Below are positions 1 to 64,000 of a stretch of DNA of 64,000 nt, one piece after another (within the stretch, counting starts at the first letter, position 1; each line of letters opens with the position of its first letter). Both the position numbers and the translations under genes were made by a program. Where the stretch lies: positions 43,705 through 107,704 of the forward strand of contig CAZIZX010000003.1 of the NCBI GenBank assembly GCA_964544275.1, given 5' to 3'. This DNA is from an uncultured Gammaproteobacteria bacterium (GTDB lineage: Bacteria; Patescibacteriota; Microgenomatia; UBA12405). The notes under the pieces were generated by a model that was given only the letters and a program-made list of their open reading frames with translations, ran no database searches and was not told the origin of the DNA.

Positions 1-233
1 AGCAACCAGTCATTCAGTTCTGGAGAGGCTTTGGCGTCTTCTGATTGTTTCCACAGTTTAGTAATTAATTTCCCCACCGATGGAGGCAAAGGTATGTGGA
101 AAAAAGTCCACATCGAACCTTTGATAAAAAGCTTATTGTTCCAAGTAAAAGATTTTTCATCCCAAATTTTGGGATCAAACTTAGGGCAACAGGTCTGATC
201 ATCGCGATTTTTGTTTGGCATATAAATTTATCA
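1..233 (-). CDS. hypothetical protein, 5' portion only (ATG at 233, continues past window start)
   Basis: Minus-strand ATG at 233 opens a frame (MPNKNRDDQTCCPKFDPKIWDEKSFTWNNKLFIKGSMW...) that runs off the window edge. It is absent from the ORF track because it is incomplete. Confidence 0.4.
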
Positions 234-235
234 TA

Positions 236-345
236 ACACTACTACACTGCGGAGCATTGGGGTCTGGAACCCTTCTGTCCCTATAACACTGTCCCCAACC
301 CCTGTCTTATTCTATCAGTCTTTTGTGCCTAAATGAGACAAATGA
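236..345 (-). promoter_or_regulatory. Conserved ~110-nt leader/promoter element (copy A), inverted relative to copy B at 53645-53788; contains direct/inverted gtctcattt repeats
   Basis: The reverse complement of 236-345 aligns at about 85% identity with 53645-53788. Both copies end about 35-40 nt upstream of a start codon (233 on the minus strand; 53797 on the plus strand). Confidence 0.5.
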
Positions 346-393
346 GACAGTATAAAAAAGAATATTAAAAGATGATGTGGTTTAACATACAAA

Positions 394-2061
394 CTATTGA
401 CTTGTTAACCATATGATTATTGGTTTAACAAAATCAGGTACATTATATTCTTGGTCTTGAGCGATTAGTCTTGCCTTGACGGCTTTAGAAGAATTTGGAT
501 ATTTTTCGCATGCTTTGCAATATACAGCATCGGTTAGAAATGATTTTAATTCTTCCTCATAGTTTTTATTTAATTTCCAAACCTTTGTTTTGTCATTTTC
601 ATATCCATCAAGTAGTTCATTAAATTTTAATTCTTCCGCCTTATCTCGAATATCACTAGAATCAATGTCGTATACAATACCAAATGGAATTCCAAAAGAT
701 GAAGCAAGATCCGCAAAAGCTAATAAGTTTCGTTTACCACCAACCTCAATGATCGTTGCACCATTGTTATCAATATCGAGTACTTCTCTTTTTGCGTATT
801 CTGGAAGTGCCAATTTTTCCGTGTCACCCTCAACTAATAGGATTTTTTTAGCGAAAAACATCTCATTTCTTTCTGGATCAAGCTCTTTTCTAAACTTTTC
901 TTCCAATTCCTTTGTTTTTATAAGAGTCGACTTTGCTTTATTTGTTTGTCCATCTACTTTTTTAATCAAGGTAATTTCATCATATTCTGGTATTGTTACG
1001 AAATGGGGAGAATGGGTGGTGTATATTATTTGATTTGTTTCGCCAATTTTTCTTAGTGTGCTGTACAAAGATCGTTGCATCTGTGGATGGAGGAACATTT
1101 CTGGTTCCTCGATTAAAAAGATTGCACCAGACTTTTTTCTTTCCTCAAATGCCTTCAATATCGCTATTACTAAGGCGTTTTGGAACCCGCCACCTAGCTC
1201 TGTGGCGTTTATTTTGAAATTATTTTCTTCAACATATAAATTTAATGACTTATAAAAGTCTAACGAAGTTAGAGGGTCAAAATATATATTACAGTCCTGA
1301 TCGGTGCCTGGATTATGAATTCCTAGCTGAGCTAAAACATTATCTTTTATAGTTTTTTCTAAACCTAGAAAGTCATCTGTCCTTAAGACACTAATGGCAG
1401 ATTTTATTAGTTTATTAAATTGCTCCATCCTAGGAACTACAACCGTGGCTCCACTTCTATCTTTTACTGATATTGTATTTTGAGGATCTTGAAAGTTTTT
1501 ATCAATATTTTCAAGTAAGATTCCAAGAAGTGAGTTTCTGTAGGAAGGTAGCTGGTATTTAAGTTCTCTTTCTGTGCCTATATAAATTACTGGAATATTT
1601 TCTTGAACTTCTTGAGGAATTGTTGTTAGGGGTTGAAATTGCCTTTGTTCACCTATTTGGGGTCGCTTTGCGAGTATTTGTACTGGACCATTTTTACTAT
1701 TTAAACACTTCTTTTCCAATCTCCTCATTCCTTTATTTGGACCAATTATGTATCTCGTATACAAAAAAGAAATCTTAGGAATATCTATTGGATCAATACC
1801 AGCAAATTGTTGATATTTATATGGTTGATCAAATTCAATTAAAATTTCTATATCCTGGTCAGTTTCGCGACCAAAAACATCGTTTTCATCAAAATTGTTG
1901 ACAGTTACCCAGTCCTTACCCAAAACAGAATATATAGCTTTCAAGATGTTTGATTTTCCAACATTGTTAGCACCAATTAGAGCATTTATGTTACCAAACT
2001 CAAAAGCTATCGGTTCTTTTATTGACCTATAGCCAGATATCGTGATGTTTTTTATCTTCAT
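394..2061 (-). CDS. OLD-family ATP-dependent endonuclease (ABC-type ATPase N-domain plus C-terminal Toprim)
   Basis: N-terminal P-loop ALIGANNVGKSNIL with the SGYRSI signature of AAA15/OLD ATPases. The Q-loop and D-loop region reads FLIEEPEMFLHPQ. C-terminal Toprim-like motif is LLVEGDTEKLALPEY. Confidence 0.75.
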   Translation of the reverse strand: MKIKNITISGYRSIKEPIAFEFGNINALIGANNVGKSNILKAIYSVLGKDWVTVNNFDENDVFGRETDQDIEILIEFDQPYKYQQFAGIDPIDIPKISFLYTRYIIGPNKGMRRLEKKCLNSKNGPVQILAKRPQIGEQRQFQPLTTIPQEVQENIPVIYIGTERELKYQLPSYRNSLLGILLENIDKNFQDPQNTISVKDRSGATVVVPRMEQFNKLIKSAISVLRTDDFLGLEKTIKDNVLAQLGIHNPGTDQDCNIYFDPLTSLDFYKSLNLYVEENNFKINATELGGGFQNALVIAILKAFEERKKSGAIFLIEEPEMFLHPQMQRSLYSTLRKIGETNQIIYTTHSPHFVTIPEYDEITLIKKVDGQTNKAKSTLIKTKELEEKFRKELDPERNEMFFAKKILLVEGDTEKLALPEYAKREVLDIDNNGATIIEVGGKRNLLAFADLASSFGIPFGIVYDIDSSDIRDKAEELKFNELLDGYENDKTKVWKLNKNYEEELKSFLTDAVYCKACEKYPNSSKAVKARLIAQDQEYNVPDFVKPIIIWLTSQ

Positions 2062-2096
2062 TATGTTTTTGTTTATCGTTTATTTCATTAATTAAT

Positions 2097-2924
2097 TTAT
2101 TTTTTACCAACAACGACATATCTTACATCTTGTTCATAAAGAGGGATAAATTTACCGTTATCGAGTACAAATCTTGTTTTAATATAGCCTCTTGGACAAC
2201 ATCTGGCAGAATCATCATCTGGACTTCTCCACTTAACATAAAACCCGTTTGATGTATCAGCGGGGACGATAAATGACTCATCTTCCTCTACATAGAAAAT
2301 TACTTTATCATCTTTAACAATAGCGGCATTATAAGACCCACCGTCAGCCCGACCAACAAAATTCAGTCCAAGTATTTTTTCTTTAACCCCATCACCATCA
2401 ACATCAAAACTATCAAACATCTCTATGTCTTGAAAGACATCCAAGAAATGAACAGCCATCTGTCCATAATTTTTGTAATTTTTATCCACTTCCTCCAACC
2501 AAAGGCTATTATTCTCTGTCTCTTGAATTTTCTTTCTAACATCCGTCCATGTTTTAGTGGTCAGAGGAATAATGTCTGCTGAGTATTTTTTTATTGTGGT
2601 AGTTGTTGTTGGATATGATTGGTATACAGCGTTGCTATCTAAAGCCGCTTGAGTGTATTCGTCCATTGTGCCTTCTTTACCAGCGCCACCTACCGACCCC
2701 CATTCGACGTCTTTTACAGAAAAGTACTTCAATGGTAAATCAAGCCATGGAAATTCATTACACTCCCGATAATCAGTGCTAATGCATTTTTCATTTTCTT
2801 GAATTTTTTGTTCGCTTTTTGGCTGATTTATTAATGTTGGGGTTTCAGTTTTTCGGTTTTTCCAAAACCACAAAGTAACACTAACGACCACAAACCCAAA
2901 AATTATTTTTTTTATGTTTTTCAT
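2097..2924 (-). CDS. membrane-anchored/secreted protein with DxDGDG Ca-binding-like motif; start trimmed to MKNIKK to remove overlap with upstream gene
   Basis: Hydrophobic N-terminal segment IIFGFVVVSVTLWFW, a Thr-rich linker, and DVDGDGVKE. The internal Met lies immediately after the stop of the upstream ORF. No recognisable enzymatic motif. Confidence 0.45.
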   Translation of the reverse strand: MKNIKKIIFGFVVVSVTLWFWKNRKTETPTLINQPKSEQKIQENEKCISTDYRECNEFPWLDLPLKYFSVKDVEWGSVGGAGKEGTMDEYTQAALDSNAVYQSYPTTTTTIKKYSADIIPLTTKTWTDVRKKIQETENNSLWLEEVDKNYKNYGQMAVHFLDVFQDIEMFDSFDVDGDGVKEKILGLNFVGRADGGSYNAAIVKDDKVIFYVEEDESFIVPADTSNGFYVKWRSPDDDSARCCPRGYIKTRFVLDNGKFIPLYEQDVRYVVVGKK

Positions 2925-2928
2925 ATTT

Positions 2929-4626
2929 TTAGCTCTCTCTAAACCAAAATATTCCTTTTTGTATTTTTTTAAATTCAGGTCGACTATGAAGAACCGCCAA
3001 AATATTTGCTGGTTTAGTATCTTTATACTTGCCGACATAGTTATATATTTGTTTCCAGTGAAGAGGAAATCCTGCTTTTGTCATACATTCCCTAACAAGT
3101 TCAACGGTTGACAGTTTACTAATACCCCATTCAGTTAATCCCCAGGTTCCTTTAACTCCACTATGAGCAAAAGTTGGAGTGGTTATGAGTATGTTGTGAG
3201 TTCTCCTCACATTAATTTTCTTATCATTACTAAATAGACGATCGTTAACAGTGTCAGTTATCTCCGTGAAATGTAATGGTTCTCCTGCTTCCTCTAAAAC
3301 TTGTGTTATAACAGAAACCCACCTTTTTGTAATCTTTGAGTGCTCAAATCTTTTAAAACGAAGATTTTCAAGTTCGGCTGAAAGCATGTTTTCAGATATT
3401 ACGAGATCAGGATTTGACTCTTCTATTCTCGGATCAATCCGACAGTATTTTAAAATAAAAAAAATCTTATTAAATCTTTCATCGCTAATTGAATTTAGTA
3501 TCGAGATGTCTTTACTCAACTCTATTAAACTAACCCCCATTTCATTTTTCCCTACTGCTTCAAGGATTTGATCCATAATTTTTTCTAATTTTACCCCGTT
3601 AAATAGCGGGGAATAAAATTTTATGTCCCCAACCATATGTGATTGAAACCATCCAAGTTCACACATTAAATCGAAAACTGAGCTACCGTCGTAATCTGTT
3701 GTTTTTAAAATATTGGGAATGATATGATCTGCGTCATCATCAGATATTAAACCGTTATTTTTATAGAGAACATCTTCAACCAAATTACATAATTGTTTTT
3801 TAACTAAAACTGAGCGATATTTCATAAATTTCAACGACTTTACCTGTATTTGACGTATACGTTCCCGGGTGATTTTATAATCTTCCCCAATTTCTTCTAA
3901 TGTCTGTTTTTCTCCTGAAAAAAGTCCGTATCTTCGCACAATAATATCCATAGCTCTACCATCACCACATTTTTGTATTAATGTATCAATTAATTTATCA
4001 GGCGGAAAACAGATATTCTCCTGAGGTTTTAATTTCAAATAGTTTGTTGTAGTTGTTTTTTGGTTTGGTCCGTCATTTTTTTGGCCATTATTAATTGATC
4101 TTTTAAAATCTTCAATAAGTTTTATTGTTTTTATACCGATATTACTTTGTTTTAATAAAAATATTTCTGAGGTCCTCATTATCTGCCCTACAGTCAAAAT
4201 ACCTGCTTTTTTAATTGCGTTTGTAGCTTTGGTAGATAAACCTATTGAATCGATCTCTATATTTTCATAATATTTAGGTTGTTCAATAACGACTTCTAAA
4301 TTATTTGAGCTAGGCTTTTCTATAACACAGTTTTTTGCAATTTTTTCTTTTATCAAAACTACCGCATTTAATGTTTTTATTCCAATCATTGGAATTTTTA
4401 CTAATTTTGACTCTGGAAAATTTATCAATTGATTCACTGATACTATTCCATGTTTTTTTAATGCATTTGCTGTTCGTATGGGAAAATTAAAGATATCTAT
4501 TGGATCATCCTCGACAATTGAATCTGGTATCTCAAAACCAATCACATTTTCTTTATCAGGTTTATTTCTATAGTCCGATGAAGGGAAAAGTTCTAAAAAA
4601 ATATTATTCAATTTCTGTGTTTTCAT
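2929..4626 (-). CDS. DNA-binding protein with three RpoA-CTD-like helix-hairpin-helix repeats and a sigma-70 region-4-like HTH
   Basis: Repeats RTANALKKHGIVSVNQL, IKTLNAVVL and TKATNAIKKAGILTVGQI resemble the RNA polymerase alpha C-terminal domain HhH. Segment DIIVRRYGLFSGEKQTLEEIGEDYKITRERIRQIQVKSLKFMK resembles sigma-70 region 4. Start is likely the internal Met (MKTQKL); the track start overlaps the upstream gene by 47 nt. Confidence 0.55.
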   Translation of the reverse strand: MKTQKLNNIFLELFPSSDYRNKPDKENVIGFEIPDSIVEDDPIDIFNFPIRTANALKKHGIVSVNQLINFPESKLVKIPMIGIKTLNAVVLIKEKIAKNCVIEKPSSNNLEVVIEQPKYYENIEIDSIGLSTKATNAIKKAGILTVGQIMRTSEIFLLKQSNIGIKTIKLIEDFKRSINNGQKNDGPNQKTTTTNYLKLKPQENICFPPDKLIDTLIQKCGDGRAMDIIVRRYGLFSGEKQTLEEIGEDYKITRERIRQIQVKSLKFMKYRSVLVKKQLCNLVEDVLYKNNGLISDDDADHIIPNILKTTDYDGSSVFDLMCELGWFQSHMVGDIKFYSPLFNGVKLEKIMDQILEAVGKNEMGVSLIELSKDISILNSISDERFNKIFFILKYCRIDPRIEESNPDLVISENMLSAELENLRFKRFEHSKITKRWVSVITQVLEEAGEPLHFTEITDTVNDRLFSNDKKINVRRTHNILITTPTFAHSGVKGTWGLTEWGISKLSTVELVRECMTKAGFPLHWKQIYNYVGKYKDTKPANILAVLHSRPEFKKIQKGIFWFRES

Positions 4627-6439
4627 CAGAACTATTATTGTATTTTTCACCTAATAAAAAATCTTCAAGATCAATAGTTGCCTTATCGTAAACTAAAGAT
4701 GCAACGCGCATTATTTCGTAATCGACCTGTTCCGCGGTTAATGTACCACCTTCTTTTTTCGCGAGGCGATAAATTGTCTCTTTAGTAAAGATATCAACAT
4801 ATCTCTGAAAGAGGTAGTTTCTCCATCTTGGGGAATCAACTCCGTATTTATCTATCAACTTTTTTGCCATTGGTTTTTCAAGATTGATCCAATACAACCC
4901 TCTTTCCACATCCTGTTGTCGCTGTTCGACAGCGAAATGACGATCAGAAAAAATAACAGGGGAACCTGGATATTCTGGATCTTCCTGTCCAGATAGTAAT
5001 ACCATTGGTGCTCTCAATCCCTTTTTCTTTTCTTCACCATCACCGCCACCCTTGCCTTGTCCAGAACCCAAACCTCCTTTTTCTTCTGATTCATGATTTG
5101 TCCCACCACCAGAACCTTCTTCTCCCTCACCCCCAGTTGAGGACCCTTTTCCAGGACCACCAAGAACTTCGGCGAATAATTTTGACATAAACTGATTCTT
5201 CCACTTATTGAGAATCTGATTAAACTCATCTGTTGCTCTGATATTTTTTTCTTCTTCCTGTTTTGCGTCTCTTTCGGCAATTTTTTCAGCAACTTCATCA
5301 ATTTTTTCGGAAATCCACTTTAGAAGAGAATCTGTTCTCTCGTTAGTAACCAGTTTTTCTCGGTCATTTTGAACACAATCATAATCAACGTCTTCTAATA
5401 TTGGACACTTACATTCTCCATAAATATATTGAGCCTGAGGATAATACTTTAAAAAACCTATTTGTTGCATATTGTAAGATGCTATTACTCCTATCTCTCC
5501 AACTATATCAACGCAGTTTAACTCAGGTTTTTTACCACCACGACCAAAGGGTTGAGCAGAAGTTTTAAGAACGAGCGACCCTTCTTCATATTTATCGTTA
5601 GACATTTTAATTTTTTTTCCATTTTCACCAGTTGATGAATCAATCAGTTCTGGAATATCGAAGAGATACGGACCCTCAAATCCTTCCATCGGCTCGATAT
5701 CTTCCATCCGAAGACTGTTCGTTAATATTTTTCCGTTATATAAAACTGAGACATTACAATATTTTAAAGGGCTACGAGCTTGCGGGTGGTATTTTAACTT
5801 TTCACAAATTCTAAAAACAGGTAACTTATTACCTACAATTTTTTTAGGTCTTATTCCCTTAACAACTGTAAACCCAGTTTCTCCATGTTCGAGTTTTCTT
5901 AAAATTGAATTAGGTATTAACAATTTATTGATCCCCGCCATTTTTAAAGCTTCGTCGATAGATACTTTTTTATCCTTTATCCCATTTGCAAAACCATATT
6001 TTCGATTTTCATTGAAACCAAAAATATTTATTTTGCCTGTTTTATATGTAATAAAATACGATTGCTGAAACATCTGTCTCATATAAAACTTTCCTCCATT
6101 CCCGTGACCACCATAGACCCTAATTTTTTTCCCTCTTTTTGCTGCGTCAGGATCTCCCCACCACTTAAAAGCTTTTTCGATATCGACAAGATCCATCCCA
6201 ACAAAATCGGTACATTCAATTACTGGTGGATTATCACTAGTACCATCAGTGAAACCAAAAATTATATATTGATCCTTATCGGACTCCCCAGCTCTGCGGT
6301 AAGCATCAACTGAGTTTTTTAACCATTCAGCAAGCCCTTTTTCATGACTAAAATTGAAAGCACCTCCTAAAATATCAAGAGTATTGTCATGGTAAAGATT
6401 CTGTTCTTCTTTAAAATTTAATAAAACTGATTGTGTCAT
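4604..6439 (-). CDS. GHKL-superfamily ATPase (MutL/MORC-like) with Gly/Glu-rich linker
   Basis: N-box-like HEKGLAEWLKNSVDAYRRAG (E..N..DA), G-box-like GGHGNGGKF, and a long GGPGKGSSTGGEGEEGSGGG... low-complexity linker. The C-terminal region is not recognised. Confidence 0.6.
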   Translation of the reverse strand: MTQSVLLNFKEEQNLYHDNTLDILGGAFNFSHEKGLAEWLKNSVDAYRRAGESDKDQYIIFGFTDGTSDNPPVIECTDFVGMDLVDIEKAFKWWGDPDAAKRGKKIRVYGGHGNGGKFYMRQMFQQSYFITYKTGKINIFGFNENRKYGFANGIKDKKVSIDEALKMAGINKLLIPNSILRKLEHGETGFTVVKGIRPKKIVGNKLPVFRICEKLKYHPQARSPLKYCNVSVLYNGKILTNSLRMEDIEPMEGFEGPYLFDIPELIDSSTGENGKKIKMSNDKYEEGSLVLKTSAQPFGRGGKKPELNCVDIVGEIGVIASYNMQQIGFLKYYPQAQYIYGECKCPILEDVDYDCVQNDREKLVTNERTDSLLKWISEKIDEVAEKIAERDAKQEEEKNIRATDEFNQILNKWKNQFMSKLFAEVLGGPGKGSSTGGEGEEGSGGGTNHESEEKGGLGSGQGKGGGDGEEKKKGLRAPMVLLSGQEDPEYPGSPVIFSDRHFAVEQRQQDVERGLYWINLEKPMAKKLIDKYGVDSPRWRNYLFQRYVDIFTKETIYRLAKKEGGTLTAEQVDYEIMRVASLVYDKATIDLEDFLLGEKYNNSSDENTEIE

Positions 6440-7092
6440 CTGTGACCCCCTTTACTTTTTTGGACAAATTCAATATTTTCTTTGAATCTTTCCATTAAAA
6501 ATTTATGACATTCTCTGAGTTTAATATAAAGCTCGTCACTTTTTTCTTTTATTGCTTTTATTGCTTCTTCTACTGTGGTCAATCTTCCTAAAAAATCAAA
6601 TTTATTTGTTCTTACTGTTACTCCTAAATATGAATAAAAATCTATATCTAAAATTTCTTCCTTTTTTCCATTTAAATACAGATCTACTGCTGTTGAATTT
6701 TTAATTCTTTCCAATTCTTTTTGTTGATCGGCGGTTAGTTTTACAAAAGTTTTAATATTTTTCGAATCTTCTATACTGTTTGCAGCTGGTTTAATCAATC
6801 TCTTTGTATATTCAACTCCTTTTGGTGTTAAGGAAAAATATTTATTGCCAGAAAGAACATAACCACCTTTTTTTAATTCACTATATAGTGGTTTGTGTAC
6901 AATATCTCCAGTATCTGGATATTCAGGGTATCCTTTTAATTGAAAATCGGCTTTGAAATTCAAAAACACATTGACGGCAATATCTTCAAACCTAATTTGT
7001 TTATTAGTACCCTCAGACAGTTCATACAAGGTAACTAATATTTTTTGTGAACGTGTTAGCTTAAGCGATGAATAATTTATTCTACTTTTCAT
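6436..7092 (-). CDS. hypothetical protein (operon member upstream of GHKL ATPase, 4-nt overlap)
   Basis: Intact 218-aa ORF, translationally coupled to the downstream gene. No motif recognised. Confidence 0.5.
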   Translation of the reverse strand: MKSRINYSSLKLTRSQKILVTLYELSEGTNKQIRFEDIAVNVFLNFKADFQLKGYPEYPDTGDIVHKPLYSELKKGGYVLSGNKYFSLTPKGVEYTKRLIKPAANSIEDSKNIKTFVKLTADQQKELERIKNSTAVDLYLNGKKEEILDIDFYSYLGVTVRTNKFDFLGRLTTVEEAIKAIKEKSDELYIKLRECHKFLMERFKENIEFVQKSKGGHR

Positions 7093-7128
7093 TAATATAT
7101 TTGTTTTTGTATTTAATAAATTAATAAT

Positions 7129-7356
7129 TTAAAGCTTAAACTTTCTTTTTTTTCTCAAACCAACTAAAAACCTGGATTTTGTAAGTTTAAGTTCCTCTTC
7201 AATAATTTCAAAAATACTCTTAAACTCTTCTTCTGTATAAAAATAATTGTGTCTATTTGATAGATTTCCCAACAATCTTATGTTTCTGATAGCTCCGTTT
7301 GTCCTGTTGGCAGCCAGTCTTTTAAATGCCGATGATTTTGATTCTCCTGTTTTCAT
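7129..7356 (-). CDS. small basic hypothetical protein (first gene of minus-strand operon)
   Basis: 75-aa ORF with a basic C-terminus (RKKRKFKL), placed directly after the AT-rich divergent intergenic region. Confidence 0.4.
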   Translation of the reverse strand: MKTGESKSSAFKRLAANRTNGAIRNIRLLGNLSNRHNYFYTEEEFKSIFEIIEEELKLTKSRFLVGLRKKRKFKL

Positions 7357-7421
7357 AACATATTAATGGATATGATGGGTATCATACTATATTTTTAATT
7401 TGTAGTCAATATATTTAATTT

Positions 7422-8663
7422 GTGATATGTAAATTTAAAATGCAAGGAATTATAATCAAGATTTATCTTTATTCTCAGTCTAAAATGCGGTATATTAATA
7501 ATGTGAACAATAATTTTGGAGTCATAGATTTATTTTCTGGATGTGGCGGATCTGCTGTTGGTTTTGAAAAAGCAGGTTTACCAATTAAAGTGGCTGTAGA
7601 CATTGATAAACATGCATCTGAGTCCTTTAAAATAAATTTTCCTAATGCCGAAGTATTTACTAATGATATTAGTTACATCTCAGGAAAAGAATTACTGAAA
7701 GCTGGAAAATTTAAAAATGGTAATGAAGTAATTCTAATTGCTTGTCCTCCATGTCAGGGGTTTTCAAATGCAAGACGAAATTCGGAAAGATTAACAGATC
7801 CTAGAAATAAACTTATTTATGAGTTTCTAAGAATCGTTGAAGAAATTAAACCATATGCATTTGTACTTGAAAACGTACCTGGGTTGGCAAAAAATGTCGG
7901 GAAACCAATATTTATTCAAATACTTCAAAGGTTACAAGAGCTTGGATACCAAACTGTTTATGACGTTATAGATACCGCAGACTATGGAGTACCACAAAGA
8001 AGAAAAAGGTTAGTTATGCTTGGCACAAAAGATCAAAAACTCAGACTTACTTTCCCTTCTAAAACAAATGCAGATCCAGCGATTAGTTCTGATTTACCTC
8101 CCTGGAAAACTGTTAGACAGGCAATAGATGACTTGCTTCCTATTAAAGCAGGACAAAAATTAGAAACAGATGCAATGCATATGTCTGCAAACTTATCAGA
8201 ATTAAATATAAAAAGAATGAAGCAAACTCCACATGATGGTGGTGATAGGTTGTCATGGTCTGATGATTTGGTTTTAGAGTGTCACAAAAATTTCGAAGGT
8301 CATCGTGATGTCTACGGAAGAATGAGGTGGGACTCACCTTCGCCTACAATTACTGGTGGCTGTGCTATGGTTTCAAAGGGTAGATTTGGGCATCCTGAAC
8401 AAAACAGAGCAATTTCATTAAGAGAGGCAGCCAGACTTCAGACATTTCCTGATAATTTTAAATTTATCGGAAATTTTGGTCAGATAGCAAAACAACTTGG
8501 AAATGCGGTGCCACCATTACTTGGAGAAATAGCTGCAAAAACACTTCTTAAATCAATATCTGATTTAAAGGCTGCAAAAAAATTAGTTCCAAAAAGAAAA
8601 ATATCTAGAAATATTTATAGATCAAATCAACTGAACGGGCAAATAATTAGTGGTACCATTTAA
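7422..8663 (+). CDS. DNA (cytosine-5)-methyltransferase
   Basis: Motif I DLFSGCGG, motif IV PPCQGFS (catalytic Pro-Cys), motif VI ENV, QRR.R, and C-terminal GN.V. The true start may be the internal MRYINN at 7485. Confidence 0.85.
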   Translation: MICKFKMQGIIIKIYLYSQSKMRYINNVNNNFGVIDLFSGCGGSAVGFEKAGLPIKVAVDIDKHASESFKINFPNAEVFTNDISYISGKELLKAGKFKNGNEVILIACPPCQGFSNARRNSERLTDPRNKLIYEFLRIVEEIKPYAFVLENVPGLAKNVGKPIFIQILQRLQELGYQTVYDVIDTADYGVPQRRKRLVMLGTKDQKLRLTFPSKTNADPAISSDLPPWKTVRQAIDDLLPIKAGQKLETDAMHMSANLSELNIKRMKQTPHDGGDRLSWSDDLVLECHKNFEGHRDVYGRMRWDSPSPTITGGCAMVSKGRFGHPEQNRAISLREAARLQTFPDNFKFIGNFGQIAKQLGNAVPPLLGEIAAKTLLKSISDLKAAKKLVPKRKISRNIYRSNQLNGQIISGTI

Positions 8664-8720
8664 CGGTTTGATTAAAAAAAGAAAATTTGATATATTAATT
8701 TAATTCAGCATAAACTGAAT

Positions 8721-8803
8721 TTAGGTGTTTAACCTGTAAACTCCGAAAGTAGATACACTCCAGGCACAGGGCCAGGAATATTACTACTTTAAGGAGTTTT
8801 TTT
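8721..8803 (+). promoter_or_regulatory. Highly conserved 83-nt leader upstream of ParB-MTase (copy 1); about 95% identical to 27535-27617 on the opposite strand
   Basis: ttaggtgtttaacctgtaaactccgaaagtagat...ggcacagggcc..aaggagttttttt is shared by both copies, with a 5-bp cctgt/acagg stem. It is more conserved than the adjacent coding sequence. Confidence 0.55.
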
Positions 8804-10138
8804 ATGGTCAATACACCAAACATAAAAACCGTCCTCGTAAAAGTTACAGATTTAATCCCCTCGAATTACAATCCACGAAAGTGGAGCAAAGAGCAGGTTG
8901 AACAGTTAAAGGAGAGTATTCAGCGCTTCGGAATTGTCGACCCTATCATTGCTAATATTGCCGATAATCGGAAAAATATTGTCATAGGTGGACATTTTCG
9001 TCTCGCGTTAGCCAAACAACTCGGATATAAAGAAATCCCGGTTGTTTATGTAAACATTCCAGAAATTGAGCGTGAAAGAGAGCTAAACTTACGATTAAAT
9101 AAAAATCAGGGCGAATTTGACTATAGTCTGTTGGCAAAATTCGACGAGAATATATTAAGTGGTATCGGTTTTAGTAGTGAAGAGATAGACAGTATTTTCG
9201 ACATAGACGATACCAACACCGAAATTTTTGATCTGGAAAAAGAACTAAAAAAGTTGAAGATTGATGAGATCAAATTCCAAAAAGGTGATATATATGCGTT
9301 AGGAGACTCGCGTCTGATGTGCGGTGACTCAACCATCGAGGCTGACGTAATAAAATTAATGAATGGCGAAAAAGCCTCAATGTGCTTCACTGACCCACCC
9401 TATCTTTTATCCTATCTTTACGGCAAACAACGACATGGTAATCCGACAGTTGGTTTCGGAGCTAAAAAGAATCGTCGCTATTTAGAGACCGATGTGTTGC
9501 CGGACAATTTTACTGAGCTTTGGATGGCCAATATTGCCAAAATTCAAGACGAAAACTTTTCAATAATCGTTTATGAAAATTGGAAAAACATTAGAATTAT
9601 TTGGGGAGAAATGGAGAAGTACTGGCGAGTAAAAAATATGCTCGTTTGGCATCTTCCTAACCGAAACCAAGGCTATTCGGCTAAATACAAATTTTTCTCA
9701 AAACATGACATTGCTATGGTAGGAGCATCGCTTAATAGTGATATTGAATTTAATAATGAGCTAGAAATTGATGGTCTTCAGGAGGAATACGAAACGGCTC
9801 TTTATGCCATTAGTGGTAAGCCCCAATGGGAGGGTTATAAAAAAGGAAAGAAGTACCAGCCGACAGATTTTATTGAATTTAATGCCTCAGATGAAAAAAG
9901 TTCTGGCCAGGGAATAATTTTTGGCACCAAACCAATTGAAATTCTTATCCCCTATATTAAAGCCCTCACCAGAAGAGGTGATCTGATTGTAGAACCCTTC
10001 TCTGGCAGTGGTAGTACCCTGATTGCGGCTACTAAAATGAAAAGACGGTGTTATGGTATGGAAAAGTCGCCCGTCTATGCAGAGGTCATTAAAAAACGTT
10101 GGGAGAACTTAACTGGACTAAAGGGGGTAAAAATATGA
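8804..10138 (+). CDS. ParB-like nuclease domain fused to N6-adenine/N4-cytosine DNA methyltransferase
   Basis: N-terminal ParB/Srx-like region (DPIIAN...GGHFRL). MTase motif IV DPPY (CFTDPPY) and motif I EPFSGSGST. This architecture is common in phage-encoded MTases. Confidence 0.8.
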   Translation: MVNTPNIKTVLVKVTDLIPSNYNPRKWSKEQVEQLKESIQRFGIVDPIIANIADNRKNIVIGGHFRLALAKQLGYKEIPVVYVNIPEIERERELNLRLNKNQGEFDYSLLAKFDENILSGIGFSSEEIDSIFDIDDTNTEIFDLEKELKKLKIDEIKFQKGDIYALGDSRLMCGDSTIEADVIKLMNGEKASMCFTDPPYLLSYLYGKQRHGNPTVGFGAKKNRRYLETDVLPDNFTELWMANIAKIQDENFSIIVYENWKNIRIIWGEMEKYWRVKNMLVWHLPNRNQGYSAKYKFFSKHDIAMVGASLNSDIEFNNELEIDGLQEEYETALYAISGKPQWEGYKKGKKYQPTDFIEFNASDEKSSGQGIIFGTKPIEILIPYIKALTRRGDLIVEPFSGSGSTLIAATKMKRRCYGMEKSPVYAEVIKKRWENLTGLKGVKI

Positions 10139-10557
10139 AAAATAAACAGCAGGTAATCGATCAGCTTAAATTCAACCCAATTATTCAAATCGCCTGTCAA
10201 AAATCCGGAGTCAGTCGGGCCACCTTTTATCGGTGGAGAAGCGAAGATGAAGAGTTTAAAAAACAGACTGAAACGGCAATTCAAGACGGTGTCCTATTGA
10301 TAAATGATTTAGCCGAAAGTCAATTGTTGGCGGCCATTAAGGAACAAAACTTAACCGCCATAATATTTTGGTTAAAAAATCACCATGGAGACTACGCTGA
10401 CAAGATTCAGGTCAACACTGACCGAGGATTGATAGATACCAACCTAACGCCAGAAGAAGAGAAGTTAGTTAAAAAGGCTTTAAAAATGGCCGGAATTATT
10501 AATTCACCCCTTAAACATGATCAATCAAAAGCTGGACATCAAAGAGATAATAAATAA
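10135..10557 (+). CDS. terminase small subunit-like HTH protein
   Basis: HTH IACQKSGVSRATFYRWRSEDEEFK. It lies immediately upstream of and overlaps the terminase large subunit. ATGA-coupled to the MTase stop, with SD AAGGGGGT. Confidence 0.6.
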   Translation: MKNKQQVIDQLKFNPIIQIACQKSGVSRATFYRWRSEDEEFKKQTETAIQDGVLLINDLAESQLLAAIKEQNLTAIIFWLKNHHGDYADKIQVNTDRGLIDTNLTPEEEKLVKKALKMAGIINSPLKHDQSKAGHQRDNK

Positions 10558-12079
10558 CCAAAAACTTAGAAAAGAATTGGCAGTAAATAGCCTTTATTGG
10601 TTTTTTCACATCTATCTTCACGATTATGTTCATTTTAAAACGGCTGATTTTCAAAAGGAAATCATTAGCATTGCCGAAAACCAAAACCTGAAAAATGCTT
10701 TTATTGTCGCTTTCCGTGGCTCGGCTAAATCAACCTTGGCCACTTTAGCCCTCCCTTTATGGTCAATAGTAGGTAAGTATAAAAAGAAATTTATCGTTAT
10801 TATTTCTCAAACCCAATCTCAGGCTAAACTTATTTTATCCAACATTCGCGGAGAAATTGAACACAACGAATTATTTATTAAAGATTTTGGTCATTTGAGT
10901 ACTAGTTCGACTAATAATGAGTGGAATTCGGGTACTATTGTTATTGGAAAATCAGGCAGCAGAATTAGTGTCTACTCAACAGGAGAAAGTATTCGGGGCA
11001 TCCGAAATCTATCGGCCAGACCAGATTTAATCATCGGCGACGACCTTGAAGATCTGGCTTCGGTAAAAAGCAGAGACATAAGAGAACAGACTTTTAACTG
11101 GTTTACTGGGGAAATAATGCCACTGGGAGATCCAAAAACAAAGTTAATTGTCATTGGTAACTTACTCCATGAAGATTCTTTAATGATGAAAATTAAAAAC
11201 GCAATTTGTAGTGATTCATTGAGCGGTAAATTTTACGAGTATCCATTGATTTCACCAGGTGGTGCAATTGCTTGGCCAGGAAAGTATCCAACTCAAAAGG
11301 AGATTACAGAAGAAAGGAGAAAAATTGGTAATAATATTGCTTGGCATCGAGAATATTTATTGCAGATTCTACCGCCAGAAGATCGAATAATTCATTATGA
11401 ATGGATAAAATTTTATGATCAATTGCCCCTTAACATCCAAGCCAATCGGGTTGGTTATGTAATCTCTGTTGACCCAGCAATTTCTCAAAAACATACCGCT
11501 GATAAGACTGCTATTCTAGTGGGGGTGATATATAAATCAAAAGATTTTCACTATTTATACATTACCGATATCTACAACTCACAAATTAATTTCCCCACCA
11601 CTAAAGAATTGATCGAAAAATTATCCAACACGGTGGATTCGAGACGGAAAACAACGATTTTAGTTGAACAAGTTGGTTATCAAGAAGCCCTCATACAAGC
11701 CCTTAAGACTGAAGGATACCCAGTTGAAGGAATTAATCCCCACGGGAGCGACAAGAGGGCTAGATTAAGTGTCGCCAGCAGTTATGTCAAAAACGGAAAT
11801 GTATATTTTCCTAAACATAGATCTTCTGAATTAATTGATCAATTAACCAATTTTGGAGTCGAAAAGTATGACGATTTAGCCGATGCCTTTACGATGATGG
11901 TTAACGAGGTATTTGGAACTAATAATAGTCGACTAAATTCCCAAGGTCCAATAAGTGTTAATGTAATCGGACCTTCTATGTATGGAAGGAAGCCAGGTGA
12001 AGACTGGGCCGATGCTGAAGACAGACAAATGCTAGGAAGAATAAATCGAAGAGCAAAATGGAGAAGAATAATTGGATAA
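10517..12079 (+). CDS. phage terminase large subunit
   Basis: Walker A-like FRGSAKST, and a terminase ATPase plus RNaseH-like nuclease architecture over its length. About 80% identical to 24262-25821. Confidence 0.8.
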   Translation: MINQKLDIKEIINNQKLRKELAVNSLYWFFHIYLHDYVHFKTADFQKEIISIAENQNLKNAFIVAFRGSAKSTLATLALPLWSIVGKYKKKFIVIISQTQSQAKLILSNIRGEIEHNELFIKDFGHLSTSSTNNEWNSGTIVIGKSGSRISVYSTGESIRGIRNLSARPDLIIGDDLEDLASVKSRDIREQTFNWFTGEIMPLGDPKTKLIVIGNLLHEDSLMMKIKNAICSDSLSGKFYEYPLISPGGAIAWPGKYPTQKEITEERRKIGNNIAWHREYLLQILPPEDRIIHYEWIKFYDQLPLNIQANRVGYVISVDPAISQKHTADKTAILVGVIYKSKDFHYLYITDIYNSQINFPTTKELIEKLSNTVDSRRKTTILVEQVGYQEALIQALKTEGYPVEGINPHGSDKRARLSVASSYVKNGNVYFPKHRSSELIDQLTNFGVEKYDDLADAFTMMVNEVFGTNNSRLNSQGPISVNVIGPSMYGRKPGEDWADAEDRQMLGRINRRAKWRRIIG

Positions 12080-12084
12080 CTAAT

Positions 12085-12423
12085 TTATTGTCCAGGCAAT
12101 AACGAGTCGGCCTTAATCTTCAACGCTTTACTGATTTTATATAGTACGTAAGCCGTTGGAGTATATTTCGCGTTTTCAAGATGACCTACATAGGTTCGAT
12201 AAAGACCTGCTTGATGAGACAACTCTTCCTGAGACATCCCCGATTCCTCTCTGGCTGTTTTGATTCTTTCGGCTAATTTTTTGGTAAAAACATCTTTTGA
12301 TAACACAAACTCATCATATTCAAGACTCAGAATACTGCCACGCAGTATACATAGACTAAACCGATAAAATATGTCATCATATACGTGAATTAGTGATTGA
12401 AAATAATTCACGAAAGTAAACAA
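12085..12423 (-). CDS. XRE-family HTH transcriptional regulator
   Basis: C-terminal LAERIKTAREESGMSQEELSHQAGLYRTYVGHLENAKYTPTAYVLYKISKALKI matches the Cro/C1-type HTH. The 5' end is uncertain; a GTG at V40 is possible. Confidence 0.7.
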   Translation of the reverse strand: MFTFVNYFQSLIHVYDDIFYRFSLCILRGSILSLEYDEFVLSKDVFTKKLAERIKTAREESGMSQEELSHQAGLYRTYVGHLENAKYTPTAYVLYKISKALKIKADSLLPGQ

Positions 12424-12428
12424 ATTTT

Positions 12429-13502
12429 ATGGCGATAATAATTTCTAAAAATGGGAAAAACGCAATTAAGTTAGACAAGAGTAATTTCCGTTTAGAAGAC
12501 AATCTCCAACAGTACATATACGATAATCCAGAAAGCATTCCTCTCTACGATATTAAAGAAGATATAAAACTCCTGATTTTGGCTCGGGAATTTTCCACTA
12601 AAAGTGGGCCGATAGATGCCCTGGGGGTGGATAAAGATGGTGAAATATATTTAATTGAAACCAAACTTTATAAAAACCCTGATAAAAGAACAGTTGTGGC
12701 TCAAGTCTTAGATTACGGAGCTTCACTTTGGTCAAACTTTAGAGACTTTAGAAATTTTATTGAACAAATAAACCTTCACACTAATAAGGATTTTGGTAAA
12801 ACCCTAAAACAAAGATTGACAGATTTCTTTGAGATTTCTGATGATGAAATTAATTATCTACTGGAAAACACTAGAAGAAATTTAAACGATGGCAACTTTA
12901 AATTTGTTGTTCTAATGGATCATTTACACGATCAACTTAAAGACTTAATTATTTTCCTCAACAATAACAGTGAATTTACTGTTTATGCCGTTGAATTGGA
13001 ATATTACAAACACCAGGATTTTGAAATATTAATTCCGAAACTGTATGGCTCTGAAGTGAAAAAAGATATTGGTAAATCTACGGTATCAAAAACTATTTTG
13101 ACTGATGAAGAGTTTACAAACTACTACAAAGATAGATCAGAAGAACCTCTAGTCGAAGAACTTTTACATCTCAGTAACCGAATTAATGAGAATCAGAGCG
13201 ACTACCCAAACATTATGTCTATCAAGACTCCAAAATTTTTAAACTTCTATTTGACAACCTCATTTGGGGACAAAGTCTCAATTAATTTACCAGTAAATCC
13301 TGATGCTGAAGGAGGAGGACTACAGATTTGGGGCTCCGACATAAATCGGCAAAAAGTAGAGAGTGTTTTAAATGATTCCAAACTCAAATACGAAAAAATA
13401 ATATTTAAAGGGAATAAAAGCGGTAAAATTGCCAGAATTCAACTTAAAGACATCACCATTAATCAGTTTGATGATTTCTTAAAAAAATTAGCGGTAATCT
13501 AA
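12429..13502 (+). CDS. PD-(D/E)xK-type nuclease-like protein (NucS/DUF91/DUF4263-like N-domain)
   Basis: IDALGVDKDGEIYLIETKL fits the D...E.K restriction-endonuclease-fold signature. The C-terminal half is unassigned. Confidence 0.45.
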   Translation: MAIIISKNGKNAIKLDKSNFRLEDNLQQYIYDNPESIPLYDIKEDIKLLILAREFSTKSGPIDALGVDKDGEIYLIETKLYKNPDKRTVVAQVLDYGASLWSNFRDFRNFIEQINLHTNKDFGKTLKQRLTDFFEISDDEINYLLENTRRNLNDGNFKFVVLMDHLHDQLKDLIIFLNNNSEFTVYAVELEYYKHQDFEILIPKLYGSEVKKDIGKSTVSKTILTDEEFTNYYKDRSEEPLVEELLHLSNRINENQSDYPNIMSIKTPKFLNFYLTTSFGDKVSINLPVNPDAEGGGLQIWGSDINRQKVESVLNDSKLKYEKIIFKGNKSGKIARIQLKDITINQFDDFLKKLAVI

Positions 13503-13549
13503 TCCATTCATCTCCTAGACTTCCCTAAAACCTGCGGTACAGTTGTGTC

Positions 13550-14875
13550 ATGAAGAAGAAAGAAGATGGAAAGATACAAGAAAAAGAACAAATAAAATTT
13601 TGCCTCTACGCTAGAAAATCATCCGAATCCGATGAGCGACAGGCTATGTCGATCGAATCTCAAATCAATGAGATGAAGGAGCTGGCAAAAAGAGAAAATC
13701 TACTAATTAAAGAAGTCCGACAAGAAAGTCACTCGGCCAAATTATCATCTCAAAGACCAGTCTTTAACCAATTATTGATTGATATCAGGGCTGGAGAATT
13801 TACTGGGATACTAACTTGGGCTCCTGATAGATTGAGCCGAAATGCAGGGGATCTTGGAACACTGGTAGATTTAATGGATCAGGGGAAATTACAAACGATA
13901 CGGACATATTCACAATCCTTTTCCGATAATCCAAATGAGAAATTCTTGCTAATGATTCTCTGCTCTCAGGCAAAACTGGAAAATGACAACAGAGGCATCA
14001 ATGTTAGACGTGGGATGAAAGCCAAATGCGAAGCTGGATGGCGACCCAATATGGCCCCGCTTGGATATCGTAATGTAATGAATTACAACCGGATAAGTTA
14101 CGTTGAAATTGACGAAGAAAGAGCGCCGATAATAAGGCAGATGTTTAACCGGGTGGGGAATGATGGCCATAGTGGTAAGACCATAAAAAAGTGGCTGGAT
14201 AGAATCGAATTTACCACCCGAAGCGGAAAACCATTAGCATTAAGTAAGGTTTATACAACCTTAAAAAATCCATTTTATTATGGTGAATTTGAATTTAATG
14301 GCAAGATTTATAAAGGCAAACACGAGCCCTTAATAACTAAGGAATTATTTGAAAAAGTCCAGCTCCAATTGGTGGCTCCGGATAGAGAATGGAATAAAAA
14401 AGTCTTTCCTTTCAGAAGTCTTTGCTACTGTGGAACTTGTGGCGAAAGAGTGACAGCTGAGGAAAAATATAAAAAGAATAAATCTGGTGGAGTCAGAAAA
14501 TATATCTACTATCACTGTGGTAAACATATAAATTATGACTGCGATGAACCCTATATTAGTGAGGAAGACCTGATCCAACAACTGGTCATCCACATTGATG
14601 AAATAAAATTACACGAAAAAGAACTTACCCAATATTTAAAACAGGACATTGATAAATTCCACAGATTAAGAGATGAAGTCCTTAATCAGGAAATTATAAG
14701 CGGAAAATTAATCGAACTCGATTATGATGCCTTTAACCATATTGGCAAAGATAAAATCAAGGAATATTTAATCTATGTTCTAAAATTTGGAACGGCAGAA
14801 GAAAGACTTAAAGTAATGTCAGCCATAAAAACCCGATTTATCCTACACAATAAAGAGTTAACCATTAAACAATAA
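13550..14875 (+). CDS. large serine recombinase (phage integrase type)
   Basis: Resolvase catalytic region YARKSSESDERQAMSIESQ (catalytic Ser), a recombinase domain, and zinc ribbon CYCGTCGE...YYHCG. Confidence 0.85.
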   Translation: MKKKEDGKIQEKEQIKFCLYARKSSESDERQAMSIESQINEMKELAKRENLLIKEVRQESHSAKLSSQRPVFNQLLIDIRAGEFTGILTWAPDRLSRNAGDLGTLVDLMDQGKLQTIRTYSQSFSDNPNEKFLLMILCSQAKLENDNRGINVRRGMKAKCEAGWRPNMAPLGYRNVMNYNRISYVEIDEERAPIIRQMFNRVGNDGHSGKTIKKWLDRIEFTTRSGKPLALSKVYTTLKNPFYYGEFEFNGKIYKGKHEPLITKELFEKVQLQLVAPDREWNKKVFPFRSLCYCGTCGERVTAEEKYKKNKSGGVRKYIYYHCGKHINYDCDEPYISEEDLIQQLVIHIDEIKLHEKELTQYLKQDIDKFHRLRDEVLNQEIISGKLIELDYDAFNHIGKDKIKEYLIYVLKFGTAEERLKVMSAIKTRFILHNKELTIKQ

Positions 14876-14897
14876 AGGTATTAGGTTAAAATCTATT

Positions 14898-15977
14898 ATG
14901 ATAAAAATCCAAAAAATATTTTTAGTTATTGTCCTATTTATTTGTACTCTCATTATTTTTCCTGTTTCCATAAAAGCAATTGGTGATGGTTCTTCAGTTG
15001 AGGCGACCATCACTCAAATAATTGAAGAAAAAGAAATAGAAATAATGGAATCGAATCAACTTTATCAAAAACTCGAACTAGAATTGTCTACTCCTGATCA
15101 TAAAAAAGTGATTATTGAAAATGGCAACCAACCCATGGCCAACATTATTAAATACGCGGTTAATGATCGAGTATTAGTTAATGTTATGGAGGGAGTGGGA
15201 GGAGAAGAATATGTGGTTACTGACTTTGTCCGTAAAGACAGTTTAGTGCTTCTGTCAATAATTTTTGTGATCCTCTTGGTACTCATTGCTAAATGGAAAG
15301 GACTTTCTTCCCTGCTGGGAATGATATTTACTTTCTTTGTTGTCTTTATTTTTATTCTTCCCGGGCTTTTAGCTGGTAACAATCCTATTTTAATTGCTGT
15401 CGGAGCGTCTTTGGTGATAATTCCTGTTTCTTTCTATCTAGCTCACGGATTTAATAAAAAAACTACTATTGCCATCGTTAGTTCTATTATCAGTTTAATA
15501 ATTACTGCCGCCCTAGCTTCAATCTTCACTCAAATTGGTCATTTAACTGGATTATCTTCAGAGGAGGCGGGGATGCTATCAATTGGTCAGAGTAATTTAA
15601 ACATGAAAGGAATACTCCTTGCTGGAATTGTCATCGGCGCTTTGGGTGTACTTGATGACATTACTATTTCTCAAGCGGCCATTGTTGACGAACTAGCCAA
15701 AACCGCTAATTTAACTAAAGCCAAAGATCTCTACACTCGGTCAATGGTCATTGGTAAAGACCATATTACTTCCATGGTAAATACTTTGGTTTTGGCTTAT
15801 ACAGGTGCGTCTTTACCTTTACTTTTAATTTTTACCAACAACCCCCATCCATTTATGGAAATTATTAATTATGAATTAATCGCCGAAGAAATAATCAGAA
15901 CCCTAGTTGGTAGTATTGGTCTAATTTTAGCAGTACCAATTACTACCATGATTGCGGCTAACTCTTATAAAAAATAA
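14898..15977 (+). CDS. YibE/F-family polytopic membrane protein
   Basis: N-terminal extracytoplasmic segment followed by about 6 TM helices. The pattern is typical of YibE/F. Confidence 0.55.
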   Translation: MIKIQKIFLVIVLFICTLIIFPVSIKAIGDGSSVEATITQIIEEKEIEIMESNQLYQKLELELSTPDHKKVIIENGNQPMANIIKYAVNDRVLVNVMEGVGGEEYVVTDFVRKDSLVLLSIIFVILLVLIAKWKGLSSLLGMIFTFFVVFIFILPGLLAGNNPILIAVGASLVIIPVSFYLAHGFNKKTTIAIVSSIISLIITAALASIFTQIGHLTGLSSEEAGMLSIGQSNLNMKGILLAGIVIGALGVLDDITISQAAIVDELAKTANLTKAKDLYTRSMVIGKDHITSMVNTLVLAYTGASLPLLLIFTNNPHPFMEIINYELIAEEIIRTLVGSIGLILAVPITTMIAANSYKK

Positions 15978-15990
15978 AGTTAATTTATTT

Positions 15991-16959
15991 TTATTGACAC
16001 ATCATTTGGTCATCCGTTGGTATCGGTAAGTTGTCATCTTCTATTCCTGGGATTGGTTCATAGTCTTCCATCGGTTTGGCTGGTTTTGGTTGGACGTATT
16101 TTACTTCTTTATTAAGTGGAATTTCGGTGTTTGTCAGAGTAATAATTTTCTGGTTTTTGAGCCAATTGTTAAATCCATTCCAAGTAATTTTGTCAGAGGC
16201 TAAAGCTTTTTCATATTCTTTCCACCACTCAAGTCGAGTACCGCCTAAATAGGCGTGGGAGACCAAAATCATATTGGTTGGTTTTTTGGCCACACTTTGA
16301 TCAAATATTTTTCCAAATTCTTTGGCATCAGCGCCTCTGGCCCACAAACTGTAATCACAAAGTGAACCTCTACCCATTGGCTCACCGACATCAACGTTGG
16401 TGACAGAAATAATTTTGACTTTATACTCCTTTGGTTGATAGACCACTGCCTCAACATCCTGAGTCCCTCTTCCCAAGATATATTCAACTCCTAGGGCATC
16501 GGCGACTTTAAGAGTAGTTTCGTCATAAGCAAAATAACGACTGCCAAAAACTCTCATGGGTTTACCAGTAATACTTTCCAATGAATCTTTGGCCTCTTTC
16601 ATCAGTTGATATTGTTTTTCATAGGACATATCCCAAAAGGGTTCACCATCATAACCCCCAGCAATTTCGTATCCTTTATTAGCTAATCTCTTAAACACTT
16701 CCGGATATTCTTTCGGTATATTTCCTTGGGCCTTAACTAAAGCGGTTAGACCTCTTTTGTCTAATTCTTTTTCCCACTGCTCAATACCCTCAATCCTTTC
16801 AAATTCAATCAGCATTAACATGGTATTAATTTTTGAATTGGCTGTTGGATTTAGTTTTTGAGATTTAGAAATAAAAAACATTACGGAAATAGCTAGGATG
16901 AGAAATGATCCCAAAACTAGCCAGGATATATTATTTGTTTGTTTATTTTTTATTTTCAT
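15991..16959 (-). CDS. polysaccharide deacetylase-like protein (membrane anchored)
   Basis: N-terminal TM segment and a NodB-like fold. The motifs are weak, so the assignment is tentative. Confidence 0.4.
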   Translation of the reverse strand: MKIKNKQTNNISWLVLGSFLILAISVMFFISKSQKLNPTANSKINTMLMLIEFERIEGIEQWEKELDKRGLTALVKAQGNIPKEYPEVFKRLANKGYEIAGGYDGEPFWDMSYEKQYQLMKEAKDSLESITGKPMRVFGSRYFAYDETTLKVADALGVEYILGRGTQDVEAVVYQPKEYKVKIISVTNVDVGEPMGRGSLCDYSLWARGADAKEFGKIFDQSVAKKPTNMILVSHAYLGGTRLEWWKEYEKALASDKITWNGFNNWLKNQKIITLTNTEIPLNKEVKYVQPKPAKPMEDYEPIPGIEDDNLPIPTDDQMMCQ

Positions 16960-17233
16960 TTTTGCTAATTTTTATAGCCTTGCCCTTGATTATGGCAATA
17001 GCAATTTTTTTGTAGGCTTTATCTAGAATCCGCCCAAAAGTGGGTTGTGACACATTCATTTTTTTAGCCGCTTCAATTTGATCTAATTCATCAACATCGT
17101 GCAACTTTAAAGCCTCCAGTTCATCTGGTAATAATTCAATTTCTTCTAAAACTGATAAAGGCACACCCCGGGGTTTGAAGTAAACCACCTCGGGGTTAAA
17201 CCTTAAACATCTAGGATTCTTTGGTCTGACCAT
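16943..17233 (-). CDS. DUF134/UPF0251-family DNA-binding protein
   Basis: MVRPKNPRCLRF.P.V.YFKPRGVP...LEEIELLPDELEALKL.D...L.Q.EAAKKMNVSQPTFGRIL..A..KIA matches the DUF134 signature closely. Confidence 0.7.
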   Translation of the reverse strand: MVRPKNPRCLRFNPEVVYFKPRGVPLSVLEEIELLPDELEALKLHDVDELDQIEAAKKMNVSQPTFGRILDKAYKKIAIAIIKGKAIKISKNENKK

Positions 17234-17236
17234 ATC

Positions 17237-17497
17237 TTATTTTAATTCTTCTTCCAGTCTCTTGGTATCCTCAAGCTCTTCTTCCAGAGCTTTGCGATAG
17301 TCCGTTAAAGCTTGAGCTTGTTCTTCTTTGGTTTGGGGTTGATTCCAACCAAAAAATCGACCAAGTCCACGGCCAAAACCTCGGCCACAACCGAATCCGA
17401 AACCTCTACCTAAACCTTTGCCTCCACCGCAAGGACCAAAACCATGTCCGGTTAAGGGACCTTGACCAGCAGGGCCTGTTTTATCTCTATTTGGCAT
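17237..17497 (-). CDS. DUF5320-like glycine-rich small protein with C-terminal coiled coil
   Basis: MPNRDKTGPAGQGPLTGHGFGPCGGG... plus a C-terminal acidic coiled coil. This partner is commonly encoded next to DUF134. Confidence 0.55.
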   Translation of the reverse strand: MPNRDKTGPAGQGPLTGHGFGPCGGGKGLGRGFGFGCGRGFGRGLGRFFGWNQPQTKEEQAQALTDYRKALEEELEDTKRLEEELK

Positions 17498-17605
17498 ATT
17501 GCCTCCTATTTAGATAAATTAATAATAATGAATATATATTCATTATATTCTTTATTAAAGCCTAGTCAAGTACCTGTCGTAAAAAGCCATTAAAAAACCA
17601 ACAAT

Positions 17606-19099
17606 TTATTTAACTTGTTTTAAACTATTACCGTCCCATTCAATCACTGGCTCATCGCCATAATTTGCATTTATTTCTACCGAGTGGTTTTGCCAAGTAC
17701 CATATTCGATCGTTTTGTTTTTTGGACCTTCAAAAGGGGCTATCGCAAAATAAACAGTTATTCTATAACTATCAGCTAACACCTCCACCCTTTCGTTATT
17801 TTTTATTACATCTGATGGTCTAAAACCATGCTTAAAACTTTCTCCAGGGCCATAAACTTTTCCCATTGTGTAGATACCACCCACATCTCTATCTTCTGCC
17901 TCGTTAGCCGCTAAATCATCCCAACAAGTTGGGTTATGGCAGACATCCATCATATAAGATTCATTACTGACATTAACTATTTTATAAACCTGAGCAGAAT
18001 TATTGTCAGAGTTGGTTTTTGGAGTTTCTTCTTTGGTTTCTTCTTTGGATACTTCTGTTGGCTTTTCTTCTTCTTTGATTTCTTTTTTGGTTTCTTCTTC
18101 AATTTGTTTCATTATTTCCTCAACCCCTTCTCCACTTTTAACGATATTATTTTCTTTCATCCACTCAGGTACTTCCTCCTCGGTCAATCCAGCCACACTC
18201 GCTTTAGTTTCGCCCTCTTCGTTAATTTTGATGTTTATCCCTAGAATTTTTTTATCTTGAACGGCTGATCTAATTTGATCGGCGGCAAAATAGCCAGCAC
18301 TAACTTTTTCCATCGCTTTTGACACATTTCCTGGTAGATTGGCGATGGTTAGAATACTAGCCGCAGGCTCAGTTACTGCCCTCACCTTATTTACCATTTC
18401 TGAAACTTTATTTTTATCTCCGAGGGCTATTCTGGCTTCATCATCTGTTACCTCCAAAACCAAATCCGCTCCGCCTACTATTGTTGTTGTCGTTGCCAAA
18501 GCTCCAGAAGCTCCTCCCGTCAACACCACTCCTCCCACAAACACCGTTACCTTAGCTCCATTTTTAATTCTCATCGAATTTTGTTCACAAGTTTCAAACA
18601 CATCTCCCTCTTCCCCATAAGCCTCTCGAGTAATTTGATCTTGAGTTTGATTCAAAATCAACTGAGCCATTTTGACATCAACTCCGAGGTGTTTAGCCAG
18701 GGTTCTCACCGTTTTTCCCGCCGGAGCGCTCTCTATTACCTTTTGAATTTCAACCGTAGTATAGGCAGAAACATCTTTTACTAAATTAAATGCTGTTTTT
18801 TCACTCGCCATTTTGTCAGCTTCTTTTTCAAGTTCCGTTACTTTGCCTTCCAGTGCTTTCCATCCATCAATAACAGCGCCCATCTCTATGTTCCACTTAT
18901 CATAGTCTCCATATTCTTTTGCCTTTTCCAATACATTTTCCGTTTGGTATCGCAGCAGGATATATTCTTTTGAAACGGATAAAGTTTTTTCGTAAACTAT
19001 TTGACCTTTACTCGTATTCTTATTCTTTGTTGAAAAGAAAAGCACCAGTCCCAAAACTATAATTCCTATCCCAATTAGAATTGTATTTTTCTTTAACAT
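17606..19099 (-). CDS. membrane-anchored extracytoplasmic protein with low-complexity E/K/T-rich linker
   Basis: N-terminal TM segment, a Gly-rich beta-rich segment, an EETKKEIKEEEKP linker, and a Cys-containing C-terminal domain. Confidence 0.5.
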   Translation of the reverse strand: MLKKNTILIGIGIIVLGLVLFFSTKNKNTSKGQIVYEKTLSVSKEYILLRYQTENVLEKAKEYGDYDKWNIEMGAVIDGWKALEGKVTELEKEADKMASEKTAFNLVKDVSAYTTVEIQKVIESAPAGKTVRTLAKHLGVDVKMAQLILNQTQDQITREAYGEEGDVFETCEQNSMRIKNGAKVTVFVGGVVLTGGASGALATTTTIVGGADLVLEVTDDEARIALGDKNKVSEMVNKVRAVTEPAASILTIANLPGNVSKAMEKVSAGYFAADQIRSAVQDKKILGINIKINEEGETKASVAGLTEEEVPEWMKENNIVKSGEGVEEIMKQIEEETKKEIKEEEKPTEVSKEETKEETPKTNSDNNSAQVYKIVNVSNESYMMDVCHNPTCWDDLAANEAEDRDVGGIYTMGKVYGPGESFKHGFRPSDVIKNNERVEVLADSYRITVYFAIAPFEGPKNKTIEYGTWQNHSVEINANYGDEPVIEWDGNSLKQVK

Positions 19100-19207
19100 G
19101 TCTAATTATATCAATTCTATTGACTTTAACTCTTATTTATTCCCGTTTTATCCTTTTAATTTCCGTAAAATGCTATCATTAATATACTTATTGATTAACT
19201 TTTTATC

Positions 19208-19888
19208 ATGAAAAAATATTTAATCTTGTCTTTCCTATTTCTATTAGCTATTACTCCAGTTTTAGCTAAGAGTACAACTGAAACCGGAGGACAACAATCA
19301 AATACCACTAGTGGTAGCGAAAACACAGTAACTGCATCTCCCACCAGAAAACCAGTTATTTCACCTACTGGCAATCAGGTTAAAAATGAAAATGTGGTTC
19401 AAACTCAAAATCAAGGAGAGGACTCACAATTGAGTGTTAAAACTCAAGAAGCTGAACAATTAAATCAAGCTGTTGACGATAGTTTAACCAAGGTTTCTGA
19501 TCAAGTTTTGGAATTAATTGACAGTGTCGGTGCCAAGGGTGGTATCGGTCAACAGGTTAAAGTAATTGCCCAAGATCAAACCAAGCTTCAACAAGAAATT
19601 AAATCAGATGTTACCCAATTAAATTCCCGTGGGACAATGGCTAAATTTTTTATCGGTTCTGATAAAAAATTAATCAAGTCCATGGAACAAAAAATGGAAC
19701 AAAACCGTTTGATGATCCAACAACTTGAAGAACTTAAGATTCAGACACAAAACCAAGGTGACCTTGAACAATTACAATTAACCATTGATTTGATGACTTA
19801 TCAAAACACTTCTTTACAAAGCAAGGTTGAAAAAGAAAGTAAATCAAATGGTATGTTTGGCTGGTTGGTTAATTTGTTTAATAAATAA
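19208..19888 (+). CDS. secreted Q-rich coiled-coil protein
   Basis: Signal-peptide-like N-terminus MKKYLILSFLFLLAITPVLA, then Q/N-rich heptad-like sequence. Confidence 0.5.
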   Translation: MKKYLILSFLFLLAITPVLAKSTTETGGQQSNTTSGSENTVTASPTRKPVISPTGNQVKNENVVQTQNQGEDSQLSVKTQEAEQLNQAVDDSLTKVSDQVLELIDSVGAKGGIGQQVKVIAQDQTKLQQEIKSDVTQLNSRGTMAKFFIGSDKKLIKSMEQKMEQNRLMIQQLEELKIQTQNQGDLEQLQLTIDLMTYQNTSLQSKVEKESKSNGMFGWLVNLFNK

Positions 19889-19893
19889 CTATT

Positions 19894-20490
19894 ATGATGA
19901 AATTGAAAAATAGAAAAAATAACAAATTAATTTATTTATCATTAGTTTTGATAGTGTTGGCCATATTATTGATTACTATAAAACCAATTAATAATAGACA
20001 AACCTCAAATCAAAACCAAAATACTGTCAATCGTCAAAATTGTCTGGCTGATGATTGTTTATTGGTCGATAATTTTGATTATCCAGCTGGTGAATTATCC
20101 CAATCTGTCAAAGATGCTTTAGACGAAGCAATTAACGATGAATATAAAGCTTTGGCCATCTACGAAGCGGTTATTTCTAAACTTGGTAGTGTTAGACCAT
20201 TTTCCATGATCAAAGGAGCCGAAGAACAACACATTGCTTCTTTAAAAGCTGTTTATGATAAGTATGGAATAATTCCTCCAGCCAATACCTTGTCTGGAAC
20301 ATTAACTGCTCCCGAAACCCTTAAAGAAGCTTGTCAAATTGGAGTTGAGGCGGAAATTGCCAATGCCGCCCTCTATCGTGAAGAGCTTATCCCAGCCGTC
20401 AAAGATTATGAGGACATTACCAATGTCTTTACCAATCTAATGAATGCTTCACAGGAAAAACACCTAAGCTCCTTTGAGAGGTGTAATTAA
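19894..20490 (+). CDS. membrane-anchored DUF2202/ferritin-like protein
   Basis: TM anchor, then DEYKALAIYEAVISKLG...EEQHIASLKAVYDKYG, resembling the rubrerythrin-like DUF2202. Confidence 0.5.
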   Translation: MMKLKNRKNNKLIYLSLVLIVLAILLITIKPINNRQTSNQNQNTVNRQNCLADDCLLVDNFDYPAGELSQSVKDALDEAINDEYKALAIYEAVISKLGSVRPFSMIKGAEEQHIASLKAVYDKYGIIPPANTLSGTLTAPETLKEACQIGVEAEIANAALYREELIPAVKDYEDITNVFTNLMNASQEKHLSSFERCN

Positions 20491-20894
20491 ATAGACTGTT
20501 TTTTTTGGTGGGCTTTCATTAGACAGACCCCACTAATTATTTGCAAGCCACTTTCTTGGGCTAATTTTTCAGCCTTTAAGTTTTGAGTTCCATCTTGAAA
20601 CCAAATCACTGGATTTTGATTAGATTTAACTATTTCTTCAACAATCGGTAGGACTTGGTCTGATTTACGAAAAATATCAACAATGTCAATCTTAATATTT
20701 GAAGGAATATCACTAAAATTTTGATAGGAATTAAGACCAAAAACAGAGTCGATGGTTGGGTTTACAGGAATAACAGTGAAGCCTTGAGAAATGAGGTATT
20801 TGGCTACCTGAAAACTAGGACGATCAGGTTTATCAGAAAGTCCGATAATAGCGATGGTTTTTGACTTTTTTAAGATTTTTTCAAGAGAAATCAC
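20487..20894 (-). CDS. CoA-binding domain protein (YccU/YneT family)
   Basis: KTIAIIGLSDKPDRPSFQVAKYL...GFTVIPVNP is the typical CoA-binding Rossmann-like motif. Confidence 0.7.
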   Translation of the reverse strand: MISLEKILKKSKTIAIIGLSDKPDRPSFQVAKYLISQGFTVIPVNPTIDSVFGLNSYQNFSDIPSNIKIDIVDIFRKSDQVLPIVEEIVKSNQNPVIWFQDGTQNLKAEKLAQESGLQIISGVCLMKAHQKKQSI

Positions 20895-21028
20895 GATAAT
20901 TCATTATATATCATAATCCACTATTACAGGCATATTTTAAGCATAATACCGAAACTCAAAAAAATATAAGGGAAGATTAGGGATTCCTAGCTATACCATT
21001 AAAATTACATGGAAAGATAGGTTAAAAG

Positions 21029-21110
21029 CGGAGAGAGAGGGAGTCGAACCCCCAAGCCCTTGCGGGCGGCGACTTTCGAGGTCGCTGCCTTACCATTCGG
21101 CGCATCTCTC
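21029..21110 (-). tRNA. tRNA-Ser (anticodon CGA), long variable arm
   Basis: Reverse complement folds as GGAGAGA/TCTCTCC acceptor, anticodon loop CUCGAAA, long variable arm, and GGTTCGACTCC T-arm. Confidence 0.8.
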
Positions 21111-21113
21111 CAG

Positions 21114-21190
21114 TTGGTACGCTCGAGAGGGGTCGAACCTCCAACCGCTGGTTCCGCAAACCAGTGCTCTATCCAATTGAGCTACGAGCG
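21114..21190 (-). tRNA. tRNA-Arg (anticodon GCG), CCA encoded
   Basis: Reverse complement reads GCGCTCG TA GCTC AATTGGATA GAGC A CTGGT TTGCGGA ACCAG CGGTT GGAGG TTCGACC CCTCT CGAGCGT A CCA. Positions 34-36 are GCG. Confidence 0.75.
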
Positions 21191-21220
21191 CATTAACAGT
21201 GAATTATACCCTAAACTAGC

Positions 21221-21778
21221 TTAATTTTCTCTGTTTTCCAAAGGAAGTCTTTCAATAAACCACTTACTGGCCTTATCCACAAAATTGGGTGAATTTTCTA
21301 CTAGTGGAATTTTCTTAATTATAATCTCTTTTAGTTTCTCTTTGTCTTTTTCTTCTACTACCAAAGACACCTGTGGCGGAAACCTTAAATTAGTTTCAAG
21401 CAGCATTGTCTCAGTTCCCAAACTTTTCTTAAACCAAAACCTTACCAACTGTTCCCACGGATACATTAATTCACCAAAATATATTCCTCTGTTGGTAATT
21501 TTATTTTTGATTTTTTCCGGAGGCACCGTCGACAAGACATAATACAAAAACAATACCGACCCCAACGCCATAATCAAGAAAAACTCCTTCAACAAAAAAA
21601 ATATCACCGACACTATAACCAAAATTGCCACTGAAGTAATCCAAAAATCCTTGTCTCTGACTTTATACACTCTTTCATGGGCTTCCCACTCATACAAAAC
21701 CACTTCTTCATTCAAATCCTTAAAGGACGCATCAACCGCATCAAGATCTTTTTCTACTTTATTTGCCATTAATAACAC
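21221..21778 (-). CDS. small membrane protein (two TM helices) of unknown function
   Basis: Intact 185-aa ORF between tRNA genes, with central hydrophobic helices. Confidence 0.5.
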   Translation of the reverse strand: MLLMANKVEKDLDAVDASFKDLNEEVVLYEWEAHERVYKVRDKDFWITSVAILVIVSVIFFLLKEFFLIMALGSVLFLYYVLSTVPPEKIKNKITNRGIYFGELMYPWEQLVRFWFKKSLGTETMLLETNLRFPPQVSLVVEEKDKEKLKEIIIKKIPLVENSPNFVDKASKWFIERLPLENREN

Positions 21779-21825
21779 TATAAATCATTTTGCCTGAATT
21801 TGGTATACTTAAACGCATCTTGAAA

Positions 21826-21911
21826 GGAAGGTTGCGGCGAATGGTAAGCCACAGGTTTGCTAAACCTGCGTCCGAAAGGGCATGTGGGTTCGACTCCCAC
21901 ACCTTCCGCCA
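21826..21911 (+). tRNA. tRNA-Ser (anticodon GCT), long variable arm, CCA encoded
   Basis: GGAAGGT acceptor, anticodon loop TTGCTAA, long variable arm, GGGTTCGACTCCC T-arm, and 3' ACCTTCC-G-CCA. The track ORF 21790-22047 is spurious. Confidence 0.8.
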
Positions 21912-22032
21912 AAGGGTCAAAGTTCTATGCGACCCTGTTGGTAGTCAAGTTTTGCCCCAACTTGTTGACGTATATTCTTCAAATTCAACATTTTTCGATT
22001 TAATGGCCTGTAATAGGGTAAATCGTGTAAAC

Positions 22033-22863
22033 CTAATTTTTAGGTAAATGAGTTCTCCATCCCCACTCTCCATTCACATTTTTAGCGATAACCATGTCAT
22101 TAATCAAATTGGACAATAAAGTAATTATGAATAACTGTACGAATTCGGAAATATATTTCAATACTTCGTCCATATATTCATGCACATAAGCTGTCTCATT
22201 TTCACTTACTAAAATAATCGGTGGGTACACCTCTTTTTTGCTTACTGAATACCTAAACCCTTGAACATTTTTCAATTTCCCATAGTGAACAGTACTGTCT
22301 CTATGGGCGACGATTTTAGTGATTGCCTCCGCATTATCTTTAATTAAATTTGATATCGCTTCGGCGTGTGGCTTAATATCATTGTTTAAGTTTCTCGAAA
22401 GCACATCTACAATTTTCATGCCACTAATGTCGTTTTTTCTTTCCCATGTATGAAATTCTTGACCGTATATTGGCTTTAAACTTTGAGCTAACAAATCAAG
22501 AGATGTCTTAATTTGACCAAAGAATGCCTCGATTAAAATAAAAGCATCCACCTTATTGAAAAGCATGTCTATACGAGTATCTTGGATAGTAGAGTCTTTT
22601 TTAACATCTTCGATCAAAATGTCTTTAACTTTATGATAATTTCTCCTTAATGCATTGGCTTTTACAAGTGCATTAACTGAAAGCATTACTTTTTTAAGAA
22701 AAAGCTCATCGGTCTTGTCAATCTTTAGCTGGTTGTGACCCCAAAACTTTACCACTTCAAGTATGTTGGTGTTTTGAACTATGAGCAAAATTTCTTCCAG
22801 TAAAATTTTATCGATATCATCAACTATCTCAATCTCCTGGGTTAAAGTCAGTTGGTCTTCCAT
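22033..22863 (-). CDS. Abi-like protein with candidate HEPN Rx4H motif
   Basis: C-terminal AHRDSTVHYGKL fits the Rx4-6H motif. Its start is 25 nt downstream of serine recombinase copy 2 on the same strand. The assignment is tentative. Confidence 0.35.
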   Translation of the reverse strand: MEDQLTLTQEIEIVDDIDKILLEEILLIVQNTNILEVVKFWGHNQLKIDKTDELFLKKVMLSVNALVKANALRRNYHKVKDILIEDVKKDSTIQDTRIDMLFNKVDAFILIEAFFGQIKTSLDLLAQSLKPIYGQEFHTWERKNDISGMKIVDVLSRNLNNDIKPHAEAISNLIKDNAEAITKIVAHRDSTVHYGKLKNVQGFRYSVSKKEVYPPIILVSENETAYVHEYMDEVLKYISEFVQLFIITLLSNLINDMVIAKNVNGEWGWRTHLPKN

Positions 22864-22888
22864 AACTGAAGTATACCCCGCACTTGGT

Positions 22889-24217
22889 TTAATTGATTTT
22901 TATGGTGATCTGTTTGTTATGAAGTATGAACTTTGTCTTAATTGCTGACAATATTTGAATCCTATCTTCTGCCGATCCGGCTTTTAGGACATGGAGTAAG
23001 TATTCCTTTGCAGTGTCACGGTCTAGAGGTACTTTTTGCGGGTAATCAAATTGGTTTAGATTTCCGGCAAGGAATTCTTGGTGTAACACCTCACCTCTCA
23101 GCGAGTGGAATCTCTCTATTTCTTCTTTTAGTTGTTCGGTTAGTAATTTCTCATCCAATTTTATTTCATCAATATGGGCTATTAGTTGTTGGATTAAATC
23201 CTCCTCGCTGATGTAGGGTTCGTCGCAGTCATAATCCACATGTCTACCACAATGGTAGTAAACGTATTTTTTGAATCTTCCATATTTATACCTTTTGTAC
23301 TTTTCCTCCGCTGTTATCCACTCCCCACAACTACCGCACTTACATAATCCCCGGAACGGGAATAGTTTTTTATGCCATTCTTTTTCCGGGACATACAATT
23401 GCTTTTGTACCTTGTCATAAAGTTCTTTTGTTATTAATGGCTCATGATTACCTTTGTAGGTTACCCCTCCGAATTCAAACTCTCCGTAGTAATAAGTATT
23501 CTTTAATGTTGCGTAGACTTTACTCAATGCCAGAGGCTTTCCGCTTCGAGTAGTGAATCCGATTTTGTCCAGCCACATTTTTATGACTCTACCACTTTGG
23601 CCTTTTTCTCCAACCCGGTGAAACATCTGTTTTATTGTTGGTGCCCGATCTTTATCAACTTCGACATAGCTTATTCGGTTGTAACTCATGACATTGAGAT
23701 ACCCCAGTGGAGCAATGTTTGGTCTCCATCCAGCCTCACATTTGGCTTTCATTCCCCGTTTTACATTTATTCCCCGATTATCATTTTCAAGTTTTGCCTG
23801 AGAGCAGAGGATCATCAGCAGGAATTTTTCATTGGGGTTATTTGAGAATGATTGAGAAAATGTCCGGATAGTTTGCAGCTTTCCCTGATCCATCAAATCA
23901 ACCAGCGTTCCCAAGTCTCCTGCATTTCTGCTTAATCTGTCCGGTGCCCAAGTAAGTATTCCGTCAAATTCTTTCGCTCTGATATCGATTAGTAGTTGAT
24001 TAAAGACGGGTCTGAGCCTCGATGATTTAGCCGAGTGACTTTCTTGCCTGATTTCTTTAATAAATAGTTTTTCCCTTTCGGCCAGTGTTTTCATCTCGTT
24101 GATTTGAGACTCAATCGACATGGCTTGGCGTTCGTCTGATTCCGATGATTTTCGGGCATATAGGCAGTACCTTATTTGTTTTATTTCCTCTATCTTTCCA
24201 TCTTCTTTTCTCTTCAT
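22889..24217 (-). CDS. large serine recombinase (copy 2; about 80% identical to 13550-14875)
   Basis: YARKSSESDERQAMSIESQ catalytic motif and a zinc-ribbon region. Collinear with copy 1. Confidence 0.85.
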   Translation of the reverse strand: MKRKEDGKIEEIKQIRYCLYARKSSESDERQAMSIESQINEMKTLAEREKLFIKEIRQESHSAKSSRLRPVFNQLLIDIRAKEFDGILTWAPDRLSRNAGDLGTLVDLMDQGKLQTIRTFSQSFSNNPNEKFLLMILCSQAKLENDNRGINVKRGMKAKCEAGWRPNIAPLGYLNVMSYNRISYVEVDKDRAPTIKQMFHRVGEKGQSGRVIKMWLDKIGFTTRSGKPLALSKVYATLKNTYYYGEFEFGGVTYKGNHEPLITKELYDKVQKQLYVPEKEWHKKLFPFRGLCKCGSCGEWITAEEKYKRYKYGRFKKYVYYHCGRHVDYDCDEPYISEEDLIQQLIAHIDEIKLDEKLLTEQLKEEIERFHSLRGEVLHQEFLAGNLNQFDYPQKVPLDRDTAKEYLLHVLKAGSAEDRIQILSAIKTKFILHNKQITIKIN

Positions 24218-24261
24218 AACACAACTGTACCGCAGGGTTTAAGGAAGTCTAGGAGATGTAA

Positions 24262-25821
24262 TCAGCCCCAAATTCTTCGCCAGTTACCGCTAGGATTGAG
24301 ATTATCAAAAATACTTCTGTCATCAGCATCAGCCCAGTCCTCACCTCTATTGCCACAGTATGCCCTGATATTTGCTTTAATTACTACCGGGCCCTGATTG
24401 AATAGGTGAGTATTGTTTGTCCCAAATACTTCGTTAACCATCATAGTAAATGCATCAACTAGATCGTCGTATCTTTCAACTCCAAAATTGACCAATTGGT
24501 TTACCAGCTCGGCCGATCCATATCGGGGGAAAAATATACTCCCATTTTTGACATAACTACTGGAAATATTAAGTCTGGCTCTTTTATCGCCTCCATGTGG
24601 ATTGATTCCTACAGCCGGGTATCCTTCCTTTTGCAATGCCTGAATCAAGGCTTCCTGATAACCAACTTGTTCAACTAAAATCGTAGTCCTATATTTTGGG
24701 TTAACCGTATTTGACAAATTTTCAACTAAATCCTTGGTGGTTGGAAAATCGGCCTGCAGGTTATAAATATCCGTAATGTAAAGGTAATGGAAATTGGCTG
24801 ATTTATAGATTACTCCTACTAAAATGGCCGTTTTATCAGCGGTGTGCTTTTGAGAGATTGCCGGATCAAGTGAAATTATAAAACCAACACAATTGGCGGC
24901 AATATGGCTCGGTAAGGCATCGTAATACCTTATCCATTCGCTTTTAATAATCCTGTCCTCAGGTGGCAGAATTTGTAGTAGATACTCCCGATACCAAGCA
25001 ATATCATTTCCAATCTTTCTTCTTTCCTGACTGATTTCCTTTTGGGTTAGGTATTTACCAGGCCAAGCAATTTTATTATCCAATGACACTAACGGGTACT
25101 CAAAAAACTTGCCATCTAATGTATTGTTGATGATTCCATTTTTGATTTTCATCATCAAAGAGTCCTCATGAAGTAAATTACCGATCACGATTAATTTTGT
25201 CTCTCTATCGCCCAACGGCATAACATCTCCGGTGAACCAGTCGAAGTTTTGATTTCTTATTTCTTTGTTTTTAACCGAAGCTAAATCTTCCAAATCATCA
25301 CCGATAATTAAATCAGGTCTAGTAGCTAGGTGACGGATACCCCGAATACTTTCCCCGGTTGAATAAACACTTATCCTTATACCTGACTTTCCTAAAACAA
25401 TTGTGCTTGAATTCCATTCGCTGTTAGTCGGATCGGTACTTAAATGACCAAAATCTTTGATAAATAATTGGTTTGTCTCCAACTCCCGTCGGATATTTGA
25501 TAGGATTAGCCTTGCCTGTGACTGGGTTTGGCTAATGATAATAATAAAATTCTTTTTATGTTTGCCAATAATTGACCATAAGGGCAGGGCAAGGGTGGCT
25601 AGGGTTGATTTAGCTGATCCCCGGAAGGCAACGATAAAAGCGTTTTTAAGTGTTTGATCTTCGGCAATGCTAATAATTTCCTTTTGGAAGTCAGCCGTCT
25701 TAAATTTTACATAATCATATAGATAAATATGGAAAAACCAATAAAAACTATTTATCGCCAACTCTTTTCTCAGTTTTTGGTTTTTTATTATCTGTCCGAT
25801 GTCCATTTCTTGATTGATCAT
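24262..25821 (-). CDS. phage terminase large subunit (copy 2)
   Basis: FRGSAKST Walker A. About 80% identity to 10517-12079 along the full length. Confidence 0.8.
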   Translation of the reverse strand: MINQEMDIGQIIKNQKLRKELAINSFYWFFHIYLYDYVKFKTADFQKEIISIAEDQTLKNAFIVAFRGSAKSTLATLALPLWSIIGKHKKNFIIIISQTQSQARLILSNIRRELETNQLFIKDFGHLSTDPTNSEWNSSTIVLGKSGIRISVYSTGESIRGIRHLATRPDLIIGDDLEDLASVKNKEIRNQNFDWFTGDVMPLGDRETKLIVIGNLLHEDSLMMKIKNGIINNTLDGKFFEYPLVSLDNKIAWPGKYLTQKEISQERRKIGNDIAWYREYLLQILPPEDRIIKSEWIRYYDALPSHIAANCVGFIISLDPAISQKHTADKTAILVGVIYKSANFHYLYITDIYNLQADFPTTKDLVENLSNTVNPKYRTTILVEQVGYQEALIQALQKEGYPAVGINPHGGDKRARLNISSSYVKNGSIFFPRYGSAELVNQLVNFGVERYDDLVDAFTMMVNEVFGTNNTHLFNQGPVVIKANIRAYCGNRGEDWADADDRSIFDNLNPSGNWRRIWG

Positions 25822-26203
25822 GTTTTGATGTTAAATTAATAACTCCAGCCATTTGTAAGGCCTTTTTTACCAAACTCTCTTCTTCCGGCGTTAGGTTACT
25901 ATCAATCGGCTTTTGATCGGTACTGACCTGAATCTTGTCGGCATAGTCAGCATGGTGATTTTTGAGCCAAAATATTATGGCGGTTAAATTTTGATCCTTA
26001 ATTGCCGCCAGCAGTTGGCTCTCGGCTAAGTCATTGATTAACAAAACACCATCCCTGATTGCGTCTTCAGTCTGTTTCTTAAAATCTTCATCTTCGCTAC
26101 GCCAGCGATAGAATGTAGCCCGACTAACTCCGGATTTTTGACAGGCGATTTGAATAATCGGATTTATTTTTAATTGTTCCAATACTTGGGACTTATTTTT
26201 CAT
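25748..26203 (-). CDS. terminase small subunit-like HTH protein (copy 2)
   Basis: IACQKSGVSRATFYRWRSEDEDFK, with ATGA coupling to the upstream MTase stop. Confidence 0.6.
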   Translation of the reverse strand: MKNKSQVLEQLKINPIIQIACQKSGVSRATFYRWRSEDEDFKKQTEDAIRDGVLLINDLAESQLLAAIKDQNLTAIIFWLKNHHADYADKIQVSTDQKPIDSNLTPEEESLVKKALQMAGVINLTSKHDQSRNGHRTDNKKPKTEKRVGDK

Positions 26204-27534
26204 AGTTTTACTCCTTTTTGCCCGGTCAGATTTTCCCAGCGTTTTTTAATGACTTCGGCGTAGACTGGCGATTTTTCCATACCATAGCATCGGCGTTTCA
26301 TTTTGGTTGAGGCAATTAATGTGCTACCACTTCCCGAAAATGGTTCAATAATCAGGTCGCCCCGTCGGGTAAGGACTTTAATATAAGGAATTAAAATTTC
26401 TATTGGCTTGGTACCAAAAATAATTCCTTGCCCGGAGCTTTTTTCATCCGAAGCATTGTATTCAATAAAATCAGTCGGCTGGTACTTCTTACCTTTTTTA
26501 TATCCCTCCCACTGCGGGTCACCTGAGATTGCGTAGAGGGCAGTTTCGTATTCTTCCTGCAAGCCATCCGTTTCCGGTTCCATATTAAATTCAACATTAG
26601 TATTTGGAGATGCCCCTACCATGGCAATGTCGTGTTTGGAGAAGAATTTATGTTTAGCGGAATAGCCTTGATTTCGGTTAGGAAGATGCCAAACGAGCAT
26701 ATTTTTTACCCGCCAGTACTTTTCCATTTCACCCCATATGGTTCTAATATTCTTCCAGTTCTCATAAACGATAATTGAAAAATTTTCCTTTTGAATTTTA
26801 GAGATATTGGCCATCCATAACTCCGTAAAATTGTCGGGCAACACATCCGTCTCCAAATATCGGCGATTCTTTTTAGCGCCAAAACCGACCGTTGGATTCC
26901 CATGCCGTTGCTTGCCATTTAGATAATCCAAAATATAAGGCGGGTCAGTAAAACACATATCCGCTTTCTCGCCACTCATCAGCTTTAATACATCAGCTTC
27001 AATAGTCGAATCACCACACATCAGACGGGAATCACCAAGGGCGTAGACATCACCTTTTTGGAAATTAATTTGGTCAATTTTCAGCTTTTTTAATTCTTTC
27101 TCCAGATCAAAAATTTCAGTATTAGTGTCGTCAACGTCAAAAATATTATCGATTTCTTCACTACCAAAACCAATGTCTTTTAATAGATTTTCATCAAACT
27201 TTGCCAGAAGGCTATAATCAAACTCACCTTGGTTTTTGTTCAACCGTAAGTTTAATTCTTTTTCTCTTTCAACTTCAGGAATGTTTACATATACTACGGG
27301 AATTTCCGCGTATCCTAACTGTTTTGCCACCTCGAGTCGAAAGTGTCCACCTATTACAATGTTGCGCCTATTGTCAGCAGAATTAGCTATAATAGGGTCG
27401 ACAATTCCAAACCTAACTATACTTTCTTTTAGCTGCTCAATCTGCTCTTTGCTCCATTTACGAGGGTTGTAATCTGAGGGAATTAAATCAGTAACTTTGA
27501 CCAGGACCGTTTCTATTTTGGTGGTGTTGACCAT
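26200..27534 (-). CDS. ParB-like nuclease domain fused to DNA methyltransferase (copy 2)
   Basis: Same architecture and motifs (CFTDPPY, EPFSGSGST) as 8804-10138. Confidence 0.8.
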   Translation of the reverse strand: MVNTTKIETVLVKVTDLIPSDYNPRKWSKEQIEQLKESIVRFGIVDPIIANSADNRRNIVIGGHFRLEVAKQLGYAEIPVVYVNIPEVEREKELNLRLNKNQGEFDYSLLAKFDENLLKDIGFGSEEIDNIFDVDDTNTEIFDLEKELKKLKIDQINFQKGDVYALGDSRLMCGDSTIEADVLKLMSGEKADMCFTDPPYILDYLNGKQRHGNPTVGFGAKKNRRYLETDVLPDNFTELWMANISKIQKENFSIIVYENWKNIRTIWGEMEKYWRVKNMLVWHLPNRNQGYSAKHKFFSKHDIAMVGASPNTNVEFNMEPETDGLQEEYETALYAISGDPQWEGYKKGKKYQPTDFIEYNASDEKSSGQGIIFGTKPIEILIPYIKVLTRRGDLIIEPFSGSGSTLIASTKMKRRCYGMEKSPVYAEVIKKRWENLTGQKGVKL

Positions 27535-27617
27535 AAAAAAACTCCTTAAAGTAGTAATATTCCCGGCCCTGTGCCTGGAACGGATCTACTTTCGGAGTTT
27601 ACAGGTTAAACACCTAA
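27535..27617 (-). promoter_or_regulatory. Conserved 83-nt leader upstream of ParB-MTase (copy 2)
   Basis: Reverse complement is about 95% identical to 8721-8803. Confidence 0.55.
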
Positions 27618-27665
27618 GCTTAATTGAGCTGATTAATTAAAGCACAAACCATAGCTCCCGTCAAA

Positions 27666-28385
27666 TTACGCTTTAATCTGCCACCCAAGAAGCAATTCCA
27701 ATCTTTCCTTTATCTTCTCCCAATCAGATAACTTGGATTTCAGTAGCGTAAAAAAGGCTTCGGAATGATTTTTATGTTTCATATGGCAAAGTTCGTGGGT
27801 AATCACATAATCAATACAGACAATGGGAGCTTTTATTAGTTCCGGATTTAGGTAGATTTTTTTGGTACCCAAAAAACTTCCCCATCTTTTAGCCATCTTT
27901 CTAATTTCTAATTCAGGGACAAAGTTGTAATTAAAGTTTTTCTGTACTTCTACATATCTTTTTCTAAATACTTCTGAATTCTTTTGCAGGTACCATTCCT
28001 CTAATATTTTTCTGTTATGAAATCCATTTGATACTTTACTTTGAGTTTTTAATAGCATTACGCCTTTAGCTATAGACACTCCTTCGTCCTTGGACCGTAT
28101 GACCTTAAGTTTATATTGTTTGCCTAAATAAAGGAAACTTTCACCAGAGATATATTCTTTTTCATAAATTTTTGTCTGGTATTTTTTAAAATACTTAAGC
28201 TGTTTTTCCAACCACAACCACTTTTTACGAAGGAAAGTTTGCAACCTCTCTTGATTGGCTGATTCAGGTGCTTTTAATATAATGCTTAAATCCGGTCGTA
28301 CGGTTAGACTTAACGATTTTCTGTCTTCCCGGATAAGTGCGTAACTATATTCATATTTACCAAATACGAACTTCTTGATTTTCAT
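27666..28385 (-). CDS. DUF45/YgjP-like zinc metallopeptidase (M48-like), Type I R-M associated
   Basis: HEXXH motif in ITHELCHMKHKNHSEAF. The position after hsdR is typical for this family. Confidence 0.7.
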   Translation of the reverse strand: MKIKKFVFGKYEYSYALIREDRKSLSLTVRPDLSIILKAPESANQERLQTFLRKKWLWLEKQLKYFKKYQTKIYEKEYISGESFLYLGKQYKLKVIRSKDEGVSIAKGVMLLKTQSKVSNGFHNRKILEEWYLQKNSEVFRKRYVEVQKNFNYNFVPELEIRKMAKRWGSFLGTKKIYLNPELIKAPIVCIDYVITHELCHMKHKNHSEAFFTLLKSKLSDWEKIKERLELLLGWQIKA

Positions 28386-31300
28386 TAATTGAATACTTCA
28401 AAATTATTTTTGGCTAACTCAATTATTAAATCTTCGAGTTTATTTCTATCCTCGTTGTTAATTTTAACTTCGTAATCTTTTTCGATTACGTCATAAAGAT
28501 AGTCATCGACCGCATTTTTCATAATTCTGATTTGCTCTCTGTTTAAGTGCCAATCGACAATGCTATGTTCTCGGACAACCTCCAATAGTTCAAGCACTAT
28601 CTTTATAAATTGAGATCCATTGATTCCATATCCGGCAAACTGAGTCTGCAAATTACGATAAAAGATATCCGCCCCTTTATTTGACAGAATTGGTGAGGGC
28701 AGACTATCGTCCTGTTTATTTAATACATGGTCTTTAATAAGTTTTGCTTGTTTTAAGGCTTCGATATCAGCAATTTTCTTAAGCCTCATTTCCTCCAAAA
28801 GCTTATTAATTTTCAGTGAAAACCGATGATAAAACTCTGGATCTTTCTGTAATTTCTCGTTTATTGTTCGGCTCGTTTGGGCGGCGATAGCTTCAGCCTT
28901 AGATTTATCTGATCCTAATTCAGAAATAGCTTGCTCAAACACTTTCTTGTCGTTGATCGAAATTTGGCGTGTCAAAAGCTCTGCCTCTTCCGCCTTGATA
29001 TTGGTATCCATTATTTTAATCAAGGATTGTTTGTATTTATTGAAATCGACATCCTCGGCATATCTTAGACTGGCAGTCTTTCGGATGTTTAAGAATTTTT
29101 TTAGCTCAAGCCTATAAGTATCGATATGATCAAATTCATGGACGAAATCTTGGAGTACCATACACTCACCAAAGATTTTTAGGAAGTGAGCCAACTGTTC
29201 ATAGAACTTTTTTCGTGTTGGTTCGTCATTTAGAAACTGCAAATAAGCCTCATCGTCTTCTTTGACACCATTAAAAATATCGTGAAGACTACCATAGGAG
29301 CTTTCTAATTCTTGGATTTTTTCATCAACATCAATCAATGCCCCTTTGACATCTTCCTCGTCGTAGTTACCAAATAATTGCATGGCGGTTTTGAGGTTAA
29401 GAGCATTCTCAGAATAGTCGATAATATAACCTGCTGTCTTGGGTAAAACCTTATTATCGTACAACCGATTTACCCGGGCAATTGCCTGAAGCAAATTGTG
29501 GTCTTTAAGTTCTTTGGCAAGGTATAAAACGGTATTTCTTGGAGCGTCAAAACCTGTCAATAATTTATCCACTACGATCAGTATTTCAATCCCATCCTCG
29601 CTGTACTTAAAGTTTTCAATTACTTCTTTCTCGTACGAAAGCAAGCTCTGATAATTGGCTTTTATATCTTTTAAATACTCGTCAACTTCTTTTTTATGTT
29701 GATCGTCATCTTCAATTAGTCCATTTTCATCTGAGATGACTAAAGCGGTATTAATCTTGCCACTTTCTGCAAAATATTTTTGAAATAATGTGGCCGAATA
29801 TTTTGACGGGGCTACTATCTGGGCTTTCAGACCAGTACCTTGAAACTGTTCAAGGTAATGGTTCTCAATATCATATGCAATTTCTTTGATCCTTTGTGGA
29901 TTATCTTGGATAATTTGGCTCTTAATTAGGTATTGGAGTTTTTTCTTTTCAGCATCATTTAAATCAGAAGTAAGACGGTCCACTTGCTTATCAATTTCTT
30001 TCCTGTCTTGGCGAAGGTCAACATATCGTCCTTCATAAATTAGGGGTAGGATAATTTCATCTTCAAGAGCATCATCAATAGTGTATTTGTCGATAAATGA
30101 CCCAAATTTAAGCCGTGACTTTTCCTTTTTTAAAAGAGGAGTACCTGTAAAAGCAATGTAACATGCATTAGGGATGACTCGATTCATCTCCAGATTGGCA
30201 TCTCCACCCTGAGACCGGTGGGCTTCGTCAATTAAAACAAAAATATTTTGGTCATGGTCAACAAAATCTGATCTCTTTTTACTAGCAGCTTGGAACTTGT
30301 GTATTAAGGTGGTGATGACTCTCAAATCTTTCTGTTGAATTAATTTGAGTAAATGTCCGCCGCTACTGGCTTGGATGACATCTTTTTTTAGACCAGCATT
30401 TATGAAAGTTCCTTTGATTTGGCGATCTAAATCTTTTCTGTCAGTAACTATCAAGATTCTTGGGTTAACAATATCCGGGTTTTCGATCAAAGCTTTTACA
30501 AACATTACCATCGTTAACGATTTACCTGACCCCTGAGTATGCCAAAGAATACCACCTTTTCTTTTTGGTCCATACTCCATGGTTTCAATTTGATCAGTCC
30601 TTAGGAGAAGTTTTTTGATAGCAAAATATTGCTGGTAGCGCATCACCTTTTTGATCCCAGCATCATAGAGAACATAGTTTTTTGAGACATCAAGTAATCT
30701 TTCCTTGGTTAATAGTCCCAATACTGCCAAATCTTGATTGGTGGGTAATCGGTCAAGATTCTGTTGGTGATCAACTGTATTTCCATTTAGGTCAAAAAGA
30801 ATTTGGTTATACAGGACCGTATCAATTGGTTTACTAATAATCTCTTTTACTCTCTCTTTAAATTGTTTTTTAAATTCATCTCTGTTTTTCCATTCTTCAT
30901 CGACAACATTTCTTTCTTTCCATTTGGCAAAAAACTTATTAGGGGTACCAACTGTCCCGTAACGGAGATCTTCTTTATTGGCACCAATTAACAGTTGGGG
31001 ATAGATAAATAATTTTGGACAAAATGATGGGGATTGATTTCGATTCAACTGGGACAAAGCTTCTTCAATTTCAACTGATGATTTCTTGTTTTCGATGATG
31101 ACAAAAGGGATTCCGTTTACAAATATAACAATGTCTACCCGAATATCACATTTACCCGTAGCTTGAAACTCGACCGTAACCGCAAAATCATTATTCTCGA
31201 TATTTTGGAAATCTATGTACTTAAAACTTTTTGATATTACCGTTCCTTCGTTAAAAACCTTGATTGTCTTGCCTCCAGTCGTGGGCATGATCATACCGTA

Positions 31301-31591
31301 AACTTTTCTTGAAGTATCAATAAGTCCTTCAACTGGAGTATTTTCCAATTCGTCAATAACTTGAGCGATATCCGCTTCAGAGAACTTGTACGTTTGTCCT
31401 TTGTGTTCGTAGCTGTTAATTTCGGAAAATTTCCTTAATGCTGTTTCCCGTAAAATGAATTTTGAAGTGTCGCCTCCACGTTCTCGCATCACTTCAGAAG
31501 CTGGTATGTAGCGATATCCAAGATTAATCAACATTTCCACTAATGGGAGTTGAGACTGTTTTGCTTCGTCTAAATTGATTTTATCCATCAT
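28385..31591 (-). CDS. hsdR: Type I restriction enzyme R subunit
   Basis: HsdR N-terminal region LPLVEMLINLGYRYIP, a nuclease domain, and SF2 helicase motifs (TQGSGKS Walker A, DEAHRSQ). Confidence 0.9.
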   Translation of the reverse strand: MMDKINLDEAKQSQLPLVEMLINLGYRYIPASEVMRERGGDTSKFILRETALRKFSEINSYEHKGQTYKFSEADIAQVIDELENTPVEGLIDTSRKVYGMIMPTTGGKTIKVFNEGTVISKSFKYIDFQNIENNDFAVTVEFQATGKCDIRVDIVIFVNGIPFVIIENKKSSVEIEEALSQLNRNQSPSFCPKLFIYPQLLIGANKEDLRYGTVGTPNKFFAKWKERNVVDEEWKNRDEFKKQFKERVKEIISKPIDTVLYNQILFDLNGNTVDHQQNLDRLPTNQDLAVLGLLTKERLLDVSKNYVLYDAGIKKVMRYQQYFAIKKLLLRTDQIETMEYGPKRKGGILWHTQGSGKSLTMVMFVKALIENPDIVNPRILIVTDRKDLDRQIKGTFINAGLKKDVIQASSGGHLLKLIQQKDLRVITTLIHKFQAASKKRSDFVDHDQNIFVLIDEAHRSQGGDANLEMNRVIPNACYIAFTGTPLLKKEKSRLKFGSFIDKYTIDDALEDEIILPLIYEGRYVDLRQDRKEIDKQVDRLTSDLNDAEKKKLQYLIKSQIIQDNPQRIKEIAYDIENHYLEQFQGTGLKAQIVAPSKYSATLFQKYFAESGKINTALVISDENGLIEDDDQHKKEVDEYLKDIKANYQSLLSYEKEVIENFKYSEDGIEILIVVDKLLTGFDAPRNTVLYLAKELKDHNLLQAIARVNRLYDNKVLPKTAGYIIDYSENALNLKTAMQLFGNYDEEDVKGALIDVDEKIQELESSYGSLHDIFNGVKEDDEAYLQFLNDEPTRKKFYEQLAHFLKIFGECMVLQDFVHEFDHIDTYRLELKKFLNIRKTASLRYAEDVDFNKYKQSLIKIMDTNIKAEEAELLTRQISINDKKVFEQAISELGSDKSKAEAIAAQTSRTINEKLQKDPEFYHRFSLKINKLLEEMRLKKIADIEALKQAKLIKDHVLNKQDDSLPSPILSNKGADIFYRNLQTQFAGYGINGSQFIKIVLELLEVVREHSIVDWHLNREQIRIMKNAVDDYLYDVIEKDYEVKINNEDRNKLEDLIIELAKNNFEVFN

Positions 31592-31592
31592 A

Positions 31593-32828
31593 TTATTTTT
31601 TATTAGTAAATTCCGGTACCCTAATCTGCCCGGTGATTAAATTGTTAAGAAGATAATTTTTTTGTTTAACAACTAGATTTTTTTGTTTTTTAAGAAAAGA
31701 TATTTCTTCATCTGATGTTAACAATAGCTTTGCGATATGTTTCTGTTCTTCAAGATCAGGAAAATTGATAGTTATCTCTGCTACTATCTCCTTCTTTAGG
31801 TTACGTACGCCGGACCCAGCAGCCAGCGATTTAAAAGTATTTTGCATCTTATCTGAAGTTAAAAGATAAAACAGAAAAAATTTATCCACGTTAGTTTTTA
31901 TGTTTCTAAGGGCTAACCATCCGTCATGGATACAGGCGGATATTTTCATGATATACGGTCTACCAAAGCTCATGGAATTGGAAAGTATAAAATCTCCCGG
32001 GTTAACAAGCGTAGTTTTTTTAAGTCCTTCCGGGATTATTTTTTCGGATGTTGATTGGATATACATGGCATCGTTTTCTATATCACCTATTCTTAGCCAA
32101 TTGTAGCCGTCAGAGTCCTTTGTAATAAATTGTTCTATTGGTCTAGGTGAACCGCCACGGCTTATATCGCAAATATCTTTAATCTTGACCTTAGTAACTT
32201 TTTTAAACAAATCACCCGAAGTAAGTTTTTGTAATAGGGAATATCTAGTATATTTCTTTATTTTTATCTTTTGATTTAATAGGCTAATATATTTGTCCCA
32301 TGTTTCGAGAATTTGGACTATTTGACGTTGTTGTGCAAGTTTTGGAACTAAAAATTTAACCATTGAAAGTGATTTTTGATTAACACCTTTTGCAGTAGAC
32401 CCAGTAGATAATAAATCTAATAGCCCTTGAAAAACATCTGATAAGAGATAATGGAATAAAAATATATTATCGACACCTTCTGAAGGTCTTAATGCAACTA
32501 CTCTCTGGCTAAGAATATATTTATTATTGTCGGGGACTATTGCAACGTTACCGAGTGGCGCCTCCATTGTAAATATGATATCTCCTTGTTTAAGATCACC
32601 TTTGTTCATCCATTTTTTATATAACTCTTCGGACGCGAGATGGCACTCGGAACCAAAGTCGATATAACCTTTTTTTACATTATTGGCTGACAATGCAGGA
32701 ATTGACCCGCCACCCCAATCCATACCAAGTTTTTTTGGTGTTTTGCCCCTGAAGTCAATGACTTCGGAAACTACCTGATTAAAACTTAATTCTTTCCATC
32801 CTTCTGGTATTTTTTGTTGATTGTTCAT
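31593..32828 (-). CDS. hsdS: Type I restriction-modification specificity subunit (two TRDs)
   Basis: Two target-recognition domains separated by conserved central and C-terminal coiled-coil repeats. Position is between hsdR and hsdM. Confidence 0.8.
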   Translation of the reverse strand: MNNQQKIPEGWKELSFNQVVSEVIDFRGKTPKKLGMDWGGGSIPALSANNVKKGYIDFGSECHLASEELYKKWMNKGDLKQGDIIFTMEAPLGNVAIVPDNNKYILSQRVVALRPSEGVDNIFLFHYLLSDVFQGLLDLLSTGSTAKGVNQKSLSMVKFLVPKLAQQRQIVQILETWDKYISLLNQKIKIKKYTRYSLLQKLTSGDLFKKVTKVKIKDICDISRGGSPRPIEQFITKDSDGYNWLRIGDIENDAMYIQSTSEKIIPEGLKKTTLVNPGDFILSNSMSFGRPYIMKISACIHDGWLALRNIKTNVDKFFLFYLLTSDKMQNTFKSLAAGSGVRNLKKEIVAEITINFPDLEEQKHIAKLLLTSDEEISFLKKQKNLVVKQKNYLLNNLITGQIRVPEFTNKK

Positions 32829-33547
32829 TTTGATGCAACCTTTGTATCTCTCTTTTTAACGGCCTCTTTGGCACTGTCAGGTAAAGCTTCGTAGAAACCA
32901 CCAACTTCTTTTGGTTCAGTGATCATTTTGTCCGCAACAAAATTTAGTAACTCAAACAGTTTAATTACTCTTTCTGGTTCTTCTTTCAAATTGATTTCCC
33001 CAGGATGAACACCGCTATTCCCAGTTATTCTTAAAGCATCTAAGGATTTTTGGACTAATGGGTTAAGTCCTTTTTTTACCAGGTTACCGATATCATCGTT
33101 GATGTTTTCTCCCTTTTCACCCAATTCTTTACACAGCTTTTGGAGTGCTAATCTTAATATTGCTGCAGCGGCTCTTGGAGATTCACTAAGAATATTTGCC
33201 GCTTCCAAATAATCTGATTTTATATCTTCACTTAAGTCATCGTTCGGCTGTTGAACAATGATTTTTTTTGGATAAATCATCTGAGTATCTATCCAAATAG
33301 AAAAATTATTACAGTGGCCACAAAAAGAAACAGTCCAGAGCTCACCTAACTTTGCCGAATGTTGTGCTAATCCGCAAATATTTGATTTTTTTACATATGA
33401 GTTATATTGTCCTCGAACTGAATAGTTATCTCCGACGGCTTCAATGTGTGACCAACTTTGATGAGCAAATACACCACAATGAGGACAATGAAATTGACCT
33501 GTGGCGTGCTGTGGAGGATAGTATTTTTCTGCCATATTTTTGATCAT
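32825..33547 (-). CDS. Zn-ribbon plus DUF4145-domain protein embedded in Type I R-M operon
   Basis: N-terminal CPHCG...CGHC zinc ribbon. The C-terminal AAAILRLALQKLCKELG...LDALRITGNSGVHPGE resembles DUF4145. Confidence 0.5.
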   Translation of the reverse strand: MIKNMAEKYYPPQHATGQFHCPHCGVFAHQSWSHIEAVGDNYSVRGQYNSYVKKSNICGLAQHSAKLGELWTVSFCGHCNNFSIWIDTQMIYPKKIIVQQPNDDLSEDIKSDYLEAANILSESPRAAAAILRLALQKLCKELGEKGENINDDIGNLVKKGLNPLVQKSLDALRITGNSGVHPGEINLKEEPERVIKLFELLNFVADKMITEPKEVGGFYEALPDSAKEAVKKRDTKVASK

Positions 33548-33683
33548 ATTGAGCCGAAGCTCATAATGTTATTTAACGTTAAATTACGGTGTTTTGTAAG
33601 TTGACTACTTGACATATGTTTTACTTAGTCATATAATCATAACTGATACTAACTGTATCATAAATCGATGGCTTAGGGGCTCC

Positions 33684-34457
33684 TCAGTGAGTCCCTTTTG
33701 CGTTTTTAAGGGCATTTTTTGCCTTGTCAGAGATCTCTCTCTGCCAACAAATAAAGTCTTTAATTTTCCAAATTTCGAACACAAAAACACCAGTAGCATT
33801 AAGTTCTGGAGCAATCCTTCCGGAAGTGGCAAAGATTACCACTTGTTTTCCGTCTTGGATAAGTTGCTCAATTGGGTCAGCAAAGTCACTATCACCACTC
33901 CAAAGAATGAAATTTTGGACTCCATTTCTTTCAAAATCCAAATACATATCACGACCCATTTCAACGTCAAAATTACATTTCCATTGTTCAACATATTTTG
34001 TCCCTGCTTTGTTTAACTCAAGCAGTTTATTGTTGAGAAACTTGATCGTTTCAACGTCTAATTTATTTAGTAGAGGTTTCTTAATAAAGTTTTGAAGCAC
34101 TGCAGGGGAGCCGTCAGGAGTACCGGATACGTCAATTGAAAGACGCATTCTTTTAATTGGTTTGGTTTTTACAACATAACCGTGCTTTTGGGCTTGATTA
34201 ATTATTGCTTCTGAAAATTGATCTCCGGGAACAGTACCATTGTAAAACCGTACGTTTTTAATTGTGTCAAAAGAGTCGAGGAATTGTTTCAGTCGTTCTA
34301 GATCAATATGCCAGCCTAATTTTTCCGACCAGTGGAACACATTGGCAAAATCAATATAAACGTTTGATGGTTTATCAAAAATACTTTCTAACTGAGTAAT
34401 TGCTTCTGGGTAAAGTTTAGAAAATGCATTTATTTTGTCAGTTTTTGGTTTAAACAT
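33684..34457 (-). CDS. NYN/LabA-like (DUF88) PIN-fold ribonuclease domain protein
   Basis: VYIDFANV and FILWSGDSDFADPIEQLIQDGKQVVIF match the conserved NYN acidic motifs. Confidence 0.6.
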   Translation of the reverse strand: MFKPKTDKINAFSKLYPEAITQLESIFDKPSNVYIDFANVFHWSEKLGWHIDLERLKQFLDSFDTIKNVRFYNGTVPGDQFSEAIINQAQKHGYVVKTKPIKRMRLSIDVSGTPDGSPAVLQNFIKKPLLNKLDVETIKFLNNKLLELNKAGTKYVEQWKCNFDVEMGRDMYLDFERNGVQNFILWSGDSDFADPIEQLIQDGKQVVIFATSGRIAPELNATGVFVFEIWKIKDFICWQREISDKAKNALKNAKGTH

Positions 34458-34460
34458 AAT

Positions 34461-35972
34461 TTATTTAATTCCTAAATCTTTTAAATACCCGTCCATTTCT
34501 TTCTCCAGTTTTTCTAGCTCTGGCTTGAGGGCCTCTAACTCCCGGAGGTTGGCAGCGATATCAATCGGGGCTTCTTCCTCGAAGGTGTCCACGTATCGGG
34601 TGATGTTTAAATTGAAGTCATTTTCTTCAATCTCGGCAAAATCTACCTTACGGGAGAATTTATCTACTTCTTGGCGATTAGCATAGGTGTTATAAATTTT
34701 TTCAATATTTTCATCTGATAGAGTGTTTTGAGCCTTACCTGGTTTAAATTCTTTTGAAGCCTCTACAAAGAGAATATCCTTTTTAGATTGATTGGCACCG
34801 CCACTTTCCCGAGATCTATCGATTATTAAAATGGCGACCGGAATGCCTGTGGTTTGGAAAAGGTTAGCAGGTAGACCAATGACAGCATCGATAATATTTT
34901 CTTTTAAAAGAGATTCACGAATTTTCCCTTCAGCTCCACCCCTAAATAAAACTCCATGGGGAACAATGACAGCCCCTCGGCCAGTTTTTGGTTTTAAAAC
35001 CTCAACCATGTGGGTGATAAAGGCATAATCACCCTTATCCTTTGGAGGTACTCCCCGGAAAAAACGATTGTAAGCGTCTGACTCAGCGTTTTCTGCCCCC
35101 CATTTTTTAAGGGAAAACGGAGGGTTTTGGACGCAGGTGTCGAACTTCATCAGCCGATCGTTTTCGACTAAAAGCGGATTGTTTAAGGTGTCACCCCATT
35201 CAATTCTGGCCGAATCCTTGCCGTGTAAAAACATATTCATCCTAGCAAGTTGGTAAGTGCTTCCTTTAGATTCTTGACCATAAAGTACGTAATTATTTGA
35301 CCCTTGAGCTTCAACTTCAGCACCGGCAAGTAAAAGTAGACCACCTGATCCGCAAGCGTTATCTACTATTCTGTCTCCCGGTTTTGGTTGAGCGAGTTTG
35401 GCTACCAATTTTGATACTTTACTTGGCGTGAAGAACTCTCCCGCTTTCTTTCCAGCATCGGCCCCAAACTTCTCGATCATGTACATATAGGCATTGCCCA
35501 TAACGTCATCATCCACCTCACTCAAATCAATCTTGTGAAAGTCACTGATTAAATTCCGAATCATTTTGTTGCGATTTTCCAGCTTGCCTAAGACTGATTC
35601 AGAATTAAAATCGATATTAAAAATTCCTTCAAGTTTAGATCGGTTAGCTTCTTCAATTTTGTCCAGAACTTTATTTAATTCCTCACCAATATTGTCATGT
35701 TCGATTATCGAATAGATATATTCAAAGGAAGTGTTTTCGGGCAAATAAAAACGGTATAATTTCAGTTTTTCTTCAATCCGTTGAGTATCACTTCCAAATC
35801 TTTCTTTATATTCCTGTCTTTTTTTATTAGAAAGATCGCTTAAATATTTATAAAAAAGCATTGCCAAGGCATAGTCTTTGTAAACCCCAGCATCAACTGA
35901 TGTCCGAGAGGAGTCAGCGGCCGACCAAAGCACTTTGTTCAATTCCTGTTGGTTGTATTTTTTTGGAGCCAT
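34461..35972 (-). CDS. hsdM: Type I restriction-modification N6-adenine methyltransferase M subunit
   Basis: HsdM N-domain, SAM motif DNACGSGG, and catalytic NPPF (VQNPPFSLKKW). Confidence 0.9.
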   Translation of the reverse strand: MAPKKYNQQELNKVLWSAADSSRTSVDAGVYKDYALAMLFYKYLSDLSNKKRQEYKERFGSDTQRIEEKLKLYRFYLPENTSFEYIYSIIEHDNIGEELNKVLDKIEEANRSKLEGIFNIDFNSESVLGKLENRNKMIRNLISDFHKIDLSEVDDDVMGNAYMYMIEKFGADAGKKAGEFFTPSKVSKLVAKLAQPKPGDRIVDNACGSGGLLLLAGAEVEAQGSNNYVLYGQESKGSTYQLARMNMFLHGKDSARIEWGDTLNNPLLVENDRLMKFDTCVQNPPFSLKKWGAENAESDAYNRFFRGVPPKDKGDYAFITHMVEVLKPKTGRGAVIVPHGVLFRGGAEGKIRESLLKENIIDAVIGLPANLFQTTGIPVAILIIDRSRESGGANQSKKDILFVEASKEFKPGKAQNTLSDENIEKIYNTYANRQEVDKFSRKVDFAEIEENDFNLNITRYVDTFEEEAPIDIAANLRELEALKPELEKLEKEMDGYLKDLGIK

Positions 35973-35973
35973 T

Positions 35974-36549
35974 TTAGTTATTAGAATTTAAAACATGTAA
36001 TAATGAACTTTCGGAAATAGTGGATAAAATTGAAATTTTTTTACTTAACAACTCTTGTTGTTTTACTATGCTCTTATAGAGTCGAGATACTTTCAACTGT
36101 TCGTCTTTGGATGGGGTTTCAACCACTAAACCCTCTAGGTTATATTTGGGAATTGATTTGATGTAATTGCCACTGCTTAGTCTTTCTAATTGAGATTGGC
36201 CTGATGGTGAATTTAAAAAGATTGATAAATATTCGGGACTAATCAAGTTTTTATTTACCCGGAGGACAAAAACAGAAGAGGATGCGATAGTTGGCACTTC
36301 TACTTTAACCACAGCCGCCCGATATCTTCCTCTAGAGGAGAGGACGACATCTCCACTTCTTACTATTGTGTTTTCCGGAAGCTTATCTGCCATTATTTTG
36401 GTTAAGTTTTCATCTTCAAAAACGAACCCGGCTCCAATATCTTTAGCCTGAATTACCTGGTAGTTACCATTAACATCTGGTACAAGGGCCGATCGAAAGG
36501 TGTACCCGGTGACGATATTTGCAATTTCACTTAATTTGTATGAGGTCAT
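35974..36549 (-). CDS. single-TRD (half) Type I specificity subunit
   Basis: One TRD plus a C-terminal coiled-coil conserved region, at 191 aa. Lies directly upstream of hsdM. Confidence 0.6.
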   Translation of the reverse strand: MTSYKLSEIANIVTGYTFRSALVPDVNGNYQVIQAKDIGAGFVFEDENLTKIMADKLPENTIVRSGDVVLSSRGRYRAAVVKVEVPTIASSSVFVLRVNKNLISPEYLSIFLNSPSGQSQLERLSSGNYIKSIPKYNLEGLVVETPSKDEQLKVSRLYKSIVKQQELLSKKISILSTISESSLLHVLNSNN

Positions 36550-36688
36550 GCTCTTATCCTAGTCCTCAATTACCAAAATGTCAATACTTTAATTACACAC
36601 GAGGCCCTACTGCGATTATTTATATTCAAAATGCTTTAAAATATGTTATTCTGTTTATGAAACCTATAATTATTATAGAGTATTAATA

Positions 36689-37276
36689 ATGACTGACTGG
36701 CAGATCAAGATAATTCATCACCTTTATTTTGCCTATTGCCGAGCAAGACGGTTCTTTTGGGAAAGCAACTTTACTAAAAAACATTTGACCTTTGGGATAG
36801 TAGACGGCAAGTTGCAAATCACCAGCACTGAACATGAAGATTTTATCCAAGCTATACAGGAAAGAATTAATAAATTAACCCAAAAAGAACAAGGCAAATT
36901 TGTCAAGTTAGCCTTGCGAGAATCACTAGAAGGGTGCAACTTCATTATCTTTTCCCCCATCGGAGATGATAATAAGTTTATCCAATTTTGGACAGCAGAA
37001 AATAAGCTTAAATTTAATTTTTACGCCAACAAAACAAACGGATTAAAAAAATATTACTTACCAATAGTTGGATTATTAAGTGAGTCTGGTTTTGTAAATG
37101 ATGAAATTGAAAACTATCGAGGATCAATGGTTTATAAGATAGACAAGGGAAAAGACTATATATCCGTAGACGCTAATTTTCGGAAAGACATAGAAAGTGC
37201 AAGCAGATTTATCGAATCGGTTTTTAAAGATATTTATAAAATCGGTTCTCATAAGTTAATAGCAAAAGTAGAATGA
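36689..37276 (+). CDS. hypothetical protein
   Basis: Intact 195-aa ORF, ATGA-coupled to the next gene. Confidence 0.45.
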   Translation: MTDWQIKIIHHLYFAYCRARRFFWESNFTKKHLTFGIVDGKLQITSTEHEDFIQAIQERINKLTQKEQGKFVKLALRESLEGCNFIIFSPIGDDNKFIQFWTAENKLKFNFYANKTNGLKKYYLPIVGLLSESGFVNDEIENYRGSMVYKIDKGKDYISVDANFRKDIESASRFIESVFKDIYKIGSHKLIAKVE

Positions 37277-37869
37277 CTAGTACTAAAAAATTTTGCTATT
37301 TAGAACCTGATTTTCCAAAGAATATTTTCATTGCCTTGGTATTTTTGAAACTTGACGACAACACTGTTTTGTATCCACTATTTGAGACTTTTTCGGATCT
37401 AAAGAAGTTAAGTGCTACTTTGAAAAAGTTAAAAAGACATATCGAAAAGAGAAATCCGGGTACGGATGCTTATGGAGGTTTAGTTGTGACTCTGGGATAT
37501 GATCATATCTTTCCTCTAAAAAAAGAATATTGGGATCCGCCAGAAAATCTCAATTCCAACAAAGATATTAGGATGATGGCGTTTTTGGAAATGCTAAAAG
37601 GTCCACTCTCATTCTTCTGGACAATAATTACTCCTCAATCCTACGATACTGAAACAAAAACATGGAAGTTGACGAATTGGTTGCCAATTCGGATAACTAC
37701 AACTGATAAACAAATTGAGGCATTGATAAAGTCTTCCGACCAATCAGTTGATGAAAAAGCTAAGAATGTCGGAGTGTATTCCATAATCAAGGTTCAAGGT
37801 TTTGATATTGAAGAAGGAAAGCTTGTTAAACCAAAGAGTGATTTTGAAACCCTGGTGGCAGACTGCTAA
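37273..37869 (+). CDS. hypothetical protein
   Basis: Intact 198-aa ORF overlapping the upstream stop. Confidence 0.45.
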   Translation: MTSTKKFCYLEPDFPKNIFIALVFLKLDDNTVLYPLFETFSDLKKLSATLKKLKRHIEKRNPGTDAYGGLVVTLGYDHIFPLKKEYWDPPENLNSNKDIRMMAFLEMLKGPLSFFWTIITPQSYDTETKTWKLTNWLPIRITTTDKQIEALIKSSDQSVDEKAKNVGVYSIIKVQGFDIEEGKLVKPKSDFETLVADC

Positions 37870-37906
37870 AAAAATTCTTTGATATACTTCTCTCGCCCCC
37901 ACAAAT

Positions 37907-38392
37907 ATGACTTGGTATATACACACACTTACAAAATATAGGAAAGAAATAATATCTTCAGCGATAGTATCCGTATTATTCTCCGTCACCATATTGCTTT
38001 GGCATTTTGGGCTTGGAAAAAGCTTTGTCTGGAAAAATATTGAACCAATTTCTGCTCCCGGTTTATTGGAACGTGGGTTTTACAGTGCAATCACTTACCT
38101 AACAATTGGCGCATTTTTATATTGGGTAAGGTTTTACCAATTCCTTCACGGAATAGTTGTTGGAATATTTGACGACTGGAGACTTTACAAAGATATAAAA
38201 GGGTTTATCTGGGGAGGATTAATTTTGGTGTCCTATTTTTGGGTTATTCCAAGAATAGTTGATTTTCTTAATGCAATAATTTCATTTTTCTATAATGTCC
38301 TTGGTCTCATCCTATATTCTCTTCCTTCTTTAGGTATAGCTTTGGTTTTGAGTATCCCGATCCTGGTCTTTATCTGGAAAAGTACTAGGTAG
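37907..38392 (+). CDS. polytopic small membrane protein
   Basis: Four predicted hydrophobic helices in 161 aa. Confidence 0.45.
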   Translation: MTWYIHTLTKYRKEIISSAIVSVLFSVTILLWHFGLGKSFVWKNIEPISAPGLLERGFYSAITYLTIGAFLYWVRFYQFLHGIVVGIFDDWRLYKDIKGFIWGGLILVSYFWVIPRIVDFLNAIISFFYNVLGLILYSLPSLGIALVLSIPILVFIWKSTR

Positions 38393-38481
38393 AGAGTAGA
38401 TGTAGGTAACTATGTAGATAAGTAGAGAACTGACTAGACCTTAAAACTGTGGATATATTCCAATAAAATGAGGATTCTTGG

Positions 38482-40044
38482 GTGATTTTTGTGGTATTAT
38501 TCATCATAATGAAAGTTTCGAAAAAAGAATATTCTATAGTTAGAAAATTAAAAGAGAAACGGGAAAGACTGGGATTTCCTTCTCTAAAAACAACAGAATT
38601 GTTTTCTTCGAAAATAAAAAATGACCAAGATACACCTTCAATCAACATATTAGAACAGGTATCGGCCTACTCAGAAAATGAACTAAAAATTATATTGTCG
38701 AAACTTACGGGATTACAGCTTACAGATGGCTGTAATGGACGATGTCCGTTTTGTTTTTTGGGGACAAAAAAAGGAGTTACGTCAAAATACTCCTTTGAAT
38801 CTATAAAGATGTTCTTGAATAAGTATTCAAAATACATGCCCGGAACGACTGCGTTATATTGGGATTCTGATCCTTTCGATTATGTTGATGGGAGTTTTAC
38901 TTTTACAGATGTTTATACAGTCTGGGACACATTAAAACCGAACGATCGCAAATATGTGTCTACTGCTATTCCAAGAGGCGACGAAAATAGTTTTGTTAAT
39001 TTTATTGAGTATCAATTTGTTGCTTACCTAAACAAGAAAGAACCGCTGCCATTGAGGATAAGATTGTCTTTATCTAAGTTTAATATTCAAAGAGTTGAAC
39101 TAGTTTTTAAAGAGATTATTCGATTACTTGAGAAAAAGTATCCCAAACTTTTAATAAGTAAGTTTTTAAGAAAGCATATTGTCTTAGCCAATACTTTTGA
39201 TGATGAGGTAGTCACAATCGGTGGATTAATTGATCAACACGATGACATCAAGGACATCTTTACACCTGCTTGTAAAGATGGCACGGTTATATCACCAAAG
39301 TCGATAAAAGCAGTAATGGTGACCATACCAACGAAATATGAACCGTCTGGTCAGAAACAAATAGAACTTATTCCTAAAAAAGTAGAAAATTTGGTACCAC
39401 ACTATCACCATATAATTGACCATTCTGGTTTTTTTACCAAGGACTCACTCGAGAAGAAATTGATAACTGGTCAAGTTATGTTGGATATTATTCGTAAGCA
39501 CGATGGAAACTTTTTCAACTTGGAGGACAAGATTGACAATATCATATTAAAAATGGCTAGAGAAATTGCTTCAGTCGGAAGATTGATAATTGACCTTTCT
39601 TTCTTATATTCACATCCGAAAACAATTATGAAATCTGAAGAACTTAAAAATCGATATCTTAAAGTTGTTACTCACGTTTATTTAAAAAGAAGAAAAGATG
39701 TCGTAAAGTTAATTGAAACATCTAAAAAAATACTTGATACAAAAAAAGAACCAAAAAAAGAGGAACTCCAATATTATAAGTACCTAGCAACTATTTATCT
39801 AAAAAAAATAGACTATTTAATTGAATTGATCAAGTCAAAAACACCCATTGATAGACTCAGTGCAACAGCTGATTTACTTTCTCAAATAGAAGGAAAACAT
39901 ATGGATAAGATCGATGTGATCATTAAAGGACTTCGGGAAAGCAACTTTGGTGCTATCAGTAAGATTTTTTCCAAAAATTCTAAGTATAAAGGACAACCTG
40001 CGTGGTATGAAACTGCTGAATACTTATGTTCCCAAGCTAATTAG
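38482..40044 (+). CDS. radical SAM domain protein (520 aa, long uncharacterised C-terminal extension)
   Basis: CxxxCxxC in GCNGRCPFCF. Convergent with the minus-strand rSAM operon. Confidence 0.6.
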   Translation: MIFVVLFIIMKVSKKEYSIVRKLKEKRERLGFPSLKTTELFSSKIKNDQDTPSINILEQVSAYSENELKIILSKLTGLQLTDGCNGRCPFCFLGTKKGVTSKYSFESIKMFLNKYSKYMPGTTALYWDSDPFDYVDGSFTFTDVYTVWDTLKPNDRKYVSTAIPRGDENSFVNFIEYQFVAYLNKKEPLPLRIRLSLSKFNIQRVELVFKEIIRLLEKKYPKLLISKFLRKHIVLANTFDDEVVTIGGLIDQHDDIKDIFTPACKDGTVISPKSIKAVMVTIPTKYEPSGQKQIELIPKKVENLVPHYHHIIDHSGFFTKDSLEKKLITGQVMLDIIRKHDGNFFNLEDKIDNIILKMAREIASVGRLIIDLSFLYSHPKTIMKSEELKNRYLKVVTHVYLKRRKDVVKLIETSKKILDTKKEPKKEELQYYKYLATIYLKKIDYLIELIKSKTPIDRLSATADLLSQIEGKHMDKIDVIIKGLRESNFGAISKIFSKNSKYKGQPAWYETAEYLCSQAN

Positions 40045-41224
40045 TTTTGTTATTTATTATCACTAATGGAGTCTCTGTTTCTTCTGGTGTTAATCCTCCA
40101 TGATTACCAACACAATTCCTTTTACTTTCTCCAAGCTCTTTCCACCAGAATTGATATCCAGGCTCAGGTAATATTAATATTTCTCCTATACTATCAATGT
40201 ATTGAGATGAAACATGTTTTTTGTCTATTGGATCTGTTTTTATAAAGTCACTAACTAAAACAACCTTTGCTTTATCAGCTAATGATTCTAATAGTATGTT
40301 TCTTACCTGTTCAACATAGGGTTGTTCTATATAGAGGGAGACGTCTCTTCCTGATCCGCCAGGAACTAATGGGTTATTATCAGACCCTTTTCTAAAGTAT
40401 TTTCGTATTTGATAAATATAATCATCGAGATCTAAAGTGTTAGGACAATTTATCTGTCCGTGGTCTGAACATATAATTAGTTCAATCGGTTTTTGACTGG
40501 CATCAATTGGCTTAAGAACATAACTTTCGACTAATGAAAATAAATTATCTAAAGCAAGTCCAAACTCTGTCGAGTCGTAACCGAACTTATGAGAAATTTT
40601 ATCTAATTTGTCATAATACATAAAATAATATCCTGGAGTAGTTTTATTAAGAACATCGGAAATTATGTCAGCCATTGCTGTTTCAGGTTTTGAATATCCG
40701 TTGATCTGCGAACCAACACACATGGATTTTGAGAATTCTGAATTAATCAAGTTTTCAGATAGATAAACTCTGCTTGGGACATTTATATTTTTTAATTCTA
40801 GATAAATTGTTTTTGTCGAAAAAATGTCTGAACTTTTAATACCTTTACGACTAAGCTGATTGTAAGTTGTGTCTCCGGCAAAGGAGAACATGAGCGGGGA
40901 AATGGTTCTTCCAACTAACCGGTTAAAATACAGCCACTCGGTTACCCCCGTTTGGTACACCGTCTTGCCTTGAATAGTCGATAAATGCGCTGGAGTTGAT
41001 GAAGGAAGAAGCGAATGGTTTTTGTAGATTTGACTTCGGTTTACCAAGCTCTGAAGTGAAGGTATTTGGCTAACATGTTTATCTAAGCTGTTCCAGCCGA
41101 ACCCATCAATAAATAAAAGTATGACCTTACTCTCTGTTGTAGAACTGAATATACCTTTAATATAATGGGGAAGATCACTAAAATTAAATTCAGAAATAGT
41201 GTCTGAAAGTTTACTATTTGCCAT
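40037..41224 (-). CDS. alkaline-phosphatase-superfamily type I phosphodiesterase/nucleotide pyrophosphatase-like enzyme
   Basis: LLFIDGFGW, the nucleophile region LLPSSTPAHLSTIQG (cf. T-F-P-N-H-y-S-I-v-T-G), and the metal ligand CSDHGQ. Confidence 0.6.
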   Translation of the reverse strand: MANSKLSDTISEFNFSDLPHYIKGIFSSTTESKVILLFIDGFGWNSLDKHVSQIPSLQSLVNRSQIYKNHSLLPSSTPAHLSTIQGKTVYQTGVTEWLYFNRLVGRTISPLMFSFAGDTTYNQLSRKGIKSSDIFSTKTIYLELKNINVPSRVYLSENLINSEFSKSMCVGSQINGYSKPETAMADIISDVLNKTTPGYYFMYYDKLDKISHKFGYDSTEFGLALDNLFSLVESYVLKPIDASQKPIELIICSDHGQINCPNTLDLDDYIYQIRKYFRKGSDNNPLVPGGSGRDVSLYIEQPYVEQVRNILLESLADKAKVVLVSDFIKTDPIDKKHVSSQYIDSIGEILILPEPGYQFWWKELGESKRNCVGNHGGLTPEETETPLVIINNKTN

Positions 41225-42200
41225 TTTTGATAGTCCTTAGTATTCCTTTTGCAGTTTCTATACACTTGATATAACCATCGTTATTGTAGGTCTCATTTGA
41301 CTTTAATCTTTTTATAAAATCTTCAATTTCTCTTTTATAAAGTTCATTTGAATCATCACTATAACTTTTTAGAGTTTTATTTGAGTTAATGACTTCTAAT
41401 AATACGGTCCCGTCAATCTTTGTAGACACACGGTATATATGTTTCTTTCCAACAAAACATATCTCCAACAAATCATTACCTTGGGAATAAGAAGCCGATG
41501 AAATTACGCCAATACAATTATCTAATTTAAATACCAAGGTTTCAGAGTCACGTAAACTGCAGTTTGGCTCAATTACTTTATTTATCAGAGAGTTACTAGA
41601 AACAAAAGAAAGAGGTTTGACAGATTTCTTCAAGATATATTCACAGTAGTCTATAAAGTGCATTGCTTTTTCATATGAATTTCCACCAGATAACTCATGA
41701 TCCAATTTCCACTCCTGAAAAGGGGGTGAGGAATATCTAATTGCGTGAATGTATCCAATTTCATCATCGCTAATTAATTTAACCAAGCGGTCATTAAAGT
41801 TTAAAAAACGCCATTGATACCCTATTTTTACATGTATGTTTTTATTGTCTTTAAGACATTGAATCAATTTATCTTGGTTTGCGGTTAAAGGCGGTTTTTC
41901 AACGAAGTAGCTGATATCTTTTTTAATTAGTGCTTTTTCATATTCATATCTAGCGAAAGGTGGGGTGCAAATAAATACAATGTCCGGACTTTCAGAGTTC
42001 AGCCAATCTTGAAAATCAAAGTATAGTTTTCCAAAAATATTTTGACAATAACTTAATTGCTTATTAGAATAATCTTTAAATTTTGGATTAAAACAACTCG
42101 TAATTTCTAAGCTATCTAATATTTTTTTTAAAATTGCAGCATGGGCTCTGGCTATTAATCCACTTCCAATAAATGCAATTTTAAAGCGTTGTTTAGACAT
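41214..42200 (-). CDS. Gfo/Idh/MocA-family NAD(P)-dependent oxidoreductase
   Basis: N-terminal Rossmann motif KIAFIGSGLIARAH, with the typical length and topology. Confidence 0.7.
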   Translation of the reverse strand: MSKQRFKIAFIGSGLIARAHAAILKKILDSLEITSCFNPKFKDYSNKQLSYCQNIFGKLYFDFQDWLNSESPDIVFICTPPFARYEYEKALIKKDISYFVEKPPLTANQDKLIQCLKDNKNIHVKIGYQWRFLNFNDRLVKLISDDEIGYIHAIRYSSPPFQEWKLDHELSGGNSYEKAMHFIDYCEYILKKSVKPLSFVSSNSLINKVIEPNCSLRDSETLVFKLDNCIGVISSASYSQGNDLLEICFVGKKHIYRVSTKIDGTVLLEVINSNKTLKSYSDDSNELYKREIEDFIKRLKSNETYNNDGYIKCIETAKGILRTIKNGK

Positions 42201-43507
42201 TATTGACTTAAAAATTCCTCATAAGCCCATTTTGCTAATTTTTCAAGTCTTTCTCTGGTAAGGCTGGTATTACCAGAAACATTCCGTTCGTTGTAGGATT
42301 TATTGCTGTACCACTGCCGATCGTCGATGACGATACCATATTTTTCCGGTTCATCCCCCAATGCAGTTCCCGGAAAAGGTGTTAGAAGATTAAATGAAAC
42401 CATTTGGGGATTGATTTCCTTGGCGATTTTGACAGTGTTTCTAACTGTCTCTTCTGTGTCGCCTGGTAAGCCAAAAAGAAATGAAGCATGAAGAGCTATG
42501 TTATATTCTTTTAAAATTTTAGCAGAATCTTTGAGCATATTTGGGTTTACCATCTTGTGGATATTATTTAATATTTCAGGTGAAAAAGATTCAAAACCAA
42601 CAAAAACTCGATAGCAACCAGAATCTCTCATAAGTCTTAACATCTCCCGAGTCTCTTTACTATCAATCAACCTGTCTGCTCTGATATTACATGACCATTT
42701 CAGTTTTATTCCCTGATCAATAACTTTTTTTGAAAATTCAGTAATTCTTTCTTTTTTAACCCCGAAGTCTAAATCAGAAAAAAATATTGAATCAAATCCA
42801 AGCGATAGAACTTCTTTTATTTCTTCAATAACTTTATCGATATTTCTAAATCTTAGGCACCTGTCCATTGAGCTACTTTGACAAAATAGGCATCGATTAG
42901 TGCATCCTCTTGCCGCCTGTACGATTGTTTCTTTATCCTTTTTAAGGTATTCCTTTATTGGGAATAAATGTCTTGCTGGAAAAGGCAAATTGTCTAAGTT
43001 AGTAATTGGTTTTTCATCAGGATTTTTAATAATTTTATTGTTTTCGCGATAAGTAATTCCTTTGACTTTTCGTAAATCACCATTACTGTTTAAAGTTTTT
43101 ATGAGGTTAAGTAATACGATTTCTGGTTCATATCTAATAATAAGATCAATTTCCGGATTATTTTCCATCGTCTCAAGGTCCCGAAATGTAACATGAGCTC
43201 CAGTCATTACTATCATGAGATTTGGAAATTTTATTTTTAAATCTTTGGCAAGTTGGAGGGCAAAATAAAAGTCGCGTGTTTGAAGGACGGTATTTTCTGA
43301 ATTTATTACAATAAAGTTATACTGGTTTTTCTCAATCAGTTTGAACAGCTTGGTATTAGATATATCTTTAACTGCTAAGTCAACAATGCCATGATTTATA
43401 GAGTTACTCTCTAATATTGCTGCGGCGTATGCCAAACCTAAAGGCAAGTGAGTTATTCCGAACTTTACTGGAAATCTGGAATTGATTAAAATTGGCTTTA
43501 CTGTCAT
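42200..43507 (-). CDS. B12-binding (class B) radical SAM enzyme
   Basis: N-terminal cobalamin-binding-domain pattern (LPLGLAYAAAIL...IVDL), and rSAM CxxxCxxC in GCTNRCLFCQS. Confidence 0.8.
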   Translation of the reverse strand: MTVKPILINSRFPVKFGITHLPLGLAYAAAILESNSINHGIVDLAVKDISNTKLFKLIEKNQYNFIVINSENTVLQTRDFYFALQLAKDLKIKFPNLMIVMTGAHVTFRDLETMENNPEIDLIIRYEPEIVLLNLIKTLNSNGDLRKVKGITYRENNKIIKNPDEKPITNLDNLPFPARHLFPIKEYLKKDKETIVQAARGCTNRCLFCQSSSMDRCLRFRNIDKVIEEIKEVLSLGFDSIFFSDLDFGVKKERITEFSKKVIDQGIKLKWSCNIRADRLIDSKETREMLRLMRDSGCYRVFVGFESFSPEILNNIHKMVNPNMLKDSAKILKEYNIALHASFLFGLPGDTEETVRNTVKIAKEINPQMVSFNLLTPFPGTALGDEPEKYGIVIDDRQWYSNKSYNERNVSGNTSLTRERLEKLAKWAYEEFLSQ

Positions 43508-43761
43508 TTTTCCAGCACTCCCAGTTTGTCTAATTTACTTATAAAATTTTGAAGTTCTTTCTCGACAGTTGAAGAATCAACGTCATACTTACTTACCAAT
43601 ACCGTCACTATTTCTTCACTTGTCTTTCCTTCTTTTAACAAAAGAAACATTTCACTGGCAGTTCCATTAAATTCATGAAAAAAATCCCTATCAGGATCAA
43701 AAATTAAAATTGTGTCATTTTGATTTGTTCTAACCTTAACTGAATTTGATATTTTTACCAT
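43504..43761 (-). CDS. PqqD-family peptide-binding protein (RiPP recognition element)
   Basis: TILIFDPDRDFFHEFNGTASEMFLLLKEGKTSEEIVTVLVSKYDVDSSTVEKELQNFISKLDKLGVL matches the PqqD pattern (LN.TA..IW.LLDG..T..EI...L...Y.V......DV..FL..L...GL). Confidence 0.7.
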   Translation of the reverse strand: MVKISNSVKVRTNQNDTILIFDPDRDFFHEFNGTASEMFLLLKEGKTSEEIVTVLVSKYDVDSSTVEKELQNFISKLDKLGVLEK

Positions 43762-43762
43762 A

Positions 43763-44767
43763 TTATTTTTGATTTAATAAATAATTACATCGAAAGTCTA
43801 ATCTGTTTTTATCAGCAAATGAAAACCCTTTACACCCGCCTTGACACAGCTCAACATATTTACATGATCGGCATCGAGTAGAAACAGGGAATTCTTTTTT
43901 CATAAAGTTTTTAACTTTTTTTAAAATTGAATCAAAATCTTCTTGATAAGCATTCCCGAGACTTTTCGGTAAAAAATTACATGGCTGAACGTCCCCGTTC
44001 GGTAAAATTGAAACCCAAAGTTTTCCGGCCTGGCAGATATTCTCATCAATCATTTGGTGTCGCTCAATTTTATTTAAAAAACGATGATCCATTTGTGAGA
44101 TTACTAATGGATCATGAAACCCAATAATTATCTTGTTTTGATATTTCTGTTTATAATCCCAGATCTTGTCAACAATGTCGTGATACTCAGTTGAAGTAAA
44201 GCTATATTCATCATGGATCCCGTCGGATGATGGTCTAATCATTAAAAAATCAATTTCTTCAAGTTTGTTTTCAACTGAAAATTTAATAAAATCTTCGAGA
44301 TGGTTATAGTTATGTCGATTGATAGTTGTATTTACGCCAGTTTTAAGACCGTTTTTTTGACTGTTTTTTATTCCCTCTATAGCCTTTTCCCAAGCAAAAG
44401 GTCTTCTTCTTAGATTATTATGGTATTCACTATCCAGCGAATCTAAACTGATTTGCACCTTATTTAGACCTTTTGAAAAAAGTGATTTTGCCTTATCATC
44501 TGTTAAAAAGAATCCATTCGATAAAAGAGTTAAGTAAAAACCTTTTTCATGGGCATACTGAATTATCTCTTCAAAATCTTCTCTGATTAAACTTTCTCCA
44601 TGAGTAAAAATTAGCTTAATAACTCCATGCAAAGCCAAATCGTTAATTAACTTTTTTATCTGGGATAAAGGTACGTCCGCGACAATCTTTTTGTGGACGT
44701 AACAGTGCTTACAATTAAGGTTGCATTTGTAGGTTACTCCAAAAAATATCTGGTACGGATATTTCAT
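43763..44767 (-). CDS. radical SAM/SPASM-domain peptide-modifying enzyme
   Basis: N-terminal CxxxCxxC (YKCNLNCKHCY). C-terminal SPASM cysteine cluster (CQAG...PCNF...CRSCKYVELCQGGCKG). Confidence 0.8.
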   Translation of the reverse strand: MKYPYQIFFGVTYKCNLNCKHCYVHKKIVADVPLSQIKKLINDLALHGVIKLIFTHGESLIREDFEEIIQYAHEKGFYLTLLSNGFFLTDDKAKSLFSKGLNKVQISLDSLDSEYHNNLRRRPFAWEKAIEGIKNSQKNGLKTGVNTTINRHNYNHLEDFIKFSVENKLEEIDFLMIRPSSDGIHDEYSFTSTEYHDIVDKIWDYKQKYQNKIIIGFHDPLVISQMDHRFLNKIERHQMIDENICQAGKLWVSILPNGDVQPCNFLPKSLGNAYQEDFDSILKKVKNFMKKEFPVSTRCRSCKYVELCQGGCKGFSFADKNRLDFRCNYLLNQK

Positions 44768-44790
44768 TTGTGGTGGTATTATACCAAAAA

Positions 44791-44814
44791 ATATCCGCCA
44801 TTTACGGCGGATAT
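44791..44814 (-). terminator. Perfect 9-bp stem hairpin (atatccgcc/ggcggatat) followed on the minus strand by a T5 run; candidate attenuator between precursor ORF and rSAM-SPASM gene
   Basis: The palindrome is seen directly. It lies 19 nt after the stop of the 20-codon ORF and about 25 nt before the rSAM-SPASM start. Confidence 0.45.
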
Positions 44815-44833
44815 TTCGCTCTGTTACGCTATT

Positions 44834-44896
44834 TTAGCAATGCAAACGGAGACTTCTTGTTCGGATTACGGGTTTTACCCACTTGGATTTTTGCAT
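44834..44896 (-). CDS. unannotated 20-aa ORF MQKSKWVKPVIRTRSLRLHC, candidate precursor peptide
   Basis: ATG preceded by AAAAGGAGTCAT (a consensus SD with 5-nt spacer). TAA stop. Sits immediately upstream of the rSAM-SPASM/PqqD operon on the same strand. Confidence 0.5.
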   Translation of the reverse strand: MQKSKWVKPVIRTRSLRLHC

Positions 44897-44973
44897 ATGA
44901 CTCCTTTTAGATGCTAATAACAATTACATTATACACCTTATTTTTGCTAAAATACCATATTTAAAGGCGATAT

Positions 44974-46239
44974 ATGACACTAATCAATACCTTACCACCA
45001 AAAGGCATGCGGGACTTTTATCCTGAGGACTACAGAGTAAGAGAATGGCTGTTCAAAATCTGGAGAGATACGGGCATTAAATATGGGTTTGAAATGTATG
45101 ATACTCCGGTAGTAGAGAGTCTATCACTATTAGTCAGGAAGGCTGGAGAAGAAATAACCGACCAGATTTACTATTTTAAAGATAAAAGTGACCGTGAATT
45201 GGCCTTGAGGCCTGAACAAACACCTAGTCTAGCGAGAATTGTTTTGTCCCGAGAAAATGAATGGGTATATCCACTTAAATTGTCCGCCACAGTTCAATGT
45301 TTCAGATATGAAAAAATGTCAACTGGTAGAAAAAGGGAGCATTTTCAATGGAACGTAGATATTATTGGTGATGCAACTCAATTAGCCGAGGCTGAAGTGC
45401 TATCGACTGCTGTGGAGTCTATTAAAGAAATGGGCTTAGATAGTACTGATGTGGGAATATCAGTTGGCTCCAGACAGCTAATAGCAGATTTATTAAGATC
45501 GAAGAATATCAATGAGTCTGATTATGTGAACATATTTTTAGTATTAGATAAGAAAGGTAAAGTATCAGATGAAGTACTTAAGGAAATGTTAATAGAAAAA
45601 GGTATATCAGAAGAAGATATTGGTAAAGTTTTTGAAATATTCGCTATTAAAAATTTTGAAGAGGCAAAAAAAATTGTTGGTAATAAATCACTTGGTGCCA
45701 ACCAACTGGATAATTTATTTCAGTATGCAAAACTATATGGCATTAGTGAATTTCTGGAGTTTAATATTGGGATTGTAAGGGGACTAAACTATTACACGGG
45801 AATTGTTTTTGAAGCTTTTGACAGACAGAGGAAATTTAGAGCAATATTTGGAGGAGGTCGGTACGACAACCTACTCGAATCCTTCGGAGGTAAAAAAATT
45901 CCTGCTGTTGGGTTCGGATTCGGTGATGTAGTAATTCTGGAAGTGTTAAAAGAATTAAAGAAAAATCTACCGGAAAAAAGGAAGCTGGACTACGTTGTTA
46001 CTTACTCTGATGGAAATCTCGAGAATAAGGCTATTAAATTATGTATAAGTTTGCGTAACAAGGGTAAGACTGTTTATATGATACCTGGCGAGACAAAGAT
46101 GAAAAAATCATTAGCCATGGCAGATAAGATGAATGCGGATTATGTAGACATTTTAGACCCCATAGAAATGGATCAGGGGAAATTTATCGAAAAAAACCTA
46201 AAAGAAAGAACTCAGGAAGTGTTGGACTTCATGGTGTAA
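44974..46239 (+). CDS. hisS: histidine--tRNA ligase
   Basis: Class II aaRS motifs: N-terminal LPKGMRDFYPED, motif 2 region, and motif 3 GGGRYDNL. Confidence 0.85.
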   Translation: MTLINTLPPKGMRDFYPEDYRVREWLFKIWRDTGIKYGFEMYDTPVVESLSLLVRKAGEEITDQIYYFKDKSDRELALRPEQTPSLARIVLSRENEWVYPLKLSATVQCFRYEKMSTGRKREHFQWNVDIIGDATQLAEAEVLSTAVESIKEMGLDSTDVGISVGSRQLIADLLRSKNINESDYVNIFLVLDKKGKVSDEVLKEMLIEKGISEEDIGKVFEIFAIKNFEEAKKIVGNKSLGANQLDNLFQYAKLYGISEFLEFNIGIVRGLNYYTGIVFEAFDRQRKFRAIFGGGRYDNLLESFGGKKIPAVGFGFGDVVILEVLKELKKNLPEKRKLDYVVTYSDGNLENKAIKLCISLRNKGKTVYMIPGETKMKKSLAMADKMNADYVDILDPIEMDQGKFIEKNLKERTQEVLDFMV

Positions 46240-46927
46240 TTATTTGAATGTTTTTCAATGGTATTGGCTGAATAACCCTTATATACGCCCTTTTGGAACC
46301 TTCCAAGTATGGAATATATTTATTTAAATCCTTTGAAATACTTGTAAAGTGCTCAAAGCTACCGAACGGGGATGGCCAATATATCTCCTTTAGGTTCCTA
46401 CCTAAATGTTGAAACTTAGCTTTCTCAAGAAAAGGCGAGTCTCCATTTACGGAGATAATTTTATTTTCAAAACATAGTTTTTTATTTACCCAGCCTGATA
46501 AATATTTCAATAGATTCTTTTCTTCTTCTGGCAACTCACTTTCGACTGTTAAAAGGTGTGAACAAATCTCTCCAATATTATTAACTAAATATCCGCCTTT
46601 CCACCTGTTAACCATCTGAATAACTTCTTCATATGAAGTTGAAAAGTCAAGACTCTTTTCGTAAAAGTCATTTAATGTTATTCGAAGCACACGACTTAAT
46701 TTTGGGGTACTCGACGTCCATTTTAATTTAAAAATTCTTCCAGTTTTTTCAAGTTTCAAGACTAAGGTAAAAAGATCAAGAAGCCGGCCATGAATTGATT
46801 TGTATGGGTTGTTTTTAGGATTGATTATTCCAGTTGTATTTAGTAGATATTCACTAGACATGGCACGATACAACCTTTTATTCTTAACCTTAGTTTCCCA
46901 ATATTTATACAACTCGTCAGTATTCAT
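46229..46927 (-). CDS. hypothetical protein
   Basis: Intact 232-aa ORF with no recognised motif. Confidence 0.45.
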   Translation of the reverse strand: MNTDELYKYWETKVKNKRLYRAMSSEYLLNTTGIINPKNNPYKSIHGRLLDLFTLVLKLEKTGRIFKLKWTSSTPKLSRVLRITLNDFYEKSLDFSTSYEEVIQMVNRWKGGYLVNNIGEICSHLLTVESELPEEEKNLLKYLSGWVNKKLCFENKIISVNGDSPFLEKAKFQHLGRNLKEIYWPSPFGSFEHFTSISKDLNKYIPYLEGSKRAYIRVIQPIPLKNIQIITP

Positions 46928-46940
46928 ACCTCACCTCAAG

Positions 46941-48743
46941 TTAAATGCTAACTTTTTTAACCAAGTCTTCAATCATTTTATATCCGTCAAGCCAGAATTC
47001 CTCTGAATTTATATTCATACCTAAATCAATTAATAGTTCTTGAGGATTTTTTGAATTACCAGATGATAATACTTTTTCAATTTGTGAAACGATATTTCCC
47101 CGTCTGTTTTTAAATTGAGAATAAATTGAATAAGAAAGTAGTTCGCCAAAGTTATATGCGTAACAATAGAAAGGAACTTCAAACAAATGTCTGATGCAAG
47201 CCCATTCGTATCGGAAAAGTGGGTCAATCTGAACTACTTTACTGTACTGTTCTTTTTGCAAGTCAAAATATATTTGACTTAGAATTTCTGGATCTGTACC
47301 ATCCCTAAGATATTCAAATGCTCTTATTTCGAATTGAACTAAGAATATCTTCTTAATCGTCATAGAGTAGGTATCTGTTAGTTTCTGCGATATTATTGAT
47401 GCTTTAATTACAGGATCTGCCTCCATACTTAAAAGGTGATCAAAGACTATCATCTCGGCTAAGTTGGAGGCTGTTTCAGAAAGTGGCAAACTAGATTCTT
47501 GAATAGACGGATACAAATTTCCAGAATACATTGAATGAATTGCGTGACCTACTTCGTGCGCCAGGGCAAACACATCAGAGACTTTATTGTAATAGTTTAT
47601 AAATACATATGGAGTTACCTTAGGGCTGACAGTTTCGCAAAAGGCACCATATTGTTTATTTGCATGAGGAAGGTAATCTATGTGCTGAGATTCGAATACT
47701 AACTTTCCAAACTCATAAAACTTAGGGCTAAAGCACTGGAATGAGTCTAGAATTAACTCTTTGGCTTGTTTAAAACTAATGGTTGTTTCTTCTTTGTTTA
47801 CCGAGGCATGGGTATCAAAACGACTTAATTTATTTAATCCCAACTGTTCTGCTTTATATTCAAAAAGAGGATTAAAAATCTCCTTCTTTTGATAAGCTAG
47901 TTTTAATAACAAATTCACAGTATCTCCAGAAATATCATTATCGAAATTGCGAACCGAAATAGGACTGTTATAACCCCTTAGTTCTGATTCTCTAGTCCAA
48001 TCTTTTACTAGTGATTGATAAACGAGAAAATGTTTATTAATATCGTTTCTATATTTTGTCAACATATGTTTATAAGCCTGATCCCTTAATTGACGGTTGG
48101 AGTCATACGTATAAGACATCAAGTCTGACTGTGATAGGGTTTTTATAGTATTTTTATCAATCTTAAGTTTAAATCTATAATCATTAATCAACTGATTCCT
48201 TAGCTCAAGCAACGAGTTTAGTCCTATTTCATCTTTATGTTCGATAATACTTTCTTCTTTATTGCTAAGTCTATGTTCATAAGCTTCTTTCTTATGATTT
48301 ATAAAATACTTACAAGTTGGGATTGATTTTAAAAGTCTATTGTAATTTTCTAGGTCTAGGGTAGGTTTGTTTTTTATGCTTATTCCAGTTAGCCATTTAT
48401 CAATATCACCTATCTGTTCGTTTACATAAATGATCAACTCGTTTGCTTTATACCTTAGTTTTTTTAACGTTAGATCGTTCTGATCAACACAAATACCCAA
48501 ATCTATTCTGCTAATTAATTTCTTTGAATCACTTGTTACTTCTTCTTTAGATTCAAAAAATTTAACAAAGTCTTCTGTCGACACTTCCGGAGTAATCTTT
48601 ACCCATGTGGAAAGCAGGTTTTCAAGTTTGGTTTTTAATTCATGACACAAAGTGTCAAACTTATCCAATGGATAGATATCATCTAAGTTCCACTTACCAA
48701 TTTTTATTCCCTGTTTCTTAGATATCTTGGGCATTTTGCTCAA
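46941..48743 (-). CDS. pepF: M3-family oligoendopeptidase F
   Basis: HEXXH in LAHEVGHAIHS. Length and motif spacing are typical of M3B PepF. Confidence 0.8.
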   Translation of the reverse strand: MSKMPKISKKQGIKIGKWNLDDIYPLDKFDTLCHELKTKLENLLSTWVKITPEVSTEDFVKFFESKEEVTSDSKKLISRIDLGICVDQNDLTLKKLRYKANELIIYVNEQIGDIDKWLTGISIKNKPTLDLENYNRLLKSIPTCKYFINHKKEAYEHRLSNKEESIIEHKDEIGLNSLLELRNQLINDYRFKLKIDKNTIKTLSQSDLMSYTYDSNRQLRDQAYKHMLTKYRNDINKHFLVYQSLVKDWTRESELRGYNSPISVRNFDNDISGDTVNLLLKLAYQKKEIFNPLFEYKAEQLGLNKLSRFDTHASVNKEETTISFKQAKELILDSFQCFSPKFYEFGKLVFESQHIDYLPHANKQYGAFCETVSPKVTPYVFINYYNKVSDVFALAHEVGHAIHSMYSGNLYPSIQESSLPLSETASNLAEMIVFDHLLSMEADPVIKASIISQKLTDTYSMTIKKIFLVQFEIRAFEYLRDGTDPEILSQIYFDLQKEQYSKVVQIDPLFRYEWACIRHLFEVPFYCYAYNFGELLSYSIYSQFKNRRGNIVSQIEKVLSSGNSKNPQELLIDLGMNINSEEFWLDGYKMIEDLVKKVSI

Positions 48744-49383
48744 TAAATATTAATTCGGTAGTTTTAGTTAAATTCTTAAATCTTTTTTCAGCTATCGCTT
48801 TCACTTCTGGAAAATAGAATTTAGAGAAATTGGCTTCATATTTTGATTTTCCTTCTTCCCCTTCCCAGAATTCTTTTAGTCCTTCGACATTCTTCTTATG
48901 ATAATTGGCGTGGGTAATAGAACACCACAGATGCAGAACTCCATAATGATCTAATCTATCAGCATCTTTAATTATTTTTGACTCGATTAGGGTAGGAGTA
49001 ATCTTACTTTCCTGCTCAGATATTATTAAACAAATTAGGTCAATTAGTTCTTTATCTTTAATATATTTTTCTAAATATTTTGGTGCGATTTTGGCACCAA
49101 GTGCGTCGTGGCTAATGCCGCCATAATTGTCATAAACTAATTGTCCATTTTCATCAACTGCTTCTATTTTGCCAATATCATGAAACAAAGCGGCGATTAA
49201 TAAGGCATCAATGTTCACATTTTCTTCTTTAAATCTTGGATACTTAGCAATCTTCTGACAGTAATTCATTACTCGTAATCCGTGATTTAATCGAAATCCA
49301 TATCCACCGCCAAATTCCCAAACATTTTCAAAAATTTGTTTGTATTCAGCAATTAACAAGTTTAATAATTCCTTATTTTCCAT
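48718..49383 (-). CDS. HD-domain phosphohydrolase
   Basis: HD motif in AALFHDIGK and a downstream Asp (IKDADRLD). Confidence 0.7.
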   Translation of the reverse strand: MENKELLNLLIAEYKQIFENVWEFGGGYGFRLNHGLRVMNYCQKIAKYPRFKEENVNIDALLIAALFHDIGKIEAVDENGQLVYDNYGGISHDALGAKIAPKYLEKYIKDKELIDLICLIISEQESKITPTLIESKIIKDADRLDHYGVLHLWCSITHANYHKKNVEGLKEFWEGEEGKSKYEANFSKFYFPEVKAIAEKRFKNLTKTTELIFIEQNAQDI

Positions 49384-49399
49384 ATGTTAAGATCATATC

Positions 49400-50014
49400 A
49401 TGAAAATCTATTTTGTCCGACACGGTTCTACCGATTCTTTGGAGAAAAAGATTAGCCAGCCAAACGATGAACCGCTTAATGAAAGAGGAATTGGCCAAGC
49501 TAAAGAATTAGGGACAAGGTTTACAAAAACACAGTTGGATTTAATTATTTCGAGTCCCCATCTTCGGGCCGTTCAAACAGCTAAAGTCATAAATGAGAAA
49601 ATTCTAGTTAGTGAGTTATTCGCTGAAGTCAGAAAGCCTAAAGAGGCAATTGGCCAATCAAAAGAAACCGAAGAAATTAAAGCAATATTTAGAAAAATTG
49701 GTGAAATGTATACAATTGATCCAACTTGGCATTATTCGGATGAAGAGAACTTTGAAGATTTGAAAAGGCGTGGATTGCAGGCGTTAGAGTTTTTGAAGTC
49801 ACAGGACAAGGAAAATATTCTAGTTGTTTCACATGCTAATTTTATTGCCTTATTAGCTGGGCTGATGTTGTTTGGAGAGAATTTTCCTGTTGAAGTATCG
49901 CTCAAATTAAAGAATTTTTTGAGATTAAGTAATACAGGTGTCTGTATTTTTACTTATGAGGATGAGAGATGGAAGCTACAGTGCTGGAACGACACTTCGC
50001 ATTGTCTGGAATAA
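49400..50014 (+). CDS. histidine phosphatase (phosphoglycerate mutase-like) family protein
   Basis: RHG catalytic motif in YFVRHGST and SH in VVSHANF. Confidence 0.7.
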   Translation: MKIYFVRHGSTDSLEKKISQPNDEPLNERGIGQAKELGTRFTKTQLDLIISSPHLRAVQTAKVINEKILVSELFAEVRKPKEAIGQSKETEEIKAIFRKIGEMYTIDPTWHYSDEENFEDLKRRGLQALEFLKSQDKENILVVSHANFIALLAGLMLFGENFPVEVSLKLKNFLRLSNTGVCIFTYEDERWKLQCWNDTSHCLE

Positions 50015-50503
50015 TCAAGTTTTAGCGATCAAACTGTCAACATTGTTCAGTAATTGATCATCGGAAGTTAAAACAAAAACATTTTCATCTACAGATGGTT
50101 CCTCAATCTGACTTTTAAATTTGTCATAAGTTTCTGGAGAGCAGGAGTTTTGTCTTTTTGAAATCCTATCCAGTGCCGTTTTGTCGTCTGTTTTAAGGTA
50201 AATTAGAACCAATTTGTCACATTTTACTTCATCATAAATTTGTTGACGAAACATCTGTTTTAAATTAGTACCATCAATTACTACCGATTTCCCTTGTGAT
50301 AATAACTCGGAGGCTTTTTGACGGATTATTTTATAAACCTGGACATACTCTTTACCAGAAACTTTTTCGGTCCCAAACAACTGGGTGGTTATTTCTTCGC
50401 CAGACAGAATCACGAAGCCATATTTTTGCCTAAGATACTCGGATACATATGATTTACCAGTCCCAGGCAAACCCATAAGAACAATCAAAGTCGGAGTACT
50501 CAT
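50015..50503 (-). CDS. P-loop kinase (AAA_33/zeta-toxin-like nucleotide kinase fold)
   Basis: Walker A MGLPGTGKSY, a small single-domain protein. Confidence 0.6.
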   Translation of the reverse strand: MSTPTLIVLMGLPGTGKSYVSEYLRQKYGFVILSGEEITTQLFGTEKVSGKEYVQVYKIIRQKASELLSQGKSVVIDGTNLKQMFRQQIYDEVKCDKLVLIYLKTDDKTALDRISKRQNSCSPETYDKFKSQIEEPSVDENVFVLTSDDQLLNNVDSLIAKT

Positions 50504-51040
50504 TTAAAGAAGATTTAAATAATCTAATCCCAAAAAACCAACTTCAACATCCGTCATTTGGCCACTTCGTAATATCTTTTTGAATTCTTCAAGAGGAATC
50601 AAAACCAATTCAGTAAATTCATTCTTACCGTTCTCAATCTCTTTTACCTTTTTACAGTTTGTAGCCACAAAACAGTATCTTTCCATTGTGGAATAAGCAT
50701 CGTCAAGGCAAGTAGTTATTAATTTGATGTCACCTTCATAACCAGTTTCTTCTAACAATTCTCTTTTCATTGTGACGTCGGGAGCTTCGTTTGGATCAAC
50801 GAAACCTCCGGGTAATTCCATTAAGACTTTCTTGGGACCCGGTCGATATTGTTTGGCAATAACTACTTGATTGTCTGGTGTTAGAGCGAGAACGCTGGCT
50901 GCCGGACCTTCTTTTTTGATATAAAAATCAGTTTCTTCACCATTGGGTAACTTAAAAATAACTTTTTCAATTTTTCGAGAATATTTTCTAAAAGCCTCTT
51001 CTCGGGATAACTCTTGCCAGTCTTGGGGACTATTTGTCAT
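50504..51040 (-). CDS. NUDIX hydrolase
   Basis: Nudix box GGFVDPNEAPDVTMKRELLEETG. Confidence 0.75.
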   Translation of the reverse strand: MTNSPQDWQELSREEAFRKYSRKIEKVIFKLPNGEETDFYIKKEGPAASVLALTPDNQVVIAKQYRPGPKKVLMELPGGFVDPNEAPDVTMKRELLEETGYEGDIKLITTCLDDAYSTMERYCFVATNCKKVKEIENGKNEFTELVLIPLEEFKKILRSGQMTDVEVGFLGLDYLNLL

Positions 51041-51557
51041 ATAAATTTTTTACAATATTAACCAATTGCTCAAAATCCTCATAATCATGGGTACTATTAC
51101 CAGCGTTTTTAAATAGATGATAATCACTTGGACTATTGATGGCTAATACTTCTGATAATTCCTCAAAACCATAAACAGGATCGAACTCATTTTGAATAAA
51201 TGTTGTTGGCACTTTAAGTGTTTTTAAACATTCGTCAATTTCCTTAAATTCTTCTTTTCCGGCTCGATAAGGTAAGCCACAAATCACCATTTTCTTTGGA
51301 TTCAGAGTACCTTCGTAGATATTTTTCAACGCTAAAACTGAGCCAATTGATTTGGCGAACACAAAATAATCTTTTTTATCTTTTACCAATTCTGTCAATT
51401 TTTCTGATTCTTTTTCTAAATTTATCCATTTCTCTCCTGTTTGCCAGTGGTCGTAATACAGAATATCGCCAGTGGAAAATGAATCGAAATTGGATTTAAC
51501 TTTTTCAATCCAAGTTTTATTGTTGAGACTATTGCCAGCTAAATAAATGATGTGCAT
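51030..51557 (-). CDS. hypothetical protein (possible small alpha/beta-fold hydrolase)
   Basis: Intact 175-aa ORF. The fold assignment is weak. Confidence 0.35.
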   Translation of the reverse strand: MHIIYLAGNSLNNKTWIEKVKSNFDSFSTGDILYYDHWQTGEKWINLEKESEKLTELVKDKKDYFVFAKSIGSVLALKNIYEGTLNPKKMVICGLPYRAGKEEFKEIDECLKTLKVPTTFIQNEFDPVYGFEELSEVLAINSPSDYHLFKNAGNSTHDYEDFEQLVNIVKNLYDK

Positions 51558-51558
51558 A

Positions 51559-52137
51559 TTAAAATTTACTTTTTGTTAAGTTCTCGGCCAATTCTCTTGT
51601 ATATAGTTGATGAATATTCTGATTTTCCCAATCAATCGCTTGTCGATATTGTTCTTGAGTATATGGAGTTAATTCAAAATCTTTGGCTATAGCGTCAACA
51701 TCAGAATTCTCCTTACCTTCTATTTCAAAAGTAAAATAGTCATCGGTATATTTTGATAATTTAATCTCAACACCTCGATAATTGAATTCCCAGCTTTCCC
51801 AACTGTAAATCATGCCACTTTGATACCCGAGTGCCTCCAAGAAATCGAGAGCGCTAAGGAATTGTCCCGTTTGGAGTTTGACTTCAACCTCTTTTCTTTC
51901 TTTTTCGTGAAAACTACCCATTTTTACCGACAACTTTTCTTTTTCATCACTTTTCTTTAGCCTGATGTCAGTGCCACTAATGTTTTTCCAAGTTTTAGTA
52001 GTTGGATCGAAGCCTGGAGACAAGTCGATTGACAGACGATGATAATGGTCAGCCAGTTCTCCACTGTCTTGGAGTATCTTAAACAATTCTTCAAATTTGC
52101 CTTTCGATAATTTACCTCGAATTTCAATTTCGGTCAT
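51559..52137 (-). CDS. CYTH-domain (triphosphate tunnel metalloenzyme) protein
   Basis: N-terminal EIEIRGKL (ExExK) signature and downstream acidic and basic tunnel residues. Confidence 0.6.
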   Translation of the reverse strand: MTEIEIRGKLSKGKFEELFKILQDSGELADHYHRLSIDLSPGFDPTTKTWKNISGTDIRLKKSDEKEKLSVKMGSFHEKERKEVEVKLQTGQFLSALDFLEALGYQSGMIYSWESWEFNYRGVEIKLSKYTDDYFTFEIEGKENSDVDAIAKDFELTPYTQEQYRQAIDWENQNIHQLYTRELAENLTKSKF

Positions 52138-52175
52138 ATTTATAGGTCAATTATATACCAATGATTGGGTTATAA

Positions 52176-52658
52176 TTGATTATGAAAGTTGAACTTGAAT
52201 TAATAAATATAAAGGATAAAAACATTTTGAAAGAAATGTTGTGGGAATATGAAAGAGAAATGGTCGGCAACAAAGCTAAGGAATATAAATATTTAGATGC
52301 TTATTTTGAAAAATCAAACCGGTTCCCTTATTTTATAAAAGCAGATGATGAAATTGCCGGATTTGCCCTGGTAAACGAACATACTTTAGTTGAACCAGGA
52401 GCTAAAAATTTGTCAGAATTTTATATCAAACCTGAATTTCGTAGTTTTGGTATTGGTAAAAAAGCGGCTTTTTTGGTTTGGGATTTATTCCCCGGAAAAT
52501 GGGAAGGTCGACAAATTAAAGAAAACCCCAAAGCTCATTCTTTTTGGCTAAAGGTTAAAGGGGAATATACTAAAAATAATTTTAAAGAAGTCGAAATGAA
52601 TAACGAAAAATGGAATGGCTGGATACAGACTTTTGATAATAGTTTGGGCTTAAAATGA
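52176..52658 (+). CDS. GNAT-family N-acetyltransferase
   Basis: GNAT motif A-like region (LSEFYIKPEFRSFGIGKKA). Confidence 0.6.
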   Translation: MIMKVELELINIKDKNILKEMLWEYEREMVGNKAKEYKYLDAYFEKSNRFPYFIKADDEIAGFALVNEHTLVEPGAKNLSEFYIKPEFRSFGIGKKAAFLVWDLFPGKWEGRQIKENPKAHSFWLKVKGEYTKNNFKEVEMNNEKWNGWIQTFDNSLGLK

Positions 52659-53125
52659 GTCGTGATAATTTGACTTACAGGCAAAGCACTAGCGCTGTAA
52701 TTCTGGACAAGTCAGGGAGGATTTTGGTTGTTCAAAAAAGCAGCTATAAAGATAATGAATGGGATGTTCCGGGCGGAGGAATTGAAGAGGGAGAAAAGCC
52801 GGAAGTAGCTATAGTTAGAGAATTAAGTGAAGAATTAGGTAGCGATAAATTTGAAGTGATTAAAACCAGCAAGCAAACAGATCGTTATGAATGGCCGGAT
52901 GATGTGATAAATAAAAGAATATTAGAAAAGAAGCAGTTTTTCAGGGGTCAAGAAAGAACTCAATTCCTAGTTAAATTTACAGGTGAAGAAAATGAGATAA
53001 AGACGCAAAAAGAAGAGATTAGAGAAGTTAAGTGGGTATTTCCCGATGAACTTCCAGCGTATTTTGTCTTTCCGCACCAAATGGAAAAAATGAAAGTATT
53101 ATTAAAAGAATTTGGAATAGAATGA
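52655..53125 (+). CDS. NUDIX hydrolase
   Basis: Nudix box GGGIEEGEKPEVAIVRELSEELG. Confidence 0.75.
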   Translation: MSRDNLTYRQSTSAVILDKSGRILVVQKSSYKDNEWDVPGGGIEEGEKPEVAIVRELSEELGSDKFEVIKTSKQTDRYEWPDDVINKRILEKKQFFRGQERTQFLVKFTGEENEIKTQKEEIREVKWVFPDELPAYFVFPHQMEKMKVLLKEFGIE

Positions 53126-53601
53126 AACCAAAAGACGGGGCGAAAATCATTATCCTAAGTCCAGATAAGATTTTGTTGTTTCATCGGGACAACATTTCGA
53201 CTATCCGTTCACCTGATTGCTGGCAATTAGTTGGAGGTGGAATTGAGGAGGGTGAGACTCCGGAACAGGGTTTGATTCGTGAAGTCAAAGAAGAAGTCGG
53301 TTACGATCTTAAGGAATTTAAATTAATAACTAAAACCAAAGGATCGCAGGGAGAAGACGTTTGGGTGTATGTTGCTTTTGTTGACAAAAATGAAGAATGT
53401 AAATTTATTCTTGGTCCAGATGAAGGTCAAGGAATTGGCTGGTTTACTATCGATGAAGCGTTAGCCATCAAACTTACTCCCGGAACCCGGATTTTATTGT
53501 CCAAATATCGAGATTTAATTGAAGAAATGATGAAGACAAAATCAGTCCCAAGTATTGAAAAACTTGATTTAATACCGAAGAAATTTGATGTAGTTAACTA
53601 G
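53122..53601 (+). CDS. NUDIX hydrolase (tandem paralog)
   Basis: Nudix box GGGIEEGETPEQGLIREVKEEVG. Confidence 0.75.
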   Translation: MKPKDGAKIIILSPDKILLFHRDNISTIRSPDCWQLVGGGIEEGETPEQGLIREVKEEVGYDLKEFKLITKTKGSQGEDVWVYVAFVDKNEECKFILGPDEGQGIGWFTIDEALAIKLTPGTRILLSKYRDLIEEMMKTKSVPSIEKLDLIPKKFDVVN

Positions 53602-53644
53602 TCAAATCTGTTGAGTATCAGAATAGTACATACGGTATCACTAT

Positions 53645-53788
53645 TTTTGAGACTCTCCTTTTTTATAGTGTCTTATTTGTCTCATTTAGCTTCGAAACTT
53701 TGGTAAAATGAGACAGTGGGGAAGAGGGTGTTATAGGGACAGAAAGGTTCCAGACCCTAATGCTCCGCCACCTCGCTCCCACTTTAGC
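53645..53788 (+). promoter_or_regulatory. Conserved ~110-nt leader/promoter element (copy B) with perfect 10-bp dyad tgtctcattt(N22)aaatgagaca
   Basis: Aligns at about 85% identity to the reverse complement of 236-345. The dyad is seen directly. Ends about 40 nt upstream of the 53797 ATG. Confidence 0.5.
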
Positions 53789-53796
53789 TCTTTCCC

Positions 53797-54378
53797 TTGC
53801 TAAAATCTCTTATGGCAACCATCTACCTTTTTCGTCATGGTCAATCTGAATTTAACCTAAGCAAAACTTTTACCGGCTGGCTGGACGCCAAACTTACTCC
53901 TTTAGGCATTGATCAAGCTAAAGCCTTGGGTAAAATGCTTCGGGACAAACAAATCAATCTAGCCGTTCAAACTCGTCTTTCCCGTTCCTCCGATACCCTG
54001 AAATATGTCCTGGAATACCATCCCGAATGTCAACAAATCATTACCGACGATCGCATAATCGAACGGTCCTATGGTGATTTAGCCGGCCATGCCCATCAGG
54101 AGATTTTAGATAAATACGGCCCACAACAATTCGAAAAGTGGCACCGGGGCTGGGATGACCGGCCTCCCGGTGGCGAAAGTTTTGCCGATGTCGAAATTAG
54201 GGTAGGGGAATTTATAAACGATTTAAAATCAAAATATAATCAAAAAAATCTCGGCATCGCTATTTCTGCCCACGGCAACTCTATCAGATTATTCCGAAAA
54301 ATCATGGAAAACGCCAGTGTTAAAGACACCTGTTCCTGGACCATTCCTTATGACCAATATTTCCAGTACACTATCTAA
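53797..54378 (+). CDS. 2,3-bisphosphoglycerate-dependent phosphoglycerate mutase-like histidine phosphatase
   Basis: LFRHGQSEFNLSKTFTGWLDAKLTPLGIDQA is typical of the dPGM family N-terminus. Confidence 0.7.
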   Translation: MLKSLMATIYLFRHGQSEFNLSKTFTGWLDAKLTPLGIDQAKALGKMLRDKQINLAVQTRLSRSSDTLKYVLEYHPECQQIITDDRIIERSYGDLAGHAHQEILDKYGPQQFEKWHRGWDDRPPGGESFADVEIRVGEFINDLKSKYNQKNLGIAISAHGNSIRLFRKIMENASVKDTCSWTIPYDQYFQYTI

Positions 54379-55825
54379 AATCTCCAATCTGATCAAAAAA
54401 AACATACTCTTGATCTTGATTATTTTAGCTTTCATACCGATTCACTCCTACCGCCTCCTGGAAATACCCATGGGTCTGACTGTCGACGAAGCCGCTTTTG
54501 GCTACAACGCCACCCTCCTTTCTCGTACTCTCCACGACGAAAACAATCGCTTTTTACCCTTTTTCGTTCTCTCTATTAACGGTCGCGATTGGCGTCAACC
54601 GGTCACTCAATATTATCTCACCGCTTTTTTTAAACTTTTTGGCGCTTCGGTTTACAACCTTAGGATCAGTAGTATTTTAGTGACCCTTGTTACAGCCGTC
54701 TTGCTTTACTTTCTGACTTATCATCTACTCAAATCCAAGGCCTTATCTATCTTTGCTGTTGTCTTGTTTTTAGTTACACCCATAGTTTTTATCCAGTCCC
54801 GCTTGGGTCTGGATAATCACATGACCGTTCCTTTCACCATAATCTGGTTGCTGTCTTTGTATAAGCATGCTCAGGCAAAAAATATCAAATGGTTGCTTCT
54901 TTCAGCCGTTTCTCTGGGTATTTCTTTTTATACCTACAAAGGTATGCGGGCTGTTGTTCCCGTTTGGTCACTTGCCAGTGTTTATTATCTCCTCAAAAAA
55001 ACTAACCTCAAAAGTGTCGTCATATTTTCTTTAACCATTTTTCCCTTTTTTGCCATAATTCCTCTTCTGGAATTAAAATACGCCGGGGCTGTTTTCAACA
55101 ACCATGGGGCCAAACCCATGGCTTATTATGATTTTTTGTACCCCTACCTCTCCTCGTTTGACCCTGGTTTTCTCTTCATAAAAGGCGATGCCACTCCCTA
55201 CCATTCCACCGGCAAACACGGTATGGTTTTACTTCTGTCACTACCTCTCTTTTTAGCCGGTATTTACGCTGCTCTTAGAAAAAATTTCAACCTCAAATTT
55301 TTAATAATCGTCTTTTTCTCTGCTCCGCTACTTATGGGGATGGTCGACTCAGTCCATCGGGCCAGCCGGTTAATGTGCATCCTACCCGCCTTTGCTATCT
55401 TCGCCGCCTTGGGCTTACACCACTTAACAACCACATCTTCAGGTAAATACAAAAAATTGGTTTTACTCCTGCTCATTCTACTGATGGCCAACTTTTCCGA
55501 TTTCTATCGCTACTACTTTAAAGATTACGGTCCAACAACTCAAAGTTTCGTCGGCCGGCTAGATTATTATTCCTCTTATCAGTCACTTAAAGATGAATCC
55601 GAACAAAGAAATTTAAAACCATTTCTGCCTCATACCCTGACTAATCAGCACGGCGAAACCGGAAAATTCTATGAGTCAATTTACTTTACCCACCAAATAG
55701 GCAGGATCGATAATGAAGAAAATTTAAGTCCTGGCTCTATTGTCCTTTCTCTTCGCCAAGATGTACCGGGTCTGACTAAGATCCTTTGTGACAATAATAA
55801 TTATTGTCTCCATGCCAAATATTAG
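54350..55825 (+). CDS. polytopic membrane glycosyltransferase (GT39/ArnT/PMT-like)
   Basis: More than 10 predicted TM helices and an extracytoplasmic loop motif (LTVDEAAFGYNA). Start moved to MTNISS to reduce overlap with the upstream gene. Confidence 0.5.
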   Translation: MTNISSTLSKISNLIKKNILLILIILAFIPIHSYRLLEIPMGLTVDEAAFGYNATLLSRTLHDENNRFLPFFVLSINGRDWRQPVTQYYLTAFFKLFGASVYNLRISSILVTLVTAVLLYFLTYHLLKSKALSIFAVVLFLVTPIVFIQSRLGLDNHMTVPFTIIWLLSLYKHAQAKNIKWLLLSAVSLGISFYTYKGMRAVVPVWSLASVYYLLKKTNLKSVVIFSLTIFPFFAIIPLLELKYAGAVFNNHGAKPMAYYDFLYPYLSSFDPGFLFIKGDATPYHSTGKHGMVLLLSLPLFLAGIYAALRKNFNLKFLIIVFFSAPLLMGMVDSVHRASRLMCILPAFAIFAALGLHHLTTTSSGKYKKLVLLLLILLMANFSDFYRYYFKDYGPTTQSFVGRLDYYSSYQSLKDESEQRNLKPFLPHTLTNQHGETGKFYESIYFTHQIGRIDNEENLSPGSIVLSLRQDVPGLTKILCDNNNYCLHAKY

Positions 55826-55841
55826 CCCGACATTCTTCTAT

Positions 55842-56219
55842 TTATACAGACACAAAATCAATATTCGGATATCGCTCACCTAAAATTTCCAGTGTTTCAT
55901 TCCTCACCCTTGGCAACAAATCTTCTTCAGGCATTTTAAAGGTGGTCGACTCTCCTCCAATCATACATTGACCATCGATCCTCATCACAAAACCCATGTC
56001 TGTTTCCTCAACTTGATTTTTCAATCTTTCTTTTATCTGTTCTTCCGTAAAATCATCTCCCAAAATATCCTCTATTAATTCTCTATGGCGTATATCTACA
56101 TCCTCAGCCACCCTAACTTCATTCCCGATCCTTACAAAACGAAGACCCTGCATTTCTTTTTCACAAAAATTCGACATGACCCATATTTTACTATGGTTAC
56201 TCTCCCATTTCCTCCTCAA
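55842..56219 (-). CDS. hypothetical protein
   Basis: Intact 125-aa ORF downstream of eno. Confidence 0.4.
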   Translation of the reverse strand: MRRKWESNHSKIWVMSNFCEKEMQGLRFVRIGNEVRVAEDVDIRHRELIEDILGDDFTEEQIKERLKNQVEETDMGFVMRIDGQCMIGGESTTFKMPEEDLLPRVRNETLEILGERYPNIDFVSV

Positions 56220-57465
56220 TTCTCATCAGCCTGTTATATTTGCATACTCTTTCACCCCTGGTTGGTCCGACTTTTATATACTCGCTTCCCACTGCTACCG
56301 CCAAATCTACCATAAATGTATCATTAGTTTCTCCTCCGCCTCGGTGTGATGGTACTGTCATCAAACCGTACTTCCGTGCTAGCAAACACGTATCCATCGT
56401 TTCGCTCAAACTTCCGGCTTGGTTTAACTTAATTAAAATTGCGTTAGCTGCTTTTAGATCTATAGCTTTTTGCCATAAATTTACATTTGTTACTGTCAAA
56501 TCATCAGCAATAATGGCCGCCTTGTTTCCAAAATTAGATACTAATTTCGGCCAGTTATCCCAATCAAATTCTGACAACATATCTTCTAGTGTTATTATTG
56601 AGTATTGTTCCACCCATGGACGGTAATACTCAATCAACTCATCCGTGGACATATTTTTTCCTTCCAGCTTTAACTCGTATTTTTTTGTTTCTGGGTTATA
56701 AAATTCTGAGGCTGCTGCATCTATTGCAATCCCGGCATCTTTTCCTGGTAAATACCCGGCACTTTTAATTGCTTCCACCAAATAGTCCAAAGGTTTCCGG
56801 TTGGAAGTAATTCCATTTGGTGCAAACGCGCCCTCATTTCCTACGTTTGTTGACAAATTTTCTCTTTTTAATATCTTTTTTAACGCCTCATAAACCTCCA
56901 TTTCCATTCTTACGTTCTCCGCAGCGCTTTTGTTCTTCTCCATAGCCCCCACCATAAACTCCTGCAAATCTGTCGTCTGATCGGCATGCTTCCCTCCCTC
57001 AATCATTACTATCATTGGCCGCGGCAATTTCCAGTCCCCGCCCTCAATTTCATAAATCCGTCTTAAGTATTTATAAAGTGGTAATTTCGCTTCTTCCGCC
57101 GCCGCTCTAGCTACCGCCAGAGACACCCCCAAAATTGCATTTCCGCCCAAACTGGCTTTGTTTTCGGTACCATCCAACTCATTCATTTTTCTGTCAATTT
57201 CTCTTTGTCGACTAACTTCCATCCCCACCAACCCATCATTTATTTTTGTTTTTATGTTTTCCACCGCCCGAAGCATCCCTTTGCCGTTATATCGGCTCGC
57301 GTCTCCGTCCACCAAAACAGTCGCTTCCTTACTTCCTGCCGACGCTCCATAAGAGACCGACGCTTCCCCCACCGCTCCTGACTCCAGAATTACCATTGCT
57401 TCTAATGACGGCGCTCCGCCAGACGCCAAAATTTCTCTTGCAGTGATTTTCTTTATTCTTGTCAT
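56197..57465 (-). CDS. eno: enolase (phosphopyruvate hydratase)
   Basis: N-terminal ITAREILASGGAPSLEAMV, and the C-terminal PSHRGGGETNDTFMVDLAVA signature. Confidence 0.9.
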   Translation of the reverse strand: MTRIKKITAREILASGGAPSLEAMVILESGAVGEASVSYGASAGSKEATVLVDGDASRYNGKGMLRAVENIKTKINDGLVGMEVSRQREIDRKMNELDGTENKASLGGNAILGVSLAVARAAAEEAKLPLYKYLRRIYEIEGGDWKLPRPMIVMIEGGKHADQTTDLQEFMVGAMEKNKSAAENVRMEMEVYEALKKILKRENLSTNVGNEGAFAPNGITSNRKPLDYLVEAIKSAGYLPGKDAGIAIDAAASEFYNPETKKYELKLEGKNMSTDELIEYYRPWVEQYSIITLEDMLSEFDWDNWPKLVSNFGNKAAIIADDLTVTNVNLWQKAIDLKAANAILIKLNQAGSLSETMDTCLLARKYGLMTVPSHRGGGETNDTFMVDLAVAVGSEYIKVGPTRGERVCKYNRLMRIEEEMGE

Positions 57466-57492
57466 AAGTCTATTATAACCAAGCTCTTATTT

Positions 57493-58332
57493 TCAGGTTA
57501 GGGGATAGAATCCCAACCCTCGCTTAATAAACTTTTTAGGCCAAAAATCGCTTACTTGTCGCCACCTGTCGAGCCATTTTATATCCTTTTTTACCCACAA
57601 ATTACAGTGCTCATTTTCGCCCAACATTCTGTCGATCTTCTCCAAATTTCTTTTGTAATAAACCTGGATATACTCATCAATATAAAAAATATTCTCTCCA
57701 TAAATTTGCTTTAACATTTTTTCCATTTTTTTATAATCCAAATCCGCTTTTTTATAGCCTCCCGGCCAGTATTCAAAAAACATAATCGGCCCATCTCTCT
57801 TTAAAGTTTTTAAGCCACCTCCCAAAACCGCTGGCTCATACCCTTGTGTGTCTGATTTTATTAAATTTACTTTCTTAATATCAAACTCCTTAATCATTGA
57901 ATCCAGTGTTTTGACTTCTACCCATTCCGCCAGCCCATCGCTTCCATCCTCGTATAATTTGTGATCTCCATAATTTTCTTTTGATTTATAAATATTAAAA
58001 AAACCGGACCTACCTCCTATTGCTGCTTTTATCGCCATCACATTTTTCAGGTTATTGGCCCCAATATTCTTTTTTAAAATCTCAAAATTCTCATTCTCCG
58101 GTTCAATCGAATAAACCCTTCCTGACTTTCCAACTTTTTTGGCCATATTTATGGTGTCAAAACCAATATTGGCGCCGATATCTACTACTGTGTCTCCCGC
58201 TCTTATATTCTTCAGCAAAAGCCTGGTAAAGTAAGGTTCATAACTTCCCCTGGCTATACTTTGCCCAATATACACGTCATCACTCTTGTAATAAAAGGTC
58301 AAATTATTCCACTCCGTTTTCACCAGCTTCAT
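57493..58332 (-). CDS. FkbM-family SAM-dependent methyltransferase
   Basis: SAM motif VVDIGANIGFDTINMAKK and overall FkbM-like length. Confidence 0.65.
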   Translation of the reverse strand: MKLVKTEWNNLTFYYKSDDVYIGQSIARGSYEPYFTRLLLKNIRAGDTVVDIGANIGFDTINMAKKVGKSGRVYSIEPENENFEILKKNIGANNLKNVMAIKAAIGGRSGFFNIYKSKENYGDHKLYEDGSDGLAEWVEVKTLDSMIKEFDIKKVNLIKSDTQGYEPAVLGGGLKTLKRDGPIMFFEYWPGGYKKADLDYKKMEKMLKQIYGENIFYIDEYIQVYYKRNLEKIDRMLGENEHCNLWVKKDIKWLDRWRQVSDFWPKKFIKRGLGFYPLT

Positions 58333-58451
58333 TTATGTATCCATTATAACCTTTTACCCCCTTGACCATTTACCACCGCTTACTTACAATATTAGCAGTC
58401 TGCCCCGACGAGTGATAAAATAGTTAATAATTATTATTGTAATTTAATCTT

Positions 58452-58751
58452 ATGGCCCAAAAACAAACTCATATCCAACCCGTCCCCGGTTACATTTTAG
58501 TCAAACCTCAAAAAAGGGACAAGACTACACAATCTGGCATCCTTCTTCCCGATACTGCCGAAGACAAACCTCAACAAGGTCAGGTTTTAGCTGTTGGCGA
58601 AGCTATTTTTGACGATGGTCAAAAAATCACCGCCCCCTGTACTAAAGGCGATACCGTCATCTACCGTGAATGGGGTGGCAAAGAATACAAAGACGGCCAA
58701 GATGAGCTTCTCATTTTGAAGTTCGAAGATATCATGGCCATTATTAAGTAA
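58452..58751 (+). CDS. groES: co-chaperonin GroES
   Basis: IQPVPGYILVKP...GILLPDTA...GQVLAVG...GDTVIY. A 99-aa protein directly upstream of groEL. Confidence 0.9.
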   Translation: MAQKQTHIQPVPGYILVKPQKRDKTTQSGILLPDTAEDKPQQGQVLAVGEAIFDDGQKITAPCTKGDTVIYREWGGKEYKDGQDELLILKFEDIMAIIK

Positions 58752-58766
58752 ATTATTAATTATTAA

Positions 58767-60425
<1,659 letters not shown>

Positions 60426-60447
60426 AGGCTGTTAACACAAAAATTAA

Positions 60448-60475
60448 AGCCCCGATAAATATCGGGGCTTTTTGT
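60448..60475 (+). terminator. Rho-independent terminator after groEL
   Basis: agccccgat-aaat-atcggggct hairpin followed by ttttt. Confidence 0.7.
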
Positions 60476-60518
60476 TCCTATTAATCCCTTAATTTGTTAA
60501 AATAGACTGTCTTACCAA

Positions 60519-60589
60519 GACCCGGTAGTCAAGCGGTTAGACAGCGGTCTGCAAAACCGTATAGATGGGTTCGACTCCCATCCGGGTCT
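60519..60589 (+). tRNA. tRNA-Cys (anticodon GCA)
   Basis: GACCCGG/CCGGGTC acceptor, anticodon loop CTGCAAA, T-arm ATGGGTTCGACTCCCAT, at 71 nt. Confidence 0.8.
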
Positions 60590-60801
60590 CACCGAATTTT
60601 ATCGCCTCCTTCTTTTTCTCTTCTCTTTCCTGCCTCAATCGTATCGGCTAACTGCTCAAAAGGTATGAATGTTAACGCATTTATCCCGCAATCCGGACAA
60701 ACAATTCTTGGCGGGAAGTGCAATATTTTACAGGCCGGACAATTACTACCCTCCATCCGAAGTCTTTGTCCCACCGTCCGCCGATACTCAGGTGGCCTCA
60801 T
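60589..60801 (-). CDS. small zinc-ribbon protein (CxxC...CxxC), function unknown
   Basis: CPACKILHFPPRIVCPDCG. Likely the last gene of the ECF sigma operon. Confidence 0.35.
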   Translation of the reverse strand: MRPPEYRRTVGQRLRMEGSNCPACKILHFPPRIVCPDCGINALTFIPFEQLADTIEAGKRREKEGGDKIR

Positions 60802-61136
60802 TTATTTTTCATCACCTTCCAAAACCAATAACCCAAATAGCCAAAAACCGAACATTGCGCTATCAACATCACCAAAAATACCACTCCTACCGATGTCAAA
60901 ACTCCTCCGTAACGATACGTATCCCAGACCACCCTGGCTAATATATAAATTGTTCCTGGCGATATTGCCAATAATAACAACAAAAACAGCTGTAATTTGT
61001 CCTTCTCCTCAATCAAATTTCTAATCGTCAAAAATGGTTGATATGAAAGCAGATATAAATTACACAAAAATTTCCATCCTTGCCTTGCTGCGATCAATCC
61101 ACTCAAAGTTATTATCTTACTTATTTTTCTTATCAT
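60798..61136 (-). CDS. small membrane protein downstream of ECF sigma factor (possible anti-sigma component)
   Basis: Three hydrophobic helices, with an overlapping stop/start to sigma. Calling it an anti-sigma factor is inference from position only. Confidence 0.35.
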   Translation of the reverse strand: MIRKISKIITLSGLIAARQGWKFLCNLYLLSYQPFLTIRNLIEEKDKLQLFLLLLLAISPGTIYILARVVWDTYRYGGVLTSVGVVFLVMLIAQCSVFGYLGYWFWKVMKNK

Positions 61137-61620
61137 TATAGTTCCAGACTAGCCTGAAACTCTTTTTCGCCCTAATCAATTTCGACTCTACTGCTTTTGC
61201 GCTTAATTTCAGTAATTTTGAGATGTCTTTGATTTTCAAGCCGTCTATATACTTAAGTCGCAAGATTTTTCTATATCCTTCGCTCAAATCTCCCAAAGCT
61301 TCGTCGATTTCTTTTTTCAGTTCATTTTTTAAATAATCCCTCTCTGGCGACAAAGCTCCATCGGCAATTTCTTCAAATAGGGGATTGCTGGAAAACAATA
61401 TCGTTTTTAACCTTTTTTTTCGGTAATAATCAACAATTTTATGCTTAGCGATCCCGCATAGCCAGCTAAACTCCGACCCTTTTCCGCTAAATGTTGGTAA
61501 TGATTTGAAACCCGCCAGCAAAATATCATTGGTTAATTCTTCTGCCAAACCCTCATCATCAATTCTTTTCAAAACAAAACCGCGGATACTTTTATAATAC
61601 TTTTTATAAAAATTATTCAT
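61117..61620 (-). CDS. ECF-type RNA polymerase sigma-70 factor
   Basis: Region 2 (LAEELTNDILLAGFKSL...YRKKR) and region 4 HTH (LSEGYRKILRLKYIDGLKIKDISKLLKLSAKAVESKLIRAKK). Confidence 0.8.
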   Translation of the reverse strand: MNNFYKKYYKSIRGFVLKRIDDEGLAEELTNDILLAGFKSLPTFSGKGSEFSWLCGIAKHKIVDYYRKKRLKTILFSSNPLFEEIADGALSPERDYLKNELKKEIDEALGDLSEGYRKILRLKYIDGLKIKDISKLLKLSAKAVESKLIRAKKSFRLVWNYNDKKNK

Positions 61621-61679
61621 TCGCCCCTTAATTTACCACAGTTTACTATTAAAGGCTTCCTCTTTATACTTAATTAACC

Positions 61680-62474
61680 ATGCTGTTTTCTGCCCCAAAG
61701 CACCCATTGCAAAAAGTATCTGATCAATTGCGCCTTCAACTTTTAGATCTGATCCACCAGGCCGGAGGCGGACATATTGGCGGACCGCTATCCTCTATCG
61801 ATATTATGGTCTCTCTTTACAATTCCGATCTATTTAACTTCAAAAATGATCATTTTATTCTTTCCGCCGGCCACCTGGCTCCAGCTCTTTATACCGTTTT
61901 AGCACATCAAAAATTTTTTCCCAAAGACAGCCTGTCCACCTATAGTCAATTTGGTTCTAAGTTACAGGGCCATGTCTCTACTCTGGTTCCAGGCGTTGAG
62001 TATTCATCCGGTTCTCTGGGTCAAGGCTTGTCTTTTGCTGCCGGACTTAGTCTCGGCGACCAGAAACATACTACTGTTTGCCTAACCACCGATGGCGAAC
62101 ATCAGCAAGGTCAAATTTGGGAAGCTGTTATGTTTGCCAAAAAATACAACCTGTCTAACCTCATCAACATTATTGACCAAAACGGTTTTCAGATTGATGG
62201 CTCTACTGATCAAATTATGCCTTTAGGCAATTTAGCCGCCAAATATATCAGCTTCGGCTGGACTGTCTATTCAGTCAATGGTCATGATTTTTCCGCCCTG
62301 ACAAAAGTTTTCCAGAAATGCCTTCAGTCAGAATATCCTAACTGTATTATTGCCAAGACCACTTTCGGTAAGGGGATTTCTTTTATGGAAAAAAACTTTC
62401 GCTATCATGATGTCAAAAATCTGTCCCAAAAATTATATCTTCAGGCCAAAAAGGAGCTGGAATCCCATGTCTGA
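61680..62474 (+). CDS. transketolase, N-terminal (TPP pyrophosphate-binding) subunit
   Basis: GGHIGGPLSSIDIMVSLY and the GDG-containing TPP-binding motif (CLTTDGEHQQGQIWE). Split-gene arrangement. Confidence 0.85.
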   Translation: MLFSAPKHPLQKVSDQLRLQLLDLIHQAGGGHIGGPLSSIDIMVSLYNSDLFNFKNDHFILSAGHLAPALYTVLAHQKFFPKDSLSTYSQFGSKLQGHVSTLVPGVEYSSGSLGQGLSFAAGLSLGDQKHTTVCLTTDGEHQQGQIWEAVMFAKKYNLSNLINIIDQNGFQIDGSTDQIMPLGNLAAKYISFGWTVYSVNGHDFSALTKVFQKCLQSEYPNCIIAKTTFGKGISFMEKNFRYHDVKNLSQKLYLQAKKELESHV

Positions 62475-63396
62475 CATCTCCATTCGTCAAGCCTTTGGCC
62501 AAACTCTTCATAAACTTGCCCGGACCAACAAAAATATTTACGTTGTCAACGCCGATCTCAAATCTTCACTTCACCTCGACACTTTTGCCAAAAATTACCC
62601 TTCCCGGTTTATCGAATGTGGTGTTGCCGAAAATAATGCCGCTGCGGTGGCCGCTGGCTTGGCCAAAACCGGCAAGACCGTCTTTTTGACCTCATTTTCC
62701 TGTTTTTCTCCGGCCATTAATTGGGCGGTTATCAAACAGTCCATCTGTTATAACCAAGCCAACGTCAAAATTGTTGGTTCTCATTCTGGTCTCCTGTCCG
62801 GTAGTCTAGGCGCTACCCACCAGATGCTTGAAGATATCGCCCTTATGCGCTCACTTCCCAACATGGAAGTCTTTGCTCCCCTCGATGCTCTTGAAACCGA
62901 AAAAATTACCAAAGCCATCACCTACAGTCAGGCTCCTTCCTATCTCCGCCTGGTTCGGCCTGCCACTCCAGCCATGTTCCCGCTCAAAGCCTCCTTCGTT
63001 ATTGGTAAATCTCAAGTTCTAAAATCAGGCCGAGACGTCACTATTCTGGGTTACGGCCCCATCCTGTCCCAGGCTATTGAAGTCCAGTCTCAAATTAACG
63101 TTTCTTTGGAAATTATCAACTGCTCATCGATTAAACCGCTTGACACCAGTTTAATCTTAAGAAGTATCAAAAAAACCGGCCGGCTGATTATCCTTGAAGA
63201 TCACCAGAAAAATGGTGGCCTAGGAGAAGTCGTTGCCAACTTGGTTTTATCCTCAGGCCTGAACCCCTCTTTTGTCCACCTGGCTGTTAATGATCAATTT
63301 GGCCAATCGGCCAAAGAACCCAGTGCCTTGTATGACCATTACGGCATTGGCATGTCCAATCTCCAAGAAAGTATTAATAAATTAATTAAAAAATGA
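62467..63396 (+). CDS. transketolase, C-terminal (pyrimidine-binding) subunit
   Basis: Start MSDISIRQAFGQTL overlaps the upstream stop by 8 nt. Typical Tkt C-terminal half. Confidence 0.85.
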   Translation: MSDISIRQAFGQTLHKLARTNKNIYVVNADLKSSLHLDTFAKNYPSRFIECGVAENNAAAVAAGLAKTGKTVFLTSFSCFSPAINWAVIKQSICYNQANVKIVGSHSGLLSGSLGATHQMLEDIALMRSLPNMEVFAPLDALETEKITKAITYSQAPSYLRLVRPATPAMFPLKASFVIGKSQVLKSGRDVTILGYGPILSQAIEVQSQINVSLEIINCSSIKPLDTSLILRSIKKTGRLIILEDHQKNGGLGEVVANLVLSSGLNPSFVHLAVNDQFGQSAKEPSALYDHYGIGMSNLQESINKLIKK

Positions 63397-64000
63397 AAAC
63401 ACTCAGACAAGTTTTTCGTGAATACCGTCAACTGGGCCAGGCCCTTCCCGCTTTTAATATCGATTCCTTCGAAATTTATCAGGCTGTTGAACAAGCGGTC
63501 ACTGAAACAAACCTGCCCTGCATCGTTCAACTATCACCCAATGAAGACAAATTTATTCACGCCGAAAGACTGCTCATGCTGGTCAAAAAAGCTCAAATTG
63601 ATGGCCTCCCCATCTTTTTGAACATTGATCACGGCAAAGATATTAATCGACTTGAAAAATTACTTAAATTAGGCTTCGACATGGTCCATTTTGATGGTTC
63701 ATCTCTTCCCTTCGAAGAAAACCTTTCCCTTTCAAAAAATTTAGTTGGTACCATCCACCAACTCTATCCTGAAAAATTGATTGAGGTCGAGTTCAACCAG
63801 ATTCATCTGGTCAGTAGTAGTCCGTCACCCGACAGTTTTACCAATCCATCTCAGGCCCAAACTTTTATCAGTCAAACGGAGGCTGATCTTCTAGCGGTAT
63901 CCATCGGTAATCTTCACGGCGTCAATACTGATATTCCCGAAAACTTAGATTTAAATCTTTTCCAGGAAATTACCCAAAAGCTGCCCTCGACCCAACTTTA
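63393..64000 (+). CDS. class II fructose/tagatose-bisphosphate aldolase (3' end outside window)
   Basis: MKTLRQVFREYRQLGQALPAFNIDSFEI...LNIDHGKD...MVHFDGS, with ATGA overlap to the upstream stop. The track ORF 63418-63621 is mis-framed. Confidence 0.75.
   Translation, partial: MKTLRQVFREYRQLGQALPAFNIDSFEIYQAVEQAVTETNLPCIVQLSPNEDKFIHAERLLMLVKKAQIDGLPIFLNIDHGKDINRLEKLLKLGFDMVHFDGSSLPFEENLSLSKNLVGTIHQLYPEKLIEVEFNQIHLVSSSPSPDSFTNPSQAQTFISQTEADLLAVSIGNLHGVNTDIPENLDLNLFQEITQKLPSTQL

Follow-up and report, generated by a model that had tools for sequence, protein, structure and literature searches.

A conserved 20-codon gene beside a radical SAM/PqqD operon encodes a probable precursor peptide whose penultimate residue matches the linked aminoacyl-tRNA synthetase

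Is the short reading frame that lies between a divergent hisS gene and a radical SAM (rSAM)-SPASM/PqqD operon a gene, does it encode the substrate of that operon, and what might the product be for? The frame belongs to a 64-kb stretch of DNA, analysed at its full length and called the window below, and the elements on which the question first arose are the following:

44834..44896, minus strand: peptide ORF MQKSKWVKPVIRTRSLRLHC, 20 codons and a TAA stop, the putative substrate of the rSAM system
44901..44906, minus strand: Shine-Dalgarno (SD) motif AAGGAG, upstream of the peptide ATG

An earlier note had proposed this ORF as a precursor peptide, and its description of the sequence is accurate in most respects. 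The ATG (44896-44894) and the TAA (44836-44834) lie where they had been placed, and the AAGGAG is present at 44906-44901; the minus-strand context directly 5' of the start codon reads AAAAGGAGTCAT. The spacer, however, counts 4 nt (TCAT) rather than 5 nt, and residues 1-8 contain three Lys rather than four Lys/Arg, whereas the description is right about the three Arg towards the C-terminus and about the single Cys at the end. The rSAM start codon (ATG 44767) is preceded by GGTATAATACCACCACAA and, as had been said, has no SD. Taken alone, an SD and a small ORF are no more than chance provides in a 64-kb window; 11 ORFs in the window combine an ATG, an SD-like motif within 14 nt and a length of 15-60 codons, mostly inside longer genes, and the intergenic region of the peptide overlaps three further ORFs of 20 codons or more. 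No model in Pfam or NCBIfam covers the peptide. The ORF nonetheless stands above chance, because it is conserved in homologous loci with substitutions of the coding type.

A small ORF is found 5' of homologous rSAM-SPASM, PqqD and B12-binding rSAM genes in 12 lineages, the rSAMs of which are 40-68% identical to that of the window, and it is present at every homologous locus with readable upstream DNA. The encoded peptides are as follows:

Window, L001 and L034: MQKSKWVKPVIRTRSLRLHC
L002: MQKSKWVKPVVRTRSLRLHC
L005: MRQWISPTIRTRSLRLHC
L006-8: MKNQKASALKKASKKAAWVKPVVRTRSLQMGC
L009-11: MKKPKLVKPVVRTRSLKSPC
L012: MQRKNNYKRNKRNKKQWEKPVVRSRSLRLHC
L013: MEKVKKTKWVKPLIRCRSLRLHC
L014-16: MNKIKKATKWVKPVIRIRSLQMGC
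L017: MKKTKWIKPVIRTRSLKSPC
L026: MKKPKLVKPVIRTRSLKSPC
L036: MKKPKLVKPVIRTRSLNSPC
L037: MEKKTTCKKVKKTWKRPVVRSRSLKLHC

A variable, basic N-terminus is followed in these peptides by a motif, three class-specific residues and a final Cys, so that the core keeps a fixed register, [W/L]-x-x-P-x-[V/I]-R-x-R-S-L-x-x-x-Cys-stop. Six residues are invariant (P9, R12, R14, S15, L16 and C20), and the Cys is always the last residue before the stop codon. In MQKSKWVKPVIRTRSLRLHC, the conserved motif occupies residues 6-16 (WVKPVIRTRSL), the class-specific tail residues 17-19 (RLH) and the invariant Cys position 20. Within the motif, the P clade has Leu in place of Trp, L005 and L037 have Ser or Arg in place of Lys, and the position that carries T, S, C or I varies. 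Conservation of a C-terminal RLHC had been expected, and this expectation held for the Cys but not for RLH, which gives way to distinct classes (RLH/KLH, QMG and KSP/NSP). Across the 15 core codons, the pooled pN/pS ratio is 0.27 in the peptide frame (pN 0.23; pS 0.86, which is saturated), compared with 1.11 and 1.16 in the two control frames of the same DNA, and third codon positions vary in 14 of the 15 codons. The earlier note had named the lack of an equivalent ORF, or of conservation at the amino acid level, as grounds for abandoning the proposal; the 12 lineages and the pN/pS ratio give the opposite result. Judged by this comparison, the ORF is evidently a real, conserved protein-coding gene under purifying selection.

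The family to which it belongs is sharply bounded and rare. A profile search of the rSAM through 5.8 billion proteins returned 16 clusters at 435 bits or more, the next match scoring 274 bits, and among 185,579 species-representative genomes there was one true member, a Patescibacteria MAG, the other six loci from that scan being distant rSAMs (21-34% identity). A scan of JGI metagenomes with a degenerate DNA pattern for the peptide motif, which made no use of the rSAM, gave 11 matches, four of which are true members, each immediately 5' of an rSAM, and seven of which are due to chance. In the window, the pattern occurs once (0 expected), and in viral contigs it gave a single match, by chance. 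L025 (KPVIRSRSLIGVC), one of the seven chance matches in the metagenomes, has neither a start codon nor an rSAM.

The genes that surround the peptide in the window are the following:

43763..44767, minus strand: radical SAM/SPASM enzyme, 334 aa (Pfam Radical_SAM and SPASM)
43504..43761, minus strand: PqqD-family protein, 85 aa (Pfam PqqD, E 4e-12)
42200..43507, minus strand: B12-binding-domain radical SAM enzyme (B12-rSAM), 435 aa (Pfam B12-binding and Radical_SAM)
41214..42200, minus strand: Gfo/Idh/MocA-family NAD(P) oxidoreductase, 328 aa, accessory tailoring gene
40037..41224, minus strand: alkaline-phosphatase (AP)-superfamily phosphodiesterase/nucleotide pyrophosphatase-like protein, 395 aa (Pfam Phosphodiest, E 3e-21), accessory
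44974..46239, plus strand: histidyl-tRNA synthetase gene hisS, divergent, 77 nt from the peptide ATG (TIGR00442, 319 bits against a cut-off of 287)

Four of these components, i.e., the peptide, the rSAM-SPASM enzyme, the PqqD protein and the B12-rSAM, form a constant set in all loci, whereas the accessory genes differ by clade. The rSAM-SPASM enzyme is the presumed primary maturase of the peptide. The PqqD gene, which lies directly 3' of the rSAM gene in every locus of sufficient length, presumably provides the RiPP recognition element (RRE) to which the conserved portion of the peptide binds, and the B12-rSAM is present in 11 of the 11 loci that extend far enough. Every NCBIfam match of the rSAM-SPASM enzyme falls below its cut-off, the best being NirJ2 (171 bits against 500), and the PqqD protein gives weak matches, likewise all below cut-off, to the lasso, WgkC and Scm PqqD chaperones; with scores this far below the NCBIfam cut-offs, neither the rSAMs nor the PqqD protein belongs to a named family. 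The nearest characterised rSAMs, only weakly similar, act on peptides (SkfB, SuiB, PqqE and CteB) or on a nucleoside sugar (BlsE), and the nearest solved relatives of the B12-rSAM are AprD4, TokK, OxsB and CysS.

Among the accessory genes, that for the Gfo/Idh/MocA-family oxidoreductase recurs in L002, L009/L010, L013 and L036 and as a fragment in L037, and the AP-family enzyme is restricted to the clade of the window (the window and L002, whose orthologue is 55% identical). A NodU-type carbamoyltransferase is encoded in L006, L012, L013, L014 and L037 (54-66% identical among themselves), a second SPASM rSAM in L012, L013 and L037, and a second B12-rSAM in L036. A conserved protein of approx. 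140 aa is shared by L006, L009, L014 and L036; it has no match in Pfam or NCBIfam, and by eye its sequence may have a glyoxalase/VOC-like pattern. Enzymes of the Gfo/Idh/MocA, NodU-type carbamoyltransferase and nucleotide-pyrophosphatase-like types usually tailor sugars or nucleosides. The amidohydrolase genes beside L002 and L006 were considered as cluster members and dropped, as they share no homology. A tRNA gene with a consistent link to the cluster was not found.

A co-oriented short ORF beside an RRE and a maturase, conserved and under purifying selection at the protein level, has the general features of an RRE-recognised RiPP precursor. On the strength of the orthologous ORFs in 12 lineages and the coding-type selection on them, the proposal of the earlier note is borne out, and the ORF very probably encodes the precursor (substrate) peptide of a radical-SAM RiPP-type system.

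What the product does is a separate matter, and here the link between the peptide tail and the divergent hisS, on which the earlier note had not remarked, tells more than any other feature of the locus. Most loci are flanked by class-II aminoacyl-tRNA synthetase genes. The peptides fall into three tail classes (...HC, ...PC and ...GC), and the penultimate residue is the amino acid for which the flanking aminoacyl-tRNA synthetase (aaRS) is specific in six of the six lineages where both can be read, with no mismatch (HisRS twice, ProRS three times and GlyRS once); these six lineages fall into three or four phylogenetic groups. The arrangements are as follows:

...HC, window/L001: HisRS, divergent upstream
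...HC, L013: HisRS, final gene, in the same orientation
...PC, L009/L010: ProRS, convergent downstream
...PC, L017: ProRS, situated between peptide gene and rSAM gene
...PC, L036: ProRS, upstream in the same orientation
...GC, L014: GlyRS, downstream in the same orientation

The identities of the synthetases exceed the curated equivalog cut-offs (ProRS, 571-576 against 437; GlyRS, 594 against 312). The HisRS and rSAM genes occur together on four contigs of the species group of the window, which itself contains one hisS, and in a seventh locus, P0011, hisS lies directly upstream, the peptide tail there being outside the six-lineage comparison. Six other lineages stand outside the count, in most of them because the contig ends too early. 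In L005, the upstream DNA encodes a 40-aa C-terminal fragment of class-IIa type, the best match of which is a weak one to ThrRS (E 8e-4) and which was treated as uninformative, and no aaRS was found within the 1-3 kb of flank available in L006 and L012.

Since the aaRS genes occupy different positions and orientations, their linkage to the peptide has survived rearrangement. In a bootstrapped neighbour-joining tree of the rSAMs, the P clade (98%), the G clade (100%) and the H subclade of the window (100%) are supported, monophyly of all H members is not (4%), and the H class is paraphyletic. It follows from this paraphyly and from the supported P and G clades that the tail has switched at least twice, each time together with a matching aaRS. 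The His tail appears to be ancestral and the Gly and Pro tails derived. The chance of three class matches is approx. 1e-4, a rough figure that counts one event per class among 20 aaRS types and ignores the improbability that an aaRS is adjacent at all. The correspondence between the tail and the aaRS is a robust observation, and it points to programmable, synthetase-directed peptides of a new family. HisRS, ProRS, and GlyRS all belong to subclass IIa.

Within this context, the following course of events may be proposed. The PqqD recognition element would bind the conserved [W/L]xxPx[V/I]RxRSL segment, and the rSAM-SPASM enzyme and the B12-rSAM would act on the C-terminal X-Cys, in which X is the penultimate residue. 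The chemistry is probably on the Cys itself, since the three residues in front of it differ between classes and X has to remain recognisable; a thioether or a decarboxylation at this Cys had been put forward in the earlier note as possible reactions. As no leader protease is encoded, the full-length peptide would be the pro-form, the unmodified, basic N-terminal part serving as a carrier that peptidases would trim off down to the modified X-Cys. This remnant, a mimic of the aminoacyl-adenylate, would bind where the cognate class-IIa synthetase has its active site, and the linked aaRS would be a resistant (immune) form of the target. The clade-specific accessory enzymes (Gfo/Idh/MocA oxidoreductase, NodU-type carbamoyltransferase, second SPASM rSAM, AP-family phosphodiesterase and the protein of approx. 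140 aa) would tailor the shared scaffold. A glycosyl or nucleoside-like addition to the peptide is hinted at, the nearest solved relatives, weakly similar, including BlsE, AprD4 and OxsB as well as peptide maturases. The linked synthetase may be the only copy in these organisms, which look to be of the small-genome, Patescibacteria type, and the product would be either a weapon against hosts or competitors or an internal brake on translation.

The proposal leans on two known systems, the first of which is that of the tiarins, in which the residue before an invariant modified Gln matches a cluster-encoded aaRS, a duplicated resistant copy (bioRxiv 10.64898/2025.12.02.691738; Travin et al.). One of them, trifolitoxin (TFX), is taken up and shortened by PepN to a warhead starting with the specificity residue, and it inhibits ArgRS (10.64898/2025.12.02.691738). 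As in tiarins, a short precursor lies just 5' of RRE-containing maturases, the residue before an invariant residue (the modification of which is predicted here) matches the linked aaRS, and a shared core is accompanied by clade-specific tailoring enzymes. The maturases, however, are different: tiarin clusters encode the FMN-dependent dehydrogenase pair TfxB/TfxC, often with a YcaO protein, none of which was found in the present clusters by Pfam or NCBIfam (the scans of all cluster genes recognised only rSAM, PqqD, B12-rSAM, Gfo/Idh/MocA, AP-family and carbamoyltransferase proteins), whereas here they are an rSAM-SPASM enzyme, a discrete PqqD protein and a B12-rSAM. The conserved core Gln of tiarins likewise has no counterpart column in our alignment, where the invariant residue is the C-terminal Cys. 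Moreover, the predicted targets of tiarins are mostly class I synthetases whereas the aaRSs linked here are all class IIa, the tiarin cluster aaRS is always a second copy, and the exporter and the GNAT are not seen here. With TfxB/TfxC and the conserved Gln absent, the system is not a tiarin, although it follows the same organisational logic; the tiarin preprint (10.64898/2025.12.02.691738) does not mention a radical SAM, PqqD or Patescibacteria system.

The second system is microcin C, which, under the proposed reading, would resemble ours in that the peptide is very short and loses no leader, and its C-terminal residue is turned into an aminoacyl-adenylate mimic that is freed by peptidases of the target cell. 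Microcin C relies on the ThiF-like adenylyltransferase MccB, acts through a C-terminal Asn and targets AspRS only. In contrast, the present cluster has no match to the MccB/ThiF family, the peptide ends in Cys and its specificity lies in the penultimate residue.

By analogy with tiarins and microcin C, there is perhaps an even chance that the product of the peptide acts as an aaRS inhibitor, and we consider the matter evenly balanced for the fuller statement that the ORF encodes a precursor which is recognised by an RRE and the C-terminal X-Cys of which is turned into a warhead against a class-IIa aaRS. Rather more tentatively, and falling somewhat short of an even chance, the locus could represent a second family of programmable Trojan-horse aaRS ligands that arose independently in evolution, with an rSAM/cobalamin-made warhead on X-Cys and a specificity set by one codon, in ultra-small Patescibacteria-type bacteria that carry the linked synthetase as the resistant target. 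Several observations count against the explanation as a precursor of an aaRS-directed warhead. None of the visible clusters encodes a protease, an exporter or an acetyltransferase (a GNAT-type immunity gene), which is unusual for a secreted antibiotic. The aaRS-free flanks of L006 and L012, the small number of informative lineages (six) and the ordinary appearance of the HisRS of the window weigh in the same direction; another cluster-linked HisRS is 50% identical to it and ranks only about 14th among 6426 matches, and that homologue search set no special immunity clade apart from the ordinary housekeeping enzyme. The product may instead have an intracellular role, either regulating the synthetase of the producer or serving as a cofactor.

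The absence of an exporter and of a protease, together with the adjoining oxidoreductase genes and the small genomes of the hosts, is what one might expect if the peptide were a precursor or scaffold for an intracellular peptide-derived cofactor or small molecule, made in the manner of mycofactocin or PQQ, with a C-terminal dipeptide converted into a redox cofactor or metabolite for the producer's own use and an aaRS neighbourhood that is mechanistically unrelated. The combination of a discrete PqqD-family chaperone, an rSAM-SPASM enzyme and a very short peptide in which the final residues are important indeed parallels MftA/MftB/MftC and PqqA/PqqD/PqqE, and the chemistry of mycofactocin takes place on a C-terminal dipeptide. 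Nonetheless, the NCBIfam matches to MftC (TIGR03962, 107 bits against 265) and to PqqE (TIGR02109, 96 bits against 381) fall far under their cut-offs; the peptides have neither the GVY of mycofactocin nor the E-x3-Y motif of PQQ, and MftD/E/F and PqqB/C are lacking. More importantly, a cofactor pathway should have one conserved core rather than three tail classes, and it leaves unexplained that the variable x-x-X-C tail tracks the aaRS in all six informative lineages and for three amino acids. We therefore regard a cofactor-like product as unlikely.

The nearest solved or curated rSAM-SPASM relatives with a peptide substrate are SkfB, CteB, PapB, SuiB and WgkB, from sactipeptide, ranthipeptide and streptide/WGK pathways, and a thioether is the commonest fate of Cys in rSAM systems of the sactipeptide/ranthipeptide type. 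However, the scores for these systems (SCIFF, PapB, StsB and SkfB) are all far below cut-off, and the peptide has a single Cys and no obvious conserved acceptor position; with the StsA peptide model it scores 13 bits (cut-off 42; E 0.062). The streptide/WGK systems differ as well, the WgkB score being 96 bits against 650 and Trp and Lys not being invariant here. A cross-link enclosing X would, moreover, be incompatible with X as a free N-terminal specificity residue.

The match between X and the aaRS would be equally expected if the synthetase were a biosynthetic partner rather than a target, either by aminoacylating the Cys thiol or by supporting a tRNA-dependent step such as those in the valanimycin or pearlin pathways. 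According to Jakubowski, aaRSs reportedly can aminoacylate thiols such as cysteine. In some clusters, aaRS genes do serve tRNA-dependent steps (10.64898/2025.12.02.691738). Such a role is, however, distinctly improbable here: X is already encoded in the peptide, so that a second X is not obviously needed, the clusters contain no PEARL/LanB-like, Fem-like or other aminoacyl-tRNA-using transferase, and a housekeeping aaRS could be used in trans with no need for linkage.

The signals around the ORF bear on another possibility, namely that it is a regulatory leader or arrest peptide, whose His, Pro or Gly codon senses tRNA charging or whose nascent chain stalls the ribosome, and which controls the hairpin, the operon and the linked aaRS. 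Two further elements should be noted in this context:

44928..44935, minus strand: extended -10-like element TGTATAAT, approx. 30 nt upstream of the peptide ATG, conserved in L001
44786..44817, minus strand: GC-rich hairpin of 12 bp (GAAATATCCGCC/GGCGGATATTTT) followed by a U-tract, between the peptide stop codon and the rSAM start

We infer that TGTATAAT is a promoter element of the peptide ORF; it is unlisted by the promoter consensus scan because it has no -35 match. The 66-nt spacer between the peptide and the rSAM ATG, in which the hairpin lies, folds at -22.4 kcal/mol, and the stem is identical in L002. The hairpin, which was not reported by the terminator scan of the window, resembles an attenuator or an intrinsic terminator, and the ratio of precursor to enzyme may depend on it. 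This strong, terminator-like structure after the ORF is what a leader peptide calls for, as are the position of the L017 peptide directly upstream of ProRS, with hairpins in between, and that of the aaRS as the last same-strand gene in L013 and L014. In addition, the Trp approx. 14 residues from the C-terminus and the basic tunnel segment are, as we assume, reminiscent of arrest peptides such as TnaC. Yet a terminator or antiterminator 3' of the ORF in all members with a cis-controlled gene, which attenuation would demand, was not found: a comparable hairpin follows the ORF in only five of 12 lineages, and in the other seven merely 17-53 nt, with no hairpin, separate the peptide stop from the rSAM start. 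The aaRS lies on the opposite strand or upstream in three of the six informative loci (divergent hisS in the window, convergent ProRS in L009/L010 and ProRS upstream of the peptide in L036), and cis-attenuation of the aaRS is therefore impossible there. One regulatory codon would make for weak attenuation, the P clade has Leu instead of the Trp, and PqqD, an invariant recognition protein, would be left with no peptide substrate. Taken together, these points make a leader or arrest peptide highly unlikely.

The SD tells a similar story. The strong SD beside the ORF, to which the earlier note had drawn attention, is real in the window and is kept in L001 and L002, and L013 has another one; the nine other lineages have none, and at three in 12 it is therefore a feature of a lineage and not of the family. 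With the SD in three and the hairpin in five of the 12 lineages, the conserved element is the peptide and not the RNA signals. That the ORF is no gene at all, i.e., a chance frame or a non-coding RNA or leader structure, has next to no probability: although SD-like small ORFs are common in the window and its 216-nt intergenic region is more stably folded than shuffled sequences (z = -4.1), substitutions of the coding type occur in the peptide frame only, the peptide is conserved where the flanking DNA, SD and hairpins differ, and the ORF is always in register and ends in Cys-stop, so that the comparison and the substitution pattern effectively refute this reading, and an sRNA or riboswitch is rejected on that same pattern and on the Rfam scan of the intergenic region, in which no family was matched.

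The peptide/rSAM family is undescribed as well as rare: in the literature searched, neither the motif nor an rSAM-based RiPP system directed at aaRSs is described. If the reading as a synthetase-directed peptide is true, a change of one codon would retarget a natural scaffold among the class-IIa synthetases HisRS, ProRS and GlyRS, for which, to our knowledge, few natural inhibitors exist, and the family would complement the mostly class-I-directed tiarins. The arrangement of a specificity residue, an invariant modified residue and a linked aaRS would then have evolved at least twice with unrelated enzymology, and the trio of rSAM-SPASM, PqqD and B12-rSAM would perform a new reaction on a C-terminal cysteine. 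Candidate-phyla-radiation-like bacteria, for which specialised peptide chemistry is rare, would also have gained an example of it. Annotation pipelines had left the peptide gene uncalled in most contigs that were examined, and a simple search rule is gained from the present comparison: PxxRxRSLxxxC-stop next to an rSAM finds it.

Between the hairpin that follows the stop codon of the precursor peptide gene and the ATG of the rSAM-SPASM gene, a promoter-like box is found 10 nt 5' of the ATG:

44778-44783, minus strand: TATAAT box (GGTATAAT)

Sequence comparison indicates that this box is also kept in L001, the homologous locus from the window's own species group, and in L002, a homologous locus from another lineage. 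Judged from sequence, a nearly leaderless rSAM transcript could arise from the box at 44778-44783, which would fit the absence of a Shine-Dalgarno sequence at the rSAM start.

The HisRS linked to the cluster in the window's species group and in L013 (window 44974-46239; P0163-P0165 and P0176) has no precomputed match to Pfam HGTP_anticodon (PF03129). Such a match is present in most other HisRS homologues at approx. 50% identity, as well as in the HisRS of the P0011 locus, a family member with hisS directly upstream. The loci in which the residue before the C-terminal Cys of the peptide is Gly (L006, L014) or Pro (L009/L010, L036), together with their surroundings, include the following features:

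L006 5058-6008, minus strand: DDE transposase, inserted just past the Gly-class cluster
L009 101-172 and L010 980-1051: tRNA-Trp gene, 5' of the peptide gene
L006 4611-5051, L009 3123-3530, L014 4744-5175 and L036 4711-5121: accessory protein of approx. 140 aa

The transposase occupies the position held by GlyRS in L014, and the aaRS linkage in L006 may have been broken by IS insertion. In the Pro-class locus (L009/L010), a TyrRS gene lies just past that of ProRS and the tRNA-Trp gene lies on the peptide side; translation genes are therefore grouped around this locus. The accessory protein is conserved across the Gly- and Pro-class clusters and is absent from the window. It has no family match, and its motifs (HxG ... 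FExKI ... HIGxHV), as judged by eye, resemble a metal-binding pattern of the VOC/glyoxalase type.

In the window, the cluster is bordered by three further genes:

38482-40044, plus strand: 520-aa protein, convergent on the cluster end
46229-46927, minus strand: 232-aa ORF, overlapping the hisS 3' end
46941-48743, minus strand: M3 oligoendopeptidase F-like peptidase, after the 232-aa ORF

The 520-aa protein carries a CxxxCxxC motif (CNGRCPFC) and scores below threshold against Pfam Radical_SAM (20.8 bits vs. a threshold of 29.5); no counterpart was found beside the cluster in L002. The 232-aa ORF is identical in L001 and has no match in Pfam or NCBIfam, and the M3 enzyme is the sole peptidase near the cluster.

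Elsewhere in the window, a complete Type I restriction-modification locus (27666-36549) encodes a YgjP-like metallopeptidase, HsdR (1068 aa), HsdS, a DUF4145 protein, an NYN-domain protein and HsdM, together with a second HsdS that is truncated. The tRNA-Ser(CGA), tRNA-Arg(GCG), and tRNA-Ser(GCT) genes form one group (21028-21911), and a lone tRNA-Cys(GCA) gene lies at 60519-60590. Across positions 54001-64000, G+C climbs from approx. 0.33-0.37 to 0.40-0.44 and GC skew is strongly negative, so this stretch is a compositionally distinct segment.
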